64,000 nucleotides of DNA, taken from assembly GCA_963757865.1 (NCBI GenBank), contig CAVWSU010000013.1:410904-474903 (forward strand), in the 5' to 3' direction. Both the position numbers and the translations under genes were made by a program. Source of the stretch: an uncultured Chloroflexia bacterium. GTDB taxonomy: Bacteria; Chloroflexota; Limnocylindria; Limnocylindrales; CSP1-4. Within the stretch, counting starts at the first letter, position 1, and every line of letters begins with the position of its first letter. This document shows positions 1-64,000 of this stretch, in pieces. The notes under the pieces were generated by a model, which saw only the letters and a list, made by a program, of their open reading frames with translations, did not search any database and was not told the origin of the DNA.

Positions 1-1
1 T

Positions 2-1975
2 CGCACGGTCGACTTCCAGAGCCAGATCCTGACCAAGCAGGCACAGGACGCCGCCGTCCAGGCCGTGCCCCCCCAGTACGACTACACGCCGCAGAAGGGC
101 GACCTTGCCGCCGCCCGGCAGACGGCCGAATTCGACCGGCTGGTCGCCCCCGTCGACGCGGCGTTCGGTGCCGTGCTGTCCGATACGGCGCGGAAGGCGG
201 CCCTGGCGGGCGCCCTGCCGAGCCTCTCGTCCACGGCCCTCGCGACCCTGCAGGGCCTGGACCACTCGACCTGGATGGCGCTCCGCGACGAGATGCGGCG
301 CACGCTCGACACCACCGAACAGGCGGAGGTTCGTGACTCGGAGCTGAACGCGGCCCGGCAGGCGTTGCCCGACGCGCTGCCTGCCGATCTGCCCGCCGAC
401 CAGCGGGCGCTGGCCGCGGAGATCATCGAGCCGCTCCTCGTCGCAAACTCGTCCTACGACGATGTCGCGACCCAGGCTGCGCGCCAGGCCGCCCTGCAGG
501 CGACCGCGCCCGTGACGGTGACCGTCAAGCAGGACGAGGTCATCGTCGACCAGGGCCACACCATCACCCCCACCGCCCTCGAGAAGATCCAGGCCCTGGG
601 ACTCGAGACCTCGCAGCTCGACCCCGCCAAGCTCGCCGGATGGCTCCTGCTCGCCGCCCTCGTGGTCGCCCTCCTGCTCGGGTGGATGTGGCGCTACCGG
701 CCCGAATTCTGGCACCGGGACAACGCGCTGCTGCTGGTGGGTCTGCTGCTGGCGGGCGCTGTGCTCGCGCTGAAGCTGACCGCGGGTCGGTCCGTCATGC
801 CGTTCTTCATTCCCGTCGCCACGGTCGGGCTCCTGCTGACGATCCTCCTGGACAGCGGCGCGGCCATCGTCGTGCTTGGAACGCTTGCCGTCCTCGCCGG
901 GGCGGTGTCGGGGACGGTCGAACTGGCGGCGTACGTGTTCCTCGGCGGCCTCGTCGGGATCGTCGCGCTGTACCGCGCCGACCGCTTCAATCATTTCGTC
1001 CAGGCGGCCGTGGGCATGGCCATCGTGAACGCGACCGTGGTGGCGATCTTCACGCTGCTGGGTGAGCGGGATCTGACCGGCGTGCTCCAGCTGTGGGGCG
1101 CGTCCCTCGCGGCGGCCGGCGGCGCGGCGATCGTGGCCGTGGGGTCGTTCGCGGTGCTCGGCAATGTCTTCGGGATCACCACGAGCTTCCAGCTGCTCGA
1201 GCTCGCGAACCCTTCGCAGCCACTCCTGCGCCGGCTGCTCCTCGAGACCCCGGGGACGTATCACCACTCGCTGATGGTGGGCAACCTGGCGGAACGCGCC
1301 GCCGAGGCGATCGGCGCCGACCCGCTGCTGGCACGCGTCGCGGCGTACTACCACGACATCGGCAAGCTCGCGAATCCGGCCGCGTTCATCGAGAACCAGG
1401 CCGGGATGGGTAACGTCCACGACCTGCTCACGCCGCAGGAGTCGGCCGCCGTGCTGAAGGAGCACGTCGGCAACGGCATCGACCTCGCCTACCAGTTCGG
1501 GCTTCCCAAGGCGATCATCGCGTTCATCCCGCAGCACCACGGCACGGCGCTCATGAGCTACTTCTACGCGAAGGCGCAGGAGCAGGCAGTGACGGAAGCC
1601 GGCGTCATCCCGGGAACGCCCGAGGAGGCCGCCGCCGCGGCGTCGGTCGACCAGGCCCGCTTCCGCCACGCCGGCCCCAAGCCGCAGAGCCGGGAGGCGG
1701 CGATCCTCATGCTGTCCGACGGCGTGGAGGCATCGGTCCGGTCGCTGACGGGCCACGACGAGCCGACGATCCGCGCCATGGTCAACGCCATCATCCGCGA
1801 GCGCCTGGAGGACGGGCAGTTCGACGAGTGCGACCTCACCCTGCGCGACCTCGAGCGCATCCGGGAGGCCTTCGTGTCGCAGCTGCTGGGGATGTACCAC
1901 CAGCGCATCGAGTACCCGCAGAACAAGGTCGTGGAGCTGGAGTCGCGGCGGATCGCAGGCGCCGGGAGATCGTGA
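2..1975 (+). CDS. 7TM-HD (HDIG) phosphohydrolase, PgpH-like cyclic-di-AMP phosphodiesterase family; 5' end outside window
   Basis: Frame is open from base 2. Extracellular region, about 7 hydrophobic helices, then PGTYHHS..YYHDIGK..QHHGT..GPKPQSRE..D HD-domain motifs. Usual neighbour ybeY follows. Confidence 0.9.
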   Translation, partial: RTVDFQSQILTKQAQDAAVQAVPPQYDYTPQKGDLAAARQTAEFDRLVAPVDAAFGAVLSDTARKAALAGALPSLSSTALATLQGLDHSTWMALRDEMRRTLDTTEQAEVRDSELNAARQALPDALPADLPADQRALAAEIIEPLLVANSSYDDVATQAARQAALQATAPVTVTVKQDEVIVDQGHTITPTALEKIQALGLETSQLDPAKLAGWLLLAALVVALLLGWMWRYRPEFWHRDNALLLVGLLLAGAVLALKLTAGRSVMPFFIPVATVGLLLTILLDSGAAIVVLGTLAVLAGAVSGTVELAAYVFLGGLVGIVALYRADRFNHFVQAAVGMAIVNATVVAIFTLLGERDLTGVLQLWGASLAAAGGAAIVAVGSFAVLGNVFGITTSFQLLELANPSQPLLRRLLLETPGTYHHSLMVGNLAERAAEAIGADPLLARVAAYYHDIGKLANPAAFIENQAGMGNVHDLLTPQESAAVLKEHVGNGIDLAYQFGLPKAIIAFIPQHHGTALMSYFYAKAQEQAVTEAGVIPGTPEEAAAAASVDQARFRHAGPKPQSREAAILMLSDGVEASVRSLTGHDEPTIRAMVNAIIRERLEDGQFDECDLTLRDLERIREAFVSQLLGMYHQRIEYPQNKVVELESRRIAGAGRS

Positions 1976-2547
1976 CCGCTCCCGGGCCGACAGTCCGGTA
2001 TCTCCCACCCTGGCGCGTCGAACTCACGGTGAGACCGGGCGTGCCGCGGCTGCGGCCCCTGGCGCAGATCACGCGACTCGTGGACGTGGCCCTGCGCTCG
2101 GCCGGTGCGCCGCGGCCGGCATCCATCGGCGTCGTGCTCTCCGACGACGACGAGCTGGCAGCCCTGAACGCTCGGGCCATGGGAAAGGAGGGGCCGACGG
2201 ACGTCCTCTCGTTCCCCCTGCTGCCTCCGGAGGCGTTTCCTCCCCACGCGGGGCGGGCGACGGCGCTCCCTCCGCCGGTCGCCGCACCGCCCTTCGCGCT
2301 TCCGCCGGGTACCCGGCCACACCTCGGCGACATCGTCGTGTCGGTCGAGCGTGCGCTGGATCAGGCGAAGGCGGGTCGCGGCGGCCAGACGGGCGACGTG
2401 GCATGGGCCCCCGCCGACGAGCTGGCGCTGCTCGTCACGCACGGAGTCCTCCACCTCTGCGGTTGGGACCACGCGGACTCGGACGAGGAGGCGGCCATGC
2501 GACACATGGAAACGGTGATCCTCGCCGACCCGTCATGGAGGAGATGA
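1972..2547 (+). CDS. ybeY: rRNA maturation endoribonuclease YbeY
   Basis: PTDVLSFP, LGDIVVS and HGVLHLCGWDH metal motif. GTG start overlaps upstream stop (GTGA). Confidence 0.93.
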   Translation: MTAPGPTVRYLPPWRVELTVRPGVPRLRPLAQITRLVDVALRSAGAPRPASIGVVLSDDDELAALNARAMGKEGPTDVLSFPLLPPEAFPPHAGRATALPPPVAAPPFALPPGTRPHLGDIVVSVERALDQAKAGRGGQTGDVAWAPADELALLVTHGVLHLCGWDHADSDEEAAMRHMETVILADPSWRR

Positions 2548-3494
2548 CCCGCGGCGACGCCGACGTAGCGGGCGGGGCGGAAACGCGCGCCGACGCGGAG
2601 GCTCGGGGCCACGCGGATACGCGCGCCGACGCGGAGGCTCGGGGCCACGCGGAAGCGCGTGGCGGTGCGGAGGCGCGGGACGGCGAGACGCCGGGCGACG
2701 CGCAGGCGCAGGACGGCGACGTCGAGACGCTTGGCGGCGGCGTCGCCAACCCGGGGGCCGTCGTTCGGATCGGCTCCACGGTCCACCGCCCGGTCGGAAC
2801 GCACACCGCGGCAGTCCACGCGTTTCTTCGGCACCTGGAGAGGCAGGGCTTCGCCGGCGCGCCCCGCGTGCTCAGGTTCGACGCCGAGGGGCGCGAGGTC
2901 CTCACGTTCGTCCCCGGCGACGTGGCCATTCCGCCCGACCTGCCGGCGTGGGCCACCTCCGACGACCTGCTCGTGAGCGTCGCCGAACTCCAGCGTGCGC
3001 TCCACCGGGCAGCGGCCGGGTTCGTGCCGCCACCGGGCGCGGCGTGGAACCCGGGATCGCTCCCGGACACGCGCCCGGATCTCGTGTGCCACGCCGACAT
3101 CTGCCTGGAGAACGTGGTGGTCCGCCAGGGACGCGCCGCCGCCTTCATCGACTTCGACTGGGCCGCGCCCATGGACCGGCGGATGGACATCGCGATCGCG
3201 CTCCGTCACTGGATCCCGATGCGCGATCCGGCCGATCTCGAGCCGGCGCGGCAGGGCGTGGACCAGGTTGCCCGGTTCGCCGCCTTCTGCGAGGTTCACG
3301 GACTGGCGGCCGACGATCGCGCACGTGTCCTGGACCTCCTCGGTGCGTACCTCGACCTGGCCCTCGTGAGCATTGAGCGGCGAGCCGCCTCGGGACATCC
3401 CGGGTTCGCCACGATGTGGAATGCCGGATACGCAGCCTCCAACCGGCGGGCACGTCGATGGCTGGAGTCGAGCCGGGGAAGCCTGCTGGCCTGA
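2544..3494 (+). CDS. Aminoglycoside phosphotransferase (APH)/kinase-like family protein
   Basis: LGGG..N..VVRIGSTVHRP, CHADICLENVV and FIDFD kinase motifs. ATGA overlap with ybeY. Confidence 0.8.
   Translation: MTRGDADVAGGAETRADAEARGHADTRADAEARGHAEARGGAEARDGETPGDAQAQDGDVETLGGGVANPGAVVRIGSTVHRPVGTHTAAVHAFLRHLERQGFAGAPRVLRFDAEGREVLTFVPGDVAIPPDLPAWATSDDLLVSVAELQRALHRAAAGFVPPPGAAWNPGSLPDTRPDLVCHADICLENVVVRQGRAAAFIDFDWAAPMDRRMDIAIALRHWIPMRDPADLEPARQGVDQVARFAAFCEVHGLAADDRARVLDLLGAYLDLALVSIERRAASGHPGFATMWNAGYAASNRRARRWLESSRGSLLA
2583..2654 (+). repeat. 36-bp tandem duplication (TRADAEARGHAD/E x2) in the APH-like N-terminus
   Basis: acgcgcgccgacgcggaggctcggggccacgcgga occurs at 2583 and 2619. Confidence 0.85.
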
Positions 3495-3609
3495 CGCGCG
3501 ATCGGCCGCCGGCTCCGCTGCTGCTACCATCCTCACCGGCCCGCGGGAGACCGGTTCGGGCCCTTTTCGCATGCCGCTGGCCGCGGGCCGCGGCGGGCAT
3601 GGAGGCCGC

Positions 3610-4491
3610 GTGAAGATCGTCGTTGGGCTGGGGAACCCGGGCCCGAAGTACGCCGAGACGCGCCACAACGTGGGCTGGATGGTGCTCGACCGTCTGGCGG
3701 ATCGCGCTGGAATCTCCGGTCGCGGCAAGGAGCGGGACGCCGCCGTGACGGTCCGCGGCCGCCTCCACGACGTCGACATCGCCCTGGTCAAGCCGCTGAC
3801 CTTCATGAACGACTCGGGGATCGCGATCCGCAAGATCCTGGCGCGTGAGCGGGCGCCCCTGGACCAGATGCTCGTGGTCGTGGACGACTTCGCACTGCCC
3901 TTCGGTCGGCTCCGGATCCGCCCCGACGGCACGCACGGCGGACACAACGGGCTGCGCTCGATCGTCGCGGAGCTCGAGACCCAGCGATTCGCCAGGCTCC
4001 GGGTCGGGATCGGCGAGCCGCGGCGCGACGCCATCGACCACGTCCTGAGCAAGTTCTCGAGCGACGAGCGCGCGCAACTTCCGGCACTGCTGGACGCGGC
4101 GGCCGACGCCGTGGAGACGTGGGCGCGGGACGGGGCCCCCGCGGCCGCGAACCTCTGGAACGGTTGGGCGCTTCGCGGGACGGTGGACGCGGCACCGTCG
4201 CTCGACGCCGCCGCACCCGGGCGGGGCGGCGCGACGCAGGGGGCCGGCCACGCTGCGCGACCCGCGGGGCGCACGGTGGCTGGCGATGCCGGCACGTTAG
4301 GGGAGCCAGGCGATCCCGGGACCGTGGCCCTCGACGCGGGTACAGACGTGGTTCCGGGCCCGGCCGCCGCGCGGGCAGCTCCGGAGCCCGGTGAGGTCGG
4401 GGGTCCGGCAGGCGCGGATGGCATCCGCCGGACCAGGACGGGCTGGCGGCGTGTGCTGCCGCCCGGTCGCGAGCCGGACTCGCGGGGGTGA
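3610..4491 (+). CDS. pth: Peptidyl-tRNA hydrolase with long low-complexity C-terminal extension
   Basis: KIVVGLGNPG..YAETRHNVG, KPLTFMN.SG, GGHNGLRS, RLRVGIG. GGAGG RBS before the GTG. Confidence 0.95.
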   Translation: MKIVVGLGNPGPKYAETRHNVGWMVLDRLADRAGISGRGKERDAAVTVRGRLHDVDIALVKPLTFMNDSGIAIRKILARERAPLDQMLVVVDDFALPFGRLRIRPDGTHGGHNGLRSIVAELETQRFARLRVGIGEPRRDAIDHVLSKFSSDERAQLPALLDAAADAVETWARDGAPAAANLWNGWALRGTVDAAPSLDAAAPGRGGATQGAGHAARPAGRTVAGDAGTLGEPGDPGTVALDAGTDVVPGPAAARAAPEPGEVGGPAGADGIRRTRTGWRRVLPPGREPDSRG

Positions 4492-7400
4492 CGGATCAGC
4501 GCCTGCGGGGCCGCCGGGGCCGCGACCGGCACATCGCCGAGGCGTCGGCGGCGTTGGGTGGGCCCACGCACCGACGCGCGGCCGCAGGAGGTCGCAGCGC
4601 GGCCGCCACGGGCCACGGTGGGGGCCGGGTCCGCACGGCCGACCTGTCAGCGCTCCCTCCGCTCCTCGCCCGCACGGCCGAGCTGCAGGGCCTGGCGGAG
4701 CGGTACGCGACCGTCCGTGCCGGGCGGGTGGGACGCGACCTGCGGCACGTCACGTACGCCGCGATGCCGCACGGGGCGAAGACGTTCCTCGCGGCAGCGC
4801 TCGCGGACGCCACGGGCGAACGGCTCGTGTGGGTCGCAAGGGACGCGGAGATCGCCGATCGCGTGGCCGAGGAGCTCGCGGCGTGGTGGGGCGATCCGGG
4901 GGCGATCGTCGTACTCGAGCCCCGAACGGCGCTGGCCTACGAGCGCGGCGAGCTGGTCCGCGACGAGACGGCGGCCCGCGTTGCAGCGCTCGCCGCCTGG
5001 CGCGCGGGCTCGACGGGCGGGCCGAACCCTTCGGCGCCCTCGCCCCCATCGGGTCCGGCGTCCGCGGCGTCATCGGCCCGGGCCCGCATCCTCGTCACGA
5101 GCCCGCAGGCCCTGCTGCAGCGGACGTTGCCACCGGACGCGCTCCCGGCGACGCCCCTCGTCCTTCGCCGCGGGGCGCGGCTCCCGCAGGAGCGGCTGCT
5201 TCGGGAGCTGATCGATCTCGGCTACGACGCCGTCGCGGAGGTCGGCGGGCGCGGCGAGTTCGCCCGTCGCGGCGGCATCGTCGACCTGTTCCCGCCCGGG
5301 CAGTCGCTGCCGGTCCGCGCGGAGTTCTTCGGAGACGAGATCGAATCCCTGCGCTCGTTCGATCCCGCGGACCAGCGGTCGACCGGAACCGTCGCATCCG
5401 CCGCCGTGCTCCCGGCCGGCGAGTTCCTGTTCGATCCCGACACGCCGGGATGGCTCAGGGGACGCCTGGGCCGCCTCGCCGGAAGGTTGCCGCCGCTGCT
5501 CGAGGCGGACCTGGAGCACATGTCCGTCTCCCGCGAACCGGGCGATGCTGCCGAGGTCTGGGCCGGGATCCTGGCGCCGGCGACCGGCGCGGACCACGTC
5601 GGCGACGCGATCTGGCTGCTCGACGAGCCGGGCGACGTCGATCAGGCTGCGGCCCTGCTCTGGGAGCAGGCCGCGGAGCGCCGCACGGAGCTCGAGGAGT
5701 CCGGCGAGCTGCCCTCGGGATGGCCGGACGCGTACCTCGATCACCGGACGTGGCAGCGGACGCTCGACGGCGCGAGGACGCTCGAGCTCACGTGGGAGAG
5801 CGAGGCGCCGGGTGCCCCGCCCGGTGGCAACCCGTTCGGCTGGCGCGAGCCGGCGCTGCCGCCGCGGCGCATCGCGGGCATCGGCGAGGCCGTCGCCCGC
5901 TGGCGGGTGGAGGAGCGGCGCGTCGTCGTGACGTCCGACCAGTCGGCACGGCTCTCGGAACTGCTGGACGAGGCCGGCATCATCGCCCCGCCGACCCGGC
6001 GGCTCGACGAACCAAACCCCCCGGGGTCCGTCGTCCTCGTCGACCGCAGCCTCAACAGCGGGTTCGAGGGCGGGCCCGACGGCCTCGTGGTGCTCACGGA
6101 TCGGGAGCTCTTCGGCACGGTCCGGGTCCGGCGTCCGAGGGCCCTGCGCCGCGTCGTGCCCCGCGACCTGCTGGAGCGGCTCTCGCCCGGCGATCTCGTG
6201 GTCCACGTCGACCACGGTATCGCCCGGTACGGAGGCATGGTCCGGCGCGGTGCCGGCGCGTCGGGCGAGGAACGCGACTACCTCGAGCTGCACTTCTCCG
6301 GCACGGACCGGATCTTCCTGCCGGTCGAGCAGGTCGACCGGATCAGCCGGTACTCGGGCGGCGAGAATCCGCAGCTCTCGAAGCTCGGCGGCGCGGAGTG
6401 GCAGCGCACCCGGGCCCGCGTCCGCAGGGCGGTCACCGACCTCGCGAAGGAGCTGCTCGAGCTCTACTCGGCCCGGGCGAAGGCCCACGGCCACGCGTTC
6501 TCGCCGGACACGCCGTGGCAGCAGGAGATGGAGGCCGCGTTTCCGTACGAGGAGACGCCGGACCAGACACGCGCGGTCGTGGAGGCGAAGGCCGACATGG
6601 AGCGGACCGAACCGATGGACCGCCTGGTGGTGGGCGACGTCGGGTACGGCAAGACCGAGGTCGCGCTCCGCGCCGCGTTCAAGGCCATCCAGGACGGCAA
6701 GCAGGTGGCGGTGCTGGTGCCGACCACGGTCCTCGCCCAGCAGCACTACGTGACCTTCACGCAGCGCTTCGCCGCATACCCGATCACCGTGCGGCTGCTG
6801 AGCCGCTTCGTGTCCGCGACCGACCAGCAGGCCGCCATCGAGGGCCTGGCGCGCGGGACGGTCGACCTGGTGATCGGGACGCACCGGCTGCTGTCGCGGG
6901 ACGTGCAGTTCCACGACCTCGCCCTCGTGATCGTCGACGAGGAGCAGCGGTTCGGGGTCGCGCACAAGGAGCGCCTCAAGCAGCTCCGGCGCGCGGTGGA
7001 CGTGCTCACGCTGTCGGCCACCCCGATCCCCCGCACCCTGAACATGGCCCTCTCCGGCGTCCGCGACATGAGCGTGATCGAGACCCCGCCCGAGGACCGC
7101 CTGCCGATCCAGACGCGGGTGGCGGAGGCGTCGGCCGGGCTGGTGCGGGACGCGATCCTCCGCGAGCTCGACCGTGGCGGCCAGGCGTTCTTCGTCCACA
7201 ACCGCGTGGAGACGATCGAGGCGCAGGCCGAGCAGCTTCGCCGCCTCCTGCCCCAGGCGCGCATCGCCGTCGCGCACGGCCAGATGCCGGAAGGTCAGCT
7301 CGAGCGGGTCATGCTGGCCTTCTCGGAGGGGGCGTGGGACGTCCTCGTCTGCACGACGATCATCGAGTCGGGGCTCGACATCCCGAACGCGAACACGATC

Positions 7401-8216
7401 GTCATCGATCGCGCCGACGCGCTCGGCCTCGCGCAGCTCTACCAGCTCCGGGGACGGGTCGGGCGCAGCGCACGCCGCGCCTACGCGTACCTCCTGTACC
7501 GTCGCCGCGACCGGCTGAGCGAGGTGGCACGGAAGCGCCTGCAGGCCATCTTCAACGCGTCCGAGCTGGGCGCCGGCTTCCAGATCGCGCTGGCCGACCT
7601 GGAGATCCGGGGCGCGGGCAACATCCTCGGCGCCGAGCAGCACGGGCACATCGCGGCCGTCGGATTCGACCTCTACACGCGGCTGCTGGCGGAGGCGGTC
7701 GAGGAGCAGAAGGCGATCCTCGAGGAACGCGAGCCGCGGATCTCGCGCCCGGCGGCCATCGTGGATCTGCCGATCGACGCATACCTGCCGGACGACTACG
7801 TGGCCGGCGAGCCCCAGAAACTCGAGTTCTACCGGCGGCTGGCGCGCGTGCGAACCGAGGAGGAGCTGGAGGCGGCCCGCGCCGACCTGGCCGACCGCTT
7901 CGGCACGCTCCCTCCACCCGCCGGCCGCCTGCTGGAGGTCGCGCACCTCCGGCTGCTGGCCGAGCGTGCCGGTATCGCGTCCGTGTCGCGCGAGGACGCG
8001 GAGCTGATCTTCCGGTTCCCGCCGGACTGGCCGCGCGGCGCGGTCGTGCGTGCGCTGCAGGCCCCCGGCTGGAGGCCGGCCGGGCTCGCGCCGGGATCGC
8101 TGCGGATCGCCTCGAACCAGGTGCGCGTGCGGGCGGGGCGGGCGGCCGACCTGTGGGGAACCGCGCGCACCATCATCGAACGGCTCTCGGAGGCATCGGA
8201 GGAGGTCACGGCCTGA
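4488..8216 (+). CDS. mfd: Transcription-repair coupling factor Mfd (true start may be somewhat downstream)
   Basis: UvrB-like region (RGGIVDLFP), RID domain (VVHVDHGIARY), GDVGYGKTEVA, DEEQRFGV, SATPIPRTL, QLRGRVGR, TRCF C-terminus. Confidence 0.97.
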   Translation: MTDQRLRGRRGRDRHIAEASAALGGPTHRRAAAGGRSAAATGHGGGRVRTADLSALPPLLARTAELQGLAERYATVRAGRVGRDLRHVTYAAMPHGAKTFLAAALADATGERLVWVARDAEIADRVAEELAAWWGDPGAIVVLEPRTALAYERGELVRDETAARVAALAAWRAGSTGGPNPSAPSPPSGPASAASSARARILVTSPQALLQRTLPPDALPATPLVLRRGARLPQERLLRELIDLGYDAVAEVGGRGEFARRGGIVDLFPPGQSLPVRAEFFGDEIESLRSFDPADQRSTGTVASAAVLPAGEFLFDPDTPGWLRGRLGRLAGRLPPLLEADLEHMSVSREPGDAAEVWAGILAPATGADHVGDAIWLLDEPGDVDQAAALLWEQAAERRTELEESGELPSGWPDAYLDHRTWQRTLDGARTLELTWESEAPGAPPGGNPFGWREPALPPRRIAGIGEAVARWRVEERRVVVTSDQSARLSELLDEAGIIAPPTRRLDEPNPPGSVVLVDRSLNSGFEGGPDGLVVLTDRELFGTVRVRRPRALRRVVPRDLLERLSPGDLVVHVDHGIARYGGMVRRGAGASGEERDYLELHFSGTDRIFLPVEQVDRISRYSGGENPQLSKLGGAEWQRTRARVRRAVTDLAKELLELYSARAKAHGHAFSPDTPWQQEMEAAFPYEETPDQTRAVVEAKADMERTEPMDRLVVGDVGYGKTEVALRAAFKAIQDGKQVAVLVPTTVLAQQHYVTFTQRFAAYPITVRLLSRFVSATDQQAAIEGLARGTVDLVIGTHRLLSRDVQFHDLALVIVDEEQRFGVAHKERLKQLRRAVDVLTLSATPIPRTLNMALSGVRDMSVIETPPEDRLPIQTRVAEASAGLVRDAILRELDRGGQAFFVHNRVETIEAQAEQLRRLLPQARIAVAHGQMPEGQLERVMLAFSEGAWDVLVCTTIIESGLDIPNANTIVIDRADALGLAQLYQLRGRVGRSARRAYAYLLYRRRDRLSEVARKRLQAIFNASELGAGFQIALADLEIRGAGNILGAEQHGHIAAVGFDLYTRLLAEAVEEQKAILEEREPRISRPAAIVDLPIDAYLPDDYVAGEPQKLEFYRRLARVRTEEELEAARADLADRFGTLPPPAGRLLEVAHLRLLAERAGIASVSREDAELIFRFPPDWPRGAVVRALQAPGWRPAGLAPGSLRIASNQVRVRAGRAADLWGTARTIIERLSEASEEVTA

Positions 8217-8286
8217 CCGCCGGTCTGGCGGCCTGGCCCGCGGCCCTGGCGGCTTGACCGCGGCCCTGGCGGCTTGACCGCGGCCC
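8214..8286. repeat. About 3.5 copies of a 20-bp tandem repeat between convergent mfd and response regulator
   Basis: tgaccgcggccctggcggct-like units at 8214, 8234, 8255 and 8275. Confidence 0.8.
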
Positions 8287-8306
8287 CCACGGGTCGACGG
8301 CGATTG

Positions 8307-9011
8307 TCAGGCCGGAACGAAGCGGTACCCCAGGCCGTACTCGGTCGCGATGAAGCGCCGTTCCGGGGCCGCCGAGGCGAGCTTGGCCCGCAGGTTCCGC
8401 ATCGTGACCCGCAGGAGCTGGGCCTCATCCCCGTACGTCGGCCCCCACACGGCCTGCAGCAGTTCGCGGTGCCCGACGAGCTCCCCCGGGTGCTCGGCCA
8501 GGTACCGCAGCAGCCTGAACTCGGTGGGTGTCAGGTGGATCTCGATGCCACCGACCAGCACACGGTGGCTGCGCGGGTAGATGTGCACCGCGCCGCGCAT
8601 GAGGATGCCGGGGTCCTCGTCCTGGGACGAGCGAGGATGCGAGCGGCGCAGCGCAGCCTGCACGCGCGCGATGAGCTCGGGGAAGCTGACCGGCTTGTTC
8701 ATGTAATCGTCGGCGCCTGCCCCGAGCCCGCGGATCTTGTCGGCCTCGGCCCCCAGTGCGGTGACCATGAGCACGGGAACCTGGCTCCGCGAACGGATCC
8801 GGTCGATCAGCTCCCAGCCGTCCGGGCCGGGCAGACCGATGTCGAGCAGGACGAGGTCGGGGGGCTGCTCGTCGAAGATCCGAAGGGCCTCCCACCCGTC
8901 GTGGGCCATGAGCGTCTGCCAGCCGTGCCGGTCGAGCCACAGCCGGAGCAGTTCCGCGAACTCGCGTTCGTCCTCGACGATCAGGATCCGCTCCGCCTCA
9001 CCCTCGCTCAT
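8307..9011 (-). CDS. OmpR/KdpE-family response regulator
   Basis: RILIVEDE, LVLLDIGLPG, GADDYMNKP, LTPTEFRLL, LRAKL, TEYGLGYRF. Confidence 0.93.
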   Translation of the reverse strand: MSEGEAERILIVEDEREFAELLRLWLDRHGWQTLMAHDGWEALRIFDEQPPDLVLLDIGLPGPDGWELIDRIRSRSQVPVLMVTALGAEADKIRGLGAGADDYMNKPVSFPELIARVQAALRRSHPRSSQDEDPGILMRGAVHIYPRSHRVLVGGIEIHLTPTEFRLLRYLAEHPGELVGHRELLQAVWGPTYGDEAQLLRVTMRNLRAKLASAAPERRFIATEYGLGYRFVPA

Positions 9012-9027
9012 GGCGCGGCTCTCCGCA

Positions 9028-10758
9028 TCACGAGGAGCCTGCCCGCCACGCCGCGCCCGCCGCTCTTCGGCTCCGCGCCGACGTTGCGATCGGCAGCGTG
9101 AACGAGATCGACGTGCCCCGCTCTCGATCGTCGACCCAGATCTCCCCGCCGTGCGCCTCGACGAGCCGCCGGCAGACGTACAGGCCCAGCCCGCTCCCGG
9201 GGGTGTTGCCCTTGCGCGCCTGGCGGCCGCGATAGAAGCGCTCGAAGACCTCGTCACGTTCCGAGCGGTCGATGCCCGGCCCCTGGTCCTCGACGCTGAC
9301 CACCACCCGCCGGTCGCTGAAGCAGGCGCTGATCGAGATCCTGCCCTCCGGGCCACCGTGCTTCGCCGCGTTCGCGACGAGGTTGTCCAGGACCTGCGCG
9401 ATCCGGTCGGCGTCCACGTCCACGGCGGGCAGGTCGGGCGGCAGCAGGAGGTCGATCGGCGGCGTTCCGGGGGCGTCGCCGAACTCGGCCGCGATCCGCG
9501 AGGCGATCGCGGACAGAGACGCGGGTGCACGACGCAGGGCGATCCGGTCGCCCTCCAGGTGGGCCACGTCGAGGATCTCGTTGACGAGGCTCGTGAGCCT
9601 GCCGGCCGCGTTCCCGATTCCCTCCACCGCGCGGCGCCGGGCATCCTCGTCGAGGTCGAGGCCCAGCAGGGTGTCGACGTACGCCGTGATGAGGGCGAGC
9701 GGCGTGCGCAGGTCGTGCGAGACGGCCGCCACGAACGTCGAGCGCAGTTCGTCGAGCGCCCTGGCCGCACGGAGATCGTGGATCACGGCGACCGCACCGG
9801 CCCCCGCGCCGGTCATCGGCGCGTACGACGCGACCACGGGGATCTCCTCGTCGTGGCGGCCGATCACCGTCTGCTCGCGCCCGACGATGGGCGGCGCGCC
9901 CGCGAGGACTTCGGAGAACGGGCACCGCGGACCGCACCGCAGGGGATGTCCGTCGGTGCCCGGGCGTGGGCGTGTACAGCCGAGCACGTCGCGGCACGGT
10001 CCGGGCACCTCGTCGGGGGCCACGTCCAGCAGCGCGAGCGCCGCCTGGTTGAGGCGCACGACCGTGCCGTGCACGTCGACGGCGACGATCGCGTCGGTCG
10101 CCCCATCCAGGATCGCCGAGAGCAGGGACCGCTCACCCGCCAGGTCTTCGCGCAGCTGCGCCGCACGGAAGGCCATCGCGAGTTCGTGACGAACCCGCGG
10201 GAGGAAGCTGGGCAGCTCCCCCGCGCCGCGCGGCCGGCGCGAGGCCAGCGCGACGAATCCCACGGTGTGCTGTTCGAAGCCTTCGCCGGTGTCGTGGCTC
10301 TCCTCGAGGGCCACGCCGGCCCAGCCGCTGACTCCGCACCAGCGGGCCGCCGCCGCGGCGTCCTCGATCTCGGCCGGGGGCGCATCCGGTGCTCTCGCCG
10401 GAGCCGCGCCGTCGAACGCGCGTGCGACGAGGACCAGCGCGTTGCCGCCCGGCTGCGTGAGCCAGAGGGCGCCGGCCCAGGCGTCGTCGTGGCGGCGCAG
10501 TTCATCGAGGACGGCGGTGCCGAGCTCCGTGACGGAGGCGCCCGAGGCCAGCAGCTGGCTCAGCTGGTACTGGGCGAACATGGTGTCCGCCTCGCGCTGC
10601 GCGTCCTCGAACGAGCGCCATCGATCCGCCTCGAGCGCCGCCATCCGGAGACGGCCGGCTCGCCGGTCCGGGACCCGGCGCCGGTCGTCCGCGCCGGACT
10701 CGCGTTGTCCGCTCGAGCCCGGCGTGGCCCAGGGCGGGACGACGCCGCGCTGCGTCAT
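9028..10758 (-). CDS. Cytoplasmic PAS-domain sensor histidine kinase
   Basis: GAF-like N-terminus, PAS (ILDGATDAIVAVD..LNQAA), H-box VSHDLRTPL, NLVANAAKH, DQGPGI, GSGLGL. No evident TM helix. ATGA overlap with upstream dhaL paralogue. Confidence 0.92.
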   Translation of the reverse strand: MTQRGVVPPWATPGSSGQRESGADDRRRVPDRRAGRLRMAALEADRWRSFEDAQREADTMFAQYQLSQLLASGASVTELGTAVLDELRRHDDAWAGALWLTQPGGNALVLVARAFDGAAPARAPDAPPAEIEDAAAAARWCGVSGWAGVALEESHDTGEGFEQHTVGFVALASRRPRGAGELPSFLPRVRHELAMAFRAAQLREDLAGERSLLSAILDGATDAIVAVDVHGTVVRLNQAALALLDVAPDEVPGPCRDVLGCTRPRPGTDGHPLRCGPRCPFSEVLAGAPPIVGREQTVIGRHDEEIPVVASYAPMTGAGAGAVAVIHDLRAARALDELRSTFVAAVSHDLRTPLALITAYVDTLLGLDLDEDARRRAVEGIGNAAGRLTSLVNEILDVAHLEGDRIALRRAPASLSAIASRIAAEFGDAPGTPPIDLLLPPDLPAVDVDADRIAQVLDNLVANAAKHGGPEGRISISACFSDRRVVVSVEDQGPGIDRSERDEVFERFYRGRQARKGNTPGSGLGLYVCRRLVEAHGGEIWVDDRERGTSISFTLPIATSARSRRAAGAAWRAGSS

Positions 10759-11537
10759 GCGCGGCGTCCGGCAGCGTGACGGTGCGGCGGCAGCATGGCG
10801 CGGACGAGGAGGAAGCACGAGGTCGCGCCGGGATCCTGGTGCCCCCGCGACCGCTCGCCGAGGCGGAGGGCGAGACCACGACGCGCGACGAGCGGAGTCG
10901 TCGCGCGCATGCCTGCGTACGCCGCCCAGGCGGCCGCCCGGACGGCCCGTTCCACGGGCTCTCCGGCAGTCACCGCCGTCCGAAAGGCCACGGCAGCCGG
11001 CTGCAACGCATCGAGGATGGTCTTGTCGCCGGGGTCGCAGCGGCCCCGGCGCGCCAGGCCGCGAACCGCCGCGTCGAGCGCGTCCGCGAGCGCGGCCGGG
11101 TCCGCGCGCGTCGAACCACCCAGCGAGAAGCCCGCCTCGATGAACGCAGTCCCGTACAGCGGCCCGCTGGCGCCGCCGACGCTCGCGACCAGCACGTGGC
11201 CGGCGCTCCTGAGCAGCGCGCCCAGGTCGGCTGTCGGCGCCGCGTCGAGGCCCGCGCCGAGCACCGCGCCGAACCCGGTCGCCATGTTCTCGCCGTGATC
11301 GCCGTCGCCGAGTGCCGCGTCGAGCCGGTCCAGCAGGACGCGATGGCGCTGCAGTGCGCGAGTGACCCGGACCAAATACGCGACCAGCGCCACCCTGTCC
11401 ACGGGCTTCGCCCCGGCCGCACGGGCCGCGGCCAGGGCGTGCCGGTCGTGCGCACGGGTCGGGCGCGAGGGCCGCCGAACGGCGGCCCGAGTCCGCGCAC
11501 GGGCCTTCACCGGATCGGATACGCGGTCTATGCTCAT
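10755..11537 (-). CDS. DhaL (Dak2 ADP-binding subunit) paralogue 1, altered GRA motif
   Basis: LDAALGDGDHG, GGASGPLYG, GDKTILDAL, GERSRGHQDPGATS. Confidence 0.88.
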   Translation of the reverse strand: MSIDRVSDPVKARARTRAAVRRPSRPTRAHDRHALAAARAAGAKPVDRVALVAYLVRVTRALQRHRVLLDRLDAALGDGDHGENMATGFGAVLGAGLDAAPTADLGALLRSAGHVLVASVGGASGPLYGTAFIEAGFSLGGSTRADPAALADALDAAVRGLARRGRCDPGDKTILDALQPAAVAFRTAVTAGEPVERAVRAAAWAAYAGMRATTPLVARRGLALRLGERSRGHQDPGATSCFLLVRAMLPPHRHAAGRRA

Positions 11538-11614
11538 CCGGTTCGTAGTGTACGAGGCGGAATCGGCGCCGCGGGACCGTCGTGACGCGCCGCCCGGGCG
11601 GGCTCGGAGGAACG

Positions 11615-12031
11615 GTGGTCGGACTCGTCCTCGTGGCACACAGCCCGGAGCTTGTTCAGGGCCTCCGTGCCATGGTCGCGCAGGCCGCGCCGGGCGTCCC
11701 GGTCGGACTCGCGGCCGGCAGCGCCCAGGGCCGGCTGGGGACGAGCGCCCCGCAGGTGCTGGAGGCCCTGCACGAGACGCTCGCCGCGAGCCGTGGTGAC
11801 GGGGCGGTCGTCCTGGTCGACCTCGGGAGCGCCACGATGGCGGTCGAGATCGCGCTCGAGGAGGCCACCGAGGCGGAGCGCCGCCTCACCCGCCTGAGCC
11901 GCGGGCCCATCGTGGAGGGTGCCATCTTCGCCGCGATCGAGGCGGCGGCCGGTGCCGGCCTCGAGGCCGTGCTTGCGGCGGCCGACGCGGCAGCGGGCAT
12001 GCCCAAGTTCCCCGGTGACGAGCGCGGGTGA
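11615..12031 (+). CDS. DhaM-type PTS EIIA(Man)-fold phosphotransferase, paralogue 1
   Basis: VGLVLVAHS, LGTS, VLVDLGSA, PIVEGA. GGAGG RBS at 11606. Confidence 0.88.
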   Translation: MVGLVLVAHSPELVQGLRAMVAQAAPGVPVGLAAGSAQGRLGTSAPQVLEALHETLAASRGDGAVVLVDLGSATMAVEIALEEATEAERRLTRLSRGPIVEGAIFAAIEAAAGAGLEAVLAAADAAAGMPKFPGDERG

Positions 12032-12135
12032 TGCGATCGGGGCGCCGGCGCGTCCGTCCGACTGGCCCGGCTCGCCGCGCGCCATCGCCGCGCACGGAAT
12101 CGCGCTCGCTCCCCGCGGCGATGCGGAAAGAGCCG

Positions 12136-13020
12136 ATGAGCGCGACATGGGTCCGGGCCTGGCTGCGGGCGAGCGCCGCGGCCGTCGCCGAGCAGCGGGA
12201 ATGGCTCACGGACCTCGACGCCGCGATCGGGGACGGCGACCACGGTATCAACCTCGATCGCGGCATGCGGCGCGTCCTGGAGGCACTGGACGACGCGGAA
12301 ACGGCGGCGCTGCCGGCTGGGGAACTGCTCGAACGGGCCGGTCGGCTGATCTTGGGTTCGGTCGGGGGCGCGAGCGGCGCGTTGTACGGGCGTGCGCTCC
12401 AGCGCGCGGGCGCCGCCCTCACGGTCGAGGCCGACGCAGCCGCCGAGGCCGATCGAGCCGCCGCGGCCGATCGAGCCGCCGCGGCCGACCGAGCCGCCGA
12501 GGCCGATCGAGTCGCCGCAACCCGGCCCCCGGATGTCCCCGACGGGATGCGTGCCGCGGCAGGAGGCCCGCAGGCCGGCACCGGGCACGGCCCTGGTCAC
12601 GTCGCAGGGCGGGGCCGTGGCGGCCTTTCCGCGATCGGCCCCGGGCAGCGCACGACCGACCCGGTCCGCATGCTGGTCCTCTCGTTCGATGCTGCCGTGG
12701 AGGCCATCGCCGCCCTCGGCCGGGCCACCCCTGGGGACAAGACGATGCTCGACGCGCTGGTCCCCGCATCGCTTGCACTGCGCCGCTCCATGGACGCAGG
12801 CGATGACGTGGCGGAGGCGCTGTCACGGGCCGCAGAGGCCGCGGCGATGGGCATGGAGGAAACGAGGCCGCTCGTTGCGCGGCGCGGTCGCGCGAGCTAC
12901 CTCGGTGAGCGGTCCGCCGGCCATCTCGACCCCGGGGCAGCGTCCAGCCTCATGTTCGTGCGTGCGCTCGTGTCCACGTATCCCGGCGTCCCGCTGGAAC
13001 GGCGGCCTCCCGGCGACTGA
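12136..13020 (+). CDS. DhaL paralogue 2 with about 75-aa low-complexity insertion (start could be 12028-12136)
   Basis: LTDLDAAIGDGDHGIN, GGASGALYG, GDKTMLDAL, RGRASYLGERSAGHLDPGA. Confidence 0.88.
   Translation: MSATWVRAWLRASAAAVAEQREWLTDLDAAIGDGDHGINLDRGMRRVLEALDDAETAALPAGELLERAGRLILGSVGGASGALYGRALQRAGAALTVEADAAAEADRAAAADRAAAADRAAEADRVAATRPPDVPDGMRAAAGGPQAGTGHGPGHVAGRGRGGLSAIGPGQRTTDPVRMLVLSFDAAVEAIAALGRATPGDKTMLDALVPASLALRRSMDAGDDVAEALSRAAEAAAMGMEETRPLVARRGRASYLGERSAGHLDPGAASSLMFVRALVSTYPGVPLERRPPGD
12439..12510 (+). repeat. 4 x 18-bp in-frame repeat (AA[E/A]ADR) inside DhaL paralogue 2
   Basis: gccgccg(a/c)ggccga(t/c)cga at 12439, 12457, 12475 and 12493. Confidence 0.85.
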
Positions 13021-13172
13021 CCGCCCGCGTCGCACCTGGCCCGCGTCGCACCTGGCCCGTCTGGTACCTGCCCCGCGGATGCAACGGATGTCGCGACCGT
13101 CGTGGGCCGGCCCATACCCGACCGGCGCTACCGTCGTGTGGCGTGGCGGTGCCACGCGAAAGGAGGCCCACC

Positions 13173-13565
13173 GTGGTCGCATACGACAAGGACGAGCACG
13201 CGCGCCGCCAGGCCCGCGCTCTGAACGGCGGCGAGGGAGCTCGTTCGGACGACCCCCTCGACCCCCGTTCCGCTCACGGGAACTCGCCGGTCGACGCCAT
13301 GACCGAGAGCCGCGCGAACCCACCGGTTGACGACATGAACGAGACGGCCGGACGCGGGCCCCGCGAGTGGAACCGGCGGGAATGGGCCGGCGAGGCCCCG
13401 GCCGGATCCGAGTCGCAGCACTGGAACAAGAACGAATGGGCGGGGGAGTCCCCGGATCCTGACGCGGAGGAGCCCGGCGGAGCGATGCCGCCGGGCGAGG
13501 CCGGGCCCACCGGGCTCGGCCACAATCCCGGCGAGCAGCACTGGGCCGGCGACCGCAAGCCCTAG
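13173..13565 (+). CDS. Small acidic, probably disordered hypothetical protein with Trp-containing repeats
   Basis: Strong AAGGAGG RBS, GC3-biased codons, internal repeats EWNRREWAGE / HWNKNEWAGE / HWAGD. Confidence 0.7.
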   Translation: MVAYDKDEHARRQARALNGGEGARSDDPLDPRSAHGNSPVDAMTESRANPPVDDMNETAGRGPREWNRREWAGEAPAGSESQHWNKNEWAGESPDPDAEEPGGAMPPGEAGPTGLGHNPGEQHWAGDRKP

Positions 13566-14023
13566 CACGCCGCCCGGGCCGGAGGCCCTCGTCGAACTCC
13601 CGATCCAGTCAAATCGGAAGCGACCGGTAGTGACGCCGGTCGCTTCCTCGTGTCTGCCCACCGGCGTGGAGGTGACGCTGCCGTCGGCTGAAGGGGATCC
13701 CGCGCTCTGACATGCGCCGGATACAAGCGCGGCCCGTTCCGCGATCTAGACGATGTATTGAGATTTCGCAGCCCGATCGCGACGTACAGTGGTCCGGATA
13801 GGTACGGACGTAGCCGCCGGCGGTTTGCGTGTGCGCACGGGGGGAGCCGCACCGTGTCGGCGGTGGCTGGAAAGGAGGCCGCTCGGAGGACTTCGCTTCT
13901 TGCTCACCCCGGCCGGGGTTCCGAGTCCGACTTCCGATCCGGCGCCGCCCAAGCGCGCCGGCCACATTCCCCCGGTCGCGGTTCCGCGGAACCATCCCAT
14001 CCTTTTGAGGGAGTACACACGGG

Positions 14024-14782
14024 ATGACAGCTGAGAAGTTCCTCGCCGAGATCTTCGGCACGGGAATGCTCATCCTGCTCGGCGACGGCGTGGTCGCGGC
14101 AGTTCTTCTTTCCAAGTCGAAGGCCCAGAACTCGGGCTGGATCGTCATCACCACGGCATGGGCGCTCGCAGTGTTCTGCGGCGTCGTGATTGCCGGACCG
14201 ATCAGCGGCGCGCACCTGAACCCGGCCGTCACCATCGGCCTGGCCGTCATGGGCTCCCTGCATGCCGGATCCGGCATCGGCTGGGACGCGGTGCCCGGCT
14301 ACTGGGCAGCCGAGATGATCGGCGCCATGATCGGCGCCGCCCTCGTCGCGCTCCACTACTGGGATCACTTCAAGGTGACCGAGGACCAGGGCCTCAAGCT
14401 CGCGGTCTTCAGCACTGGCCCGAACATCCGCAATTACGGCCTGAACCTGATCTCGGAGATCATCGGCACGTTCGTGCTGGTGTTCCTTGTGTTCTCGTTC
14501 GGCCACAACGGCGATGCCTCCGGCCTCGCCTCGCTCGGCGCCCTCCCCGTCTCGCTGGTCGTCTGGTCGATCGGCCTGTCGCTCGGCGGCACGACCGGAT
14601 ACGCGATCAACCCCGCCCGCGACCTGGGCCCGCGCATCATCCACGCGGTCCTGCCGATCCCCGGCAAAGGCAAGTCGGACTGGGAATACTCGTGGGTGCC
14701 CGTGGTGGGCCCACTCATCGGCGGTGCCCTCGCGGCCGCTGTCTACTACGTCGGCTTCACCAACTACATCCTGGTGAAGTAG
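14024..14782 (+). CDS. glpF: Glycerol uptake facilitator (aquaglyceroporin)
   Basis: SGAHLNPAVT and GYAINPARDLGPR (NPA/NPARD) motifs, GAGG RBS. Confidence 0.96.
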   Translation: MTAEKFLAEIFGTGMLILLGDGVVAAVLLSKSKAQNSGWIVITTAWALAVFCGVVIAGPISGAHLNPAVTIGLAVMGSLHAGSGIGWDAVPGYWAAEMIGAMIGAALVALHYWDHFKVTEDQGLKLAVFSTGPNIRNYGLNLISEIIGTFVLVFLVFSFGHNGDASGLASLGALPVSLVVWSIGLSLGGTTGYAINPARDLGPRIIHAVLPIPGKGKSDWEYSWVPVVGPLIGGALAAAVYYVGFTNYILVK

Positions 14783-14908
14783 GCCATCGGAGCCTGAGCC
14801 GGTTGTCGCCGGCCTGACGCCGGTACCCGTGTCGCGCGTCCCGCCGTCGGCCCGCCACCGGGCCGGCCGGCGGCGGGCACGCCGGCAGGCATGACCGCAG
14901 GAGAACCG

Positions 14909-15907
<999 letters not shown>

Positions 15908-15961
15908 CCAACCCGCAGCTCGGGCGGATCACCTCGCACGAAAGGGAAGGTGCACGGGCGG

Positions 15962-16618
15962 ATGAGCGGGGCGACACCCATCACGTACGACGACGTCGTC
16001 GCCTGGATCAACACGTTCGCCGCAACCGTCAGGGACCAGAAGGAGTACCTCACCGGGCTCGATTCCGCGATCGGGGACGCCGACCACGGGATCAACATGG
16101 ACCGGGGCTTCCAGGCCGTGATCGGGAAGCTCCCGGGCCTGCCCACCCGCGACATCGGCGCCGCCTTCAAGTCCGTGGGGATGACGCTGGTATCGACCGT
16201 CGGCGGGGCGAGCGGTCCGTTGTACGGAACCTTCTTCCTCCAGCTCGGAACGGCCACCGTCGGCCGGGAGGCCATGGGGCTCGACGACCTCGTCACGGCG
16301 CTCGACGCCGGGGTCGCCGGGATCCAGCGGATCGGCAAGGCGGAATTGGGCGACAAGACCATGCTCGACACGCTGTTGCCGGCGCGGGACGCGCTGCGCG
16401 AGGCCGCCGCGTCCGGCGTCCCGCTGCAGGACGCCCTCGACCGCCTGGTCTCGGCCGCCGAGCAGGGGATGCTCGCGACCATCCCGCTCGTGGCCCGCAA
16501 GGGCCGCGCGAGCTACCTCGGGGAACGGAGCGCCGGCCACCAGGATCCCGGCGCGACGTCCTCCTATTTCCTCCTGAAGGCCGCCGCCGACACGTTCGCA
16601 GGGGCGGAGGCCAGGTAA
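15962..16618 (+). CDS. dhaL: Dihydroxyacetone kinase ADP-binding subunit (canonical copy)
   Basis: LDSAIGDADHG, GGASGPLYG, GDKTMLD, RKGRASYLGERSAGHQDPGATS. Directly after dhaK. Confidence 0.96.
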   Translation: MSGATPITYDDVVAWINTFAATVRDQKEYLTGLDSAIGDADHGINMDRGFQAVIGKLPGLPTRDIGAAFKSVGMTLVSTVGGASGPLYGTFFLQLGTATVGREAMGLDDLVTALDAGVAGIQRIGKAELGDKTMLDTLLPARDALREAAASGVPLQDALDRLVSAAEQGMLATIPLVARKGRASYLGERSAGHQDPGATSSYFLLKAAADTFAGAEAR

Positions 16619-16672
16619 CCAGGCCTCGTAGCCGGCGCCTGGGCCGGCGGGTCAACTAGCTGGGAGACACAC

Positions 16673-18172
16673 ATGGCGAAGTACGTCGGCGCCCTCGACC
16701 AGGGCACGACCAGCACCCGTTTCATGGTCTTCGACCACGCAGGCGGCGTGGTCGCGATCGACCAGAAGGAACACGAGCAGATCTATCCGAAGCCCGGATG
16801 GGTCGAGCACGATCCGCTGGAGATCTGGACGCGCAGCGTCGAGGTCATCCGCGGCGCGCTCGCCAAGGCGGGCATCACCGCGGCCGACCTGGCGGCGGTG
16901 GGCGTCACCAACCAGCGCGAGACGACGGTCGTCTGGGATCGCCGGACCGGCAAGCCCGTCTACAACGCGATCGTCTGGCAGGACACGCGCACGGACGTGA
17001 TCATCAACGAGTTCGCCAAGGACGGCGGCCAGGATCGCCTCCGCGCCAAGGTCGGACTCCCGCTGGCCACGTACTTCTCGGGCCCCAAGGTCAAGTGGGT
17101 CCTCGACAACGTCGAGGGCGCGCGCGCCAAGGCCGATGCCGGCGACCTCATGTTCGGCAACATCGACACCTGGTGCATCTGGAACCTCACCGGCGGCGTC
17201 GGTGGCGGCGTGCACGTGACGGACGTCACGAACGCCAGCCGCACCATGCTGATGAACCTCGAGACTCTCGACTGGGATCCCGAGATCCTGAAGCTCATGG
17301 GCATCCCGCGCTCCATGCTTCCGGCCATCAAGGCCTCGAGCGAGGTGTACGGCAAGGCCACGGGCGACCTGGCCGGCGTGCCGGTCGCAGGCGACCTCGG
17401 CGACCAGCAGGCAGCCCTCTTCGGCCAGACGTGCTTCTCCGCCGGCGAGGCGAAGAACACCTACGGCACCGGCTGCTTCATGCTCCTGAACACGGGCACC
17501 AAGGCGGTCCCGTCCAAGAGCGGCCTGCTCACGACCCTGGGCTACAAGATCGGCAGCGAGCCGGCCGTGTACGCCCTCGAGGGCTCGATCGCGATCACCG
17601 GGGCGCTCGTGCAGTGGCTGCGCGACAACCTCGGCATGATCAAGACCTCGCCCGAGATCGAGGAGCTCGCCAAGACGGTCGACGACAACGGCGGCGTGTA
17701 CTTCGTGCCGGCGTTCTCGGGACTGTTCGCCCCCTACTGGAAGAGCGACGCGCGTGGCGTCATCGCCGGCCTCACGCGCTACGTGAACAAGGGCCACATC
17801 GCACGAGCCGTGCTCGAGGCGACGGCCTGGCAGACCCGCGAGGTCCTGGATGCGATGAACGCCGACTCCGGCGTTCCGCTCACGGCCCTCAAGGTCGACG
17901 GCGGCATGGTCTACAACGACACCCTCATGCAGTTCCAGTCCGACGTCCTCGGCGTGCCGGTCGTTCGCCCGAAGGTGGCGGAGACGACGGCCCTCGGTGC
18001 CGCCTATGCGGCCGGCCTCGCGGTCGGCTTCTGGAGCGCCGTCGAGGATCTGCGCCAGAATTGGGCGAAGGACAAGGAATGGCAGCCCAAGATGGATGCC
18101 ACCACCCGCGAGACGGATCTCCGCCTCTGGAAGAAGGCCGTCACGAGGACCTTCGACTGGGTCGAGAACTGA
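16673..18172 (+). CDS. glpK: Glycerol kinase
   Basis: [51 protein letters not shown]. Confidence 0.98.
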
Positions 18173-18220
18173 GCCTCTGAACGGATCCGGACCCCGAAGG
18201 GCCTGGTCGGAGACAAGCCA

Positions 18221-19405
18221 ATGAACGCCACGTTCCGTTCGCCAGCCCCGCACGTCGTGATCGTCGGCGGGGGAGGCACGGGTGGCGCCCTGGCCCTCGA
18301 CCTGGTCCTCCGGGGCATCCGGGTCACCCTCGTCGAACGCGGCGAGATCACGTCCGGTACCACCGGACGTCACCACGGACTGCTGCACAGCGGAGCGCGC
18401 TACGCGGTCAACGACGCCGAGTCCGCGGTCGAATGCATCGAGGAGAACAAGCTTCTGCGGCGCGTCGCGCCCGGATCGTTCGAGGAGAACGACGGGCTCT
18501 TCGTCGGGATCGACGACGAGGACATGGCGTACGGCGCGAAGCTCTTCGCGGCCTGCGGCGAGACCGGGATCCCGGCTCGCTGGCTGACGCCGGCCGAGGC
18601 GCTGCGCCTCGAACCCAACCTGAACCCTGCGCTGAAGGGCGCGATCCAGGTCCCCGACGCGACCTTCGACGCGATGCGCCTCCCGCTGCGGTGGTTCGCG
18701 ACCGCCCGCGCGAACGGCGCCATCATCCAGCCGTTCTGCGAGGTCAACGAGCTGATCGTCCGGGACGGGTGCGTCACGGGGGTGCGGGGGCGCGACCACC
18801 GGACGGAGAAGGACTTCGAGATCGGCGCGGACCTCGTCGTGAACGCGGCCGGGCCGTGGGCCGAGAAGATCGCCGCCATGGCCGGCGTCGACGTCCCGAT
18901 CCAGCCCTCGCCGGGCGTCCTCCTCGCGCTGCGCGGCCGGCTGTGCAACATGGTCGTCAACCGGATGCACAAGTCCGGCGACGGCGACATCGTCGTCCCG
19001 CAGCGCGCGCTCTCGATCGTCGGGACCAGCTCCTGGGTCGTCGAGGACCCGGACGACCTGGGCGTGCCCGAGGACCACGTGCAGCGCATGTACGCGGAGG
19101 GCGCGAAGATCATCCCTGCCGTCAGGTCCGCTCCCTTCCGCCAGGCGTGGTCGGCGGCCCGGCCGCTCATCGGGTCCCGGGGGGCATCGACGGGCCGCGA
19201 GCTGAGCCGGACGTTCAAGTGCTTCGATCACAGGGAGAGCGACGGAGTCGAGGGGTTCGTCACGATCTCCGGCGGAAAGGCGACCACGGCCCGGGCCATG
19301 GCCGAGACCACCGCCAACGTCGTCAGCGGCAAGCTCGGGATCGATGCGCCCTGCCGGACGCGCGACACCGTCCTGCTGCCCCACACCGCCTATTACGCTG
19401 CGTGA
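18221..19405 (+). CDS. FAD-dependent glycerol-3-phosphate dehydrogenase, GlpA-like, short form
   Basis: GGGGTG FAD motif, GTTGRHHGLLHSGARYAV, VNAAGPWA, ARPL, ISGGKATTARAMAE. Follows glpK. Confidence 0.85.
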   Translation: MNATFRSPAPHVVIVGGGGTGGALALDLVLRGIRVTLVERGEITSGTTGRHHGLLHSGARYAVNDAESAVECIEENKLLRRVAPGSFEENDGLFVGIDDEDMAYGAKLFAACGETGIPARWLTPAEALRLEPNLNPALKGAIQVPDATFDAMRLPLRWFATARANGAIIQPFCEVNELIVRDGCVTGVRGRDHRTEKDFEIGADLVVNAAGPWAEKIAAMAGVDVPIQPSPGVLLALRGRLCNMVVNRMHKSGDGDIVVPQRALSIVGTSSWVVEDPDDLGVPEDHVQRMYAEGAKIIPAVRSAPFRQAWSAARPLIGSRGASTGRELSRTFKCFDHRESDGVEGFVTISGGKATTARAMAETTANVVSGKLGIDAPCRTRDTVLLPHTAYYAA

Positions 19406-19409
19406 GCCG

Positions 19410-20144
19410 ATGAGCGACACGACCACTCTTCGCGTCCACCGCTTCAAGCAGGGCGACGAGGCCCCCCATCACGACCGCTTCGAGGTCCCCATCGGACCGC
19501 GCACCACCGTGCTCGACGCGCTCACGGCCATCAGGCGGACGCAGGACCCCAGCCTCACGCTCCGGCACTCCTGCTTCCACGCGTCGTGCGGCACGTGCGG
19601 CATGAAGGTCAACGATCGCGAGGTCCTGGCGTGCGTGACGAACGTCCGCGAACTGGGGTCGGCCGAGGTCGTGGTGGAACCCCTCGACAATGCGCCGGTG
19701 ATCAGCGACCTCGTCGTCGACATGGGGCCGTTCTTTGCGCGGTTCAATGCCGCCGATCGCCCGCTCGTGCGCGAGAGCGAACTCGTGCCGGGATCGCACA
19801 CGGCCGAAGGCATCCCGTATGCGGAGCGGTACGAGGACTGCATCGAGTGCGGCATCTGTGTCTCCGCGTGCCCGATCGCCGGCACGGACTCCACCTACCT
19901 CGGTCCCGCCGCCCTTGCGGCCGCTGACCGGGTCAGGGAGGAGCCGCGGGGCGCCGACGTCCCGTTCGTGATGCGTCTCGCCGACGACGCGCACGGCGCG
20001 TGGCGCTGTCACCTGGCCTTCGAGTGCACCGAGGCGTGCCCGTCGAACGTGGACCCGGCGGGCCATATCATGAAGCTGCGCGGCTCGCTCATCGGCCGTC
20101 GATGGCGACGGACGCCGGCGGAGCCCGTGGGGGCACGACGATGA
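19410..20144 (+). CDS. Succinate dehydrogenase/fumarate reductase-type iron-sulfur subunit (SdhB-like)
   Basis: SCFHASCGTC..LAC (2Fe-2S), CIECGICVSACP (4Fe-4S), CHLAFECTEACP (3Fe-4S), YLGPAAL. Confidence 0.92.
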   Translation: MSDTTTLRVHRFKQGDEAPHHDRFEVPIGPRTTVLDALTAIRRTQDPSLTLRHSCFHASCGTCGMKVNDREVLACVTNVRELGSAEVVVEPLDNAPVISDLVVDMGPFFARFNAADRPLVRESELVPGSHTAEGIPYAERYEDCIECGICVSACPIAGTDSTYLGPAALAAADRVREEPRGADVPFVMRLADDAHGAWRCHLAFECTEACPSNVDPAGHIMKLRGSLIGRRWRRTPAEPVGARR

Positions 20145-20566
20145 CCGAACGCGCCGTCACCACCGACCGCACACCACCCCCGCCGGCCCGTCGCCGGGGC
20201 ATCATGGCGTGGGTCGACGTCCGTGGCCGCCGGCTGGGAGGCTGGGCGTTCATCCTCAACCGGGTGACCGGCCTTGGCGTCCTCTTCTACCTGTACCTGC
20301 ACCTCGTGATCCTCTCTCAGCTCGCCGTCGGGCCGTCCGCGTGGGACTCGCTCCTGAAGAACTGGTTCCTGAACCCGGTCTTCCTCGTGATGGACGTCGT
20401 CCTGCTCGCGGGCCTCCTGATCCACGGACTGAACGGCATCAGGCTCACGCTGGTGGGGTTCGGCCTGGTCGTGGATCGCCAGCGGGCCATGCTGCTTGCG
20501 CTCGGGACGATCGGCGCGATCGTGCTGGTGATCGGCGTGCTGATGTTCATCAGCCACGGGGGTTGA
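20141..20566 (+). CDS. SdhC-like cytochrome b membrane subunit
   Basis: NRVTG..YLYLHL..IHGLNGIR, 3 hydrophobic helices, ATGA overlap. Confidence 0.87.
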   Translation: MTERAVTTDRTPPPPARRRGIMAWVDVRGRRLGGWAFILNRVTGLGVLFYLYLHLVILSQLAVGPSAWDSLLKNWFLNPVFLVMDVVLLAGLLIHGLNGIRLTLVGFGLVVDRQRAMLLALGTIGAIVLVIGVLMFISHGG

Positions 20567-20570
20567 GGGC

Positions 20571-20996
20571 ATGACAGGAAGGACGAACGAGCGACCCGGG
20601 GCGCTGGCACGACCACCCGAGCTCCCCGAGCGCTGGGCTCCCGAGGAACACGACACGCTGCCGGGCGTGGGCTGGGGCTGGCAGGCGATCACCGGCGCCC
20701 TCGTGCTGGTGCTCGTGACCCTGCACATGATCGCCAACCACTTCGTGGTCCAGGGTGGGCTGCGCGACTACCAGCAGGTCATCGACTACATCACCAACCC
20801 CGTCATCCTGCCGCTCGAGACGCTGTTCCTGGTGGTCGTGAGCTGGCACGGACTGCTCGGCCTGCGCGCGGTCATCTTCGATTTCGGCCTCAGCACGCGC
20901 GCCGAGCGCATCGTCACCCGGGCCTTCGTGATCGTCTGGCTCGTCACGATCGTCTACGGGGCGGCCCTGCTGGCCATCCTCGTCACCCGCCGGTGA
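20571..20996 (+). CDS. SdhD-like membrane anchor subunit
   Basis: WQAITG..LHM..WHGLLGLRAVIFD, 3 hydrophobic helices. Confidence 0.85.
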   Translation: MTGRTNERPGALARPPELPERWAPEEHDTLPGVGWGWQAITGALVLVLVTLHMIANHFVVQGGLRDYQQVIDYITNPVILPLETLFLVVVSWHGLLGLRAVIFDFGLSTRAERIVTRAFVIVWLVTIVYGAALLAILVTRR

Positions 20997-21089
20997 CGCG
21001 TCACCGGCCGGCGATGGATCACGCGGCGGTGATTGGTTACATGCCCGTGACAGGTCACCCGCCGGTGATGGGTCACGAGGCGGCGAGGG
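20982..21089. repeat. 6 x 18-bp degenerate tandem repeat with TCAC-N6-GTGA palindromic core
   Basis: Units at 20982, 21000, 21018, 21036, 21054 and 21072, e.g. gtcacccgccggtgacgc and gtcacccgccggtgatgg. Confidence 0.75.
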
Positions 21090-21102
21090 CGGAGACCGCG
21101 GC

Positions 21103-21552
21103 GTGACGGAGGGCACGGGGCCGGCCGGACACCGCCCGCTCGTCGGGATCGTCGTCGCGTCGCATTCCGCCGCTGTGGCCGACGGGATCGTGGAGATGGC
21201 CCTGCAGATGGCTCGCGAGCAGGCGCCCGACGTCCGCGTGGTCGCGGCGGGAGGCACGCAGGACGGGTCCCTCGGCGAGGACCCGGTCCGGATCGCCGCC
21301 GCGATCGAGGAAGCCGACGCGGGCGCCGGCGTGGTCGTCGTCGTCGATTTCAACGGCGCCGTCCATGCGGCGCGATTCGCGCTGGAGAGCCTTGTCGATC
21401 CGTCGCTCGCCGCACGGGTGCGCATCAGCGGCGGTCCCCTCGTCGAGGGTGCCGTGTTCGCGGCCGTCCAGGCGAGCATCGGGGACGGCCTCGATGCCGT
21501 GCTCGCGACCGCCGAGGCGTCGTCCGCATTCGACAAGCACGTCGCGGACTGA
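21103..21552 (+). CDS. DhaM-type PTS EIIA(Man)-fold phosphotransferase, paralogue 2
   Basis: VGIVVASHS, AAGGTQDGSLG, VVDFNGA, PLVEGA. Confidence 0.87.
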   Translation: MTEGTGPAGHRPLVGIVVASHSAAVADGIVEMALQMAREQAPDVRVVAAGGTQDGSLGEDPVRIAAAIEEADAGAGVVVVVDFNGAVHAARFALESLVDPSLAARVRISGGPLVEGAVFAAVQASIGDGLDAVLATAEASSAFDKHVAD

Positions 21553-21566
21553 GCCGCCAGCGTCCC

Positions 21567-22625
21567 ATGCGAGTGGCGGTGATCGGCGCGGGCGCCGTCG
21601 GCTCGGTGCTGGCGGGGTGCCTCGCGGAGGCGGGGCACGGCGTGGTCCTCGTTGCGCGATCAGGTCCTGCGGTTCCGGAGCGCGGCCCGCTCGAGCTGGA
21701 CGGCCCGGGCGACCGGCGCCGCGTCGTGCCGGTCGAGCGCCTCTCCGCCTCCGGCACGCTCCCCGACGACCTCGACGTGGCGGTGCTGGCGGTGAAGCGC
21801 TTCGACCTGCCCGCCGCGCTCGGCGTGCTCGACGGGCGTCCGCTCCTCCCGGCCGTGACGGTCCAGAACGGGATCGGCGCCGAGGAGCAGGTGTCGGCGA
21901 TCCGCGTCGGGAGCCCGCTGATCGCCGCCTCGCTCACGGCCGCGGTCGAAGTCGGACCGGCGGGCGAGGCGCGCTGGCTCAACCGTGGCGGCATCGGCCT
22001 GGCACCTGTCGGGACCGGGACCGGGGCCGGCCTGGCCCCTCCCGTGGACGTGGCTCGCGCACTTGCCGACGCGTTCCGGACCGGCGGCATGCGAGCCGCG
22101 GTGTTCCCCGACGCAGGGGCCATGAAGTGGTCGAAGCTGATCGCGAACCTGGTCGGCAACGCCACGAGTGCCCTGCTCGATCTGGACGTCGGCGCCATCT
22201 ACGCGGACTCCGCGCTGTTCGAGGTCGAGCGTCGCCAGGAGCTGGAGGCGCTGGCGGTGATGAGCGGCCTCGGGCTGCGGCCCCGCGCGCTCCCGGGCGC
22301 GGACGTCCGGCTCCTGGTCCGTGCCTTCCGCGCGCCTGCACCCATCGCCCGGCCGATCCTGTCCAGGATCCTCGGCGGGGCCCGCGGAGGGAAGATGCCG
22401 TCGCTGCGGCTCGCGCTTGCCGCGGGCCCGGGACCCACCGAGGTCGTGTGGCTCAACGGCGCCGTGGCCGCCACAGGCGAGCGCGTCGGCGTTCCCGCTC
22501 CCGTCAATGCGGGGCTCCGGCGACTGGTGGAGGACGCGGCGAGCGACCCCGACAGGCGAACCTGGTTCCGCGGCCGCCCGGACCGGCTCCTGGCCGAGCT
22601 CGCCGGCGCGGCGCCTGCCGGCTGA
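21567..22625 (+). CDS. Ketopantoate reductase (PanE/ApbA) family oxidoreductase
   Basis: GAGAVG Rossmann motif, AVK, QNGIG, KWSKLIAN, TEVVWLNGAV. Confidence 0.82.
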   Translation: MRVAVIGAGAVGSVLAGCLAEAGHGVVLVARSGPAVPERGPLELDGPGDRRRVVPVERLSASGTLPDDLDVAVLAVKRFDLPAALGVLDGRPLLPAVTVQNGIGAEEQVSAIRVGSPLIAASLTAAVEVGPAGEARWLNRGGIGLAPVGTGTGAGLAPPVDVARALADAFRTGGMRAAVFPDAGAMKWSKLIANLVGNATSALLDLDVGAIYADSALFEVERRQELEALAVMSGLGLRPRALPGADVRLLVRAFRAPAPIARPILSRILGGARGGKMPSLRLALAAGPGPTEVVWLNGAVAATGERVGVPAPVNAGLRRLVEDAASDPDRRTWFRGRPDRLLAELAGAAPAG

Positions 22626-22657
22626 GTCCGGGGGGCGCGACCGTATACTCCGCCGTC

Positions 22658-23287
22658 ATGGATGCCATCACCCTGGTCCGGGACATCGCAATCGTGGTTG
22701 TCGCGTTCCTCATCGGGGGGATCCCGTGGGGCGTGATCGTGGCGCGGGCCGCCGGCGGCCCGGACCCGCGATCCGTGGGGAGCGGACGGACCGGGGGTGC
22801 GAACGTCGCCCGGGCGCTCGGGTTCCGCCTCGCGGTGCTGTCGGGCTTCCTGGACATCTGCAAGGGCATCGCGGCGGTGCTGCTCGCGCGAGTGCTGGGG
22901 GCAGGAGCCGTGGTCGAGGTCCTTGCCGCGCTGGCCGCGATCGTGGGACACAGCCGGTCGCCGTTCCTCGGCATGCAGGGTGGGCGTGGCGTATCCGCCG
23001 GGTTCGGCGGTCTGATCGTGATCCAGCCGATCATCGCCGTGCTGATCATCCCGGTGTTCGCGGTCGTCTTCCTGGCCAGCCGCTACTCCTCGCTCGCGTC
23101 GCTCACCGGGTCCGCGGCCGCGGGCGTCGGCCTCGCGGCCCTCGCCGCGATCGGCGGCCAGCCGCCCGTGTACTACCTCTATGCCATCGGGGGGCCGCTC
23201 CTGATCTGGCTGTTCCACAGCGACAACATCGCCCGGCTCGTGGCGGGGACGGAACGCCGCTTCGGCTCGCGGCCCGGGGCGCACTGA
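22658..23287 (+). CDS. plsY: Acyl-phosphate:glycerol-3-phosphate acyltransferase
   Basis: GGIPWG, DPRSVGSGRTGGANVAR, DICKG, GHSRSPF..GGRGV, HSDNIARL..GTE. Confidence 0.9.
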   Translation: MDAITLVRDIAIVVVAFLIGGIPWGVIVARAAGGPDPRSVGSGRTGGANVARALGFRLAVLSGFLDICKGIAAVLLARVLGAGAVVEVLAALAAIVGHSRSPFLGMQGGRGVSAGFGGLIVIQPIIAVLIIPVFAVVFLASRYSSLASLTGSAAAGVGLAALAAIGGQPPVYYLYAIGGPLLIWLFHSDNIARLVAGTERRFGSRPGAH

Positions 23288-23450
23288 GGCCATCCCTCCG
23301 GCACGTCGCGGCCGGACGCTCCCGAGAGTGACGCAGCGTGCGGCAGGCATGCCGGTGCCACGGGCCGTGGCCGCCGCCGTTCGGCGGAGCCGGCACCGGC
23401 GTGCGGCCAGGGCGCCACGGTCCCGGCGTGGCCGGTGCAGAATCACGACC

Positions 23451-25173
23451 ATGCGCACGCTGTCGGGGACGCCCGCGTCGAGCGGGATCGCGCGCGGGCC
23501 CTGGGTCCGCGTCGACGCCCCTCGCGAGCCGGAGGCGCGGTCCATCGCGCCCGGACGAGGCCGGGGCCGAGCGGGAGCGGCTCGCGCTCGCGTGCGAGCG
23601 GGCGGCGGCCGAGCTCGAGTCGATCGCGGCGCGGGTCACCGCCGACGGGCACGCGGACGAGGGGGCCATCTTCGCGGCCCAGGCCCAGATGGCCCGGGAT
23701 CCCGCGCTCGCCTCGCTAGCGGAGCAGTCCATCGACGAGCGCCACGTCGATGCGGTCGGGGCAGTCCTGGAGGCGGGCCGGTCGCTCGCCGAGCAGCTGC
23801 GCGGGCTGGGCGACGAGCTCCTCTCCGCGCGCGCCGCCGACGTGACCGACGTGGCCGCCCGCGTCGCCCGTCGTGCCGCGGGCGTACCCGATCCGGGGCC
23901 GCCGGGCCTGCCCGTCGCGAGCATCGTCGTGGCGGAGGACCTGGCGCCGTCCGTGACCGCCACGCTGCCGCGCGACCGCCTGCTCGGGTTCGCCCTGGAA
24001 TCCGGCTCCGCGACCGCCCACGCCGCGATCCTGGCGCGCGCCTACGGCATTCCCGCCGTCGTCGGCGTTCACGGGCTGCTCGGTGCGCTCGTCCCCGGCA
24101 TCATCGCCGTCGACGGGGACAGCGGCGAGGTGTTCGTCGAGCCCGACGCGGCGACGTCCGCCGACATCGAGCGCCGGGCCGAGCGCGCGCGCCGCGCCAA
24201 TTCTCTGGCGCTGAGCGAGGCGTCCCTGCCGGCGGTGACGCGCGACGGCGTGGAGGTGACGCTGCTCGCGAACATCGGGACGCCCGACGAGGCCTCGCGG
24301 GCCGTCGAGCTCGGGGCTCACGGCGTCGGGCTGTTCCGGACCGAGTTCCTCTTCCTGGAGCGCGCCACCGAGCCGGGGGAGGACGAGCAGGAGGCGGCGT
24401 ACCGGGCCGCCGTGGAGGCATTCTCGCCGCATCCGGTGACGATCCGGCTGCTCGACGTCGGTGGCGACAAGCCGATCCCGTACCTGCCGATGGCGCCGGA
24501 GGCGAACCCGTTCCTCGGCGTGCGTGCGCTGCGCCTCGCGGCCACCCGGCCCGGGCTCTTCCTCACCCAGCTTCGCGCGACGATGCGTGCCGCCGTGGCG
24601 GGCCCCGTGAAGGTCATGGCGCCGATGGTGGCCGACGCGGGTGACGCCGCCACGCTGCTGTCGCTGGCCGCCCGGGCGCGCGCGGAGCTCGAGGCGGGCG
24701 GCATCCCGCACGCGCCCGTCGACCTGGGGGTCATGCTGGAGATTCCGGGGGCGATCCTCGTCGGAGACAGCTACTTCCCGCGCCTCGCGTTCGCGAGCCT
24801 GGGCACGAACGACCTGCTGCAGTACACGCTCGCGGTGGACCGCGGGAACCCGGACCTCGCCCGGTACCAGGATTCGCTGCACCCGGCCCTCCTGCGGCTG
24901 GTCCGTGAAGCGGTCGAGCGCGCCACGCAGGCCGGCATCGAGCTGTCGGTGTGCGGCGAGATGGCAGGTGACCCGGTGGCGGCGCTCGCGCTGGTCGGCC
25001 TGGGGATCCGCAAGCTCAGCATGGCCGCAGGCAGCCTGGCCGCCGTGCGGCGCGCCGTCCGTGGCGTCGACGAGGCTCGGGCGCGCGAGGCGGCCGTGAG
25101 CGCGCTCGACGACCCGTCGGCCGAGGTCGTGCGGGCGCGCTTCCGCGCCCTGCTCGAGGGCGCGACGGCCTGA
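23451..25173 (+). CDS. ptsI: PTS enzyme I, apparent +1 frameshift near 23550 (probable assembly error)
   Basis: N-terminus MRTLSGTPASSGIARG in one frame. The rest is in the next frame: TAHAAILAR (phospho-His), GVGLFRTEFLF, RLLDVGGDK, EANPFLGVRALR, GTNDLLQY, CGEMAG. Confidence 0.9.
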
Positions 25174-25225
25174 CCGCGCGCCCGGTTTCAGACGCGCGCC
25201 TCCGCGCCGTCGACCGCTTCCGGTT

Positions 25226-25525
25226 TCAGGCGGACGCGCCGGCCCCGTCGATCGGTTCGCCCAGCCCGGAGGCGATGGCAGCCTCGAGCCCGGCCACCGC
25301 GTCGGCCTCGTCGGGCCCGTCGGCCGCAATCCGTATGCGATGGCCGCTGGACACGCCCGCAGTCAGGACGAGCAGGAGCGATTTCGCGTCGACCGCCCGT
25401 CCACCACGGTCCAGGTTCTCGAGCGTCACCCGGGACGCGTACCGGGCCGCCGCCTGGACGAAGAGGGTGGCCGGCCGCGCATGGAGCCCGCTTGCGTTGC
25501 GCACGACGATCTCGACGGTCTGCAT
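25226..25525 (-). CDS. ptsH: HPr phosphocarrier protein
   Basis: RNASGLHARPA (His15), VDAKSL (Ser46), ADGPDE. Confidence 0.93.
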   Translation of the reverse strand: MQTVEIVVRNASGLHARPATLFVQAAARYASRVTLENLDRGGRAVDAKSLLLVLTAGVSSGHRIRIAADGPDEADAVAGLEAAIASGLGEPIDGAGASA

Positions 25526-25656
25526 GCCGCGCAGGGTACGCTGCCACGCGGGCCCGCGGGCGACGATGCCGTCGTCGCCGGTGCCGTCGGTGGCCGGTGC
25601 CATCGGGCGCCGGCGCCGTCGGTGGCGGGCGCACGGTGCGGTAGACTGGGCCGGTC

Positions 25657-26211
25657 ATGACGACCCGTGAGGTGAGGGAGCAAGGATCCGTGTCCGCCGA
25701 TGACCTGCGCGCGAGGATCCGCGAGGTCCCGGACTTCCCCAAGCCCGGCATCCTGTTCTACGACATCACGACCCTGCTGAAGGACCGCGAGGCCTTCAAG
25801 GGCGCCATCGACCTTCTCGTCGCACCGTACCGCGACCAGCGCGTCGACATCGTGGTCGGGATGGAGTCGCGGGGCTTCATCTTCAGCGCGCCGATGGCCT
25901 ACACGCTCGAGGTCGGGTTCGTCCCGGTCCGCAAGCTGGGCAAGCTCCCGGCGGAGACCGTGAGCGTGGAATACGCGCTCGAGTACGGCACCAACACCCT
26001 CGAGATCCATCGCGACGCCATCGTGCCCGGACAGCGCGTCCTCATCGTCGACGACCTCCTCGCGACGGGCGGCACCGTCAGCGGCACGATCGACCTCGTG
26101 CGCCGGCTCGGTGGCGAGGTGGTGTCGCTCGCGTTCCTCGTGGAGCTGCGATTCCTGAAGGGCCGGGAGCGCCTCCGCGGGTACGACGTCCACAGCATCG
26201 TCCAGTACTGA
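25657..26211 (+). CDS. apt: Adenine phosphoribosyltransferase
   Basis: PDFPKPGILFYDIT, ESRGF, RKLGKLP, YALEYG, VDDLLATGGT. Confidence 0.97.
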   Translation: MTTREVREQGSVSADDLRARIREVPDFPKPGILFYDITTLLKDREAFKGAIDLLVAPYRDQRVDIVVGMESRGFIFSAPMAYTLEVGFVPVRKLGKLPAETVSVEYALEYGTNTLEIHRDAIVPGQRVLIVDDLLATGGTVSGTIDLVRRLGGEVVSLAFLVELRFLKGRERLRGYDVHSIVQY

Positions 26212-26227
26212 CCGCGAGGCGGCCCGG

Positions 26228-27877
26228 GTGAGCGATCGGGAACGGAGCGGCGCTCCGGACGACCGCGGCCCGGCCGGGCAGGAACCGCTGCCCTGGTCCG
26301 GTTCCGCGCCCGGCGCAACGCCCGACGCGTCCCCGGGTCCGCCGGTGGCCGCACCGATTTCCGGCACGCAGGGTGCCCCGCAGCGGACGCCCGGCGACCC
26401 GCTCGACGTCGACCGCCGGAGCTTCTTCCGGTCGTTCGGCCGTGACGCCGTCCAGGCGGCGGCGCAGCTCGTGGGCGCCGCGACCGCCCTGCAGCGCGGC
26501 TCGCTCGCCGCCACCGGGCAGCTGTTCGGCGGCGGCGCATCGTCGGATCCACTCACGCAGTTGCTGGGGCTCGACGATTCGCCCGCGGTTCCTCCCGTGG
26601 TGCCCTTCCGGAGCCCGTACCGCTACCGCGAGGGCGAGCTGACCCTCGTGGACCAGAGGCGTCTGCCGGACGAGCTGGTCGAGGTGACGTGCCACACCGG
26701 CGCCGAGGTCGCGGCCTGCATCCGGGATCGCCTCGTGCGCGGCGGCCCGGTGCTCGGCCAGGTGGCCGCGTACGGCGTCCTGGTCGCCGCCGAGCGGATG
26801 CGTTCGTCCACGCGGTTCATCCGGGCAGCGACCCTGCACGGCACCATCAACGCCCTCCGCTCGTCCCGGCCGAGTTCACGCCCCATGGAAGCCGCGCTCG
26901 ACCGGATGCTCGCCACGTGGCAGGCGGTGGGGGAGGAGGCGCCCGGCGACGCCGCGGCGGACGCACTGCGCGCGGAGGCGGAGGCGATCGCCGACGAGGC
27001 GATGCTCGACCACGCCGCGCTCGGTCGAGCCGGTGCGGCCGTCCTCCCGATCCCGTTCGAGCGCCACCTCGAGCTCCTCGTGCACGGGCCGGTGGGCGCG
27101 CTGGCCGGGGGAGCGCTTGGCACCGCGCTTGCCATCGTCCAGGAGATCCAGGTGCGGGGCCACGAGGTGCACGCGTGGGTGCCGGAGGGACGTCCCGCCT
27201 TCCAGGGGGCCCGCATCACGGCCTTCGAGCTGGCGCGACTGGACGTCGCCCACACCGTCATCGCCGACGCGGCAGCGGCCGCGATCGTCGCCCGCGGGAG
27301 AGTCGACGCCATCCTGGTCGCCGCGGACCGCATCGCACGCAACGGGGACGTTTCGGCGCCGGTCGGCACATACCCGATCGCGGCGGTCGCGGCCCGCCAC
27401 GGCGTCCCGCTCTACGTCTGCGCCCCGCTGTGCACCGTCGACCTGCGCGTCGGAGACGAGTGGGGCTTCATGGAGGAGGAGCGGCCCGTCGAGGAGCTTG
27501 CCGACGTCAACGGGCGGCGCATCCCGCCGGCGGAGAGCCGAGTGAACAACCCGGTGCTCGACGTCACGCCCGCGGCGCTGGTGCGCGGGTTCGTCACGGA
27601 GCTCGGAGTCCTCGGGGCACCCTTCGAGGAATCGCTCGCGCGCGCGGTCGAGGGGCGCCGGTCGGGCTCGCCACCTGCGCCCGGAGTGGTGCAGGGGAGC
27701 GCTCCGGCAACGGCCGGCGTGGCGGTCTCCGCTGCCCCCGGACACGCGGCCGGAACCAGACCCGATACTGCAGCCGGGACCGGGCCCGACGCTGCGGCCG
27801 CATCCGCCGAGACCGCGCTGCCCGCGGCTCAGCCGGGGACGGTGCAGGCAGAGGACGAGGACGGCTGGGGGCCCTGA
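26228..27877 (+). CDS. MtnA/eIF-2B-family isomerase homologue with degenerate active site and terminal extensions
   Basis: VDQRRLP, VRGGPVLG, SRPS, GTAL, EGRP..QGARITAFEL, ADRIARNGD..GTY, EER..E, DVTP..L..FVTE. Confidence 0.8.
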   Translation: MSDRERSGAPDDRGPAGQEPLPWSGSAPGATPDASPGPPVAAPISGTQGAPQRTPGDPLDVDRRSFFRSFGRDAVQAAAQLVGAATALQRGSLAATGQLFGGGASSDPLTQLLGLDDSPAVPPVVPFRSPYRYREGELTLVDQRRLPDELVEVTCHTGAEVAACIRDRLVRGGPVLGQVAAYGVLVAAERMRSSTRFIRAATLHGTINALRSSRPSSRPMEAALDRMLATWQAVGEEAPGDAAADALRAEAEAIADEAMLDHAALGRAGAAVLPIPFERHLELLVHGPVGALAGGALGTALAIVQEIQVRGHEVHAWVPEGRPAFQGARITAFELARLDVAHTVIADAAAAAIVARGRVDAILVAADRIARNGDVSAPVGTYPIAAVAARHGVPLYVCAPLCTVDLRVGDEWGFMEEERPVEELADVNGRRIPPAESRVNNPVLDVTPAALVRGFVTELGVLGAPFEESLARAVEGRRSGSPPAPGVVQGSAPATAGVAVSAAPGHAAGTRPDTAAGTGPDAAAASAETALPAAQPGTVQAEDEDGWGP

Positions 27878-28743
27878 TGGTGACGCTGGCACGTGCCCGC
27901 TCCGGCGAATCGAGCCTCGCGGTCCGGTTCACGACCGACCGCGATCTCCTGCGCTCGTTCCTCGAGGAGGATCGCCTGTTCGCCGCCTATGCCCTGTGCG
28001 ACCTCGACGATCGCGAGTTCTCGCGCACCCGCTGGGGTGTCGCGTTCGAAGGCCAGGTGCCCAGGTCCCTCGTGCTGGAATACGCGGGGCTCGCGCCACA
28101 GCCCGTGTTCACCATGGGCGAACCCCCCGGCGTCGAAGCCGTGCTCCGTGACCTCATCCGACCCCGCGCCGCCTACGTCGCGATGTCGTACCCGGTGCTC
28201 CCGGCCGTCGAGCGGCTCTACCGGGTCGAGCCCGGACCCGAGATGATCCGCATGGCGGTGGATCGGGCGACGTTCCAGCCTTATCCCGGGCTGGCCGCGC
28301 GGCTCGTCCCCGGGGAGATCGGCGACCTCAACCGGCTCTACGACCTCGGGTTCACGGCCTGGCTGCCGTCGTCGGCGATCGCAGAGGGCGTGTACTACGG
28401 CGTCCGAGTCCACGGCACGCTTGTTGCGGCGGCCGGCACGCACGTGGTCAGCCGCGAGGCCCGGCTCGCCGTGGTCGGGAACGTGCTGACGCACCGCGAC
28501 CATCGCGGGAGGGGCTTCGCGAAGATCACGACGAGCGCCGTCACGCAGGAACTGCTGCGGATCTGCGATGAGGTCGTCCTCAACGTACGCGCCGACAATA
28601 CGCCCGCGGTCGCGGCATACCGTACCCTTGGCTATCGCGAGCACTGCCGCTTCGCCGAGCGGCTGGCCCATCGGCGCGCGAGCACGCTCGATGGCATCAT
28701 GGCGCCGATACGGCGCCTGTTCCCCGCCCGGAAAGAGTCCTGA
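27877..28743 (+). CDS. GNAT (FR47-like) acetyltransferase
   Basis: VGNVLTHRDHRGRGFA and NTPAVAAYRTLGY. TGATG overlap. Confidence 0.85.
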   Translation: MVTLARARSGESSLAVRFTTDRDLLRSFLEEDRLFAAYALCDLDDREFSRTRWGVAFEGQVPRSLVLEYAGLAPQPVFTMGEPPGVEAVLRDLIRPRAAYVAMSYPVLPAVERLYRVEPGPEMIRMAVDRATFQPYPGLAARLVPGEIGDLNRLYDLGFTAWLPSSAIAEGVYYGVRVHGTLVAAAGTHVVSREARLAVVGNVLTHRDHRGRGFAKITTSAVTQELLRICDEVVLNVRADNTPAVAAYRTLGYREHCRFAERLAHRRASTLDGIMAPIRRLFPARKES

Positions 28744-28773
28744 ACGCTCCCCGCCCGAAGGAGTCCTGCCCCC

Positions 28774-30048
28774 ATGCCCGTGATCCAGCAGCCGGCCCAC
28801 GACGTCGCCGATCTCGCGCTTGCCTCGGAGGGGAGGCGGCGCATCGAGTGGGCCGACCGCGAGATGCCCGTCCTCCGACTGATCCGGGAGCGCTTCGCGC
28901 GGGAACGACCTCTCGCCGGCGTCCGGATCGCGGCGTGCCTCCATGTCACGACCGAGACGGCGAACCTGATGCGCACGCTGGCGGCGGGGGGAGCCGACAT
29001 CGCGCTGGCGGCCTCGAACCCGCTCTCGACCAAGGACGACGTCGCGGCGGCGCTGGTCGCGGAGTACGGCGTCTCGACGTTCGCCCGGCATGGCGAGGAT
29101 CGCGACGGCTACTACGGCCACCTCAACGCCGTCGCGGACACGCACCCCGCCGTCACCATGGACGATGGGTGCGATCTCGTCACGCTGCTGCACACCGAGC
29201 GGCCCGGGCAGGTGGCCGAGGTGATGGCAGGCACCGAGGAGACCACGACCGGAGTGATCCGCCTCCGCGCGATGGCCGCCGATGGCGCCCTCGGCTACCC
29301 GGTGGTGGCCGTCAACGAGGCGAAGACGAAGCACCTCTTCGACAACCGCTACGGCACCGGCCAGTCGGCCGTGGACGGCATCCTTCGCGCCACCAACATC
29401 CTCCTCGCCGGACGGCACGTCGTGGTCGTCGGGTACGGCTGGGTCGGACGCGGCATCGCCTCGCGGTTCCGCGGCATGGGCGCCCAGGTCACGGTCTGCG
29501 AGGTGGACCCGATCCCCGCCATCGAGGCGCTCATGGACGGGTTCATGGTGATGCCGATGTCGGAGGCCGCGGCCTGGGGCGAGGTCTTCATCACCGCCAC
29601 GGGCGACCTGCGCGTGATCCGCGAGGAGCATTTCCGCGTCATGCGCGACGGCGCGATCCTCGCCAACGCCGGGCACTTCGACGCAGAGATCGACCTGCCC
29701 GCCCTGCGCCGGCTCGCGGACGGCCGCGTGCGCGAGGTGCGCCACGACGTCGCCGAGTACGACCTGGGGGACCGACGCGTACGCCTCGTGGTCGAGGGGC
29801 GGCTGGTGAACCTGGGAGCCGCCGAAGGCCATCCGGCCGCCGTGATGGACATGAGCTTCGCCAACCAGGCGCTCGGCGTCGAGTACGTGGTCGCGAACCA
29901 CGCTTCGCTCGAACGCACGGTCTATGCCGTGCCCGACGCGATCGACCGCGAGGTCGCGCGGCTGAAGCTCGACGCGCTCGGCATCGGAATCGACGCGCTG
30001 ACGCCCGAACAACGGGCGTACCTCTCGTCCTGGAAGAGCGGCACGTAG
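28774..30048 (+). CDS. ahcY: S-adenosylhomocysteinase
   Basis: [58 protein letters not shown]. Confidence 0.97.
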
Positions 30049-30061
30049 GACGCGTGCGGCG

Positions 30062-31309
30062 ATGAGCGGCCTCAGCATCCTCAGGGACAGCGATTACCTG
30101 TTCACCTCCGAGTCGGTCACGGAGGGCCATCCCGACAAGCTCTGCGACCAGGTGAGCGACGCGATCCTGGACGCGATCCTCCACGACGATCCCGAGTCGC
30201 GCGTGGCGTGCGAGACGGCGACCACCAACGGCGTCGTGTTCGTCCTCGGCGAGATCACCACGCGAACGTACGTCGAGTTCCAGACGATCGTGCGCGACAC
30301 GATCCGTGGGATCGGCTACACCGACGCGCGCTACGGGTTCGACTACCGGACGTGCGGGACGATGGTGTCGGTCCACGAGCAGTCGCCCGACATCAAGCGC
30401 GGCGTGGACGACGCGCTGGAGACCCGCGGGACGGGCGGCGACGTCCGGGACCAGGGTGCCGGCGACCAGGGCATGATGTTCGGGTTCGCGTGCCGCGAGA
30501 CGCCCGAGCTGATGCCGCTCCCCATCGCCCTCGCCCACCGGCTCGCGAAGCGCCTGGCGGACGTCCGGAAGGACGGCACGCTGCCGTACCTGCGGCCCGA
30601 CGGCAAGACGCAGGTCACCATCGAGTACGAGCGCGGCGTGCCGAAGGCGGTTCGCACGATCGTCGTCGCCGCGCAGCACGACGAGGAAGTCGCCACCGAG
30701 CGGCTCCGCGACGACATCATGGAGTGCGTGGTCTGCGAGATCGTGCCGCCGGAGCTGCGCCGGAGGGACCCGATCGTGCACGTCAACCCCACGGGCCGCT
30801 TCGTCGTCGGCGGACCGATGGGCGACGCGGGGCTCACCGGCCGCAAGATCATCGTGGACACCTACGGCGGGATGGCGCGCCACGGTGGGGGCGCGTTCAG
30901 CGGCAAGGATCCGTCGAAGGTCGACCGTTCCGCCGCGTACGCGGCGCGCTGGGTGGCCAAGAACATCGTTGCCGCCGGCATCGCGGACCGGTTCGAGCTC
31001 GAGCTGAGCTATGCCATCGGTGTCGCCCATCCCGTCTCGCTGTCGATCGAGACGTTCGGGACCGGCCGGATCCCGGACGAGCGGGTCGAGGAGCTGATCC
31101 GGGCGCATTTCGACCTGCGCCCGGCGGCGATCATCCAGCGGCTCGACCTGCGGCGCCCGATCTACCGCCAGGTGGCGGCCTACGGCCACTTCGGGCGGCC
31201 CGACCTGGACCTGCCGTGGGAGCGCACGGACGTCGCACAGGCGCTGGCCGACGATGCGGGCCTTTCCATGCCGGGGACGGCGCTCGCGGAAGCCGCCACC
31301 GAACGCTGA
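30062..31309 (+). CDS. metK: S-adenosylmethionine synthetase
   Basis: [55 protein letters not shown]. Confidence 0.98.
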
Positions 31310-31363
31310 GCGCCACGAGCCGGCAAGGGGGGCCGGCGGTACAGGCTTGACGGGGAGGTCCGC

Positions 31364-32554
31364 GTGTATGTCGTGATCCTGGCGGGAGGAGGCGGAACGC
31401 GTCTCTGGCCGCTCTCCCGGCAGGACCGGCCCAAGCCCTTCCTGCCGCTGATCGGAGACGAGACGCTCTTCCAGCGCACGGTGGAGCGCGTACGGCCCGT
31501 CGTTGGGCTCGACGGCGTCTACGTGGTCGCCGAGCGGCGACACCGCCGGCTCGTGCTGGACCAGGCGCCCTCTCTCGCGGAGGACCACGTGCTGGGCGAG
31601 CCGATGGGCCGGAACACGGCTCCGGCGATCGCGCTCGCGGCGCTGGCCATCGAGCGGCCCCTGGGCGAGACCATGGTCGTCCTGCCGGCCGACGCGTGGA
31701 TCTCCGACGACGAGGCATTCCGGGCGGCCTTGAGTGCCGTGGCGGACGGCGATGGCCTGGCGTCGGGGGCCCTGGACGTCGAGACGCCGCTGGTGACGCT
31801 CGGGGTCCGGCCCGACAGGCCGGAGACCGGCTACGGGTACCTCGTTCCGCGTCCCGGCAGCGCGGCGCCGGCGGGCCCGCTGACCGCGCACGTGCTCGAC
31901 GCCTTCGTCGAGAAACCCGACAACCGGCGGGCGCAGGAGCTCCTCGAGCTGCCGGGTGTCGCGTGGAACGCCGGCATGTTCGCCTGGCGCCGTCGCGCCA
32001 TTCTCGCGGCGCTCGAGCGATTCGCGCCCGACGTCCTCGACGGCGTCCGCCTTGCGCTCTTGGCCCCGGCACCGGATGGCGAGACGGGCGTGCTCGGGGG
32101 TCCCGAAGCCGCGCGGCGGTACTCGACGGTGCGCTCCGTGTCGATCGACTACGCGGTCATGGAGGACGCGGCGCGGGCGGGGATGGTGCTGATGGGAAGC
32201 CTCGACGCAGGCTGGAGCGACGTGGGGAGCTGGCGGGCGGTCCGGGAGCTCGCGGACGCGCTGGGCAACGGCACCGCGGACGAATCGGGCGAGGGTGCAT
32301 CGGGCACCTCCGAGGCGGCCGGAACCGCCGGGCCGTCCCGCACCTCGGCGACGGCCGGCACCGCCATCGACGTCGGCTCGAGAGACGTCCTCGTGCGTTC
32401 CCTCGGCGGCCGGCTCGTCGCGACCGTCGGGCTGTCGGATACCATCGTCATCGACACGCCGGACGCCCTCCTGGTCTGTGCCGCGGACCGCGCGCAGGAC
32501 GTGAAGACCATCGTCGAGCGCCTCAGGGAGGCAGGGGAGACAGAGCACCTGTGA
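31364..32554 (+). CDS. manC: Mannose-1-phosphate guanylyltransferase
   Basis: ILAGGGGTRLWPLSR..PKPF, EPMGRNTAPA, PETGYGY, FVEKP, WNAGMF, SIDYAVME, WSDVGSW. Confidence 0.93.
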   Translation: MYVVILAGGGGTRLWPLSRQDRPKPFLPLIGDETLFQRTVERVRPVVGLDGVYVVAERRHRRLVLDQAPSLAEDHVLGEPMGRNTAPAIALAALAIERPLGETMVVLPADAWISDDEAFRAALSAVADGDGLASGALDVETPLVTLGVRPDRPETGYGYLVPRPGSAAPAGPLTAHVLDAFVEKPDNRRAQELLELPGVAWNAGMFAWRRRAILAALERFAPDVLDGVRLALLAPAPDGETGVLGGPEAARRYSTVRSVSIDYAVMEDAARAGMVLMGSLDAGWSDVGSWRAVRELADALGNGTADESGEGASGTSEAAGTAGPSRTSATAGTAIDVGSRDVLVRSLGGRLVATVGLSDTIVIDTPDALLVCAADRAQDVKTIVERLREAGETEHL

Positions 32555-34029
32555 GCGAGCAGACGGTTCAACGGCCGCCGATCGTCTTCGGGACGGATGG
32601 GTGGCGCGCCCGCATCGCGGACGAGTACACCTACGAGAACGTGCGGCGGTGCGCCGAGGGCGTCGCTCGCTACGTCACGGAGCAGGGGACGGCCGCGAAG
32701 GGCGTCATGGTCGGGTACGACCGGCGCTTCGCGAGCGAGTACTTCGCCCAGGCGGCCGCGGAAGTGCTGCTGGCCTTCGACGTCCCGGTCCTGTTCGCCG
32801 CCATGCCGATCCCCACCCAGATGACCTCGTACGAGGTCGTGGCCCGGGGGACCGCGACGGCGATCATGATCACCGCCTCGCACAACCCCTGGACCGACAA
32901 CGGCTTCAAGGTCAAGTCCCCGTCGGGTTCCGCCGCGGGCCCGGAGATCCTCGCGGTGCTGGAGAAGACGATCTCGGAGCACGCCGGGAAGGAGCCGCCG
33001 CGGCGGCCGTTCGCCGACGCCGAGGCCGCCGGGCTCGTCGAGCGGGTGGACCCGTTCGACGGCTACCGGGACTACGTCGCGCGCACCCTCGACCTCGAGC
33101 GGCTCCGTGCCGCGGACGTGAGCGTGCTCGTGGAGCCGATGTACGGGTCGGGCGCGGGCTGGATCCCGCGGCTCCTCGAGGGAGGCAGGATCCGCGTCCA
33201 CGAGATCCACTCGGAGCGCAACCCGTACTTCGGGGGCATCAACCCCGAGCCCATCCGCCCCAACATCGACGAGGCACTCGGGATTCTCGCGGGTGGCGGC
33301 TACGATCTCGGGCTCCTGCTCGACGGCGACGCGGACCGGGCCGGTGCGGCCGACGAGCGCGGGACCTTCATCCACCAGCTGCAGGTCATGGGCCTGCTCA
33401 TGTACTACATGCTCGAGCACCGCGGGCTGCGCGAGCCGGTCGTCTACACGGTCAACGAGACGTCCATGGTCGAGCGGCTCGGGGAGCGCTACGGCGTGGC
33501 CACCCACGAGACCTCTGTCGGGTTCAAGTACGTCGGCCCGAAGATGATCGAGACCGGCGCGATGATGGGCGGCGAGGAATCGGGCGGCTACGGTTTCGGC
33601 ATGCACCTCCCCGAGCGGGATGGGATCTACGCCGACCTGATGCTGCTCGACCTGTTCCTCCGCGAACGCGAGCAGGGTCGCTGGCCGGCATCGAAGGCGG
33701 TCGCGCACCTGCACGAGATCGCCGGTCCGTCGTACTACCTGCGCGTCGACGTGCACCTGGACCGGGCGACATACCCCGGGGTCAAGGATCGCCTGTGGAG
33801 CGAGCTGTCCGCGCAGCCGCCGGAGAGCATCGGCGGGGATCCGATCGTGCGCAGCGTCACCCTGAGCACGAACGACGGTTTCAAGTGGTGGACCCGGGAC
33901 GGTTCGTGGCTCCTGGTGCGGTTCAGCGGCACCGAGCCGCTCGTGCGGGTCTACGTCGAGGCGACGTCCGCCGACAGGCGCGACGCGATGCTCGAGGCGG
34001 GCGAGCGGCTCGTCCGCGGGACGGCGTAG
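32551..34029 (+). CDS. manB: Phosphomannomutase/phosphoglucomutase
   Basis: FGTDGWR, ITASHNP, DGDADR, GFKY, GGEESGG, RFSGTEPLVRVYVE. Confidence 0.93.
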   Translation: MSEQTVQRPPIVFGTDGWRARIADEYTYENVRRCAEGVARYVTEQGTAAKGVMVGYDRRFASEYFAQAAAEVLLAFDVPVLFAAMPIPTQMTSYEVVARGTATAIMITASHNPWTDNGFKVKSPSGSAAGPEILAVLEKTISEHAGKEPPRRPFADAEAAGLVERVDPFDGYRDYVARTLDLERLRAADVSVLVEPMYGSGAGWIPRLLEGGRIRVHEIHSERNPYFGGINPEPIRPNIDEALGILAGGGYDLGLLLDGDADRAGAADERGTFIHQLQVMGLLMYYMLEHRGLREPVVYTVNETSMVERLGERYGVATHETSVGFKYVGPKMIETGAMMGGEESGGYGFGMHLPERDGIYADLMLLDLFLREREQGRWPASKAVAHLHEIAGPSYYLRVDVHLDRATYPGVKDRLWSELSAQPPESIGGDPIVRSVTLSTNDGFKWWTRDGSWLLVRFSGTEPLVRVYVEATSADRRDAMLEAGERLVRGTA

Positions 34030-34042
34030 GGAGCGCCGCGAC

Positions 34043-35125
34043 ATGGGTGGAGTCCTCGACGATGCCACCGCGATCGCCCGCTACGACAGCGCGGGCATGC
34101 TGGGCGCGATCCCGCGTCTCGCCGACCAGCTGACGGACGGGTGGGCGCGTTCGCGTTCGCTGGATCTGCCGCCATCCCACCGCAATCCTCCCGCGGTCGT
34201 CGTCCTCGGCATGGGGGGGTCCGCGATCGGCGCGGACCTGGTGCGGGCGATCTACTCCGACCGCCTGCGCGTGCCCCTCGTCACGGTGCGCGACTACGAG
34301 CTGCCGGACTTCGTGCGGCCGCCGACCCTCGTCGTGGCGGCCTCGCACAGCGGGGCGACGGAGGAAACGCTGAGCGCCGTCGGACAGGCGATCTCCCGAG
34401 GCTGCCCGGTCGCCGTGATCAGCACGGGCGGGCCCCTGCTCGCGGCGGCGCGCAAGGGCGGGCTTCCGTTCCTCGACTACGTCGGCGAGTCGCAACCGCG
34501 AGCATCCGTGGGATCGGGCCTGGCGTTGCTTGCCGGCCTGCTCGAACGGGCGGGCTGCCTGGACGCGGACGAGCAGGAGTTCGCCGGTGCGGCCGAGGCC
34601 GTGCGCGAGATGGCCGTCCGCTGCGAGCCCTCGATCGGGACGGAATCGAACCCTGCCAAGCAGCTGGCGTGGTCCCTCGTGGACCGGCTGCCGGTGATCG
34701 AGGCCGGCGGCTTCCTCGGACCGGTGGCGCGCCGCTGGAAGACGCAGCTCAACGAGAACGGCAAGACGACCGCCTGCTGGGAGGAGCTTCCGGAGGCGAC
34801 CCACAACGCGGTGGTCGGCTACGAGCAACCCGAATCGCTTCACGAGCGGACGTTCGTCGTGCTGCTCGCGAGCCCCGACGATCACCCCCGGGTGGCGCTG
34901 CGGCGCAGCCTCTCGGTCGAGCTCCTGGCGGAGCGCCAGGTCAGCCACGAGGTGGTGGCCGTGGGCGGACACGGGAGACTCGCGCAGGCCGCGTCGGCCA
35001 TCACGCTCGGGGATTTCGTCAGCGCGTATCTCGGCATCCTGTACGGGCTCGATCCCACGCCGGTGGCGGCGATCTCCTATGTCAAGGAGCGCCTGGCGAT
35101 GGCCGATCCGGACATGGTGGAGTGA
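34043..35125 (+). CDS. Bifunctional phosphoglucose/phosphomannose isomerase (SIS family)
   Basis: LGMGGSAIG, SHSGATEET, NPAKQLA, RWKTQLNENGK, LPEATHN. Confidence 0.92.
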   Translation: MGGVLDDATAIARYDSAGMLGAIPRLADQLTDGWARSRSLDLPPSHRNPPAVVVLGMGGSAIGADLVRAIYSDRLRVPLVTVRDYELPDFVRPPTLVVAASHSGATEETLSAVGQAISRGCPVAVISTGGPLLAAARKGGLPFLDYVGESQPRASVGSGLALLAGLLERAGCLDADEQEFAGAAEAVREMAVRCEPSIGTESNPAKQLAWSLVDRLPVIEAGGFLGPVARRWKTQLNENGKTTACWEELPEATHNAVVGYEQPESLHERTFVVLLASPDDHPRVALRRSLSVELLAERQVSHEVVAVGGHGRLAQAASAITLGDFVSAYLGILYGLDPTPVAAISYVKERLAMADPDMVE

Positions 35126-35267
35126 GTCGTCCGGCCCGTATCCCTCTTGGTCGCGAGGTGTAGTCTGCACCCATAGCTGGTCGGCGACGGCCGCCCGGAC
35201 GAGCGGTTGACCGGCCGATGAGACGGGCTCGCGGACGCCGTCCGCGGTCCCCGGAGGTGCGGCCCAG

Positions 35268-35543
35268 ATGCATTCCACCCTCATCGGCAAGATCGAGAAG
35301 GCGAACCGGTACGCGCACGAGACGGACCGTGTCACGTTCCGCTCTCTCTCCCTGACGTTCCGGGGTGATAACGACACGCATGTCGTGTCGCTCAATTCCG
35401 ATGGGTGGCATTGCTCGTGCCACTTCTTTGACAACTGGAAGAGCTGCGTCCACGTGCTGACGCTCCAGAAAGTCCTCGGGGACATGCTCCCCGAGGAGGC
35501 GCAGACGTCCATCTTCGCGGCGGTCGAGGCAGCAGCCGTCTGA
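35268..35543 (+). CDS. Small hypothetical protein with SWIM-like zinc finger
   Basis: GGAGG RBS. CSC-x8-CVH (CxC...CxH) motif. Confidence 0.82.
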   Translation: MHSTLIGKIEKANRYAHETDRVTFRSLSLTFRGDNDTHVVSLNSDGWHCSCHFFDNWKSCVHVLTLQKVLGDMLPEEAQTSIFAAVEAAAV

Positions 35544-35591
35544 GCCGCGACCAATCCCGACGCCGCCGCGCGGCGCCTTCACGGCACGAAA

Positions 35592-35622
35592 CGAGCCGGC
35601 CCGGACTTCCCGGGCCGGCTCG
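35592..35622. terminator. 13-bp stem hairpin between convergent genes
   Basis: cgagccggcccgg-acttc-ccgggccggctcg, with a short T run following on the minus strand. Confidence 0.7.
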
Positions 35623-35698
35623 CTGTCATCGCGGGGCCATCGGCGCGCACATGCGCAGCCGGTCGATCCCGTGGGGGGATCCCCTGGGGGGACCGGCG

Positions 35699-36615
35699 TC
35701 AGGCCGTCTGCGTGCCTCCGAGCAGCGATCCGTCCGTGGCGCTGATCCAGAGCACCTCCAGGTGCGGTTCGTCGCCTTCGATGGCGATGAAGCTGGACGT
35801 CACCTCGTAGGCAAGCCTGAGCACGGGCTCGGGCGCATCCGACTTGGACGGATCCAGGAAGTTGTTGGCTCGGACCCAGAGGAGCACGGGATCGGTCTGG
35901 GTGAACTGGGGCTTCGCGGTCCACCCGTGCCCTGCGGCGTACGACTTCGCGATGGAAGCTGCACGGCCGGCGGGAATCGGTTTCGCGGGGGCAGGCGCCG
36001 ACGGCGTCACGGTCGCGCTGAGGGCCTTGAACCGGCCACCCGGCGTGACGTCGATGATCACGCCGTCACCAAGGGCCCTGTGGCCGTCGATGAGGCGATC
36101 CCACGTCACCGTCCACGTCCCGACGCCGTCGTCCCAGCGGACTTTGGGCGCCTCCGACGGCAGGGGCAGGCCGAGCACCTGGGCGAACTCGCGGGCGCGG
36201 CCGGGTGCCGTGTCCTCGGTGTAGGTGGCGGGCTCGGATGGGTCGGGTGGACCGAGGCGCACGATCATCATTGGGCTGGTTGTGTCCGGGTGCGAGGCGC
36301 ATGTCGGCCTTGTCGCCGGCCGCCGACACGAACTCGACGAGGTCGTAGTCGACGCTGTCCATCAGGTCCCGCTCGCGCCGGACGGTCGACGGGTTGCCGG
36401 GGATGTCCAAGCGCTCGGGCCATCGCCACGGCTCGTGCGCTGGCCGCTTGAGCCTGTCCGTTCGACTGCGGGAGGGCCGTCCAGAGCGGGTCCTGCACGC
36501 TCCAGCCACGGTCCTTCGCCGAAGCGCCGTTGCACGCGGCCAGCAGCAGGGCCGCGACGGCGAAGGCCAGTAATGCGCCTGCCGTTCGCGCGGATCGCGC
36601 GGAGATCGTCTTCAC
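35699..36615 (-). CDS. Putative lipoprotein, split by two apparent +1 frameshifts (about 36417 and 36288)
   Basis: AGGAGA RBS and signal peptide with lipobox LLAAC. Protein-like sequence continues through three frames (ORFs 36268-36615, 36066-36509, 35699-36271). Confidence 0.65.
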
Positions 36616-36625
36616 GTCCGTCTCC

Positions 36626-37389
36626 TCAGCGGCAGGTGTAGCAGGGGGCCGGAGGGAACGGGACGCCGGAGTAGGTGTAGCTGCCCCACCAGGTCGGGAA
36701 GGTGCCCTCGGGCACGGTACGTCGCTCGCAGCGCGAGATCATACGCATCGCCGAGGTTGTGTCCCGTCGTGGCCCACTGCCAGAACGACGTCTCGAAGTT
36801 GAGCATCTCGTTCGTGTACGCGACGCCGGCGTACCCGAGGAAGAAGCGGCGGCCCTGGTAGTTCGCGCCTGTGGGCGTGCTGCGCACCTTGTCGATCCCG
36901 AAGGCGAGGGGGAAGTCCGACGCCGTTTCGCCGAGGTGGCACGTGGACGCCACCACGAGGTTTGCGGACTTGACGTACGTGGAGACCGTCCGGAGCGGTT
37001 TGATCTGGTTCGAGGTCACGATGGGCTGGTTGCAGACGCCGCCGTCCGCGCGGAACCCCCAGCCCGTGGTAGTAGTGGTCGCCGTGGCTGTGCACGTAGA
37101 ACGCCTGGTCGTTCGCCACCCGTGACAGGACCGTCGACGAGGTGAAACCCGTGGCTTCGTACGACGACGGCGTGTAGGCGAGGTAGCGGAAGGCGTTGAC
37201 CGCCATCGCGCGCATCTGCTGCGGGATCGTGCTGGTCGACCCGATGCAGGACGTGAATGCCGTCTTGTTGTCGTAGACGCTGGCCTGGTACGCGGCGGCG
37301 ACCGGCCCGGCGGTCATCGCGGCCGCGATGTTCACGGTGAGGCAGAGCAGCGCGAGCCTCCGCCACCCGAGACCTCCATCCTGGTGCAT
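36626..37389 (-). CDS. Secreted protein with possible caspase/gingipain-like His-Gly...Cys dyad, split by two apparent +1 frameshifts (about 37065 and 36717)
   Basis: GGAGG RBS and signal peptide (RRLALLCLTVNIAAAMTAGPVAA). FYVHSHGD in the first frame, LVVASTCH and FLGY in the second, WWGSYTYSG..CYTCR-stop in the third. Confidence 0.65.
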
Positions 37390-37604
37390 CGGTACCTCCT
37401 CCGGCGGATCCGCGGCGGGAGGAGGCGGGCGTCGGCAAGTGTGCCGCGGCCCGCTCAACTGCGACTTATCGGCGGTGCAGATGCAGGCTCGGGTGCACTC
37501 GATGGCACGAGCCGGTCGGGGAGCGGGCGCCACGGAGTCACCGGGCGCGCGTGCAGGCCGGGACGCGGTCCGGGAGCGGCCGCCGCGCACGCCACCTCGT
37601 CGCG

Positions 37605-38540
37605 CTACGCGGGATCGAGCTTCTCCAGCAGGTACGACGCGACCTCGTTGCGCATCGCCTCGCCCGCGACGTACCGGCGCAGCTGATCGGCGGCGAGGCG
37701 GATGGCGCGCTTCTCGGCGGCGGCCGTGTCTCCCCCGACGTGCGGCGTGATCAGGGCGCCGGGCATCCGCCACAGCGGGTCGTCCGGGGGGAGGGGTTCG
37801 GGGTCAACGACGTCGAGCGCGGCGCGCAAACGGCCGGCGCCGACCTCGTCGCGGAGGGCCGCGGTGTCGATCACCCGACCACGCCCGGCGTTCACGACCA
37901 GTGCGCCGGGAGGCAGCAGCCCAAGCCGCCGCCGGTCGAGCAGGCGGACCGTCGTCCTGGCCAGCGGGAGCAGCACCACGAGCACCCCCGTCGAGGGCAG
38001 GATCCCATCCAGGTCGTCGATGCCGAGCACGCCCGGCCGTGCGGTCCGCCCCACGCGGGAGATCCGGGCACCGAACGGCGCCAGGCGATCCTCCACGGCC
38101 CGTCCGATCGAGCCGTACCCGAGGATCACCACGTGCCTGTCGAGCAGCTCCTCGGGCTCGAACTCCTCCCACGCGCCCCGCCCCTGCGCGGCTTCGGCGC
38201 CCGGGAAGCCCCGCAGCACCGCGAGGATCGCCGCGAGCGTCCACTCGGCGAGGGGCGTGTCGTACACGCCGGCGGCGTTGTGCACGCGGACGCCGTCGGG
38301 TACGTGCCCTGCCAGCCAGTCGACGCCCGCACTCAGCGTCTGGATCACGCGGAGGCGCGGCATCCTCGGGAGCAGGCCGAGGGACGCGCGCCCCGGCGGC
38401 ACCAGGAACTCGATGCGCGCCAGCTGGCCATCGCTCACCGTCGCCGGATCGACCGGGACGGCGTCGGCCCCCGGCGGAAGGGGATCCAGCCCGTCCAGGG
38501 GCAGCGATGCCGGGAAGCCGGCGACGACATGGTCGGGCAC
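37605..38540 (-). CDS. D-isomer-specific 2-hydroxyacid dehydrogenase
   Basis: SAGVDW, LGYGSIG, VNAGRG, AALDV..PEPLP, ITPHVGG. Confidence 0.92.
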   Translation of the reverse strand: MPDHVVAGFPASLPLDGLDPLPPGADAVPVDPATVSDGQLARIEFLVPPGRASLGLLPRMPRLRVIQTLSAGVDWLAGHVPDGVRVHNAAGVYDTPLAEWTLAAILAVLRGFPGAEAAQGRGAWEEFEPEELLDRHVVILGYGSIGRAVEDRLAPFGARISRVGRTARPGVLGIDDLDGILPSTGVLVVLLPLARTTVRLLDRRRLGLLPPGALVVNAGRGRVIDTAALRDEVGAGRLRAALDVVDPEPLPPDDPLWRMPGALITPHVGGDTAAAEKRAIRLAADQLRRYVAGEAMRNEVASYLLEKLDPA

Positions 38541-38660
38541 AGGCCGATGATGGCATGCCCCGCCCGTCGGCGCCTTGCAGGGCGGCCCGCGGCCGCCCTC
38601 GGCCATTCGGCGCCCGCCGCCACTCGGCCTGCATCGCAGGGGCCACACGACACGTCCCGG

Positions 38661-38694
38661 TGCTATCCTCCCGCCTACCAAACGTTCGTTTGGT
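38661..38694 (+). promoter_or_regulatory. Extended -10 promoter and palindromic TetR operator
   Basis: TGcTATCCT at 38661-38669, followed by ACCAAACG-TT-CGTTTGGT at 38677-38694, just upstream of the tetR-fad operon. Confidence 0.75.
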
Positions 38695-38738
38695 CCGACC
38701 GGCGCGTGGCACCGCCGGCAGCGTGAGGAAGACCCGAC

Positions 38739-39449
38739 GTGCCACGGTCCCCTCGACCAGCGGGCTCCGGCCCGCACCCGGCGGCATCCGCTGCATCCCG
38801 ATTGCCGGCTGCTTCCCGACCGCCGGCGGCACCCGCGGCCGGTCCCGCGCGTCCTCGCGAGGAGCAGCTGCGTCGCGCGGCCGTGCGGCTGTTCCGGGAG
38901 CACGGCTACGACGGGACGTCGATGCAGGACCTGGGCGAGGCGCTCGGCATGCACCGCGGCAGCCTGTACCACTACATCGACTCGAAGGAGGACCTGCTCT
39001 TCGGGATCGTGGAGTCGGCCATGGCGCGCTTCCACGAGGAGGTCCGGCCCATCCTCGAGGGAGACGGTCCCGCGAGCGAACGCCTCGAGCGGGCGGTGGC
39101 TGCCCACCTCCGGATCGCCGCCGACGAGCCCGACGATCTCACGCTGCTGCAGGTCGAGGTGAAGGCGCTGGCGCCGGATCGGCGCGTCCGCATCGTGGCC
39201 GAGCGGGACGCGTACGAGCACGCCTGGCGCGCGTTCATCCGGGAGGGCATGCGCGATGGCGCCTTCGCCTGCGAGGACGAGCGGACGGCCGGGTTCATGA
39301 TCCTGGCGTCCTGCAACTGGTTCAGCCAGTGGTACCGGCCCGAGGGACCGCTCGGCGTCGACGACTTTGCCGCGCGGTTCAGCGCGCTCTTCCTCGACGC
39401 GCTCCGCGCCACGCCGTCGACGCGTCGCACGGCAGGAGGCCTGAGATGA
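38739..39449 (+). CDS. TetR-family regulator (PaaR/KstR2-like, probably acyl-CoA responsive)
   Basis: LFREHGYDGTSMQDLGEALGM..GSLYHY..SKEDLL HTH. C-terminal NWFSQWYRPEG. Confidence 0.9.
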   Translation: MPRSPRPAGSGPHPAASAASRLPAASRPPAAPAAGPARPREEQLRRAAVRLFREHGYDGTSMQDLGEALGMHRGSLYHYIDSKEDLLFGIVESAMARFHEEVRPILEGDGPASERLERAVAAHLRIAADEPDDLTLLQVEVKALAPDRRVRIVAERDAYEHAWRAFIREGMRDGAFACEDERTAGFMILASCNWFSQWYRPEGPLGVDDFAARFSALFLDALRATPSTRRTAGGLR

Positions 39450-41965
39450 CGATCGCCGAGGCGTGGTGGGCGCGCGGCACGGACCCCCGGCCCGATCGGC
39501 AGGCATCCGGGCGGGGCGATAGCGCGGCCTCCACCGGCGCCGTCGCTGGCGACCCGGAGACCGTCCACGTGCCTCGTCTTCGCAGGGCCGTCGTGCTGGG
39601 GGCCGGGACGATGGGTGCCCAGGTGGCCTGCCTGCTCGCCGGCCGCGGCGTGGCCGTCGACCTGCTCGACCTCGACGCGACGACGGCGCGCTCCGGGCTG
39701 GACCGTGCGACGAAGCTGTCGCCCACGCCCCTGTACCTTCCCGAGGACGCCGATGCGATCCGACCGGCCGGGTTCGACAGGCTCGAGACCGCGGTCGAAG
39801 GTGCCGACTGGGTGCTGGAGGCCGTCGTCGAGCGGCTGGACGTCAAGCGCGATCTCCTCGCCCGGACTGCCGCCGCGCTCTCCCCCGAGGCGCTCCTGAG
39901 CACCAACACCTCGTCGCTGTCCGTGTCGGAGATGGCCGCGGTCCTGCCGCCGGGCGTGGCGGCGCGGTTCCTGGGCACCCACTTCTTCAACCCCCCCAGG
40001 TACGCCCGGCTGGTCGAGCTCGTGCCGGCGCCGGCGACCTCCGCGGACACGATTGCCCGGGCTCGGGCGATCTCCGCGGAGATCCTGGGCAAGGGCGTGG
40101 TCGCGGCGCGCGACGTCCCGGGTTTCATCGTCAACCGGCTGGGCACGCAGGCGTCTCTGGCGGCGATCCGGCTCGGCCGGGAGCTGGGGCTGGGGATCGA
40201 CGAGGTGGATGACCTCTCCGGACCGCTCGTCGGCCGGCCCAGGTCGGCCGTCTTCCGCACGATCGACCTGGTCGGCCTGGACGTGTTCGCGGCCGTCGTC
40301 GACAGCCTGGCGGCCGGCGTTCCGTCCGAGGACCCGGAGCGCGACCTGTTCGCCCTGCCCGCGGCGGTGCAGGCGATGCTCGCTCGCGGCATGCTCGGCA
40401 CGAAGTCCGGGTCCGGCTTCTACAGGAAGACGGGCGACGAGATCCTGGCCCTCGACCTGGAGACGCTCGAGTACCGGCCGCGCCGCCGCGTCCGCAGCGC
40501 CGCCGTCGAGGCCGCTCGCCAGCTGGACGACCCGGGCGCTCGCCTCGCCGCGCTGCTCGAGGCTCCCGAGTCGGACGTGCCGTCGACGTTCGTGAGGCGC
40601 AGCCTCGTCCGCGCCCTCTGGTACGCGGCCGCCGTGGCGCCGTCGATCGCGGGCTCCATCGCCGACGTGGACCGTGGGATGCGCTGGGGACTCGGATGGG
40701 AACGTGGGCCGTTCGAGACGTGGGACGCCATCGGCGGCGAGCGCATGGCCGGGCTGCTCGCACGCGACGGGCTCGCGGAGCCGCCCCTGGCCCGTGTCGC
40801 GCGGGAGGCGGGTGGCTTCTACGCCGACGACGGGACGCTCCAGCTCGGTTTCGACCCGGGTCCCACGGAGACGGGCGTGCCGGCGCCGGACATACACGCG
40901 CCCGCCACTGCCCTCGGCCCAGGCGCCACCGAACCCGGCCGCACCCCGGTTCCCCGGCTCCCGCGGGCGATCGAGCTGCACCGGGTGCGTGCCCGCAGCG
41001 GCGCGATCTCCGGCAACGGCGCCGCGAGCCTGCTCGAGGTGGACGGCGCCCTGGCGCTGGAGCTGCACGGGAAGCTCAACATCATCGGTCTCGACACGAT
41101 CGAGATGCTGGTGCGCGCCACCGACGCGGCCGAGGCCCGCGGGCTCCCGCTGGTGCTGGCCACGGACGCCGCCGACTTCTCGGCCGGCGCCAACGTCGCG
41201 CTCCTGCTCATGGAGGCCGAGGACGACGAGTGGGACGTCCTCGATCGCGTCACCCGCCGGTTCCAGGCCGCGATGCGCGGGCTCCGCCGCGCGAGCGTGC
41301 CCGTGGTCGTCGCGGTGCGCGGCCGGGTTCTGGGGGGCGGCGCCGAGATCGCCGTCGCCGGGGACCGGGTGCAGGCGGCCGCCGAGACCTACATGGGGTT
41401 CGTCGAGCTGGGGATGGGGCTGATCCCCGCCGGCGGCGGATCCACGGAGATGGCACGGCGCGCCGCGGCGCGCGACGCCGGCGGGACGTGGGGCGACGCG
41501 TTTCCGGCTTTCGCCCAGGCGTTCGAGGCGATCGCCACCGCGAGGGTCAGCTCGAGCGCGCAGGACGCCCGGCGGATCGGCCTGCTGCGTGCCGAGGACG
41601 GCATCAGCACGGACCCGGGCCGCGTCGTCGCCGACGCCCTGTCGGTCGCGCACACGCTTCTCGAGACCGGATACCGGCCGCCACTCGAGCGCCCGATCCG
41701 CGTGCTCGGCCGGCGCGGGATCGCCGCGGCCGAATCGCTCACCCACAACCAGCTGGCCGGCGGGTACATCAGCGCGTACGACCGCGAGCTGGCGGTGTCG
41801 CTGGCGCGCGTGATGTGCGGAGGCGACGTGGCCGAGGGAACCGAGGTCGGCCCGGACCACCTGCTCGACCTGGAGCGCGAGACGTTCCTGCGGCTGCTCG
41901 GCCAGCCGAAGACCCGGGACCGGATCAGGCATTTCCTCCGGGCCGGCAAGCCGCTGCGGAACTGA
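39446..41965 (+). CDS. 3-hydroxyacyl-CoA dehydrogenase/enoyl-CoA hydratase (FadN-like)
   Basis: LGAGTMG, EAVVE, STNTS, GTHFFNPPRY, FSAGAN, GGGAE, GFVELGMGLIPAGGG, GKPLRN. Confidence 0.93.
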   Translation: MTIAEAWWARGTDPRPDRQASGRGDSAASTGAVAGDPETVHVPRLRRAVVLGAGTMGAQVACLLAGRGVAVDLLDLDATTARSGLDRATKLSPTPLYLPEDADAIRPAGFDRLETAVEGADWVLEAVVERLDVKRDLLARTAAALSPEALLSTNTSSLSVSEMAAVLPPGVAARFLGTHFFNPPRYARLVELVPAPATSADTIARARAISAEILGKGVVAARDVPGFIVNRLGTQASLAAIRLGRELGLGIDEVDDLSGPLVGRPRSAVFRTIDLVGLDVFAAVVDSLAAGVPSEDPERDLFALPAAVQAMLARGMLGTKSGSGFYRKTGDEILALDLETLEYRPRRRVRSAAVEAARQLDDPGARLAALLEAPESDVPSTFVRRSLVRALWYAAAVAPSIAGSIADVDRGMRWGLGWERGPFETWDAIGGERMAGLLARDGLAEPPLARVAREAGGFYADDGTLQLGFDPGPTETGVPAPDIHAPATALGPGATEPGRTPVPRLPRAIELHRVRARSGAISGNGAASLLEVDGALALELHGKLNIIGLDTIEMLVRATDAAEARGLPLVLATDAADFSAGANVALLLMEAEDDEWDVLDRVTRRFQAAMRGLRRASVPVVVAVRGRVLGGGAEIAVAGDRVQAAAETYMGFVELGMGLIPAGGGSTEMARRAAARDAGGTWGDAFPAFAQAFEAIATARVSSSAQDARRIGLLRAEDGISTDPGRVVADALSVAHTLLETGYRPPLERPIRVLGRRGIAAAESLTHNQLAGGYISAYDRELAVSLARVMCGGDVAEGTEVGPDHLLDLERETFLRLLGQPKTRDRIRHFLRAGKPLRN

Positions 41966-41975
41966 GGTGCGAATC

Positions 41976-43283
41976 ATGCGCGACGCCGTGATCGTGAGCG
42001 CCGTCCGGACCGCGGTGGGTCGTGCGCCGCGGGGCGCGCTCCGCGAGACCCGCTCCGACGACCTGGCAGCGGCTGCCATCCGCGAGGCCCTGGCGCGCGT
42101 CCCGTCGCTCGATCCGGCCGACGTCGAGGACGTCGTGCTCGGTTGCGCCATGCCGGAGGGCGAGCAGGGGCTGAACGCCGCACGTCCGGTCGCGCTGGCC
42201 GCCGGCCTCCCCGTCGGCGTATCGGCCATGGTCGTCAACCGCTTCTGCGCGTCCGGCCTCCAGGCCCTCGCCATCGCCAGCCAGTCGGTCGCCTCCGGGC
42301 AGGCGGACGTCGTGGTCGCCGGCGGGATGGAGTCGATGAGCGCCGTCCCCATGACCGGCCACCACTTCGCGCCCAATCCCGCGCTCTCGGCCGCGTGGCC
42401 CGACGTCTACCTGTCGATGGGGCTGACCGCCGAGGAGGTCGCGCGTCGCTACGCGGTCTCGCGCGAGGAGCAGGACGCGTGGGCCCTGCGCTCGCACCTG
42501 CGTGCGGCCGAGGCACAGGATGGCGGCTGCTTCGTCGACGAGGTCGTGCCCGTCACGGCTCGGCGGACCGGCGTGCGTGACGGCCGTCCGTCGGTCGAGG
42601 CCGCGGAGTTCTCGGCCGACGAGGGGATCCGCCGGGACACCGATGCGGACGCCCTGGCGGCCCTGCGGCCGGCGTTCGCCCGGGGCGGGTCGGTCACGGC
42701 CGGCAACAGCTCGCAGATGAGCGACGGTGCCGCGGCGCTCGTGGTGATGAGCGGCGAACGGGCGGCGGCACTCGGGATCCGGCCCATCGCACGTCTGGTG
42801 GCGTTCGCGACCGCCGGTGTCTCGCCCGAGGTCATGGGGATCGGTCCCGTCGTGGCCGTCCCGCGCGCGCTCCGGCAGGCCGGGCTCACGCTCGCCGACA
42901 TCGACCTGATCGAGCTCAACGAGGCGTTCGCGGCCCAGGTCGTCGCCGTGGTCCGGGAGCTGGGACTCGACGAGCAGCGCACCAACGTCAACGGCGGCGC
43001 CATCGCGCTGGGCCATCCGCTCGGGGCGACGGGCGCCAAGCTCGCGACGCAGATCATCCACGAGCTGGCCCGCCGAGACGGACGGTACGGCCTCGTCACG
43101 ATGTGTGTCGGTGGCGGCCAGGGAGCGGCCGGAATCCTCGAGCGGCTGGACGGCGATCCGCTCGGGCAGGCGGCGGCCAGGCGGCGCGAGATCGCCGCGC
43201 AGGCCACAGTCCGGGCGGAAGGCACCGCCCCGGGCGTTGGCACTGGCGCAGCCGGATCGGCGGCAGGGGAGGCGGCGGCATGA
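41976..43283 (+). CDS. Acetyl-CoA C-acyltransferase (thiolase)
   Basis: NRFCASG, TAGNSSQMSDGAAA, NEAFA, GHPLGATG, MCVGGGQG. Confidence 0.95.
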   Translation: MRDAVIVSAVRTAVGRAPRGALRETRSDDLAAAAIREALARVPSLDPADVEDVVLGCAMPEGEQGLNAARPVALAAGLPVGVSAMVVNRFCASGLQALAIASQSVASGQADVVVAGGMESMSAVPMTGHHFAPNPALSAAWPDVYLSMGLTAEEVARRYAVSREEQDAWALRSHLRAAEAQDGGCFVDEVVPVTARRTGVRDGRPSVEAAEFSADEGIRRDTDADALAALRPAFARGGSVTAGNSSQMSDGAAALVVMSGERAAALGIRPIARLVAFATAGVSPEVMGIGPVVAVPRALRQAGLTLADIDLIELNEAFAAQVVAVVRELGLDEQRTNVNGGAIALGHPLGATGAKLATQIIHELARRDGRYGLVTMCVGGGQGAAGILERLDGDPLGQAAARRREIAAQATVRAEGTAPGVGTGAAGSAAGEAAA

Positions 43284-45145
43284 GCTGGACGCGGGCGCGG
43301 ATGGCGGCGGCAGGAGACACGACTGCGATCGCGTCCGGGCCCGGGCCGCAGCCCGAGGGAAACGTGGCGTCCGGACCCGGGTCCCGGCCCGAGACAGACA
43401 TGGTGGCCGGCACCCACGTGCCCGGCGGCGGTTTCGTCGTGCAGGCGGCGAGTCCGGACGACGTGTTCACGCCCGAGCGGGTCGACGACATGCAGCGGGC
43501 GATCCGCGACGCGGTGGCCGAGTTCGTGGAACGCGAGGTGACCCCCCGCCGCGACGCGATCGAGGCGCGCGACTACGCGACACACCGCGCGCTCCTGCGG
43601 GAGCTCGGCGCTCAGGGTTACCTCGGCGTGGACGTGCCCGAGACCTACGGCGGGGCGGGCCTGGACAAGGTGACGTCGCTGCTCGTCAGCGAGGGCCTGG
43701 CCGGCGCGGGCAGCTTCGCCGTGACCTACGGGGCCCACGTGGGGATCGGCACTCTGCCGCTCGTGTTCTTCGGCACGGAGGCACAGCGCCGTCGCTGGCT
43801 CCCCGGCCTCGCCGACGGGTCCGTCGTCGCCGCGTATGCGCTCACGGAGCCGGGCGCCGGATCGGACGCCCAGGGCATCCGCACGCGGGCCGACCCGACA
43901 CCGGACGGCAGCCAGTACGTGCTCAACGGCAGCAAGCAGTTCATCACCAACGCGGGCTTCGCCGACCTGTTCACGATCTACGCCAAGGTCGACGGCGAGC
44001 GGTTCACCGCGTTCCTCGTGCCGCGGGACACCCCGGGCCTGACCGTCGAGGCCGAGGAGCACAAGCTGGGGGTGCGCGGGTCGTCGACCTGCGCGGTCAC
44101 GCTGACCGACGCGCGCGTCCCCGCCGGGAACGTGCTCGGCGAGGTGGGCCGTGGCCACATCGTGGCGTTCAACGTGCTGAACGTCGGGCGCTTCAAGCTG
44201 GCCGCGGGGTGCCTGGGCGGCATGCGCCCGGCGATCGACCGCGCCATCGCGTACGCGGCGGACCGGCGCCTGTTCGGCCGCCGGCTCCTGGACATGCCGC
44301 TCACGGCGGAGCGCATCGCCACGATGGCCGAGCGCACGTTCGCCGTCGAGTCGGTGACGTACCGCAGCGCCGGCCTCATCGACGGGCTCCTGGAGGGCGC
44401 GCACGGCGACCCGGACCGCGAGCGAGGGGCGCTCGAGGAGTACGCCGTCGAGTGCTCCATCGCGAAGGTGCTGGCGTCGGACGGGCTGATCGCCGTCGTC
44501 GACGACCTGCTGCAGCTGATGGGCGGCTACGGGTACGTCGAGGAGTCCGGCGTGGCGGGCATGTACCGCGACGCGCGGATCCACCAGATCTGGGAGGGCA
44601 CGAACGAGGTCAACCGGCTGCTCGTGCCGGGCATGCTCCTGCGCCGGGCGATGCGCGGCCGGCTCGACCTCCTTGGACCGGCGCGGCGGGCGGCCGATTC
44701 CCTGCTGTCGCCCGAACCGCCCGTGGAGGACGGCGGCCCGCTCGACGAGGAGCTCCGGCAGGTGCGGGCGATGCGCACGGCGCTCCTGGTCGCGGCCGGT
44801 GCGGCGGTCCAGCGGTTCGGCGACCGCCTCGAGGACGAACAGGAGGTCCTCTACAGGCTCGCCGATCTCGCGATCGCGCTGTTCGCCGCCGAGTCGTCCG
44901 TGCTGCGGGCCCGGCGCTCGGGGGACGCGTTGCAGGCGGATCTCGCCCGACTGGTCGTCGCGTCGTCGATGACGGATGTCGAGCGAAACGCCGGCGAGGT
45001 GGCCGCCAGAGTCCAGGAGGGCGACGACCGACGGATGATGCTGGCCGGCCTGCGCCGGCTCATGCGCCGCGAACCCCTGGATGTCGTGGCGCTGCGCCGC
45101 GGCGTCGCGGCGGCGCTCGTCGCTCGAGGTGGCTATCGGGTGTAG
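43280..45145 (+). CDS. Acyl-CoA dehydrogenase (long FadE type; start may be 43400)
   Basis: YALTEPGAGSD, LNGSKQFITN, LNVGRF, GGYGY, RIHQIWEGTNEVNR. Confidence 0.94.
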   Translation: MSWTRARMAAAGDTTAIASGPGPQPEGNVASGPGSRPETDMVAGTHVPGGGFVVQAASPDDVFTPERVDDMQRAIRDAVAEFVEREVTPRRDAIEARDYATHRALLRELGAQGYLGVDVPETYGGAGLDKVTSLLVSEGLAGAGSFAVTYGAHVGIGTLPLVFFGTEAQRRRWLPGLADGSVVAAYALTEPGAGSDAQGIRTRADPTPDGSQYVLNGSKQFITNAGFADLFTIYAKVDGERFTAFLVPRDTPGLTVEAEEHKLGVRGSSTCAVTLTDARVPAGNVLGEVGRGHIVAFNVLNVGRFKLAAGCLGGMRPAIDRAIAYAADRRLFGRRLLDMPLTAERIATMAERTFAVESVTYRSAGLIDGLLEGAHGDPDRERGALEEYAVECSIAKVLASDGLIAVVDDLLQLMGGYGYVEESGVAGMYRDARIHQIWEGTNEVNRLLVPGMLLRRAMRGRLDLLGPARRAADSLLSPEPPVEDGGPLDEELRQVRAMRTALLVAAGAAVQRFGDRLEDEQEVLYRLADLAIALFAAESSVLRARRSGDALQADLARLVVASSMTDVERNAGEVAARVQEGDDRRMMLAGLRRLMRREPLDVVALRRGVAAALVARGGYRV

Positions 45146-45187
45146 CCGTTCGCCCTGCCGGCGGCCGGGCGGACGAGGGAGGCCAGG

Positions 45188-46861
45188 ATGGCGACGGTGG
45201 CCATGCGGTCGAGGCCCTGGGTTGCGCACTACGACGAAGGAGTCCCGGCGGAGGTCGAGATCCCGGACATCCCCCTGGACGACCTCCTGCGTCAGGCGGC
45301 GCGGCGCTGGCCGGCATCGATCGCCCTGACCTTCTATGGGCGGCACACGACGTTCGCCGAGCTCGATCGTCGGGTCGACCGGATGGCGCGCGCCCTGCGC
45401 GGTCTGGGGGTCGAGCGTGGGGACGTCGTCAGCCTCCACCTGCCGACGATGCCTGCCTTCGTGCTCGCCTTCTACGGCCTCGTGCGGGCCGGCGCCGTCG
45501 GGCTGCCGATGAACCCGCTGTACGTCTCACGCGAGATCGTCGAGCTGTTCCGCATCGGGCGGCCCCGCGCATCGATCTCCCTCGACCTGGTGGCGCCCCG
45601 GGTGACGGCGGCGCGGGCGGAATCCGGCATGGATGGACCCGTGATCACCGTAGGGATCGCCGAGCAGCTGCCGCCGCTGAAATCGCTCCTGTACCCCTTC
45701 AAGGCCAGGCGCGAAGGCCGATGGCACCCGGTCCCGGACACGCCGGCCACCCCGCACCTCGCGCGCCTCGTGGACGAGGCGGCGCCCGGCCCCTTCGCCT
45801 CCGATTCCGGGGCCGAGGACGTGGCCGTGCTCCAGCCGACCGGCGGCACCACGGGCACCCCCAAGGCCGCGATGCTCACGCATCGGAACCTCGTCGCGGA
45901 TGCGATGCAGGTGGCCGCCTGGTTCCCGCGAGCCCGGCCGGGAGACGCGATCCTCGGCGCGCTGCCGTACTTCCACATCTACGGCATGACGGTGGCGATG
46001 AACACGGCCTTCGTGCAGGGCCTGCGACAGGTGCTGCTGCCCCGCCCCGAGACGACGGAGATGCTCGACGCGATCTGCCACGAGCGGCCGCGGATGTTCC
46101 CGGCCGTCCCCGCCATGTACCAGGCCATCTCGGTGCATCCCCGGGCGAAGACGCTCGACCTGACATCGATCGACGCGTGCATCAGCGGAGGTGCCCCCCT
46201 GCCGGGTGACGTGCAGCGGCGGTTCGAGGAGGTCACCCGCGGGCGAGTCGCGGAGGGGTACGGCCTCTCCGAGGCAAGCCCGGTGACCCACTGCAATCCG
46301 CTCTACGGCGACCGGCGGGCGGGAACCATCGGCGTCCCGTTCCCCTCCACCGACGCGATGGTGGTCTCGCTCGCGGACGGCCGCGAGGTCGGAACGGGAG
46401 AGGAGGGGGAGCTGCTGGTCCGGGGTCCCCAGGTCATGAAGGGCTACTACCGGAACCCGGAAGAGACCGCGCTCGTCCTCCTCCAGGACGGCTGGCTGCG
46501 CACCGGCGACATCGCCGTCCGCGACGAGGACGGGTACTTCAGGATCGTCGACCGAAAGAAGGACGTCATCATCGTGGGCGGCATCAACGTCTGGCCGCGC
46601 GAAGTCGAGGAGGTGCTGCACGAGCATCCCCTGATCGCCGACGCGGCGGTCATCGGCGTGCCGCACGAGCGTCTTGGGGAGGTGCCCAAGGCCTTCGTCG
46701 TGCCGGTACCGGAGTCGCTGTTGACGGTCGAGATGGTCGTGGAGCACTGCAGGGCGAACCTCGCCGGCCACAAGGTGCCGCGCCAGGTCGAGTTCGTCGC
46801 CGAGCTCCCGAGGAGCGGTGTCGGGAAGGTGCTCCGGCGCCGCCTGCGCGCCGCGGAGTAG
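45188..46861 (+). CDS. Long-chain fatty-acid--CoA ligase
   Basis: TGGTTGTPKA, EGYGLSEASP, LRTGD, DRKKD, LPRSGVGK. Confidence 0.94.
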   Translation: MATVAMRSRPWVAHYDEGVPAEVEIPDIPLDDLLRQAARRWPASIALTFYGRHTTFAELDRRVDRMARALRGLGVERGDVVSLHLPTMPAFVLAFYGLVRAGAVGLPMNPLYVSREIVELFRIGRPRASISLDLVAPRVTAARAESGMDGPVITVGIAEQLPPLKSLLYPFKARREGRWHPVPDTPATPHLARLVDEAAPGPFASDSGAEDVAVLQPTGGTTGTPKAAMLTHRNLVADAMQVAAWFPRARPGDAILGALPYFHIYGMTVAMNTAFVQGLRQVLLPRPETTEMLDAICHERPRMFPAVPAMYQAISVHPRAKTLDLTSIDACISGGAPLPGDVQRRFEEVTRGRVAEGYGLSEASPVTHCNPLYGDRRAGTIGVPFPSTDAMVVSLADGREVGTGEEGELLVRGPQVMKGYYRNPEETALVLLQDGWLRTGDIAVRDEDGYFRIVDRKKDVIIVGGINVWPREVEEVLHEHPLIADAAVIGVPHERLGEVPKAFVVPVPESLLTVEMVVEHCRANLAGHKVPRQVEFVAELPRSGVGKVLRRRLRAAE

Positions 46862-46885
46862 ACTGCCCGGACAACTCCAGAACAG

Positions 46886-47020
46886 GACCGCGGGATCCGC
46901 GAAGCCGGTGTGAATCCGGCACAGTCCCGCTACGGTGACCAGCCACGCGGCCCTTCGGGCCGCGGCTGGAAGTCCGGTCGCCGGACCCGCGGTCGTGCTC
47001 CAACCTTCGTGAGAAAGGGA
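46886..47020 (+). promoter_or_regulatory. Cobalamin riboswitch (short variant)
   Basis: GAAgccggTGTGAATccggcACAGTCCCGCTACGGTGA core and GAAGTCCG B12-box-like segment. Closing stem gaccgcggg/cccgcggtc, then a ccttcgtgagaaaggg hairpin at the RBS. Upstream of a BtuFCD-like ABC importer. Confidence 0.85.
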
Positions 47021-47027
47021 AGGCACC

Positions 47028-48225
47028 GTGAACCGCGCTCGCTCCGGCCCGCTCCCCCCGTTCCCCGCACCCACCCGGTTGTTCGCCCGGGCCGTCGCGC
47101 CCGCCGTGGCGTTGCTGCTGGTCCTGGGAGGATGTTCCGCCGGCCCTGCGGCACCGTCGGCCGGCGCGTCTGAGCCGGCCTCCTCCGGCCTTGCCGCCTC
47201 CGGCACCGGCGCACCCACCGCCGAGGCGTCGGGCTCCAGCGCATCGGGCCCCGTCGCGTCCGCCACCGGGTCGTCCGCCGCCGGCTCACCCATCGCCCCG
47301 TCGTATCCCCCTGACCGTGCGTGACGACGAGGGGACCACGGTCACCATCGCCCGCGCCCCGGAGCGGATCATCAGCCTCGCACCGTCGGTCACCGAGACG
47401 CTCTTCGCGCTCGGCGAGGGCAGCCGCATCGTCGGGGTCACCACCTCCGACGATTACCCGCCCGCCGCGACGTCGCTCCCCCAGGTCGCGAGCTACTCGG
47501 GGGTCGAGATGGAGAAGGTGGTCGCCGCGCGGCCCGACCTCGTGATCGCCTGGAAGGGCATCACGTCGGTGAGCGACATCGCACGGCTGCGCTCACTCGG
47601 CTACCCGGTCGTCGTGCTGTACGCGACGACGCTGCCCGCCGTGTTCGCGGACATCGTGCTCGTGGGCGACGCGACGGGCGAGGCAGGCCCCGCGACGGCC
47701 CTGGCAGGGCAGCTGTCGGCCGAAGCCTCTGCGATCACCGCGGCCGTCGCCGTCGAGCCCAGGCCTCGCGTGTTCTACGAGCTGGATGCGACGAAGTCGA
47801 TCTACACGCCTGCCCCCGACGACTTCACGACCGACATGATCCGGCGCGCGGGCGGCGATCCCATCACGAGCGGCGTCGCGGGCGTGTACTCGATCTCCCT
47901 CGAGCGCCTGGTGGCTGCCGACCCGCAGGTGATCGTGCTCGGCGATGCCAGCTACGGAACGACGGCGTCGATCGTCGCGGCGCGACCGGGGTGGGCCGGC
48001 ATGACCGCCATACGGGATCACGCCGTCCGCCCCGTGGACGACACGATCGTGACCAGGCCCGGGCCGCGAATCGTCGAGGGGCTTGCCGCGCTCGCCCGGG
48101 CGATCCATCCGGGCGTGGCGCTCCCGTCCCTTGCGCCGGCCGCATCGGCGGTGGCCATCGCGCCCGCGTCGTCCGCGCCGTCGTCCCTCGCGGCGGCGGG
48201 GGCGGTCGCCTCGGCGGCGCCCTGA
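47028..48225 (+). CDS. BtuF-like corrinoid/siderophore ABC substrate-binding lipoprotein, apparent +1 frameshift at about 47310
   Basis: Signal peptide and lipobox (VLGGC) in one frame. LTVRDDEG, PERIISLAPSVTE, PDLVI and RPGPR in the next. Break lies in a C5 run. Confidence 0.88.
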
Positions 48226-49319
48226 TGGTCGCCCGCTCGGGGACGCTCTCCGCGATCTCGCCGGCTGCGGCGGAGGCGGCGGCGTTCCTGGCCCGTTCCC
48301 GGAGCCGATCGCTGGCGCTGGGCGCGCTCGGCGTGGTCGTTCTTCTCGTCGTGCTGGTGGCCGGTGTCGGCCTCGGCGAGGTCGTGATCCGGCCGGCCGA
48401 CACGATCGCGATCCTCGCCCACCGCCTGCTCGGCTGGCCGGTCGCCCATGCGTGGAGCTCGGCCGACGAGACGATCGTCATGCAGCTGCGCCTGCCGCGC
48501 GTGCTGGCCGCGATGGCCGTGGGGGCGTCGCTGGCGCTGGCCGGCACCGCGCTCCAGGGGCTGCTCCGCAACCCGCTCGCGGATCCGTACGTCCTCGGCA
48601 CGGCGAGTGGAGCGGCGCTGGGCGCGGCGGTGGGTGTCCTCATCCCGGTGCGGGGCCTGATCCTCGGATTCGGCCTCCTGCAGGGCCTCGCGTTCGCCGG
48701 GGCGCTGGGAGCCGTCATCGTGGTGTACCGCGTGTCGCGAACGGGCCAGCTCGCGTCCATGACCGGGGTCCTGCTGACCGGGTACGCCGTGAGCTCCCTG
48801 CTGGCCGCCGGCCTCGCCGTCACGATGTGGCTGTCCGGCGACAACCTGCGGCAGATCTTCTTCTTCATGCTCGGCGGATTCGACGCCGTGGCCTGGCCGC
48901 AGCTCGCGGCGGCCCTCCCGGCGATGCTGCTCGGCGGTGCGCTGCTGGCCACGCGCGGACGGGCACTCAACGCCCTGCTGCTCGGCGAGGAGACGGCGGG
49001 CGACCTCGGGCTCGACGTCCCGCGGCAACGCATGCTGCTGCTGGCGGCGGCGTCGCTGGTGACCGCGGCGTCCGTCGCCATCGCCGGGCTGATCGGCTTC
49101 GTCGGGCTCGTCGTGCCGCACGTCGTGCGCCTCGTCGTGGGCCCGGACGGCCGCGCCGTGCTGCCGCTCTCGGCCATCTGGGGGGCCGCGTTCCTCGCGG
49201 CGTGCGATCTGCTGGCGAGGATCCCGGGCGACGTGCCGGTGGGCGTCGTGACGGCCCTCGTGGGCGCCCCGTTCTTCCTCTGGATCCTCCGCCGCTCGCG
49301 GTCGGGGTACGAGCTGTGA
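48225..49319 (+). CDS. FecCD/BtuC-family ABC permease
   Basis: LRLPR, QGLLRNPLADP..LG, IGFVGLVVPH, VGVVTALVGAPFF. Confidence 0.94.
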   Translation: MVARSGTLSAISPAAAEAAAFLARSRSRSLALGALGVVVLLVVLVAGVGLGEVVIRPADTIAILAHRLLGWPVAHAWSSADETIVMQLRLPRVLAAMAVGASLALAGTALQGLLRNPLADPYVLGTASGAALGAAVGVLIPVRGLILGFGLLQGLAFAGALGAVIVVYRVSRTGQLASMTGVLLTGYAVSSLLAAGLAVTMWLSGDNLRQIFFFMLGGFDAVAWPQLAAALPAMLLGGALLATRGRALNALLLGEETAGDLGLDVPRQRMLLLAAASLVTAASVAIAGLIGFVGLVVPHVVRLVVGPDGRAVLPLSAIWGAAFLAACDLLARIPGDVPVGVVTALVGAPFFLWILRRSRSGYEL

Positions 49320-50194
49320 ACGCGATCGCGTCCACCGCCCACGGCGGAACCGGGATCGAGCTCCGGGACGTCCGGGCTGCGTACCGGGGTCGCGAGGTCC
49401 TGCACGGAATCGACCTCACCGTCCGACCGGGCGAGCGGGTGGCCCTGATCGGCCCCAACGGCGCCGGGAAGTCGACGCTGCTCCGTTGCGTCACGGGGAC
49501 CGCGCGGGAGCGTTCGGGCGTCGCGCTGCTCGGTGGCGTCCCGGTCCAGGCGCTGACGCGGCAGGCGGTGGCGCGGCGCGTGGCCGTCGTCCCGCAGCAG
49601 GCCACCGTCCCCTTTGCCATGCGCGTGGAGCAGCTCGTGGCGCTCGGCCGGATCCCGCACGAGCACCCGCTGCTCGGGCTCCGGGATATCGATCGCGTGG
49701 CCGTCGCCCTCGCCATCGAGCGTGTCGGGCTGACCGGTCTCGTCGGCCGTGACGCGCGCGAGCTCTCGCAGGGTGAACGGCAGCTCGCCCTGCTCGCGAT
49801 GGCCGTCGCGCAGGAGACGCCCTGTCTTCTCCTGGACGAGCCGACCGTCCACCTCGACCTGCGCCACCAGGTTGCGACGATGGAGCTCCTCGCGGAGCTC
49901 AACGAGCGGGAGGGTGTGACGGTGATCGCGGTCCTCCACGACGTCGCCCTGGCGGCCCACTTCTTCCCCCGGCTCGTCGTGCTCGACGGCGGTCGGGTCG
50001 TGGCGGACGGGGATGCCTCGGTCGCGCTCGCGCCGGACCTCGTCCGTGGCGTCTTCGGGGTCGACCCGTCGCTCGTGGCTCGCGCCGCTCCCGCCACGGC
50101 GGCCGCGGACGACCCCTGGCAGGTGGGCGCCGCGCGGGCCCCCGCCGCAAGGCCGGCCGCGGCGCCGGGAGATGCCACGAGCCCGCCGATTTGA
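49316..50194 (+). CDS. BtuD/FepC-family ABC ATPase
   Basis: GPNGAGKST, LSQGERQ, LLDEPT, VLHD. Confidence 0.93.
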   Translation: MNAIASTAHGGTGIELRDVRAAYRGREVLHGIDLTVRPGERVALIGPNGAGKSTLLRCVTGTARERSGVALLGGVPVQALTRQAVARRVAVVPQQATVPFAMRVEQLVALGRIPHEHPLLGLRDIDRVAVALAIERVGLTGLVGRDARELSQGERQLALLAMAVAQETPCLLLDEPTVHLDLRHQVATMELLAELNEREGVTVIAVLHDVALAAHFFPRLVVLDGGRVVADGDASVALAPDLVRGVFGVDPSLVARAAPATAAADDPWQVGAARAPAARPAAAPGDATSPPI

Positions 50195-50228
50195 CCGGGA
50201 CGCATCCTCGACGCTAGGCTCGCATGCG

Positions 50229-50906
50229 ATGGCCCGATTCGCGCGGTCGGCTGGCATTCTCGCGCTGGCGATCGTCCTGTCGTCCGCGTGTGGCGGCCCG
50301 ACGGCGACCGCCTCTCCCGCCACGTCCCCCGGCCGGACCGGCGCGTCATCGTCGGCCCCCGCGACCGCGTCTTCTGCCGGGCCGTCGGCGAGTGGCGCCT
50401 CCCAGGTGTCGTTCGCCCCGGGCACGAGCGATGCGCCGGCGGCATCCGCGCTGCCTGGCAGCCCCGCGAGCTCGGGGGCGCCGACCGGCGCGGCGGGGTG
50501 CAGCGGCAGCCACGACAACCGGGTCTTCTTCGACGCGATCGCCGGGCAGGTGCCGTGGGCCGTGTACTGCGCCGTGCTGCCCGACGGGTGGTTCGTCCAG
50601 GCGGGCTCCTTCTCGCTGCGCAGCGGGGGCCGCATGGAGATCACGTACCACGGACCGGAGGGCGCACTGCTCACGCTCGAGGAGGGGAACGTGTGCGAGG
50701 GCCAGGCGAGTCCCTGCCCGTCGGCCGGCGAGCAGCTCGGGCAGGCCTCGTTCGGCGACCGCCAGGGGACGCTGATGGCCGTCGGCTCGGGCTACGCGAT
50801 CGACGTCGACGCGTCGAGCTTCCCGGGCTGGTCCGCGACCGGGACGGGCATGGACCAGGCCATCTTCACGGCGATCGCCGCGGCACTCCTGCACGTGGAG
50901 GCCTGA
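50229..50906 (+). CDS. Hypothetical lipoprotein with Ser/Ala/Pro linker and Cys-containing domain
   Basis: Signal peptide ending LSSAC, linker, then a domain with 4 Cys (VYCAVLPDGW). Confidence 0.7.
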   Translation: MARFARSAGILALAIVLSSACGGPTATASPATSPGRTGASSSAPATASSAGPSASGASQVSFAPGTSDAPAASALPGSPASSGAPTGAAGCSGSHDNRVFFDAIAGQVPWAVYCAVLPDGWFVQAGSFSLRSGGRMEITYHGPEGALLTLEEGNVCEGQASPCPSAGEQLGQASFGDRQGTLMAVGSGYAIDVDASSFPGWSATGTGMDQAIFTAIAAALLHVEA

Positions 50907-50995
50907 GGGCCGGCCCTGCCGTCGCGCCGTGACCGCGTGCGGGCGGGTGGCTCATCGACGGTGCCGGTCACCCGCCGTGCTCGCGGCCCCACCGC

Positions 50996-52222
50996 TCAGG
51001 CGTCGCCCGCGTCGTCCTCGAGGTCGGCGCGCGCGTGGATCTCGGTGAGCGAATCCGTGAGCGTTGGCGGGACCGGAACGCGCACCTGGTGCCCCTCTCG
51101 CTGGGCGACCCTGCGCGCCGCGCGGGCCGCCACGGTGCGCGGATCCGCGGTGGCACGGTTGAGGTAGTAGAAGAAGAAGCTCGAGATCACGGCCGCGATC
51201 GGGATGCCGAAGATCGCTCCCGGGACGCCGGCGAGCTTGCCACCGACGATCACGGAGGCGAGCACGACCAGTGGGTGGATGCCCACGGTGCCGGCCATCA
51301 GGCGCGGCTGCACGACGTTCATGACCACCATCCAGCCCGCCACCATCACGACGAGCGCCGGGACGACCGCGCCGGGCTTGGTCACGATCGCATCGATCAC
51401 CGGGGGCGCCCACGAGACGAACGGGCCGAAGAACGGGATGGCCTGCAGGATGCCCGACGAGGCCGCCACGATCGGCGTGTACTCCATCCCGAGCGCGACT
51501 CCCAGCACGGCGGCGAGCGCGCCGTACATCAGACCCATGATGGCCTGCCCCCGCAGGAACCCGCCGAACGAGCGGGACACGCTGCGCTCGAACAGGCGGA
51601 ACTCCTCGGCGTACTGGGGCGGAACCAGGCGCACGCCGAAGGCGAGGATCCGGTCCCGGTCCAGCACCATGTACAACGACAGGAACGTGATGATCAGCAG
51701 GTTGCCGAGCAGGCCCAACCCCGCCAGCGCGAAGCTCGACACGGGCGCCGCGACGGATGGCAGGTCGTGCAGGAACGTCTGCACCTGGGCCGCCACGTCG
51801 ATCTTGATCCCCAGCTGGTTCAGCCGGCCCTGGTTCGCCTGCAGCACGTCCAGCAACTGCGTCTGCAGCTGCGGGGCGTTGGCCACGAGCGCCGTGATCG
51901 AGCTGGCGAACACCTGGGCGGCGTAGATCGCGAGCAGCGACAGCGCAACGAGCAGGAGCCCGTACGTCAGGAGGACCGCGAGCCCGCGCGGCAGTCCCGG
52001 CGTGACCCGCTCGAGCAGTGCCGCGACGGGCGTCAGCACGAAGGCGAGCAGCCAGGCCAGGAAGAAGACCAGGAGGATGTCGCCGAAGAACAGCAGGACG
52101 TTGGCGAGGAGGCCGATGAGGAGGAGTGACACCGCGAACGTGCCGATCACGAGCAGCGCGTCGAGCCAGCGGCGCTCGCGCGCGGTCAGCGTCGTTCCCG
52201 CCCCGGACGACTCGGGCTCCAT
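50996..52222 (-). CDS. AI-2E (PerM) family transporter
   Basis: LLAFVLTPV, GGFLRGQ, IPFFGP, QPRLM..VGIHP, GAIFGIP. Confidence 0.9.
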   Translation of the reverse strand: MEPESSGAGTTLTARERRWLDALLVIGTFAVSLLLIGLLANVLLFFGDILLVFFLAWLLAFVLTPVAALLERVTPGLPRGLAVLLTYGLLLVALSLLAIYAAQVFASSITALVANAPQLQTQLLDVLQANQGRLNQLGIKIDVAAQVQTFLHDLPSVAAPVSSFALAGLGLLGNLLIITFLSLYMVLDRDRILAFGVRLVPPQYAEEFRLFERSVSRSFGGFLRGQAIMGLMYGALAAVLGVALGMEYTPIVAASSGILQAIPFFGPFVSWAPPVIDAIVTKPGAVVPALVVMVAGWMVVMNVVQPRLMAGTVGIHPLVVLASVIVGGKLAGVPGAIFGIPIAAVISSFFFYYLNRATADPRTVAARAARRVAQREGHQVRVPVPPTLTDSLTEIHARADLEDDAGDA

Positions 52223-52308
52223 CGCGTGAGTCTACGACGTGCGGTGGGTCGTTCGGGACGTCGCGGGCGCTGCGGCCCCGGCGGGCCCCTGGCGGCCCCC
52301 GGCAGGCT

Positions 52309-53319
52309 TCAGTCCGCGATGCGCCCCAGCCCCATCCGCTCGTGGCAGACGGCCAGCGTCTCGCGCGCCATCGGAGCCAGCCGCTCCGCCCCGGCCCTCA
52401 GGATCTCCTCCACGTACCCGGGCCGCCCGGCCAGCTCGCGCCTGCGCTCGCGTGCCTCGGCGAAGTGGGCCACGATCCGGTCGGCCAGCAGGCGCTTGGT
52501 GTCCACGCAGCCGGTCCGGGCCGTCCGTTCGCCGTCCCAGATCTCCTCGAAGTCGGTTGGGCTGAAGAACCGGTGGAGCTGGCAGACATTGCAGACCTCG
52601 GGCCTGCCCGGGTCCGTGCGGCGGATGCGTTCCGTGTCGGTGACCATGCTCATGACCTGGCGCTGGATCACCTCGGGTTCCGCGAAGATGTCGATGACGT
52701 TGCCGAGCGACTTGGACATCTTGTTCACGCCGTCGGTGCCGCGAACGATCGGCGAATCGTTGAAGACCGCCTCCGCCTCGACGAAGTACTCGCCGTACCG
52801 GGCGTTCCACGCGCGCACGATCTCGCGCGCCAGCTCGAGGTGGGCAGCCTGGTCCTTGCCCACCGGCACGTACCGCGCGTGGTAGATCGCGATGTCCGCG
52901 GCCTGCAGCACCGGGTACGTGAGCAGCGCGTGGTTGATGTCCTCGGGCTGGTTCCGCCGCTTCTCCTTGAACGACGGCGTCCGCTCCACCCAGGCGACCG
53001 GCACGACCGTCGACAGGAGCCAGGTGAGCTCGGTGTGCTCGGGCCGGTCGGACTGGCGGAACAGGACCGCCCGCTCGGGGTCGAGCCCCAGCGCGAGCAG
53101 GCCGAGCGCCATCTCCTGCGTGTTGCGCCGGATCAGCTCGCCGTCGTGGGTGCTCGTCAGCGCGTGGTAATCGACGATGCAGTAGATGGCGTCGTGGTTC
53201 TCCTGCATCGAGATGTACGAGCGGAAGGCTCCCAGGTAGTTGCCCACGTGGGGCAGGCCGGAGGGCTGGACGCCGCTGAAGACGCGACTGCGTGTCGTGG
53301 ACGCGGACGAGGTGGTCAT
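52309..53319 (-). CDS. trpS: Tryptophanyl-tRNA synthetase
   Basis: SGVQPSG..HVGN, DYHALT, YPVLQAADI, VPVGKDQ, KMSKS. Confidence 0.97.
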   Translation of the reverse strand: MTTSSASTTRSRVFSGVQPSGLPHVGNYLGAFRSYISMQENHDAIYCIVDYHALTSTHDGELIRRNTQEMALGLLALGLDPERAVLFRQSDRPEHTELTWLLSTVVPVAWVERTPSFKEKRRNQPEDINHALLTYPVLQAADIAIYHARYVPVGKDQAAHLELAREIVRAWNARYGEYFVEAEAVFNDSPIVRGTDGVNKMSKSLGNVIDIFAEPEVIQRQVMSMVTDTERIRRTDPGRPEVCNVCQLHRFFSPTDFEEIWDGERTARTGCVDTKRLLADRIVAHFAEARERRRELAGRPGYVEEILRAGAERLAPMARETLAVCHERMGLGRIAD

Positions 53320-53386
53320 CGGCCGGAGTGTAGCCGAGCGCGGCCGGCGCCGATTCGCATGGCGCGGGTGGTGTATCACTGCATCG

Positions 53387-53965
53387 ATGTTCATCCTCTA
53401 CGCGATCGTGGTCGGGCTCGTCGCCGGCAGGCTGCTGGGCGGCCGGCTCGACAACCTGGCCGGGCTCTCGTTCCGCTGGGTCGGCGTCGCCATCGCGGGG
53501 CTGGTGGCGCAGGTGGTGCTGTTCAGCCCGCCCGCGAGCGTCGGGCTCGACGTCATCGGACCCGTGCTGTACGTGGCGTCCACAGCGGCCGTGCTCGCCT
53601 TCGTGCTGGCGAACCTGCGGACCCGGGGCATGCCGGTCGTCGCGCTCGGCGCCGCCCTCAACCTCGTGGCGATCCTGGCCAACGGCGGCACGATGCCGGC
53701 CAGCCGGGCCGCGCTCGAAACGGCCGGCCTCGTCACCTCGGGCGGGTACACCAACAGCCAGGCCCTGGCGTCGCCCGTGCTGGCTCCACTGGGCGACGTG
53801 TTCGCGCTCCCGGCCGGCGTGCCGCTGGCCAACGTCTTCAGCATCGGCGACGTCGTGATCGCGCTCGGCGTCCTCGTGGTCGTGACCGCGGCGATGCGCA
53901 GGCCGCTTCCGCCCGCGCCGGCGATGGCGCCACCCCCGGACGAAGGTACTGGTACGTCCGTCTGA
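53387..53965 (+). CDS. DUF5317-like membrane protein
   Basis: About 5 hydrophobic helices. GGRL..L, LNLVAILANGGTMP, LGD and FSIGD motifs recognised as this family by eye. Confidence 0.8.
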   Translation: MFILYAIVVGLVAGRLLGGRLDNLAGLSFRWVGVAIAGLVAQVVLFSPPASVGLDVIGPVLYVASTAAVLAFVLANLRTRGMPVVALGAALNLVAILANGGTMPASRAALETAGLVTSGGYTNSQALASPVLAPLGDVFALPAGVPLANVFSIGDVVIALGVLVVVTAAMRRPLPPAPAMAPPPDEGTGTSV

Positions 53966-54081
53966 GCCGGACCGCGCCCGGCTGGTACCTGTGGCCCATA
54001 GAAACGTCACCCACCGCGGCAATACGGTGCATCCGCAGCGATGGACGCTGTCCGGCCCGATGCCGGAACCCGGAGGGGAAC

Positions 54082-54168
54082 ATGAAGGCGGTTCCTGGCG
54101 CGCTTCATGTTCGTCGCGGCGGTGCGTGCCGTCGCGGACTGATCCTGAGCGCCGGGGTGCGGTGGTGA
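54082..54168 (+). CDS. Small peptide 1 ending GLILSAGVRW (middle possibly frame-corrupted)
   Basis: GGAGGGG RBS and ATG AAG start. C-terminus matches peptide 2. The +1 frame of its middle reads FLARFMFVAAV. Confidence 0.55.
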   Translation: MKAVPGALHVRRGGACRRGLILSAGVRW

Positions 54169-54169
54169 C

Positions 54170-54271
54170 ATGAAGCGCTCGGTCGAATTCGCAAAGTTCC
54201 GCATCCTGCTCGCGCTCGCGGCTATCGCCAGCTCCGCCCTCGTCCTCGAGGCGGGCCACCGCTGGTTCTGA
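54170..54271 (+). CDS. Small 33-aa signal-peptide-like peptide MKRSVEFAKFRILLALAAIASSALVLEAGHRWF
   Basis: Starts 1 nt after the peptide 1 stop. Strong GC3 codon bias. Basic N-terminus, hydrophobic core, AG-x-RW tail. Too short for the ORF track. Confidence 0.75.
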   Translation: MKRSVEFAKFRILLALAAIASSALVLEAGHRWF

Positions 54272-54409
54272 CGAGCGCGCGGGCGCGGCCCGTCGGGGCC
54301 GCGTGACGTTCGCCAAGGGACCGCCGGACATCCGGCGGTCTCGCGGTTTCCGGGGCATCCGGCCCCCGCCTCCAGATTCCGCGCAGGCGCTGGCCCTACA
54401 ATCCTGTCG

Positions 54410-55714
54410 ATGACCGCGCCATCCACGGCCACCGGCTCCCGCGTCACCGCGCGTCCGCTCCGCGTCGCACTCCTCGGTCTCGGGACAGTGGGCCGGGAGG
54501 TCGCCCGCGGACTGCTTCACCATGAGCGGCAGGTGCGCAGCGCGGCCCCGGGACTCGCGGCCCCGGGACGCACGGCCTCGGGACGCACGGCCTCGGGACG
54601 CGAGGTGCGCCTGGTCGCCGTGGCCGACCGCGACCCGTCGCGCCTCGAGGGCCTGGATCTCGCGGACGTCGAGTGCGTGGACGATGGTGCGCGCCTGGTC
54701 GGCGGCCCGGACGTGGACGTGATCGTCGAGCTGATCGGCGGCATCGAGGGCGCCGGGCGGCTCGTGGCCTCGGCGCTCGACGCGGGCCACTCCGTCGTCA
54801 CGGCCAACAAGGCGCTGCTCGCGCGGCGCGGCGCGGAACTGGAGCATCTCGCTCGTTCCCGCAACGTGGCGCTGCGGTTCGAGGCCGCCGTCGGCGGCGC
54901 GATCCCCGTCCTGTCGCCGCTCGCGGCCGACCTCGAGGCGAACCGGATCACGTCGGTCCGCGGCATCGTCAACGGGTCTACCAACTTCGTGCTCACGTCC
55001 ATGGCGAACGGGGTCGGCTCGTACGACGACGCCGTCGCGCAGGCCAGGTCGCTCGGCTACCTGGAGGCCGACGCGAGCACGGACGTGGAAGGGAAGGACG
55101 CGGCCGACAAGCTGGCGATCCTCGTGCGCCTGGCCTTCGGGGCCTGGCCCGACGTGACGGCGATCCGCCGCGCCCCGCCGGGCATGTCGGGCTCGGCCGG
55201 TGCGGGCATCACCGCTGTCAGCCGCGCCGTCATCGACGCCGCCCGGCGGTTCGACCTGGTGGTGAAGCTTGTCGCGACCGCGACCCTGACCCCCGACGGC
55301 AGGGTTGTCGCGGCCGTGGTCCCCGCCGCCGTGCCGTCCGCGGATCCACTGGCCCGGACGGATGGGGCCGAGAACCGCATCGAGATCGACGGAGACCCGG
55401 TGGGGAGGGTCGCGTTCGTCGGGCCTGGTGCCGGCGGGGCCGCCACGAGCAGCGCCGTGCTGGGGGATCTCATCGCGATCGCCCGCGGCAGGGGGTCCAC
55501 CTGGGGCGGGCTGCCCGAGGCGGGGTTGCTCGACCCCGATCGGCTCGGGGACGGCATGGACGAGGTGCGGTCCTGGCTGGCCGTCGGGCCCGGAGAGCCG
55601 GCACTCGTGGGTCCCGCATCGCTCGACGATGCACGCAGGTATCTCGACCGGAACCGGCCCGACCTCGCGGCGTCCGCCGACACCGTCCTCGTTCCCGTCC
55701 TGGAGGCACGCTGA
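54410..55714 (+). CDS. hom: Homoserine dehydrogenase
   Basis: LGLGTVG, VELIGG, VVTANK, FEAAVGGAIP, GIVNGSTN, DVEGKDAADK, GPGAGG..T. Contains a 4 x 15-bp repeat insert at 54542-54601. Confidence 0.95.
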   Translation: MTAPSTATGSRVTARPLRVALLGLGTVGREVARGLLHHERQVRSAAPGLAAPGRTASGRTASGREVRLVAVADRDPSRLEGLDLADVECVDDGARLVGGPDVDVIVELIGGIEGAGRLVASALDAGHSVVTANKALLARRGAELEHLARSRNVALRFEAAVGGAIPVLSPLAADLEANRITSVRGIVNGSTNFVLTSMANGVGSYDDAVAQARSLGYLEADASTDVEGKDAADKLAILVRLAFGAWPDVTAIRRAPPGMSGSAGAGITAVSRAVIDAARRFDLVVKLVATATLTPDGRVVAAVVPAAVPSADPLARTDGAENRIEIDGDPVGRVAFVGPGAGGAATSSAVLGDLIAIARGRGSTWGGLPEAGLLDPDRLGDGMDEVRSWLAVGPGEPALVGPASLDDARRYLDRNRPDLAASADTVLVPVLEAR

Positions 55715-55717
55715 CCG

Positions 55718-56836
55718 ATGCGCATGAGCGAGGTGCTCCGGCACCTGCGGCAGCAGCAGGCCACGACGGGCGCCCGTCCCCGCCTGCTGCATCGCTACGC
55801 GGCGTTCCTGCCGGTCGGACCCGAGACTCCGCCGCTGTCGCTGGGCGAGGGGTTCACGCCGCTGGTCCACGCCCGCACCCTGGGCCGCGCCGTCGGCTGC
55901 CCGGAGCTCTATCTCAAGTTCGAGGGCATGAACCCGACGGGCTCGTTCAAGGACCGCGGCATGGTCGTTGCCGTCGCCAAGGCGCTCGAGGAGGGCGCGC
56001 GCGCGGTGATCTGCGCGTCGACGGGCAACACGTCGGCCTCGGCGGCCGCGTACGGCGCGAGCGCGGGCCTCGAGGTGATCGTGGTGCTCCCGGCCGGGCG
56101 GATCGCGGCGGGGAAGCTGCTCCAGGCGCAGGTCGCCGGGGCGCGAGTGGTCGCCGTCGACGGCAACTTCGACGACGCGCTGCGGGTCGTCCGCGAACTG
56201 GCCGCGACGGGTGCCGGGTCGGGCCATCCGGTCACGCTCGTGAACTCGGTCAACCCGTACCGGCTCGAGGGCCAGAAGACGGCTGCGTTCGAGGTCTGCG
56301 ATGACCTGGGAGGCGCCCCCGACTACCTGGCCATCCCGGTCGGCAACGCGGGCAACATCAGCGCCTACTGGGCGGGCTTCAGCGAATACCGGGACGCCGG
56401 GCTCGTCGAGACCAGGCCCGTCATGCTCGGCTTCCAGGCCGCGGGCGCCGCTCCCATCGTCGCGGGCCATCCGATCGAGAATCCCGAGACGATCGCGACG
56501 GCCATCCGCATCGGCAACCCGGCGAGCTGGCAGAAGGCGGTCCGGGCGAGGGATGAATTGGGCGGCCGGATCGAGGCGGTCACCGACGAGGAGATCCTGG
56601 ACGCTTACCGGGACCTCGCCCGCTACGAGGGCGTCTTCTGCGAACCGGCCAGCGCGGCGTCGGTGGCCGGCGTGCGCAAGCTGGCGTCCGAGGGTGCGAT
56701 CGATCCCGGGGCAACGATCGTGTGCGTGCTCACGGGCCACGGCCTCAAGGACCCGGACACGGCTCGCCGGAACGTGCTGGCGGGCGTGACCGCGCCGGCC
56801 ACCGTCGAGGGCGTCATGGGGGCGCTCGGGTGGTGA
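55718..56836 (+). CDS. thrC: Threonine synthase
   Basis: [10 protein letters not shown] (PLP Lys), ASTGNTS, NSVNPYR, PVGNAGN, CEPASAA. Confidence 0.96.
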
Positions 56837-58155
56837 CGCGCCGCCGCGTGGGTCCGACCGGATCGGGGGGGCGGACTCGTCGCCCGGCGCCCGGGACACG
56901 CCCGGTTCCCGGGGCCGAGCAGGAGCCGGGGGCCGTCCCGGCGGGTGAATCAGCATCAGCCCCCGGGGGCGGATCTGCGCCGGGTGGTGGCTCGCTCCCC
57001 GGGGGCGGATCGGCGCCGGGTGGTGGCTCTGCCCCCGGAAGCGGATCTGCGCCGGGGGGTGGCTCGATCCCCGGAGCCGGATCTGCGCCGGCCCCCGACA
57101 TCTTCATACCCGCGGGCGAGCTGCCCGGCATTGCGGCCGACGCGGGAGCCGAGGCACCGGGCGCGGGCGACACCCGTGCGGCCGACGACCGTCCCGACCG
57201 CGAGCCGATCCCGTTCGCCGGCATCGTGCGGCGTCGCGTCGTCGTCGACGTTCCGGCCACGACGGCAAACCTTGGATCCGGCTACGACGCGCTGGCCATG
57301 GCGCTCGACCTCGTCAACCGCGTGACCGTCGAGGTGGTCGCGGGGCCGTCGGTCGAGCTGACGGTGAGAGGCGAAGGGGAGGGCCAGCTCGCCGGCGATC
57401 GCCAGAACCGGTTCGTCGTCGCGCTGGAGCTCGGCATCCGGTGGGCGCTCGGCGAGGTGCCGGATGGCATCGGCTGGCGCATCGAGATGCGCAACGAGAT
57501 CCCGCTGTCGCGCGGACTGGGATCCTCCGCGGCGGCCACGGTGGCAGGCCTCGTCGCGGCCGACGCTCTGACCGGCGGCCGCCTGGACTCGCGGCGCCAG
57601 CTCGAGCTGGCATGCGAGCTGGAAGGACACCCGGACAACGCCTCGGCGGCGCTCCTCGGCGGGTTCGTGGTCGTCGCCATGACAGGCGGGCGCCCCGAGG
57701 CGGTGCGGTTCGACGTGCCGGCCCGGCTGCGGGCCGTGCTGTTCGTGCCCGATCGCCCCCTCTCGACGACGGCGATGCGCGCCGCGCTTCCCCGCGAGGT
57801 GCCCCATCGCGACGCGGTGTTCAACGTCGGACGTGCCGCCCTGGCGGTTGCGGCGATCACGAGCGGCCGGTACGCGCTGCTGCGCGAGGCGACCGAGGAC
57901 CGGCTGCACGAGCCCTACCGTGCCGCGGCGTACCCCGAGCTGCCGCTCCTCGTCTCGGCGGCGCGCGAGGCCGGCGCGCTCGGGGCGTGCCTGTCGGGCG
58001 CGGGGTCGAGCGTCATCGCCTTCGCCGACGACGAGCCCACGCTCGAGGCGGCCGGCGAGGCGATGGCCCGCGTCGCCGCCGAGCACGGGCTGCCCGGCCG
58101 GATCCGCCCGATCGCGCCGCGCAACGCCGGCCCGATCGTGGTCGACGAGGAGTAG
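56833..58155 (+). CDS. thrB: Homoserine kinase with about 130-aa repetitive N-terminal extension
   Basis: [50 protein letters not shown] overlap with thrC. Confidence 0.93.
56962..57087 (+). repeat. 7 x 18-bp in-frame repeat encoding PG[G/S/A]GS[A/L/I]
   Basis: Protein reads [42 protein letters not shown], with synonymous variation between units. Confidence 0.85.
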
Positions 58156-58960
58156 GCGCGTTCGAATTTGCGGCGGCTTGGGGCTCGGCGATCGGCGCCG
58201 GGCTCGCCGGGCGTCGAACCAGGACCCTCGTGGCGTTTGGGTTCGTGCCCCGAGGTTCGACCGCGGGGCCGGCCGCCCGGGACTGGACTCGTCGGCAGGC
58301 GCGGGACTGCAGGGCTGGCGTTCGCTGCCCGGCGCCCGCGACGTGGCACTCGCGCCGCCGGGAAGTCCGCATTCGACGGTTGCTGCATGGCGCCCGCGAC
58401 CTGCCAATCGCGCCGCCTGGAATCCGGCGTGCATGTCCGGCGAAGCCGCGGCCGTCATCCTGCGTGCGGCCGACTCCACGCGTGGCTTGCGCGCCGGTCG
58501 GCCACTCCGGCCGTGATCCGGTTCCTGTCGGACATGAATGGGAAGCCTGTTACGCGACTCCTCGCTCCCGGACACCGGACCAGGGGGCCTCGAGGAGGCC
58601 CCTCCACGCCGGGCTGATCTCCGCACATCCGGTCGTGGAGCGTGGATCGCCGGGCCGCGGCACGTCCCGAGACGCGGTCAGGAGCCCTCCCACGGCCAGC
58701 GCTCTGCCGCCGGCACGGCTCACCCGCGTACCAGCTTGCCCGGTCCTGTCCGGTGGGAGATCCGACGAGTCGGGTCCGCTGGCAGGCTTCGCAGTCCTGA
58801 CCGGTGAGACATGGACGAACTGAGACTCGGCGCGGCGATCCGAGCGCTCCGCATTCGCCTCCGTGTCCGAAGCCGTCGGCAGCGCTCTTTGCCGCCGCCT
58901 GCCCGACCCTCGTGAGCCGCTGCGTGGCCGCGAAGAGCGAGTCGACGCCGGGTGTCGCGA

Positions 58961-59064
58961 GTGACGTGCGCCGCAACGCGGCCCGCGTGACGCACGCCGC
59001 AACGCGGCCCAAGGGACGCGCGCCGCAACGCGGCCCGAGTGACGCGCGGCGTAACGCGGCCCAA
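58961..59064. repeat. 4 x 26-bp tandem repeat, no spacers
   Basis: gtgacg(c/t)gcgccgcaacgcggcccnn-like units at 58961, 58987, 59013 and 59039. Confidence 0.85.
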
Positions 59065-59079
59065 GCGTGGTCGAGACCG

Positions 59080-60516
59080 TCAGGCGGCCGGGAGCTCGAG
59101 CACGAAGACCGTGCCGGCCGGCGAGGACGACTCGATCCGCACGTCGCCGCCGTTCGCGCGCGCCAGCTCCCTTGCCACCGTGAGGCCGATCCCGGTGCCC
59201 GCAGGCTGACCAGAGCGGCGCGCACGCGCCGGATCGGCGCGGTAGAAGCGCTCGAACACGCGGGCCTGGTGCTCGGGTGGGATGCCGGGACCCGTGTCGG
59301 CCACGCGGATTCGCGCCACTCGACCCTCCCTCGTGACGCTCAACCGGACAGAGCCGCCTGCCGGCGTGTAGACGGCCGCGTTCGTCAGCAGGTTCTGGAG
59401 CGCGCGCCCGACCTGGCGCGGGTCGACGAGTGAGACGATGAGGGCGACCGGTACGCTCGGCACTGCCGGCGGGCCCGACCGACCCGGGGAGCCCCGCCCG
59501 TCGGCCGCCGCGCCGGGTTCACCGGGCTGTGACGGCGGCCCCGTCGATGGCCCCGGCCCCACCAGGGCCACGCCCTCCTGGCCGTAGAGCGCCTGCACGG
59601 CCGCGGCTGCGTCGGCCGCGAGCGCGACGAGGTCCACCCGTTCGGGTGCCCGCAGGAGTGCGGCACCCTCCGCAGCCGCGAGGTCGTGCAGATCCCCGAC
59701 CAGCCGGGAGACCTCTCCGGCCGTCTCGCGTGTCGCCGCCAGCTGTTCGGGCGTCACCGGGACCACCCCGTCCGCCAGTGCGTCGAGCTGCGTGGTCAGC
59801 ACCGTCACCGGCGTCGCGATCTCGTGCGCGAGGTCGCTCGCCGCCCGGCGTCGCAGTTGCTCCGAGCGCTGCAGGCTCTCCGCCATCGAGTTGAAGGCGA
59901 CCGCCAGCTCGTGGCCCTCGCGGTCGGTCGGCACGGGTACCCGCGTCGACAGGTCGCCGCTGCCCAGCCGGTGCGCACCCGCGGCCATCGCGGACAGCGG
60001 CCGTGTCAGGCGCAGGCCCATGAACAGGGCGACGGCCACGCTGAACAGCACCGCGATCAGGCCCGCGATCAGCAGCGTCTGGTCGATGGCGCGCCGGAAC
60101 GCAACCGACGCGGTCCGCACGGCCGCAGCGGTCAGCCCGCGGCTCTGCACCGCCAGCCTCCCGACCGCCTGGCCGGCCACCACGATCGGCGAGCTGTCGA
60201 CCGGTCCGCCGAGCGCAGCCCCGAATCCGGCGGACCGTGCGATCAGGCCCCCGGATGCGTCGTAGATGGCGATCGGGCCCCCGGCGGCTGCCGCCAGCTG
60301 GCGAACCTCGAGCGCCGTCAGCGACAGCGAACCATCGGAGCGATACGCGTCGGCGATGACTGCGGCGGCCTGGTCTCGCCGGTCGGCCTGTTCCTGCGTC
60401 AGGTACTGCGAGAACCGCGAACCGACGACGACGTTGACGAGGATCCCGGCGAGCACGATCACGACGGCGATGGCGCCCCCGATCGCGAGGGCCAGACGGA
60501 CGCCCAGCCGGTCCAT
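59080..60516 (-). CDS. Membrane HAMP sensor histidine kinase (BaeS-like)
   Basis: Two TM helices, HAMP, AHEIATP H-box, NLLTNA, DTGPGI, FERFYR, GTGIGL. Confidence 0.93.
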   Translation of the reverse strand: MDRLGVRLALAIGGAIAVVIVLAGILVNVVVGSRFSQYLTQEQADRRDQAAAVIADAYRSDGSLSLTALEVRQLAAAAGGPIAIYDASGGLIARSAGFGAALGGPVDSSPIVVAGQAVGRLAVQSRGLTAAAVRTASVAFRRAIDQTLLIAGLIAVLFSVAVALFMGLRLTRPLSAMAAGAHRLGSGDLSTRVPVPTDREGHELAVAFNSMAESLQRSEQLRRRAASDLAHEIATPVTVLTTQLDALADGVVPVTPEQLAATRETAGEVSRLVGDLHDLAAAEGAALLRAPERVDLVALAADAAAAVQALYGQEGVALVGPGPSTGPPSQPGEPGAAADGRGSPGRSGPPAVPSVPVALIVSLVDPRQVGRALQNLLTNAAVYTPAGGSVRLSVTREGRVARIRVADTGPGIPPEHQARVFERFYRADPARARRSGQPAGTGIGLTVARELARANGGDVRIESSSPAGTVFVLELPAA

Positions 60517-60522
60517 GGCGTG

Positions 60523-61321
60523 TCAGGCCTTCACGGCGTCGGACGCGGGGAGCCACCTGTACCCCACGTCCGGGATCGTCTCGATCGCCCACGGCCGGGC
60601 CGGATCGTCGCCGAGCTTGTGTCGCAGGTTCCCGACGTGCACGTCGACGTTCCGGGACGTCTCCGCGTGCGGGCCGGCCACCGCCCGCAGGAGCTGCTCC
60701 CGGTCGAGCGGGGCCCCGGACGCGCGCACGAGCGCCAGGAGCAGTCGCGCCTCGGCGGGCGTGAGGCGACCGGACTCGCCTGCGCACGTGTAGGCACGCG
60801 TCGGCGGCTCGAACACGAGGCGACCCCCGGCAAACGAGAGGCGAGCCGTCCCGTCGACACCCGCGCCCGTGCCGCCTGCCGGTGCGGCTGCCCGTGCCGC
60901 CGCCCATCCCGGTCCCCGTGCCCGTCACGCCGCCGATTCCCGTCCGGCGGAGGATCGCATTCACGCGCTCCACGAGCTCGTGCACGTTGAACGGCTTCGG
61001 CAGATAGTCGTCGGCGCCGAGCCGCAGCCCGGCGATCCGTTCCACGTCACTGCGCTTGGCGGACGTGATCAGGATGGGCACCTGCGAGTCCTCGCGGATC
61101 GCCCGGATCAGGGCCTCACCCTGGAGCCGGGGGAGCATGAGATCGACCACGAGCAGGTCCGCCGGATCCTCGTCGAACGAGTCGAGCGCCGCCCGTCCAT
61201 CCTCGGCCTCCCGCACCTCGTAGCCGGCGCGCTCCAGGTAGAGCCGCAGCAGCGCGCGGAGGCGCGCCTCGTCCTCGACCACGAGGATTCGCGCTCGCGG
61301 GGCCCGGGCGGCTGGATGCAT
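60523..61321 (-). CDS. OmpR-family response regulator, apparent +1 frameshift near 60877
   Basis: Receiver (RILVVEDE, DLMLP, GADDYLPKPF) in one frame. wHTH (LTPAEARLL, RNVDVHVGNLRHKL, TIPDVGYR) in the next. Confidence 0.88.
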
Positions 61322-61329
61322 CGGCGCGA

Positions 61330-61372
61330 ATTGTAGCGGGACCGCGTCAAGACCTCGTCAAGGTTCGTCAGG
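61330..61372 (-). promoter_or_regulatory. TACAAT -10 box plus three direct repeats (CTTGACG), candidate autoregulatory OmpR-family site
   Basis: cgtca(a/g)g at 61345, 61356 and 61366 (10-11 bp period). TACAAT lies 8 nt before the ATG. Confidence 0.6.
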
Positions 61373-61479
61373 CGAGCCGCGGCCACGCATGCCGCCGCCG
61401 GGCTTTCCACGCGCGCCGACGACAGGCATCGGCGTGCGAGGCGCCCATGGTGGCCGGCCGTGCTCCGGCCACGGGTGCC

Positions 61480-62253
61480 TCACCCCGTCGGCGAAGGTCC
61501 ATCGTCGTCAGCGCCGCCGGAGGTGCGCCCCCGGATGGCCACCCGCCCTGCACGCGGTCCATCGTCGTCCGCGGGCCACTCGTTGAACAGCTCGGTCAGC
61601 CACGCCCAGAACCGGCCGGGCGGCTGCGGATCCGGGTAGCCCTGGCACAACGCGTGAAGGTCGGACCAGACCCGATCCGTGAGCGATTGGACGGCCTCCT
61701 GCGTGGGGCGGCCTTCGGCCGGGACCGGCACGCCGAACCGGACCCGGACACTCCGGCCGAAGCCCAGCCGGCTCGTCCCGTTGATCGCGCACGGCACGAT
61801 GGGCACGCCGCTCCGCAGGGCGAAGAACGCGACGCCCTCCTGGAGCGGCAGGAGCGCCCCTTCTCCGTGGTGGATGCGTCCCTCGCCGGCGATCGCCAGC
61901 ATTCCTCCTTCCTCGAAGAGGGCCTGGACCCGCCGCGTGGCACCCAGGATATCGTCGCGCCCCGGCTTGAACGGCACGGGCATCCCCGTCCATGCCATGA
62001 GCCGGTTGCGCCAGCCGTGCGCCATGTCCTGTTCCTTCGGCCCGAAGAAGAAGACACGGGGCCGTGACGGAAGCGCCGCGATCAGGACGAACGGGTCCAC
62101 CCAGTTCAGGTGGTTGAAGCACAGCAGGTACGGGCCGGCGGGCAGCCGGGAGCGGTCGCGGACGTCCAGCCGCAGGCACGCGCGGACGATGGCGCCGACC
62201 ACGATGCGGGTGAGCGCGTACCTCCATCCGGCCCGGGACGGCGGTGCCATCAC
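61480..62253 (-). CDS. 1-acyl-sn-glycerol-3-phosphate acyltransferase (PlsC family)
   Basis: NHLNWVD (HX4D), EGR, GVAFFAL..VPIVP, VRFG. Confidence 0.88.
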   Translation of the reverse strand: MMAPPSRAGWRYALTRIVVGAIVRACLRLDVRDRSRLPAGPYLLCFNHLNWVDPFVLIAALPSRPRVFFFGPKEQDMAHGWRNRLMAWTGMPVPFKPGRDDILGATRRVQALFEEGGMLAIAGEGRIHHGEGALLPLQEGVAFFALRSGVPIVPCAINGTSRLGFGRSVRVRFGVPVPAEGRPTQEAVQSLTDRVWSDLHALCQGYPDPQPPGRFWAWLTELFNEWPADDDGPRAGRVAIRGRTSGGADDDGPSPTG

Positions 62254-62254
62254 G

Positions 62255-63583
62255 TCAACCCGCCGGGTGGGCGATGAGCCGGCCCGCCGCCGCCGCGTGC
62301 GCCGTGGGTTCGGGTACGTGCGTCAGGGCCCAGGCGCCCGCCAGGAACTCCACGACGAGCATGAGGATCATCGCGCGGTATCCCACGCTCGCCCCGAGGG
62401 CTAGCGTGACGGTGAACTGGATCGCGGCAGCGGAGATGGCGGCCAGCCCCTGGTTCCCGGCGGTGACCACGTTGCTGATCCCCATGTACCGGCCCGACTC
62501 CGCCTTCGGGATGATGTCGGTCATCAGGGCCCAGTCCACCGACTGGAACGAGCCCAGGCCGACTCCCAGCGGAATGACGGACACCAGCATGATCCAGTAG
62601 GCGGGCGCCAGCGCGATGCCGGTTGCCCCGACCATGCCAAGGGCGATCCCCGCGTAGATCACCGGTTTGCGGCCCATGCGTGTCGACAGCATGCCCGCGG
62701 GAAGAGTGGCGATCATCGCCGAGAGCCCGAACGCGACAAGGATCGGCAGGACGTCCGCCTCCGCCTCCGCGGTGGGCAGGCCCAGCGTGTTCACGAGGAA
62801 CAGGACACCCATCGAGGTGAGGGTGCTGCCGGTCATGAGGATGAAGAGCCGGCTGACCAGCAGCCACACGTACGCTCGCTGTTCGAGGATGTCGGTCCCC
62901 CAGGCCGCGCGGGCGCGCTGCGGCAGCGTCAGGGTCGTCGGCGGTCCGGGGGTGTCGGGAACCCACAGGACGGTCACGAGCATCGTCGTGACCTCGACCG
63001 CCCCGATCATGACGAACAGGCCTGCGTCCCAGTGGACGACTCGCAGGAAGACCAGGGCCACTGCCGCGCCGCCGAGGTTGCCGATCAGCGACGCGAGCCC
63101 CATGAGGCCAGAGGCGACGCCCACCTGGGGCGCGGGCACGAGGTCGGGCAGGTACCCCTGGAACGGCCCCTGCGCGAAGTTGCTGCTGAACTGCAGCAGG
63201 ACGACACCCGCGAGGAAGCCGAAGTAGCTGTGCTGGCCGAACTGCCAGGCCGCGAACGAGAGGAAGACCAGGTCGAAGGCGGTCCCGACGATGATGTACG
63301 GCTTCCGGCGGCCCAGCCGCGTGCGCGTGTGGTCGCTGATGGCGCCCATCGTCGGCTGGAGCAGCATGGGGACCACGATCCCGATCGCCGTCAGGCCGGC
63401 AACGGCCGTCCCCGCGAGCGGGTGCGTGCTGCCGAGCACGCGATCGACCAGCTCGGGATAGACCTCCGCCCCGAACGCGCCCCACAGGCCGGTCAGCGCG
63501 ACCCAGTACGCGGTGACGGCGACGAGACGGCTCCACGGAAGGACCGTGGTGGGACGCCCGAGGTCGTCGCGCTCCGCGTCCAT
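62255..63583 (-). CDS. MFS transporter
   Basis: About 12 hydrophobic helices. GAISDHTRTRLGRRKPYI, LPDLVP, DWALMTD. Confidence 0.9.
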   Translation of the reverse strand: MDAERDDLGRPTTVLPWSRLVAVTAYWVALTGLWGAFGAEVYPELVDRVLGSTHPLAGTAVAGLTAIGIVVPMLLQPTMGAISDHTRTRLGRRKPYIIVGTAFDLVFLSFAAWQFGQHSYFGFLAGVVLLQFSSNFAQGPFQGYLPDLVPAPQVGVASGLMGLASLIGNLGGAAVALVFLRVVHWDAGLFVMIGAVEVTTMLVTVLWVPDTPGPPTTLTLPQRARAAWGTDILEQRAYVWLLVSRLFILMTGSTLTSMGVLFLVNTLGLPTAEAEADVLPILVAFGLSAMIATLPAGMLSTRMGRKPVIYAGIALGMVGATGIALAPAYWIMLVSVIPLGVGLGSFQSVDWALMTDIIPKAESGRYMGISNVVTAGNQGLAAISAAAIQFTVTLALGASVGYRAMILMLVVEFLAGAWALTHVPEPTAHAAAAGRLIAHPAG

Positions 63584-63707
63584 CGCCGCCTCACGCCCGG
63601 GCTCGCGCCGGCCGCACGATCGATGCGGCCCGACGGGCGCATCGTACGCGCCGGGCCGCGCCGGGGCCAGAGATGTTCGGCGGGCCCGGTTCGTTACAAT
63701 CCGGGCC

Positions 63708-64000
63708 ATGCCCCTCGTCGTCCAGAAGTACGGCGGCTCGTCGCTCGCCGACGCCGACCGTATCCGCCACGTCGCCGGCCGCATCGCGGCCGAGCGCGCC
63801 ACGGGCTCGTCGCTCGTGGTGATCGTGAGCGCCATGGGCGACACCACGGACCACCTGATCGAGCTTGCCTGGCAGATCACGCGCGACCCCGACCCGCGAG
63901 AGATGGACCGGCTCCTCGCGACCGGCGAGTACCAGAGCTGCGCGCTCGTGACCATGGCCCTGCACACGCTCGGCGTCGCGGCGATCTCGCTCACCGGCGC
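63708..64000 (+). CDS. lysC: Aspartate kinase, 3' end outside window
   Basis: Translated by hand (not in ORF track): MPLVVQKYGGSSLAD..VSAMGDTTDHL..REMDRLLATGE. Confidence 0.95.
   Translation, partial: MPLVVQKYGGSSLADADRIRHVAGRIAAERATGSSLVVIVSAMGDTTDHLIELAWQITRDPDPREMDRLLATGEYQSCALVTMALHTLGVAAISLTG

What the first reader, a model, noticed from the sequence alone, without database searches (positions are those of the whole stretch)
18221..20996. Hybrid respiratory complex: GlpA-like G3P dehydrogenase with SdhB/C/D instead of GlpB/C
Seen: directly after glpK, a 394-aa GlpA-like flavoprotein with no C-terminal Cys-rich extension is followed with 4-nt gaps or overlaps by a complete SdhB-type Fe-S protein and SdhC/SdhD-type anchors. 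Each anchor has two His, consistent with two hemes. No SdhA/FrdA, GlpB or GlpC is in the window. Known: G3P is oxidised by GlpD or GlpABC, and SdhBCD normally partners SdhA. Inference: a complex II electron-transfer module repurposed as a glycerol-3-phosphate:quinone oxidoreductase.
Basis: partly seen in the sequence, partly recalled or inferred. Interest (0 to 1): 0.8.

Follow-up and report, generated by a model that had tools for sequence, protein, structure and literature searches.

The report
G3P dehydrogenase with complex-II anchor
A Chloroflexota bacterium encodes a shortened glycerol-3-phosphate dehydrogenase that most likely passes its electrons to its own private copy of the iron-sulfur and membrane subunits of succinate dehydrogenase, a design noted in print only for a few archaea and never tested at the bench.

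Summary
glpK is followed by a 394-aa GlpA-type flavoprotein that ends at position 378 of the 530-position GlpA profile, so it has no BFD [2Fe-2S] domain. Tightly coupled sdhB, sdhC and sdhD paralogues come next, inside a glpF-dhaKL-glpK-...-dhaM operon.

The SdhB paralogue keeps all 11 cluster cysteines. The four axial histidines of the two hemes of M. smegmatis Sdh2 (6LUM) align with invariant His in the two anchors.

The genome has a separate, complete sdhCDAB. No GlpB, GlpC, GlpD-type or BFD domain was found in it (88.9% complete).

Across 46 related loci (Chloroflexota and Actinomycetota-labelled MAGs, plus cultured Anaerolinea thermolimosa), glpA is always followed by sdhBCD wherever the contig reaches that far. 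Other Chloroflexota carry full-length glpA-glpB-glpC in the same operon frame, which points to a module swap. GlpA-linked SdhBs separate from SdhA-linked ones in a tree (100/99). A complex model scored 0.93 against a best control of 0.02, with the 2Fe-2S loop at the interface.

The kind is not new. "GlpA-SdhBCD" was inferred from synteny in Thermofilum (Schmerling et al. 2025), and that paper states that bacterial glpA always pairs with glpBC. This is a new bacterial member of a predicted but uncharacterised kind. Interest is moderate.

The parts
14024..14782 (+). glpF-type glycerol facilitator (MIP family)
   Evidence: PF00230, 154.5 bits
14891..15907 (+). dhaK, dihydroxyacetone kinase subunit K
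   Evidence: TIGR02363, 493.1 bits, above its cut-off; PF02733
15950..16618 (+). dhaL, dihydroxyacetone kinase subunit L
   Evidence: TIGR02365, 245.9 bits, above its cut-off
16673..18172 (+). glpK, glycerol kinase
   Evidence: TIGR01311, 743.6 bits, above its cut-off
18221..19405 (+). Short GlpA-type FAD glycerol-3-phosphate dehydrogenase, 394 aa, without the BFD [2Fe-2S] domain. Its conserved C-terminal tail is predicted to dock on SdhB.
   Evidence: TIGR03377, 437.5 bits over profile 1-378 of 530; PF01266, 171.7 bits; alignment A4; interface residues 41-50, 85-92, 150-153, 260-264, 307-310 and 387-394
19410..20144 (+). SdhB/FrdB-type iron-sulfur subunit, GlpA-linked paralogue, 244 aa. The 11 invariant Cys are C55/60/63/75, C144/147/150/154 and C200/206/210.
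   Evidence: TIGR00384, 193 bits (cut-off 88); alignment A1; 34% identity to the genome's canonical SdhB
20141..20566 (+). SdhC-type membrane anchor, 141 aa, with three hydrophobic helices and invariant H54 and H95
   Evidence: PF01127, 46.8 bits; alignment A2; best solved match 6lum_C at 69.3 bits, with H54 aligned to His C47 and H95 to His C87; hydropathy
20571..20996 (+). SdhD-type membrane anchor, 141 aa, with three hydrophobic helices and invariant H52, H57 and H93
   Evidence: PF01127, 44.7 bits; alignment A3; alignment to 6lum_D puts H52 on His D65 and H93 on His D107
20982..21089 (.). Array of about six 18-nt tandem units, each a near-palindrome of the GTCACCCGCCGGTGA type. It starts in the last codons of sdhD and fills the sdhD-dhaM spacer. 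Its function is unknown.
   Evidence: the repeat finder family D1, spacing 18. It is the only such cluster in the genome. A related contig in run X10 lacks 72 nt, four units (table 5).
21103..21552 (+). dhaM, EIIA-type phosphoryl donor subunit of DHA kinase
   Evidence: PF03610, 70.9 bits; TIGR02364, 94 bits, just below its 98.25 cut-off
21567..22625 (+). ApbA/PanE-family NAD(P) oxidoreductase. It is conserved after dhaM in most Limnocylindria-type loci.
   Evidence: PF02558 and PF08546; TIGR00745, 124.5 bits, below its cut-off; synteny
22658..23287 (+). plsY, glycerol-3-phosphate acyltransferase
   Evidence: PF02660, 125.4 bits; start located
23338..25173 (+). ptsI, PTS enzyme I. The true start is probably further downstream in this ORF.
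   Evidence: PF05524, PF00391 and PF02896

Best explanation
The four genes at 18221-20996 most likely encode one membrane-bound glycerol-3-phosphate:quinone oxidoreductase.

Proposed electron path (inferred):
1. The short GlpA, a DAAO-fold FAD enzyme, oxidises the G3P made by GlpK to DHAP.
2. In canonical GlpABC the first acceptor is GlpA's own C-terminal BFD [2Fe-2S] domain, followed by GlpB and GlpC. Here the flavin instead reduces the [2Fe-2S] cluster of a dedicated SdhB paralogue docked onto the flavoprotein.
3. Electrons then run through the SdhB [4Fe-4S] and [3Fe-4S] clusters into a type-A, two-subunit anchor (SdhC and SdhD paralogues, three helices each).
4. The anchor most likely holds two b hemes and reduces the membrane quinone, presumably menaquinone.

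What is shown here: the gene anatomy, the cofactor ligands, the conserved synteny, the separate canonical sdhCDAB, and the swap with glpBC in an otherwise identical operon frame.

What is inferred: physical assembly of the complex, the substrate, the direction of the reaction, the number of hemes, and the quinone and its binding site.
For: (1) Catalytic subunit. The protein scores 437.5 bits on the GlpA equivalog over the whole catalytic part (profile 1-378 of 530), far above any other DAO-family model. It sits next to glpK and glpF. It is the only FAD-type G3PDH candidate found in the genome. No DAO_C (GlpD/GlpO) hit was found. The only paralogue is an amine-oxidase type.

(2) Missing canonical partners. 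There is no BFD domain in the protein or anywhere in the genome. No GlpB or GlpC scores above cut-off.

(3) SdhB paralogue. All 11 cluster Cys are invariant in 17 of 17 aligned sequences.

(4) Anchors. The best solved match is the dihaem M. smegmatis Sdh2 anchor (6lum_C, 69.3 and 56.1 bits). The four published axial His (C47, C87, D65, D107; PMC7447783, passage read) align with invariant H54 and H95 in SdhC and H52 and H93 in SdhD.

(5) Gene coupling. The junctions are a 4-nt gap, a 4-nt overlap and a 4-nt gap.

(6) Synteny in the 46 related loci. sdhB follows glpA in 46 of 46, sdhC in 45 of 46 and sdhD in 44 of 46. The misses lie at contig ends. The GlpA ORF is 385-398 aa in 37 of 46 loci. 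The other 9 are cut or broken.

(7) The module is an extra copy.
- The own genome has a complete sdhCDAB on C21.
- Ten other carrier genomes were searched for SdhA. Eight have an SdhA-type hit.
- Five of these ten were also searched for SdhB. Four of those five have SdhA, and each strong SdhA hit lies within 1 kb of its own SdhB.
- Two of the ten show no SdhA-type hit, although they carry glpA-sdhBCD.

(8) Module swap. In a sample of 61 genomes of the phylum, 5 have the short form and 7 the long form. All 3 short-form neighbourhoods examined carry sdhBCD. The 2 long-form ones examined in full read dhaL-glpK-glpA(full length)-glpB-glpC-dhaM.

(9) Tree. The 46 GlpA-linked and 6 SdhA-linked SdhBs are split by a branch with support 100/99.

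(10) Complex model of GlpA and SdhB, with FAD and a 2Fe-2S cluster riding along.
- Scores were 0.93, 0.93 and 0.92, against a best control of 0.02.
- In the tool's calibration the mark was reached by 58 of 80 solved complexes and 2 of 110 mismatched pairs.
- The runs agree in at least 73% of contacts, and the partner's pLDDT is at least 79.
- The interface holds SdhB residues 47-60, 62 and 75-76, which is the 2Fe-2S ligand loop, and GlpA residues 41-50 and the conserved C-terminal tail 387-394.
Against: - No experiment exists for this architecture in any organism.
- The complex score is a model's own confidence. SdhB is present in many solved complex II structures, so its docking face may be partly recalled from those. 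My own alignments and the riding ligands also depart from the tool's calibration.
- No coordinates were returned, so the FAD to 2Fe-2S distance could not be measured.
- The genome is 88.9% complete, so the absence of GlpD, GlpB or GlpC is 'not found', not proven.
- The two SdhA-less genomes are MAGs of unstated completeness.
- SdhC and SdhD score below the NCBIfam equivalog cut-offs: 46.8 against 52.3, and 32.4 against 41.8.
- The quinone is not identified. The MenA model gave only 79.2 bits against a cut-off of 102.
- RNA-library contigs that cover the genes do not prove transcription.
Confidence: 0.7

Rival explanations
1. The short GlpA works on its own or with another partner, as a monotopic quinone reductase like GlpD, an oxidase like GlpO, or CoxG-anchored as in Sulfolobus. 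The neighbouring SdhBCD paralogues would then serve a different, unidentified flavoprotein.
For: DAO-fold G3PDHs without Fe-S partners exist: GlpD, GlpO, and the Sulfolobus GlpA-CoxG enzyme (PMC11962113). The short GlpA has no cluster of its own.
Against: The genes are tightly coupled. Synteny is invariant across 46 loci from two phyla-level labels. sdhBCD stands exactly where glpBC stands in sister operons. The short GlpA lacks the DAO_C domain of GlpD and GlpO. The complex score is high against its controls.
Confidence: 0.12
2. The sdhBCD paralogues are a spare Fe-S and anchor set for the genome's SdhA, forming an alternative complex II isoform. Their place beside glpA would reflect only co-regulation.
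For: All three are bona fide members of the Sdh/Frd families by Pfam and NCBIfam. Some bacteria carry two Sdh enzymes; M. smegmatis Sdh1 and Sdh2 both appear among the solved structures.
Against: In the own genome and in the 4 SdhA-bearing genomes among the 5 carriers checked for both subunits, every strong SdhA hit already has its own adjacent SdhB. Two of 10 carrier genomes show no SdhA at all. The paralogue is only 34% identical to the resident SdhB. GlpA-linked SdhBs form a separate group. No second sdhA accompanies them in any of the 46 loci.
Confidence: 0.05
3. The complex forms, but its physiological reaction differs. It might run in reverse as a quinol:DHAP reductase that makes G3P for lipid synthesis (plsY lies in the same gene string), or it might act on a substrate other than G3P.
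For: plsY lies 1.7 kb downstream on the same strand. Dihaem complex II enzymes are reversible in principle (established knowledge; type A/B discussion in PMC7447783). The score on the GlpA equivalog is below cut-off.
Against: The sub-threshold score is explained by the missing C-terminal third, not by divergence of the catalytic part. The context is catabolic: glpF, glpK and dhaKLM. The same operon frame holds canonical glpABC in relatives.
Confidence: 0.08

Closest known systems
GlpA-SdhBCD of Thermofilum pendens and related Thermofilales. It was inferred from synteny by Schmerling et al., Commun Biol 2025 (PMC11962113). I read the Fig. 9b legend and sections 11 and 12.
   Same: A GlpA-clade flavoprotein is followed by genes for SdhB, SdhC and SdhD counterparts, proposed to give membrane anchoring and electron transfer. 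It is not characterised biochemically either.
   Different: That case is archaeal. The paper states that in Bacteria glpA consistently co-occurs with glpB and glpC. The present case is bacterial (Chloroflexota, and Actinomycetota-labelled MAGs) and sits in a dhaKLM operon. I could not fetch the Thermofilum sequences, so common descent versus convergence is untested. The paper's supplements were not available to me.
GlpABC, the anaerobic G3P dehydrogenase of E. coli and haloarchaea
   Same: The catalytic GlpA core is homologous (TIGR03377 profile 1-378). The operon position is the same as glpABC in other Chloroflexota.
   Different: It lacks the BFD [2Fe-2S] C-terminal domain, GlpB and GlpC. 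Electron exit is taken over by an SdhB-type three-cluster protein and integral-membrane haem anchors. GlpC, by contrast, has CCG domains and no transmembrane haem subunit (recalled).
Type A dihaem succinate:menaquinone oxidoreductase, M. smegmatis Sdh2 (PDB 6LUM; PMC7447783)
   Same: 6lum_C is the best solved match for both anchors. All four axial His and the 11 SdhB Cys are conserved.
   Different: There is no SdhA. The flavoprotein has a different fold family (DAAO/GR2, not the SdhA/FrdA type) and a different substrate. No SdhF was looked for.
GlpA-CoxG G3PDH of Sulfolobus acidocaldarius (PMC11962113)
   Same: It has a truncated GlpA-clade flavoprotein without the four C-terminal Cys, and it uses a non-GlpBC partner to reach the membrane.
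   Different: The partner there is a small CoxG-like anchor without Fe-S clusters or haem. Here it is a full Fe-S and haem wire.
GlpD, the aerobic monotopic G3P dehydrogenase
   Same: It has an FAD DAO-fold G3P-oxidising core and reduces quinone.
   Different: GlpD has the DAO_C domain and no Fe-S or haem subunits. No DAO_C was found in this genome.

Membership tests
GlpA (TIGR03377, subunit A of anaerobic G3PDH) | N-terminal DAAO-fold FAD and G3P-binding catalytic domain | tested here: met
   437.5 bits over profile 1-378; PF01266, 171.7 bits. Individual G3P-site residues were not checked against a structure.
GlpA (TIGR03377, subunit A of anaerobic G3PDH) | C-terminal BFD-like [2Fe-2S] domain with four Cys | tested here: not met
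   The protein ends at profile position 378 of 530. There is no PF04324 hit, the score is below the 552.8 cut-off, and there is only one Cys after residue 334. A long relative (L071) does carry PF04324.
GlpA (TIGR03377, subunit A of anaerobic G3PDH) | Partner genes glpB and glpC | tested here: not met
   The best GlpB hit is 19.4 bits and the best GlpC hit 23.9 bits anywhere in the genome, both far below cut-off. The genome is 88.9% complete.
SdhB/FrdB iron-sulfur subunit (TIGR00384) | Fer2_3 N-domain plus dicluster C-domain, with the 4+4+3 Cys pattern for [2Fe-2S], [4Fe-4S] and [3Fe-4S] | tested here: met
   193 bits against a cut-off of 88. The 11 Cys are invariant in 17 of 17 sequences. Assigning each Cys to a particular cluster is recalled from E. 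coli SdhB.
Complex II (succinate:quinone oxidoreductase / quinol:fumarate reductase) | SdhA/FrdA flavoprotein encoded with, and bound to, the SdhB | tested here: not met
   There is no SdhA in the window or in any of the 46 loci. The genome's only SdhA sits with another SdhB on C21.
Type A dihaem complex II anchor (SdhC plus SdhD, Sdh_cyt PF01127) | Two three-helix subunits of the Sdh_cyt family | tested here: met
   PF01127 at 46.8 and 44.7 bits (cut-off 25.8); three hydrophobic stretches in each. The NCBIfam equivalogs TIGR02970 and TIGR02968 score below cut-off.
Type A dihaem complex II anchor (SdhC plus SdhD, Sdh_cyt PF01127) | Four axial His, one in helix 1 and one in helix 2 of each subunit, ligating haems bP and bD | tested here: met
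   H54 and H95 (SdhC) and H52 and H93 (SdhD) are invariant and align to 6LUM His C47, C87, D65 and D107. Haem binding itself cannot be tested here.
GlpA-SdhBCD (Thermofilum type, Schmerling et al. 2025) | Short GlpA-clade gene directly followed by sdhB, sdhC and sdhD counterparts | tested here: met
GlpA-SdhBCD (Thermofilum type, Schmerling et al. 2025) | Sequence relatedness (one clade) with the Thermofilum GlpA and SdhB | not testable with these tools
   No Thermofilum sequence could be fetched. Twenty short-form representatives looked up by name gave no archaeal name.

The most novel reading that the evidence does not exclude
GlpA-SdhBCD is a real, widespread fourth class of respiratory G3P dehydrogenase in bacteria. 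In it, a DAAO-fold flavoprotein has captured the complex II Fe-S and dihaem module in a single swap for glpBC and the BFD domain. Because the anchor is a transmembrane dihaem wire of the type that reduces menaquinone at a distal (outer) site, G3P oxidation would be coupled to the membrane potential in a way no known G3PDH is. In SdhA-less Anaerolineales it would be the only complex-II-type module in the cell.
Probability: 0.3. Interest if true: 0.7.

Novelty: new member of a known kind. Interest (0 to 1): 0.5.

Why it matters
The finding suggests that the Fe-S and anchor half of complex II is a portable quinone-reductase module that flavoproteins of an unrelated fold can use. It also shows that this solution for glycerol respiration is not an archaeal oddity. 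It is common in soil and sediment Chloroflexota and in Actinomycetota-labelled MAGs, where databases name the parts "succinate dehydrogenase iron-sulfur subunit" and "FAD-dependent oxidoreductase". This can mislead metabolic reconstructions, for example by scoring complex II as present in genomes that have no SdhA.

It corrects the published generalisation that bacterial glpA always pairs with glpBC. It also offers a cultured organism, Anaerolinea thermolimosa, and side-by-side glpBC and sdhBCD operon variants as a natural experiment for testing how electron-exit modules are exchanged.

Tried and rejected
- Earlier notes of this scan: nothing for this place.
- Orphan-SdhA idea: rejected, because a complete sdhCDAB lies on C21.
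- Linking the bacterial clade to Thermofilum. Of the 150 best 50%-cluster representatives, I looked up 20 short forms by name. Organism names came back for only two clusters, a Bacillota MAG member and a Chloroflexota MAG. None was archaeal, so the link stays open.
- Quinone identity: the MenA model gave 79.2 bits, below its 102 cut-off, which is inconclusive.
- Promoter and terminator scan of 13000-25500: 0 promoter-like and 2 terminator-like sites, no more than in shuffles. It gives no operon boundaries.
- Expression. Four RNA-library runs from two studies were laid. One 2,279-nt contig in X10 covers 19058-20999 and 21072-21408, with 138 differences. One 603-nt contig in X4 bridges glpK and glpA (17882-18484, 4 differences). 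The tool warns that such contigs show neither transcription nor a single transcript, so this is at most a weak hint. X15 gave no cover beyond 18302, and X17 gave only small pieces; neither says anything.
- SdhC-SdhD fusion. My ORF script reported a 256-aa ORF in L050 and a 270-aa ORF in L033. Translation of L050 and L056 shows an in-frame stop between two separate genes. It was a script artefact. L033 was not rechecked.
- Dispersed repeat (REP) reading of the 18-nt units: rejected. With up to 2 mismatches the motif clusters only at this spot in the genome.
- FAD to 2Fe-2S distance: not obtainable, because complex prediction returns no coordinates.


Full report
**What is there**

The window is high in G+C, 68-77% per 2 kb. 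On the + strand it carries this gene string:

| Gene | Coordinates |
|---|---|
| glpF | 14024-14782 |
| dhaK | 14891-15907 |
| dhaL | 15950-16618 |
| glpK | 16673-18172 |
| GlpA-like gene | 18221-19405 |
| sdhB-like | 19410-20144 |
| sdhC-like | 20141-20566 |
| sdhD-like | 20571-20996 |
| dhaM | 21103-21552 |
| ApbA/PanE-family oxidoreductase | 21567-22625 |
| plsY | 22658-23287 |
| ptsI | 23338-25173 |

The junctions among the four genes of the finding are a 4-nt gap, an ATGA overlap and a 4-nt gap. glpA starts 48 nt after glpK.

**The flavoprotein**

The 394-aa protein matches the GlpA equivalog TIGR03377 at 437.5 bits, but only over profile positions 1-378 of 530. That is why it stays below the 552.8-bit cut-off. 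Pfam sees only the DAO domain.

A full-length GlpA from another Chloroflexota genome (L071) scores 656 bits over positions 1-526 and carries the BFD-like [2Fe-2S] domain PF04324. So the window's protein is a GlpA catalytic core without the C-terminal cluster domain.

Schmerling et al. 2025 describe that C-terminal domain as the bfd-like FeS domain with four conserved Cys, thought to pass electrons to GlpB (PMC11962113, sections 10 and 12, passages read).

**The Fe-S subunit and the anchors**

The SdhB paralogue passes the SdhB/FrdB subfamily model at 193 bits against a cut-off of 88. In an alignment of 17 sequences, 11 Cys are invariant: C55/60/63/75, C144/147/150/154 and C200/206/210. This is the pattern for one [2Fe-2S], one [4Fe-4S] and one [3Fe-4S] cluster. 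The assignment of Cys to clusters is recalled from E. coli SdhB.

Both anchors are Sdh_cyt proteins with three hydrophobic helices. Profiles of each find the SdhC of M. smegmatis Sdh2 (6lum_C) as the best solved match, at 69.3 and 56.1 bits. The paper on that structure gives the axial ligands as His D107-His C87 for haem bP and His D65-His C47 for haem bD (PMC7447783, passage read). Counting along the printed HMM alignments gives these matches:

| Window residue | 6LUM residue |
|---|---|
| SdhC H54 | His C47 |
| SdhC H95 | His C87 |
| SdhD H52 | His D65 |
| SdhD H93 | His D107 |

All four are invariant among 16 sequences each. The raw His counts are 3 and 4, not 2 and 2.

**The rest of the genome**

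The window is C13:410904-474903 of a 3.43-Mb assembly in 22 contigs, 88.9% complete.

- A complete canonical sdhC-sdhD-sdhA-sdhB cluster lies on C21.
- It holds the genome's only SdhA-type C-terminal domain.
- The canonical SdhB is 34% identical to the GlpA-linked one.
- No DAO_C domain (GlpD/GlpO), no BFD domain, and no GlpB or GlpC above cut-off was found.
- The only GlpA paralogue is of the sarcosine/glycine-oxidase type.

The short GlpA is the only FAD-type G3PDH candidate found.

**Relatives**

A scan of one genome per species found 46 loci that encode a relative of the flavoprotein, from 114 pattern matches.

- The closest, at 89-93% identity, are MAGs titled Chloroflexi or Candidatus Limnocylindrales. 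I infer the window's organism from these.
- Others are titled Anaerolineales, Actinomycetota or Solirubrobacterales.
- One is the cultured Anaerolinea thermolimosa IMO-1, at 47% identity.

By tblastn, sdhB follows glpA in 46 of 46 loci, sdhC in 45 of 46 and sdhD in 44 of 46. The misses (L015, L020) lie at contig ends. glpK precedes glpA in 43 of 46, and the other three are cut at the locus start.

The GlpA ORF is 385-398 aa in 37 of 46 loci. The other nine are cut or broken, and I did not examine them further.

**Is the module an extra copy?**

Ten other carrier genomes were searched for SdhA, and eight have an SdhA-type hit.

Five of the ten were also searched for SdhB-type Fer2_3 domains. 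Four of those five have SdhA. In them, each of the five strong SdhA hits lies within 1 kb of an SdhB hit that is not the GlpA-linked one.

Two Anaerolineales MAGs (G005, G008) gave no SdhA-type hit. G005 shows only one SdhB, the GlpA-linked one. Their completeness is not stated, so this is suggestive only.

**A module swap**

In an even sample of 61 genomes of the phylum, 14 matched the flavoprotein at E no higher than 1e-30:

- Five have the short form: G000; G016, G035 and G059 with open frames of 406-410 aa at 53-57% identity; and a fragment in G047.
- Seven have a long form, with open frames of 528-938 aa at 41-43% identity.
- Two are weak matches at 31-33% identity. One of these is the unpublished G048, on which nothing rests.

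All three short-form neighbourhoods I fetched have sdhB, sdhC and sdhD after glpA. G047 was not examined.

Of the four long-form neighbourhoods fetched, none has them. The two I scanned fully read dhaL-glpK-glpA(full length)-glpB-glpC-dhaM, with GlpB and GlpC above cut-off. The same operon frame therefore holds either BFD+glpB+glpC or sdhB+sdhC+sdhD.

**Tree**

The SdhB tree has 52 rows.

- The 46 GlpA-linked rows are the window, 42 of the 46 loci, and three further loci (L068-L070). Four loci (L032, L036, L052, L054) were dropped because their ORF lengths fell outside 225-262 aa, which points to frameshifts.
- The 6 SdhA-linked rows come from G000 to G004.
- The two sets are separated by a branch with support 100/99.
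- Inside the GlpA-linked set are three groups: Anaerolineae-type (8 rows), Actinomycetota-labelled (13) and Limnocylindria-type (25).

Six outgroup rows are few, and the root is a midpoint root. I therefore claim only that the GlpA-linked SdhBs are not recent copies of the resident SdhBs.

**Do GlpA and SdhB touch?**

I ran one complex job, with alignments A4 and A1 and with FAD and a 2Fe-2S cluster riding along.

- The three runs scored 0.93, 0.93 and 0.92. The best of three controls scored 0.02.
- In the tool's calibration the mark was reached by 58 of 80 solved complexes and by 2 of 110 mismatched pairs.
- The runs agree in at least 73% of their contacts, and the partner's pLDDT is at least 79.
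- The confident interface contains SdhB residues 47-60, 62 and 75-76, which is the loop bearing the four 2Fe-2S Cys. It also contains the inter-domain linker, residues 118-146.
- On GlpA it contains residues 41-50, 85-92, 150-153, 260-264, 307-310 and the conserved C-terminal tail 387-394.

The caveats are these:

- My alignments and the riding ligands depart from the calibration.
- SdhB's docking face is known from many solved complex II structures.
- No GlpA-type chain with an Fe-S partner appears among the solved structures; the best match is 3da1, a G3P dehydrogenase.
- No coordinates are returned, so the FAD to cluster distance is unmeasured.

**Mechanism proposed**

G3P made by GlpK is oxidised at the GlpA flavin. 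Electrons then pass to the SdhB [2Fe-2S], which stands in for the lost BFD cluster. From there they go through the [4Fe-4S] and [3Fe-4S] clusters into a dihaem SdhCD anchor and on to the quinone. The gene content, the ligands and the synteny are shown. Assembly, substrate, direction, haem number, quinone and quinone site are inferred.

The quinone is presumably menaquinone, as in Chloroflexus (PMC12663545, search listing and abstract only). My MenA search was inconclusive.

The GlpA-linked SdhB reads CPIAGTD where the resident SdhB reads CPSFW. As I recall it, the Trp in that segment lines the proximal quinone site in E. coli SdhB. This would fit distal-site use as in dihaem enzymes, but I did not test it.

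**What is known**

The phrase GlpA-SdhBCD, and SdhBCD together with glycerol-3-phosphate, occur in only two items of the searched library. These are the preprint and the journal version of Schmerling et al..

That paper infers the complex from synteny in Thermofilum-related archaea. [quoted passage not shown] Its supplements, which hold the extended comparison, were not available to me.

A search for glpA, Chloroflexi, succinate dehydrogenase and glycerol together found 0 papers. A search on complex II, evolution, SdhB, glycerol-3-phosphate and module listed nothing relevant by title among the 15 of 18 papers shown. Work in subscription journals is not covered.

**Verdict**

This is a new bacterial member of a kind already predicted in archaea and still uncharacterised anywhere. 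What is added here:

- the breadth of the bacterial distribution;
- the clean swap with glpBC in one operon frame;
- the evidence for two haems;
- the separate SdhB lineage;
- a strongly scoring interface model.

Interest: 0.5.

Noticed in passing
window 20982-21089: About six tandem 18-nt units, each a near-palindrome of the GTCACCCGCCGGTGA type, start in the last codons of sdhD and fill the spacer before dhaM. It is the only such cluster in the genome with up to 2 mismatches. A 94%-similar contig in run X10 lacks 72 nt, exactly four units, so the copy number varies between strains. Close relatives have only about 33-60 nt between the sdhD and dhaM hits. It could be a regulator-binding array or a slippage-prone hairpin, but its function is unknown.
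   Followed up: partly
window 21567-22625: An ApbA/PanE-family NAD(P) oxidoreductase, below the 2-dehydropantoate reductase cut-off (124.5 against 141.35 bits), follows dhaM directly. It is conserved there in most Limnocylindria-type loci but was not hit in the Actinomycetota-labelled ones. No gldA-type glycerol dehydrogenase was seen in the operon, so it might supply the dihydroxyacetone for DhaKLM. That is speculation.
   Followed up: no
window 22658-23287 and 23338-25173: plsY (G3P acyltransferase) and ptsI (PTS enzyme I, the phosphoryl source for DhaM) lie on the same strand right after the glycerol genes. No HPr gene was looked for.
   Followed up: no
window 10755-11639 (-) and 12028-13020 (+): Two further ORFs with Dak2 (DhaL-type) domains lie upstream of glpF, besides the dhaL in the operon.
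   Followed up: no
genomes G005 (holds L056) and G008 (holds L055): These two Anaerolineales MAGs carry glpA-sdhBCD but gave no SdhA-type hit. G005 shows only one SdhB-type Fer2_3 hit. Automatic annotation would still report 'succinate dehydrogenase' subunits there.
   Followed up: partly
representatives P0137, P0138, P0142, P0145, P0156, P0165, P0175, P0180, P0190, P0226, P0256: Eleven of the 150 best GlpA-profile representatives are longer than 700 aa (813-1000 aa), several with 2-3 matched stretches. They may be fusions of GlpA with a partner. I did not examine them.
   Followed up: no
loci L032, L036, L043, L047-L049, L052-L054, L057: In these MAG loci, glpA or sdhB shows as broken or run-on frames. 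Assembly indels are as likely as real pseudogenes. I did not resolve this.
   Followed up: no
L010 (G000:C21) canonical SdhB against window 19410-20144: The resident SdhB has Asp at the third [2Fe-2S] ligand position (CGHGICGSD), where the GlpA-linked paralogue keeps Cys (CFHASCGTC). As I recall, E. coli SdhB has the Asp variant.
   Followed up: no
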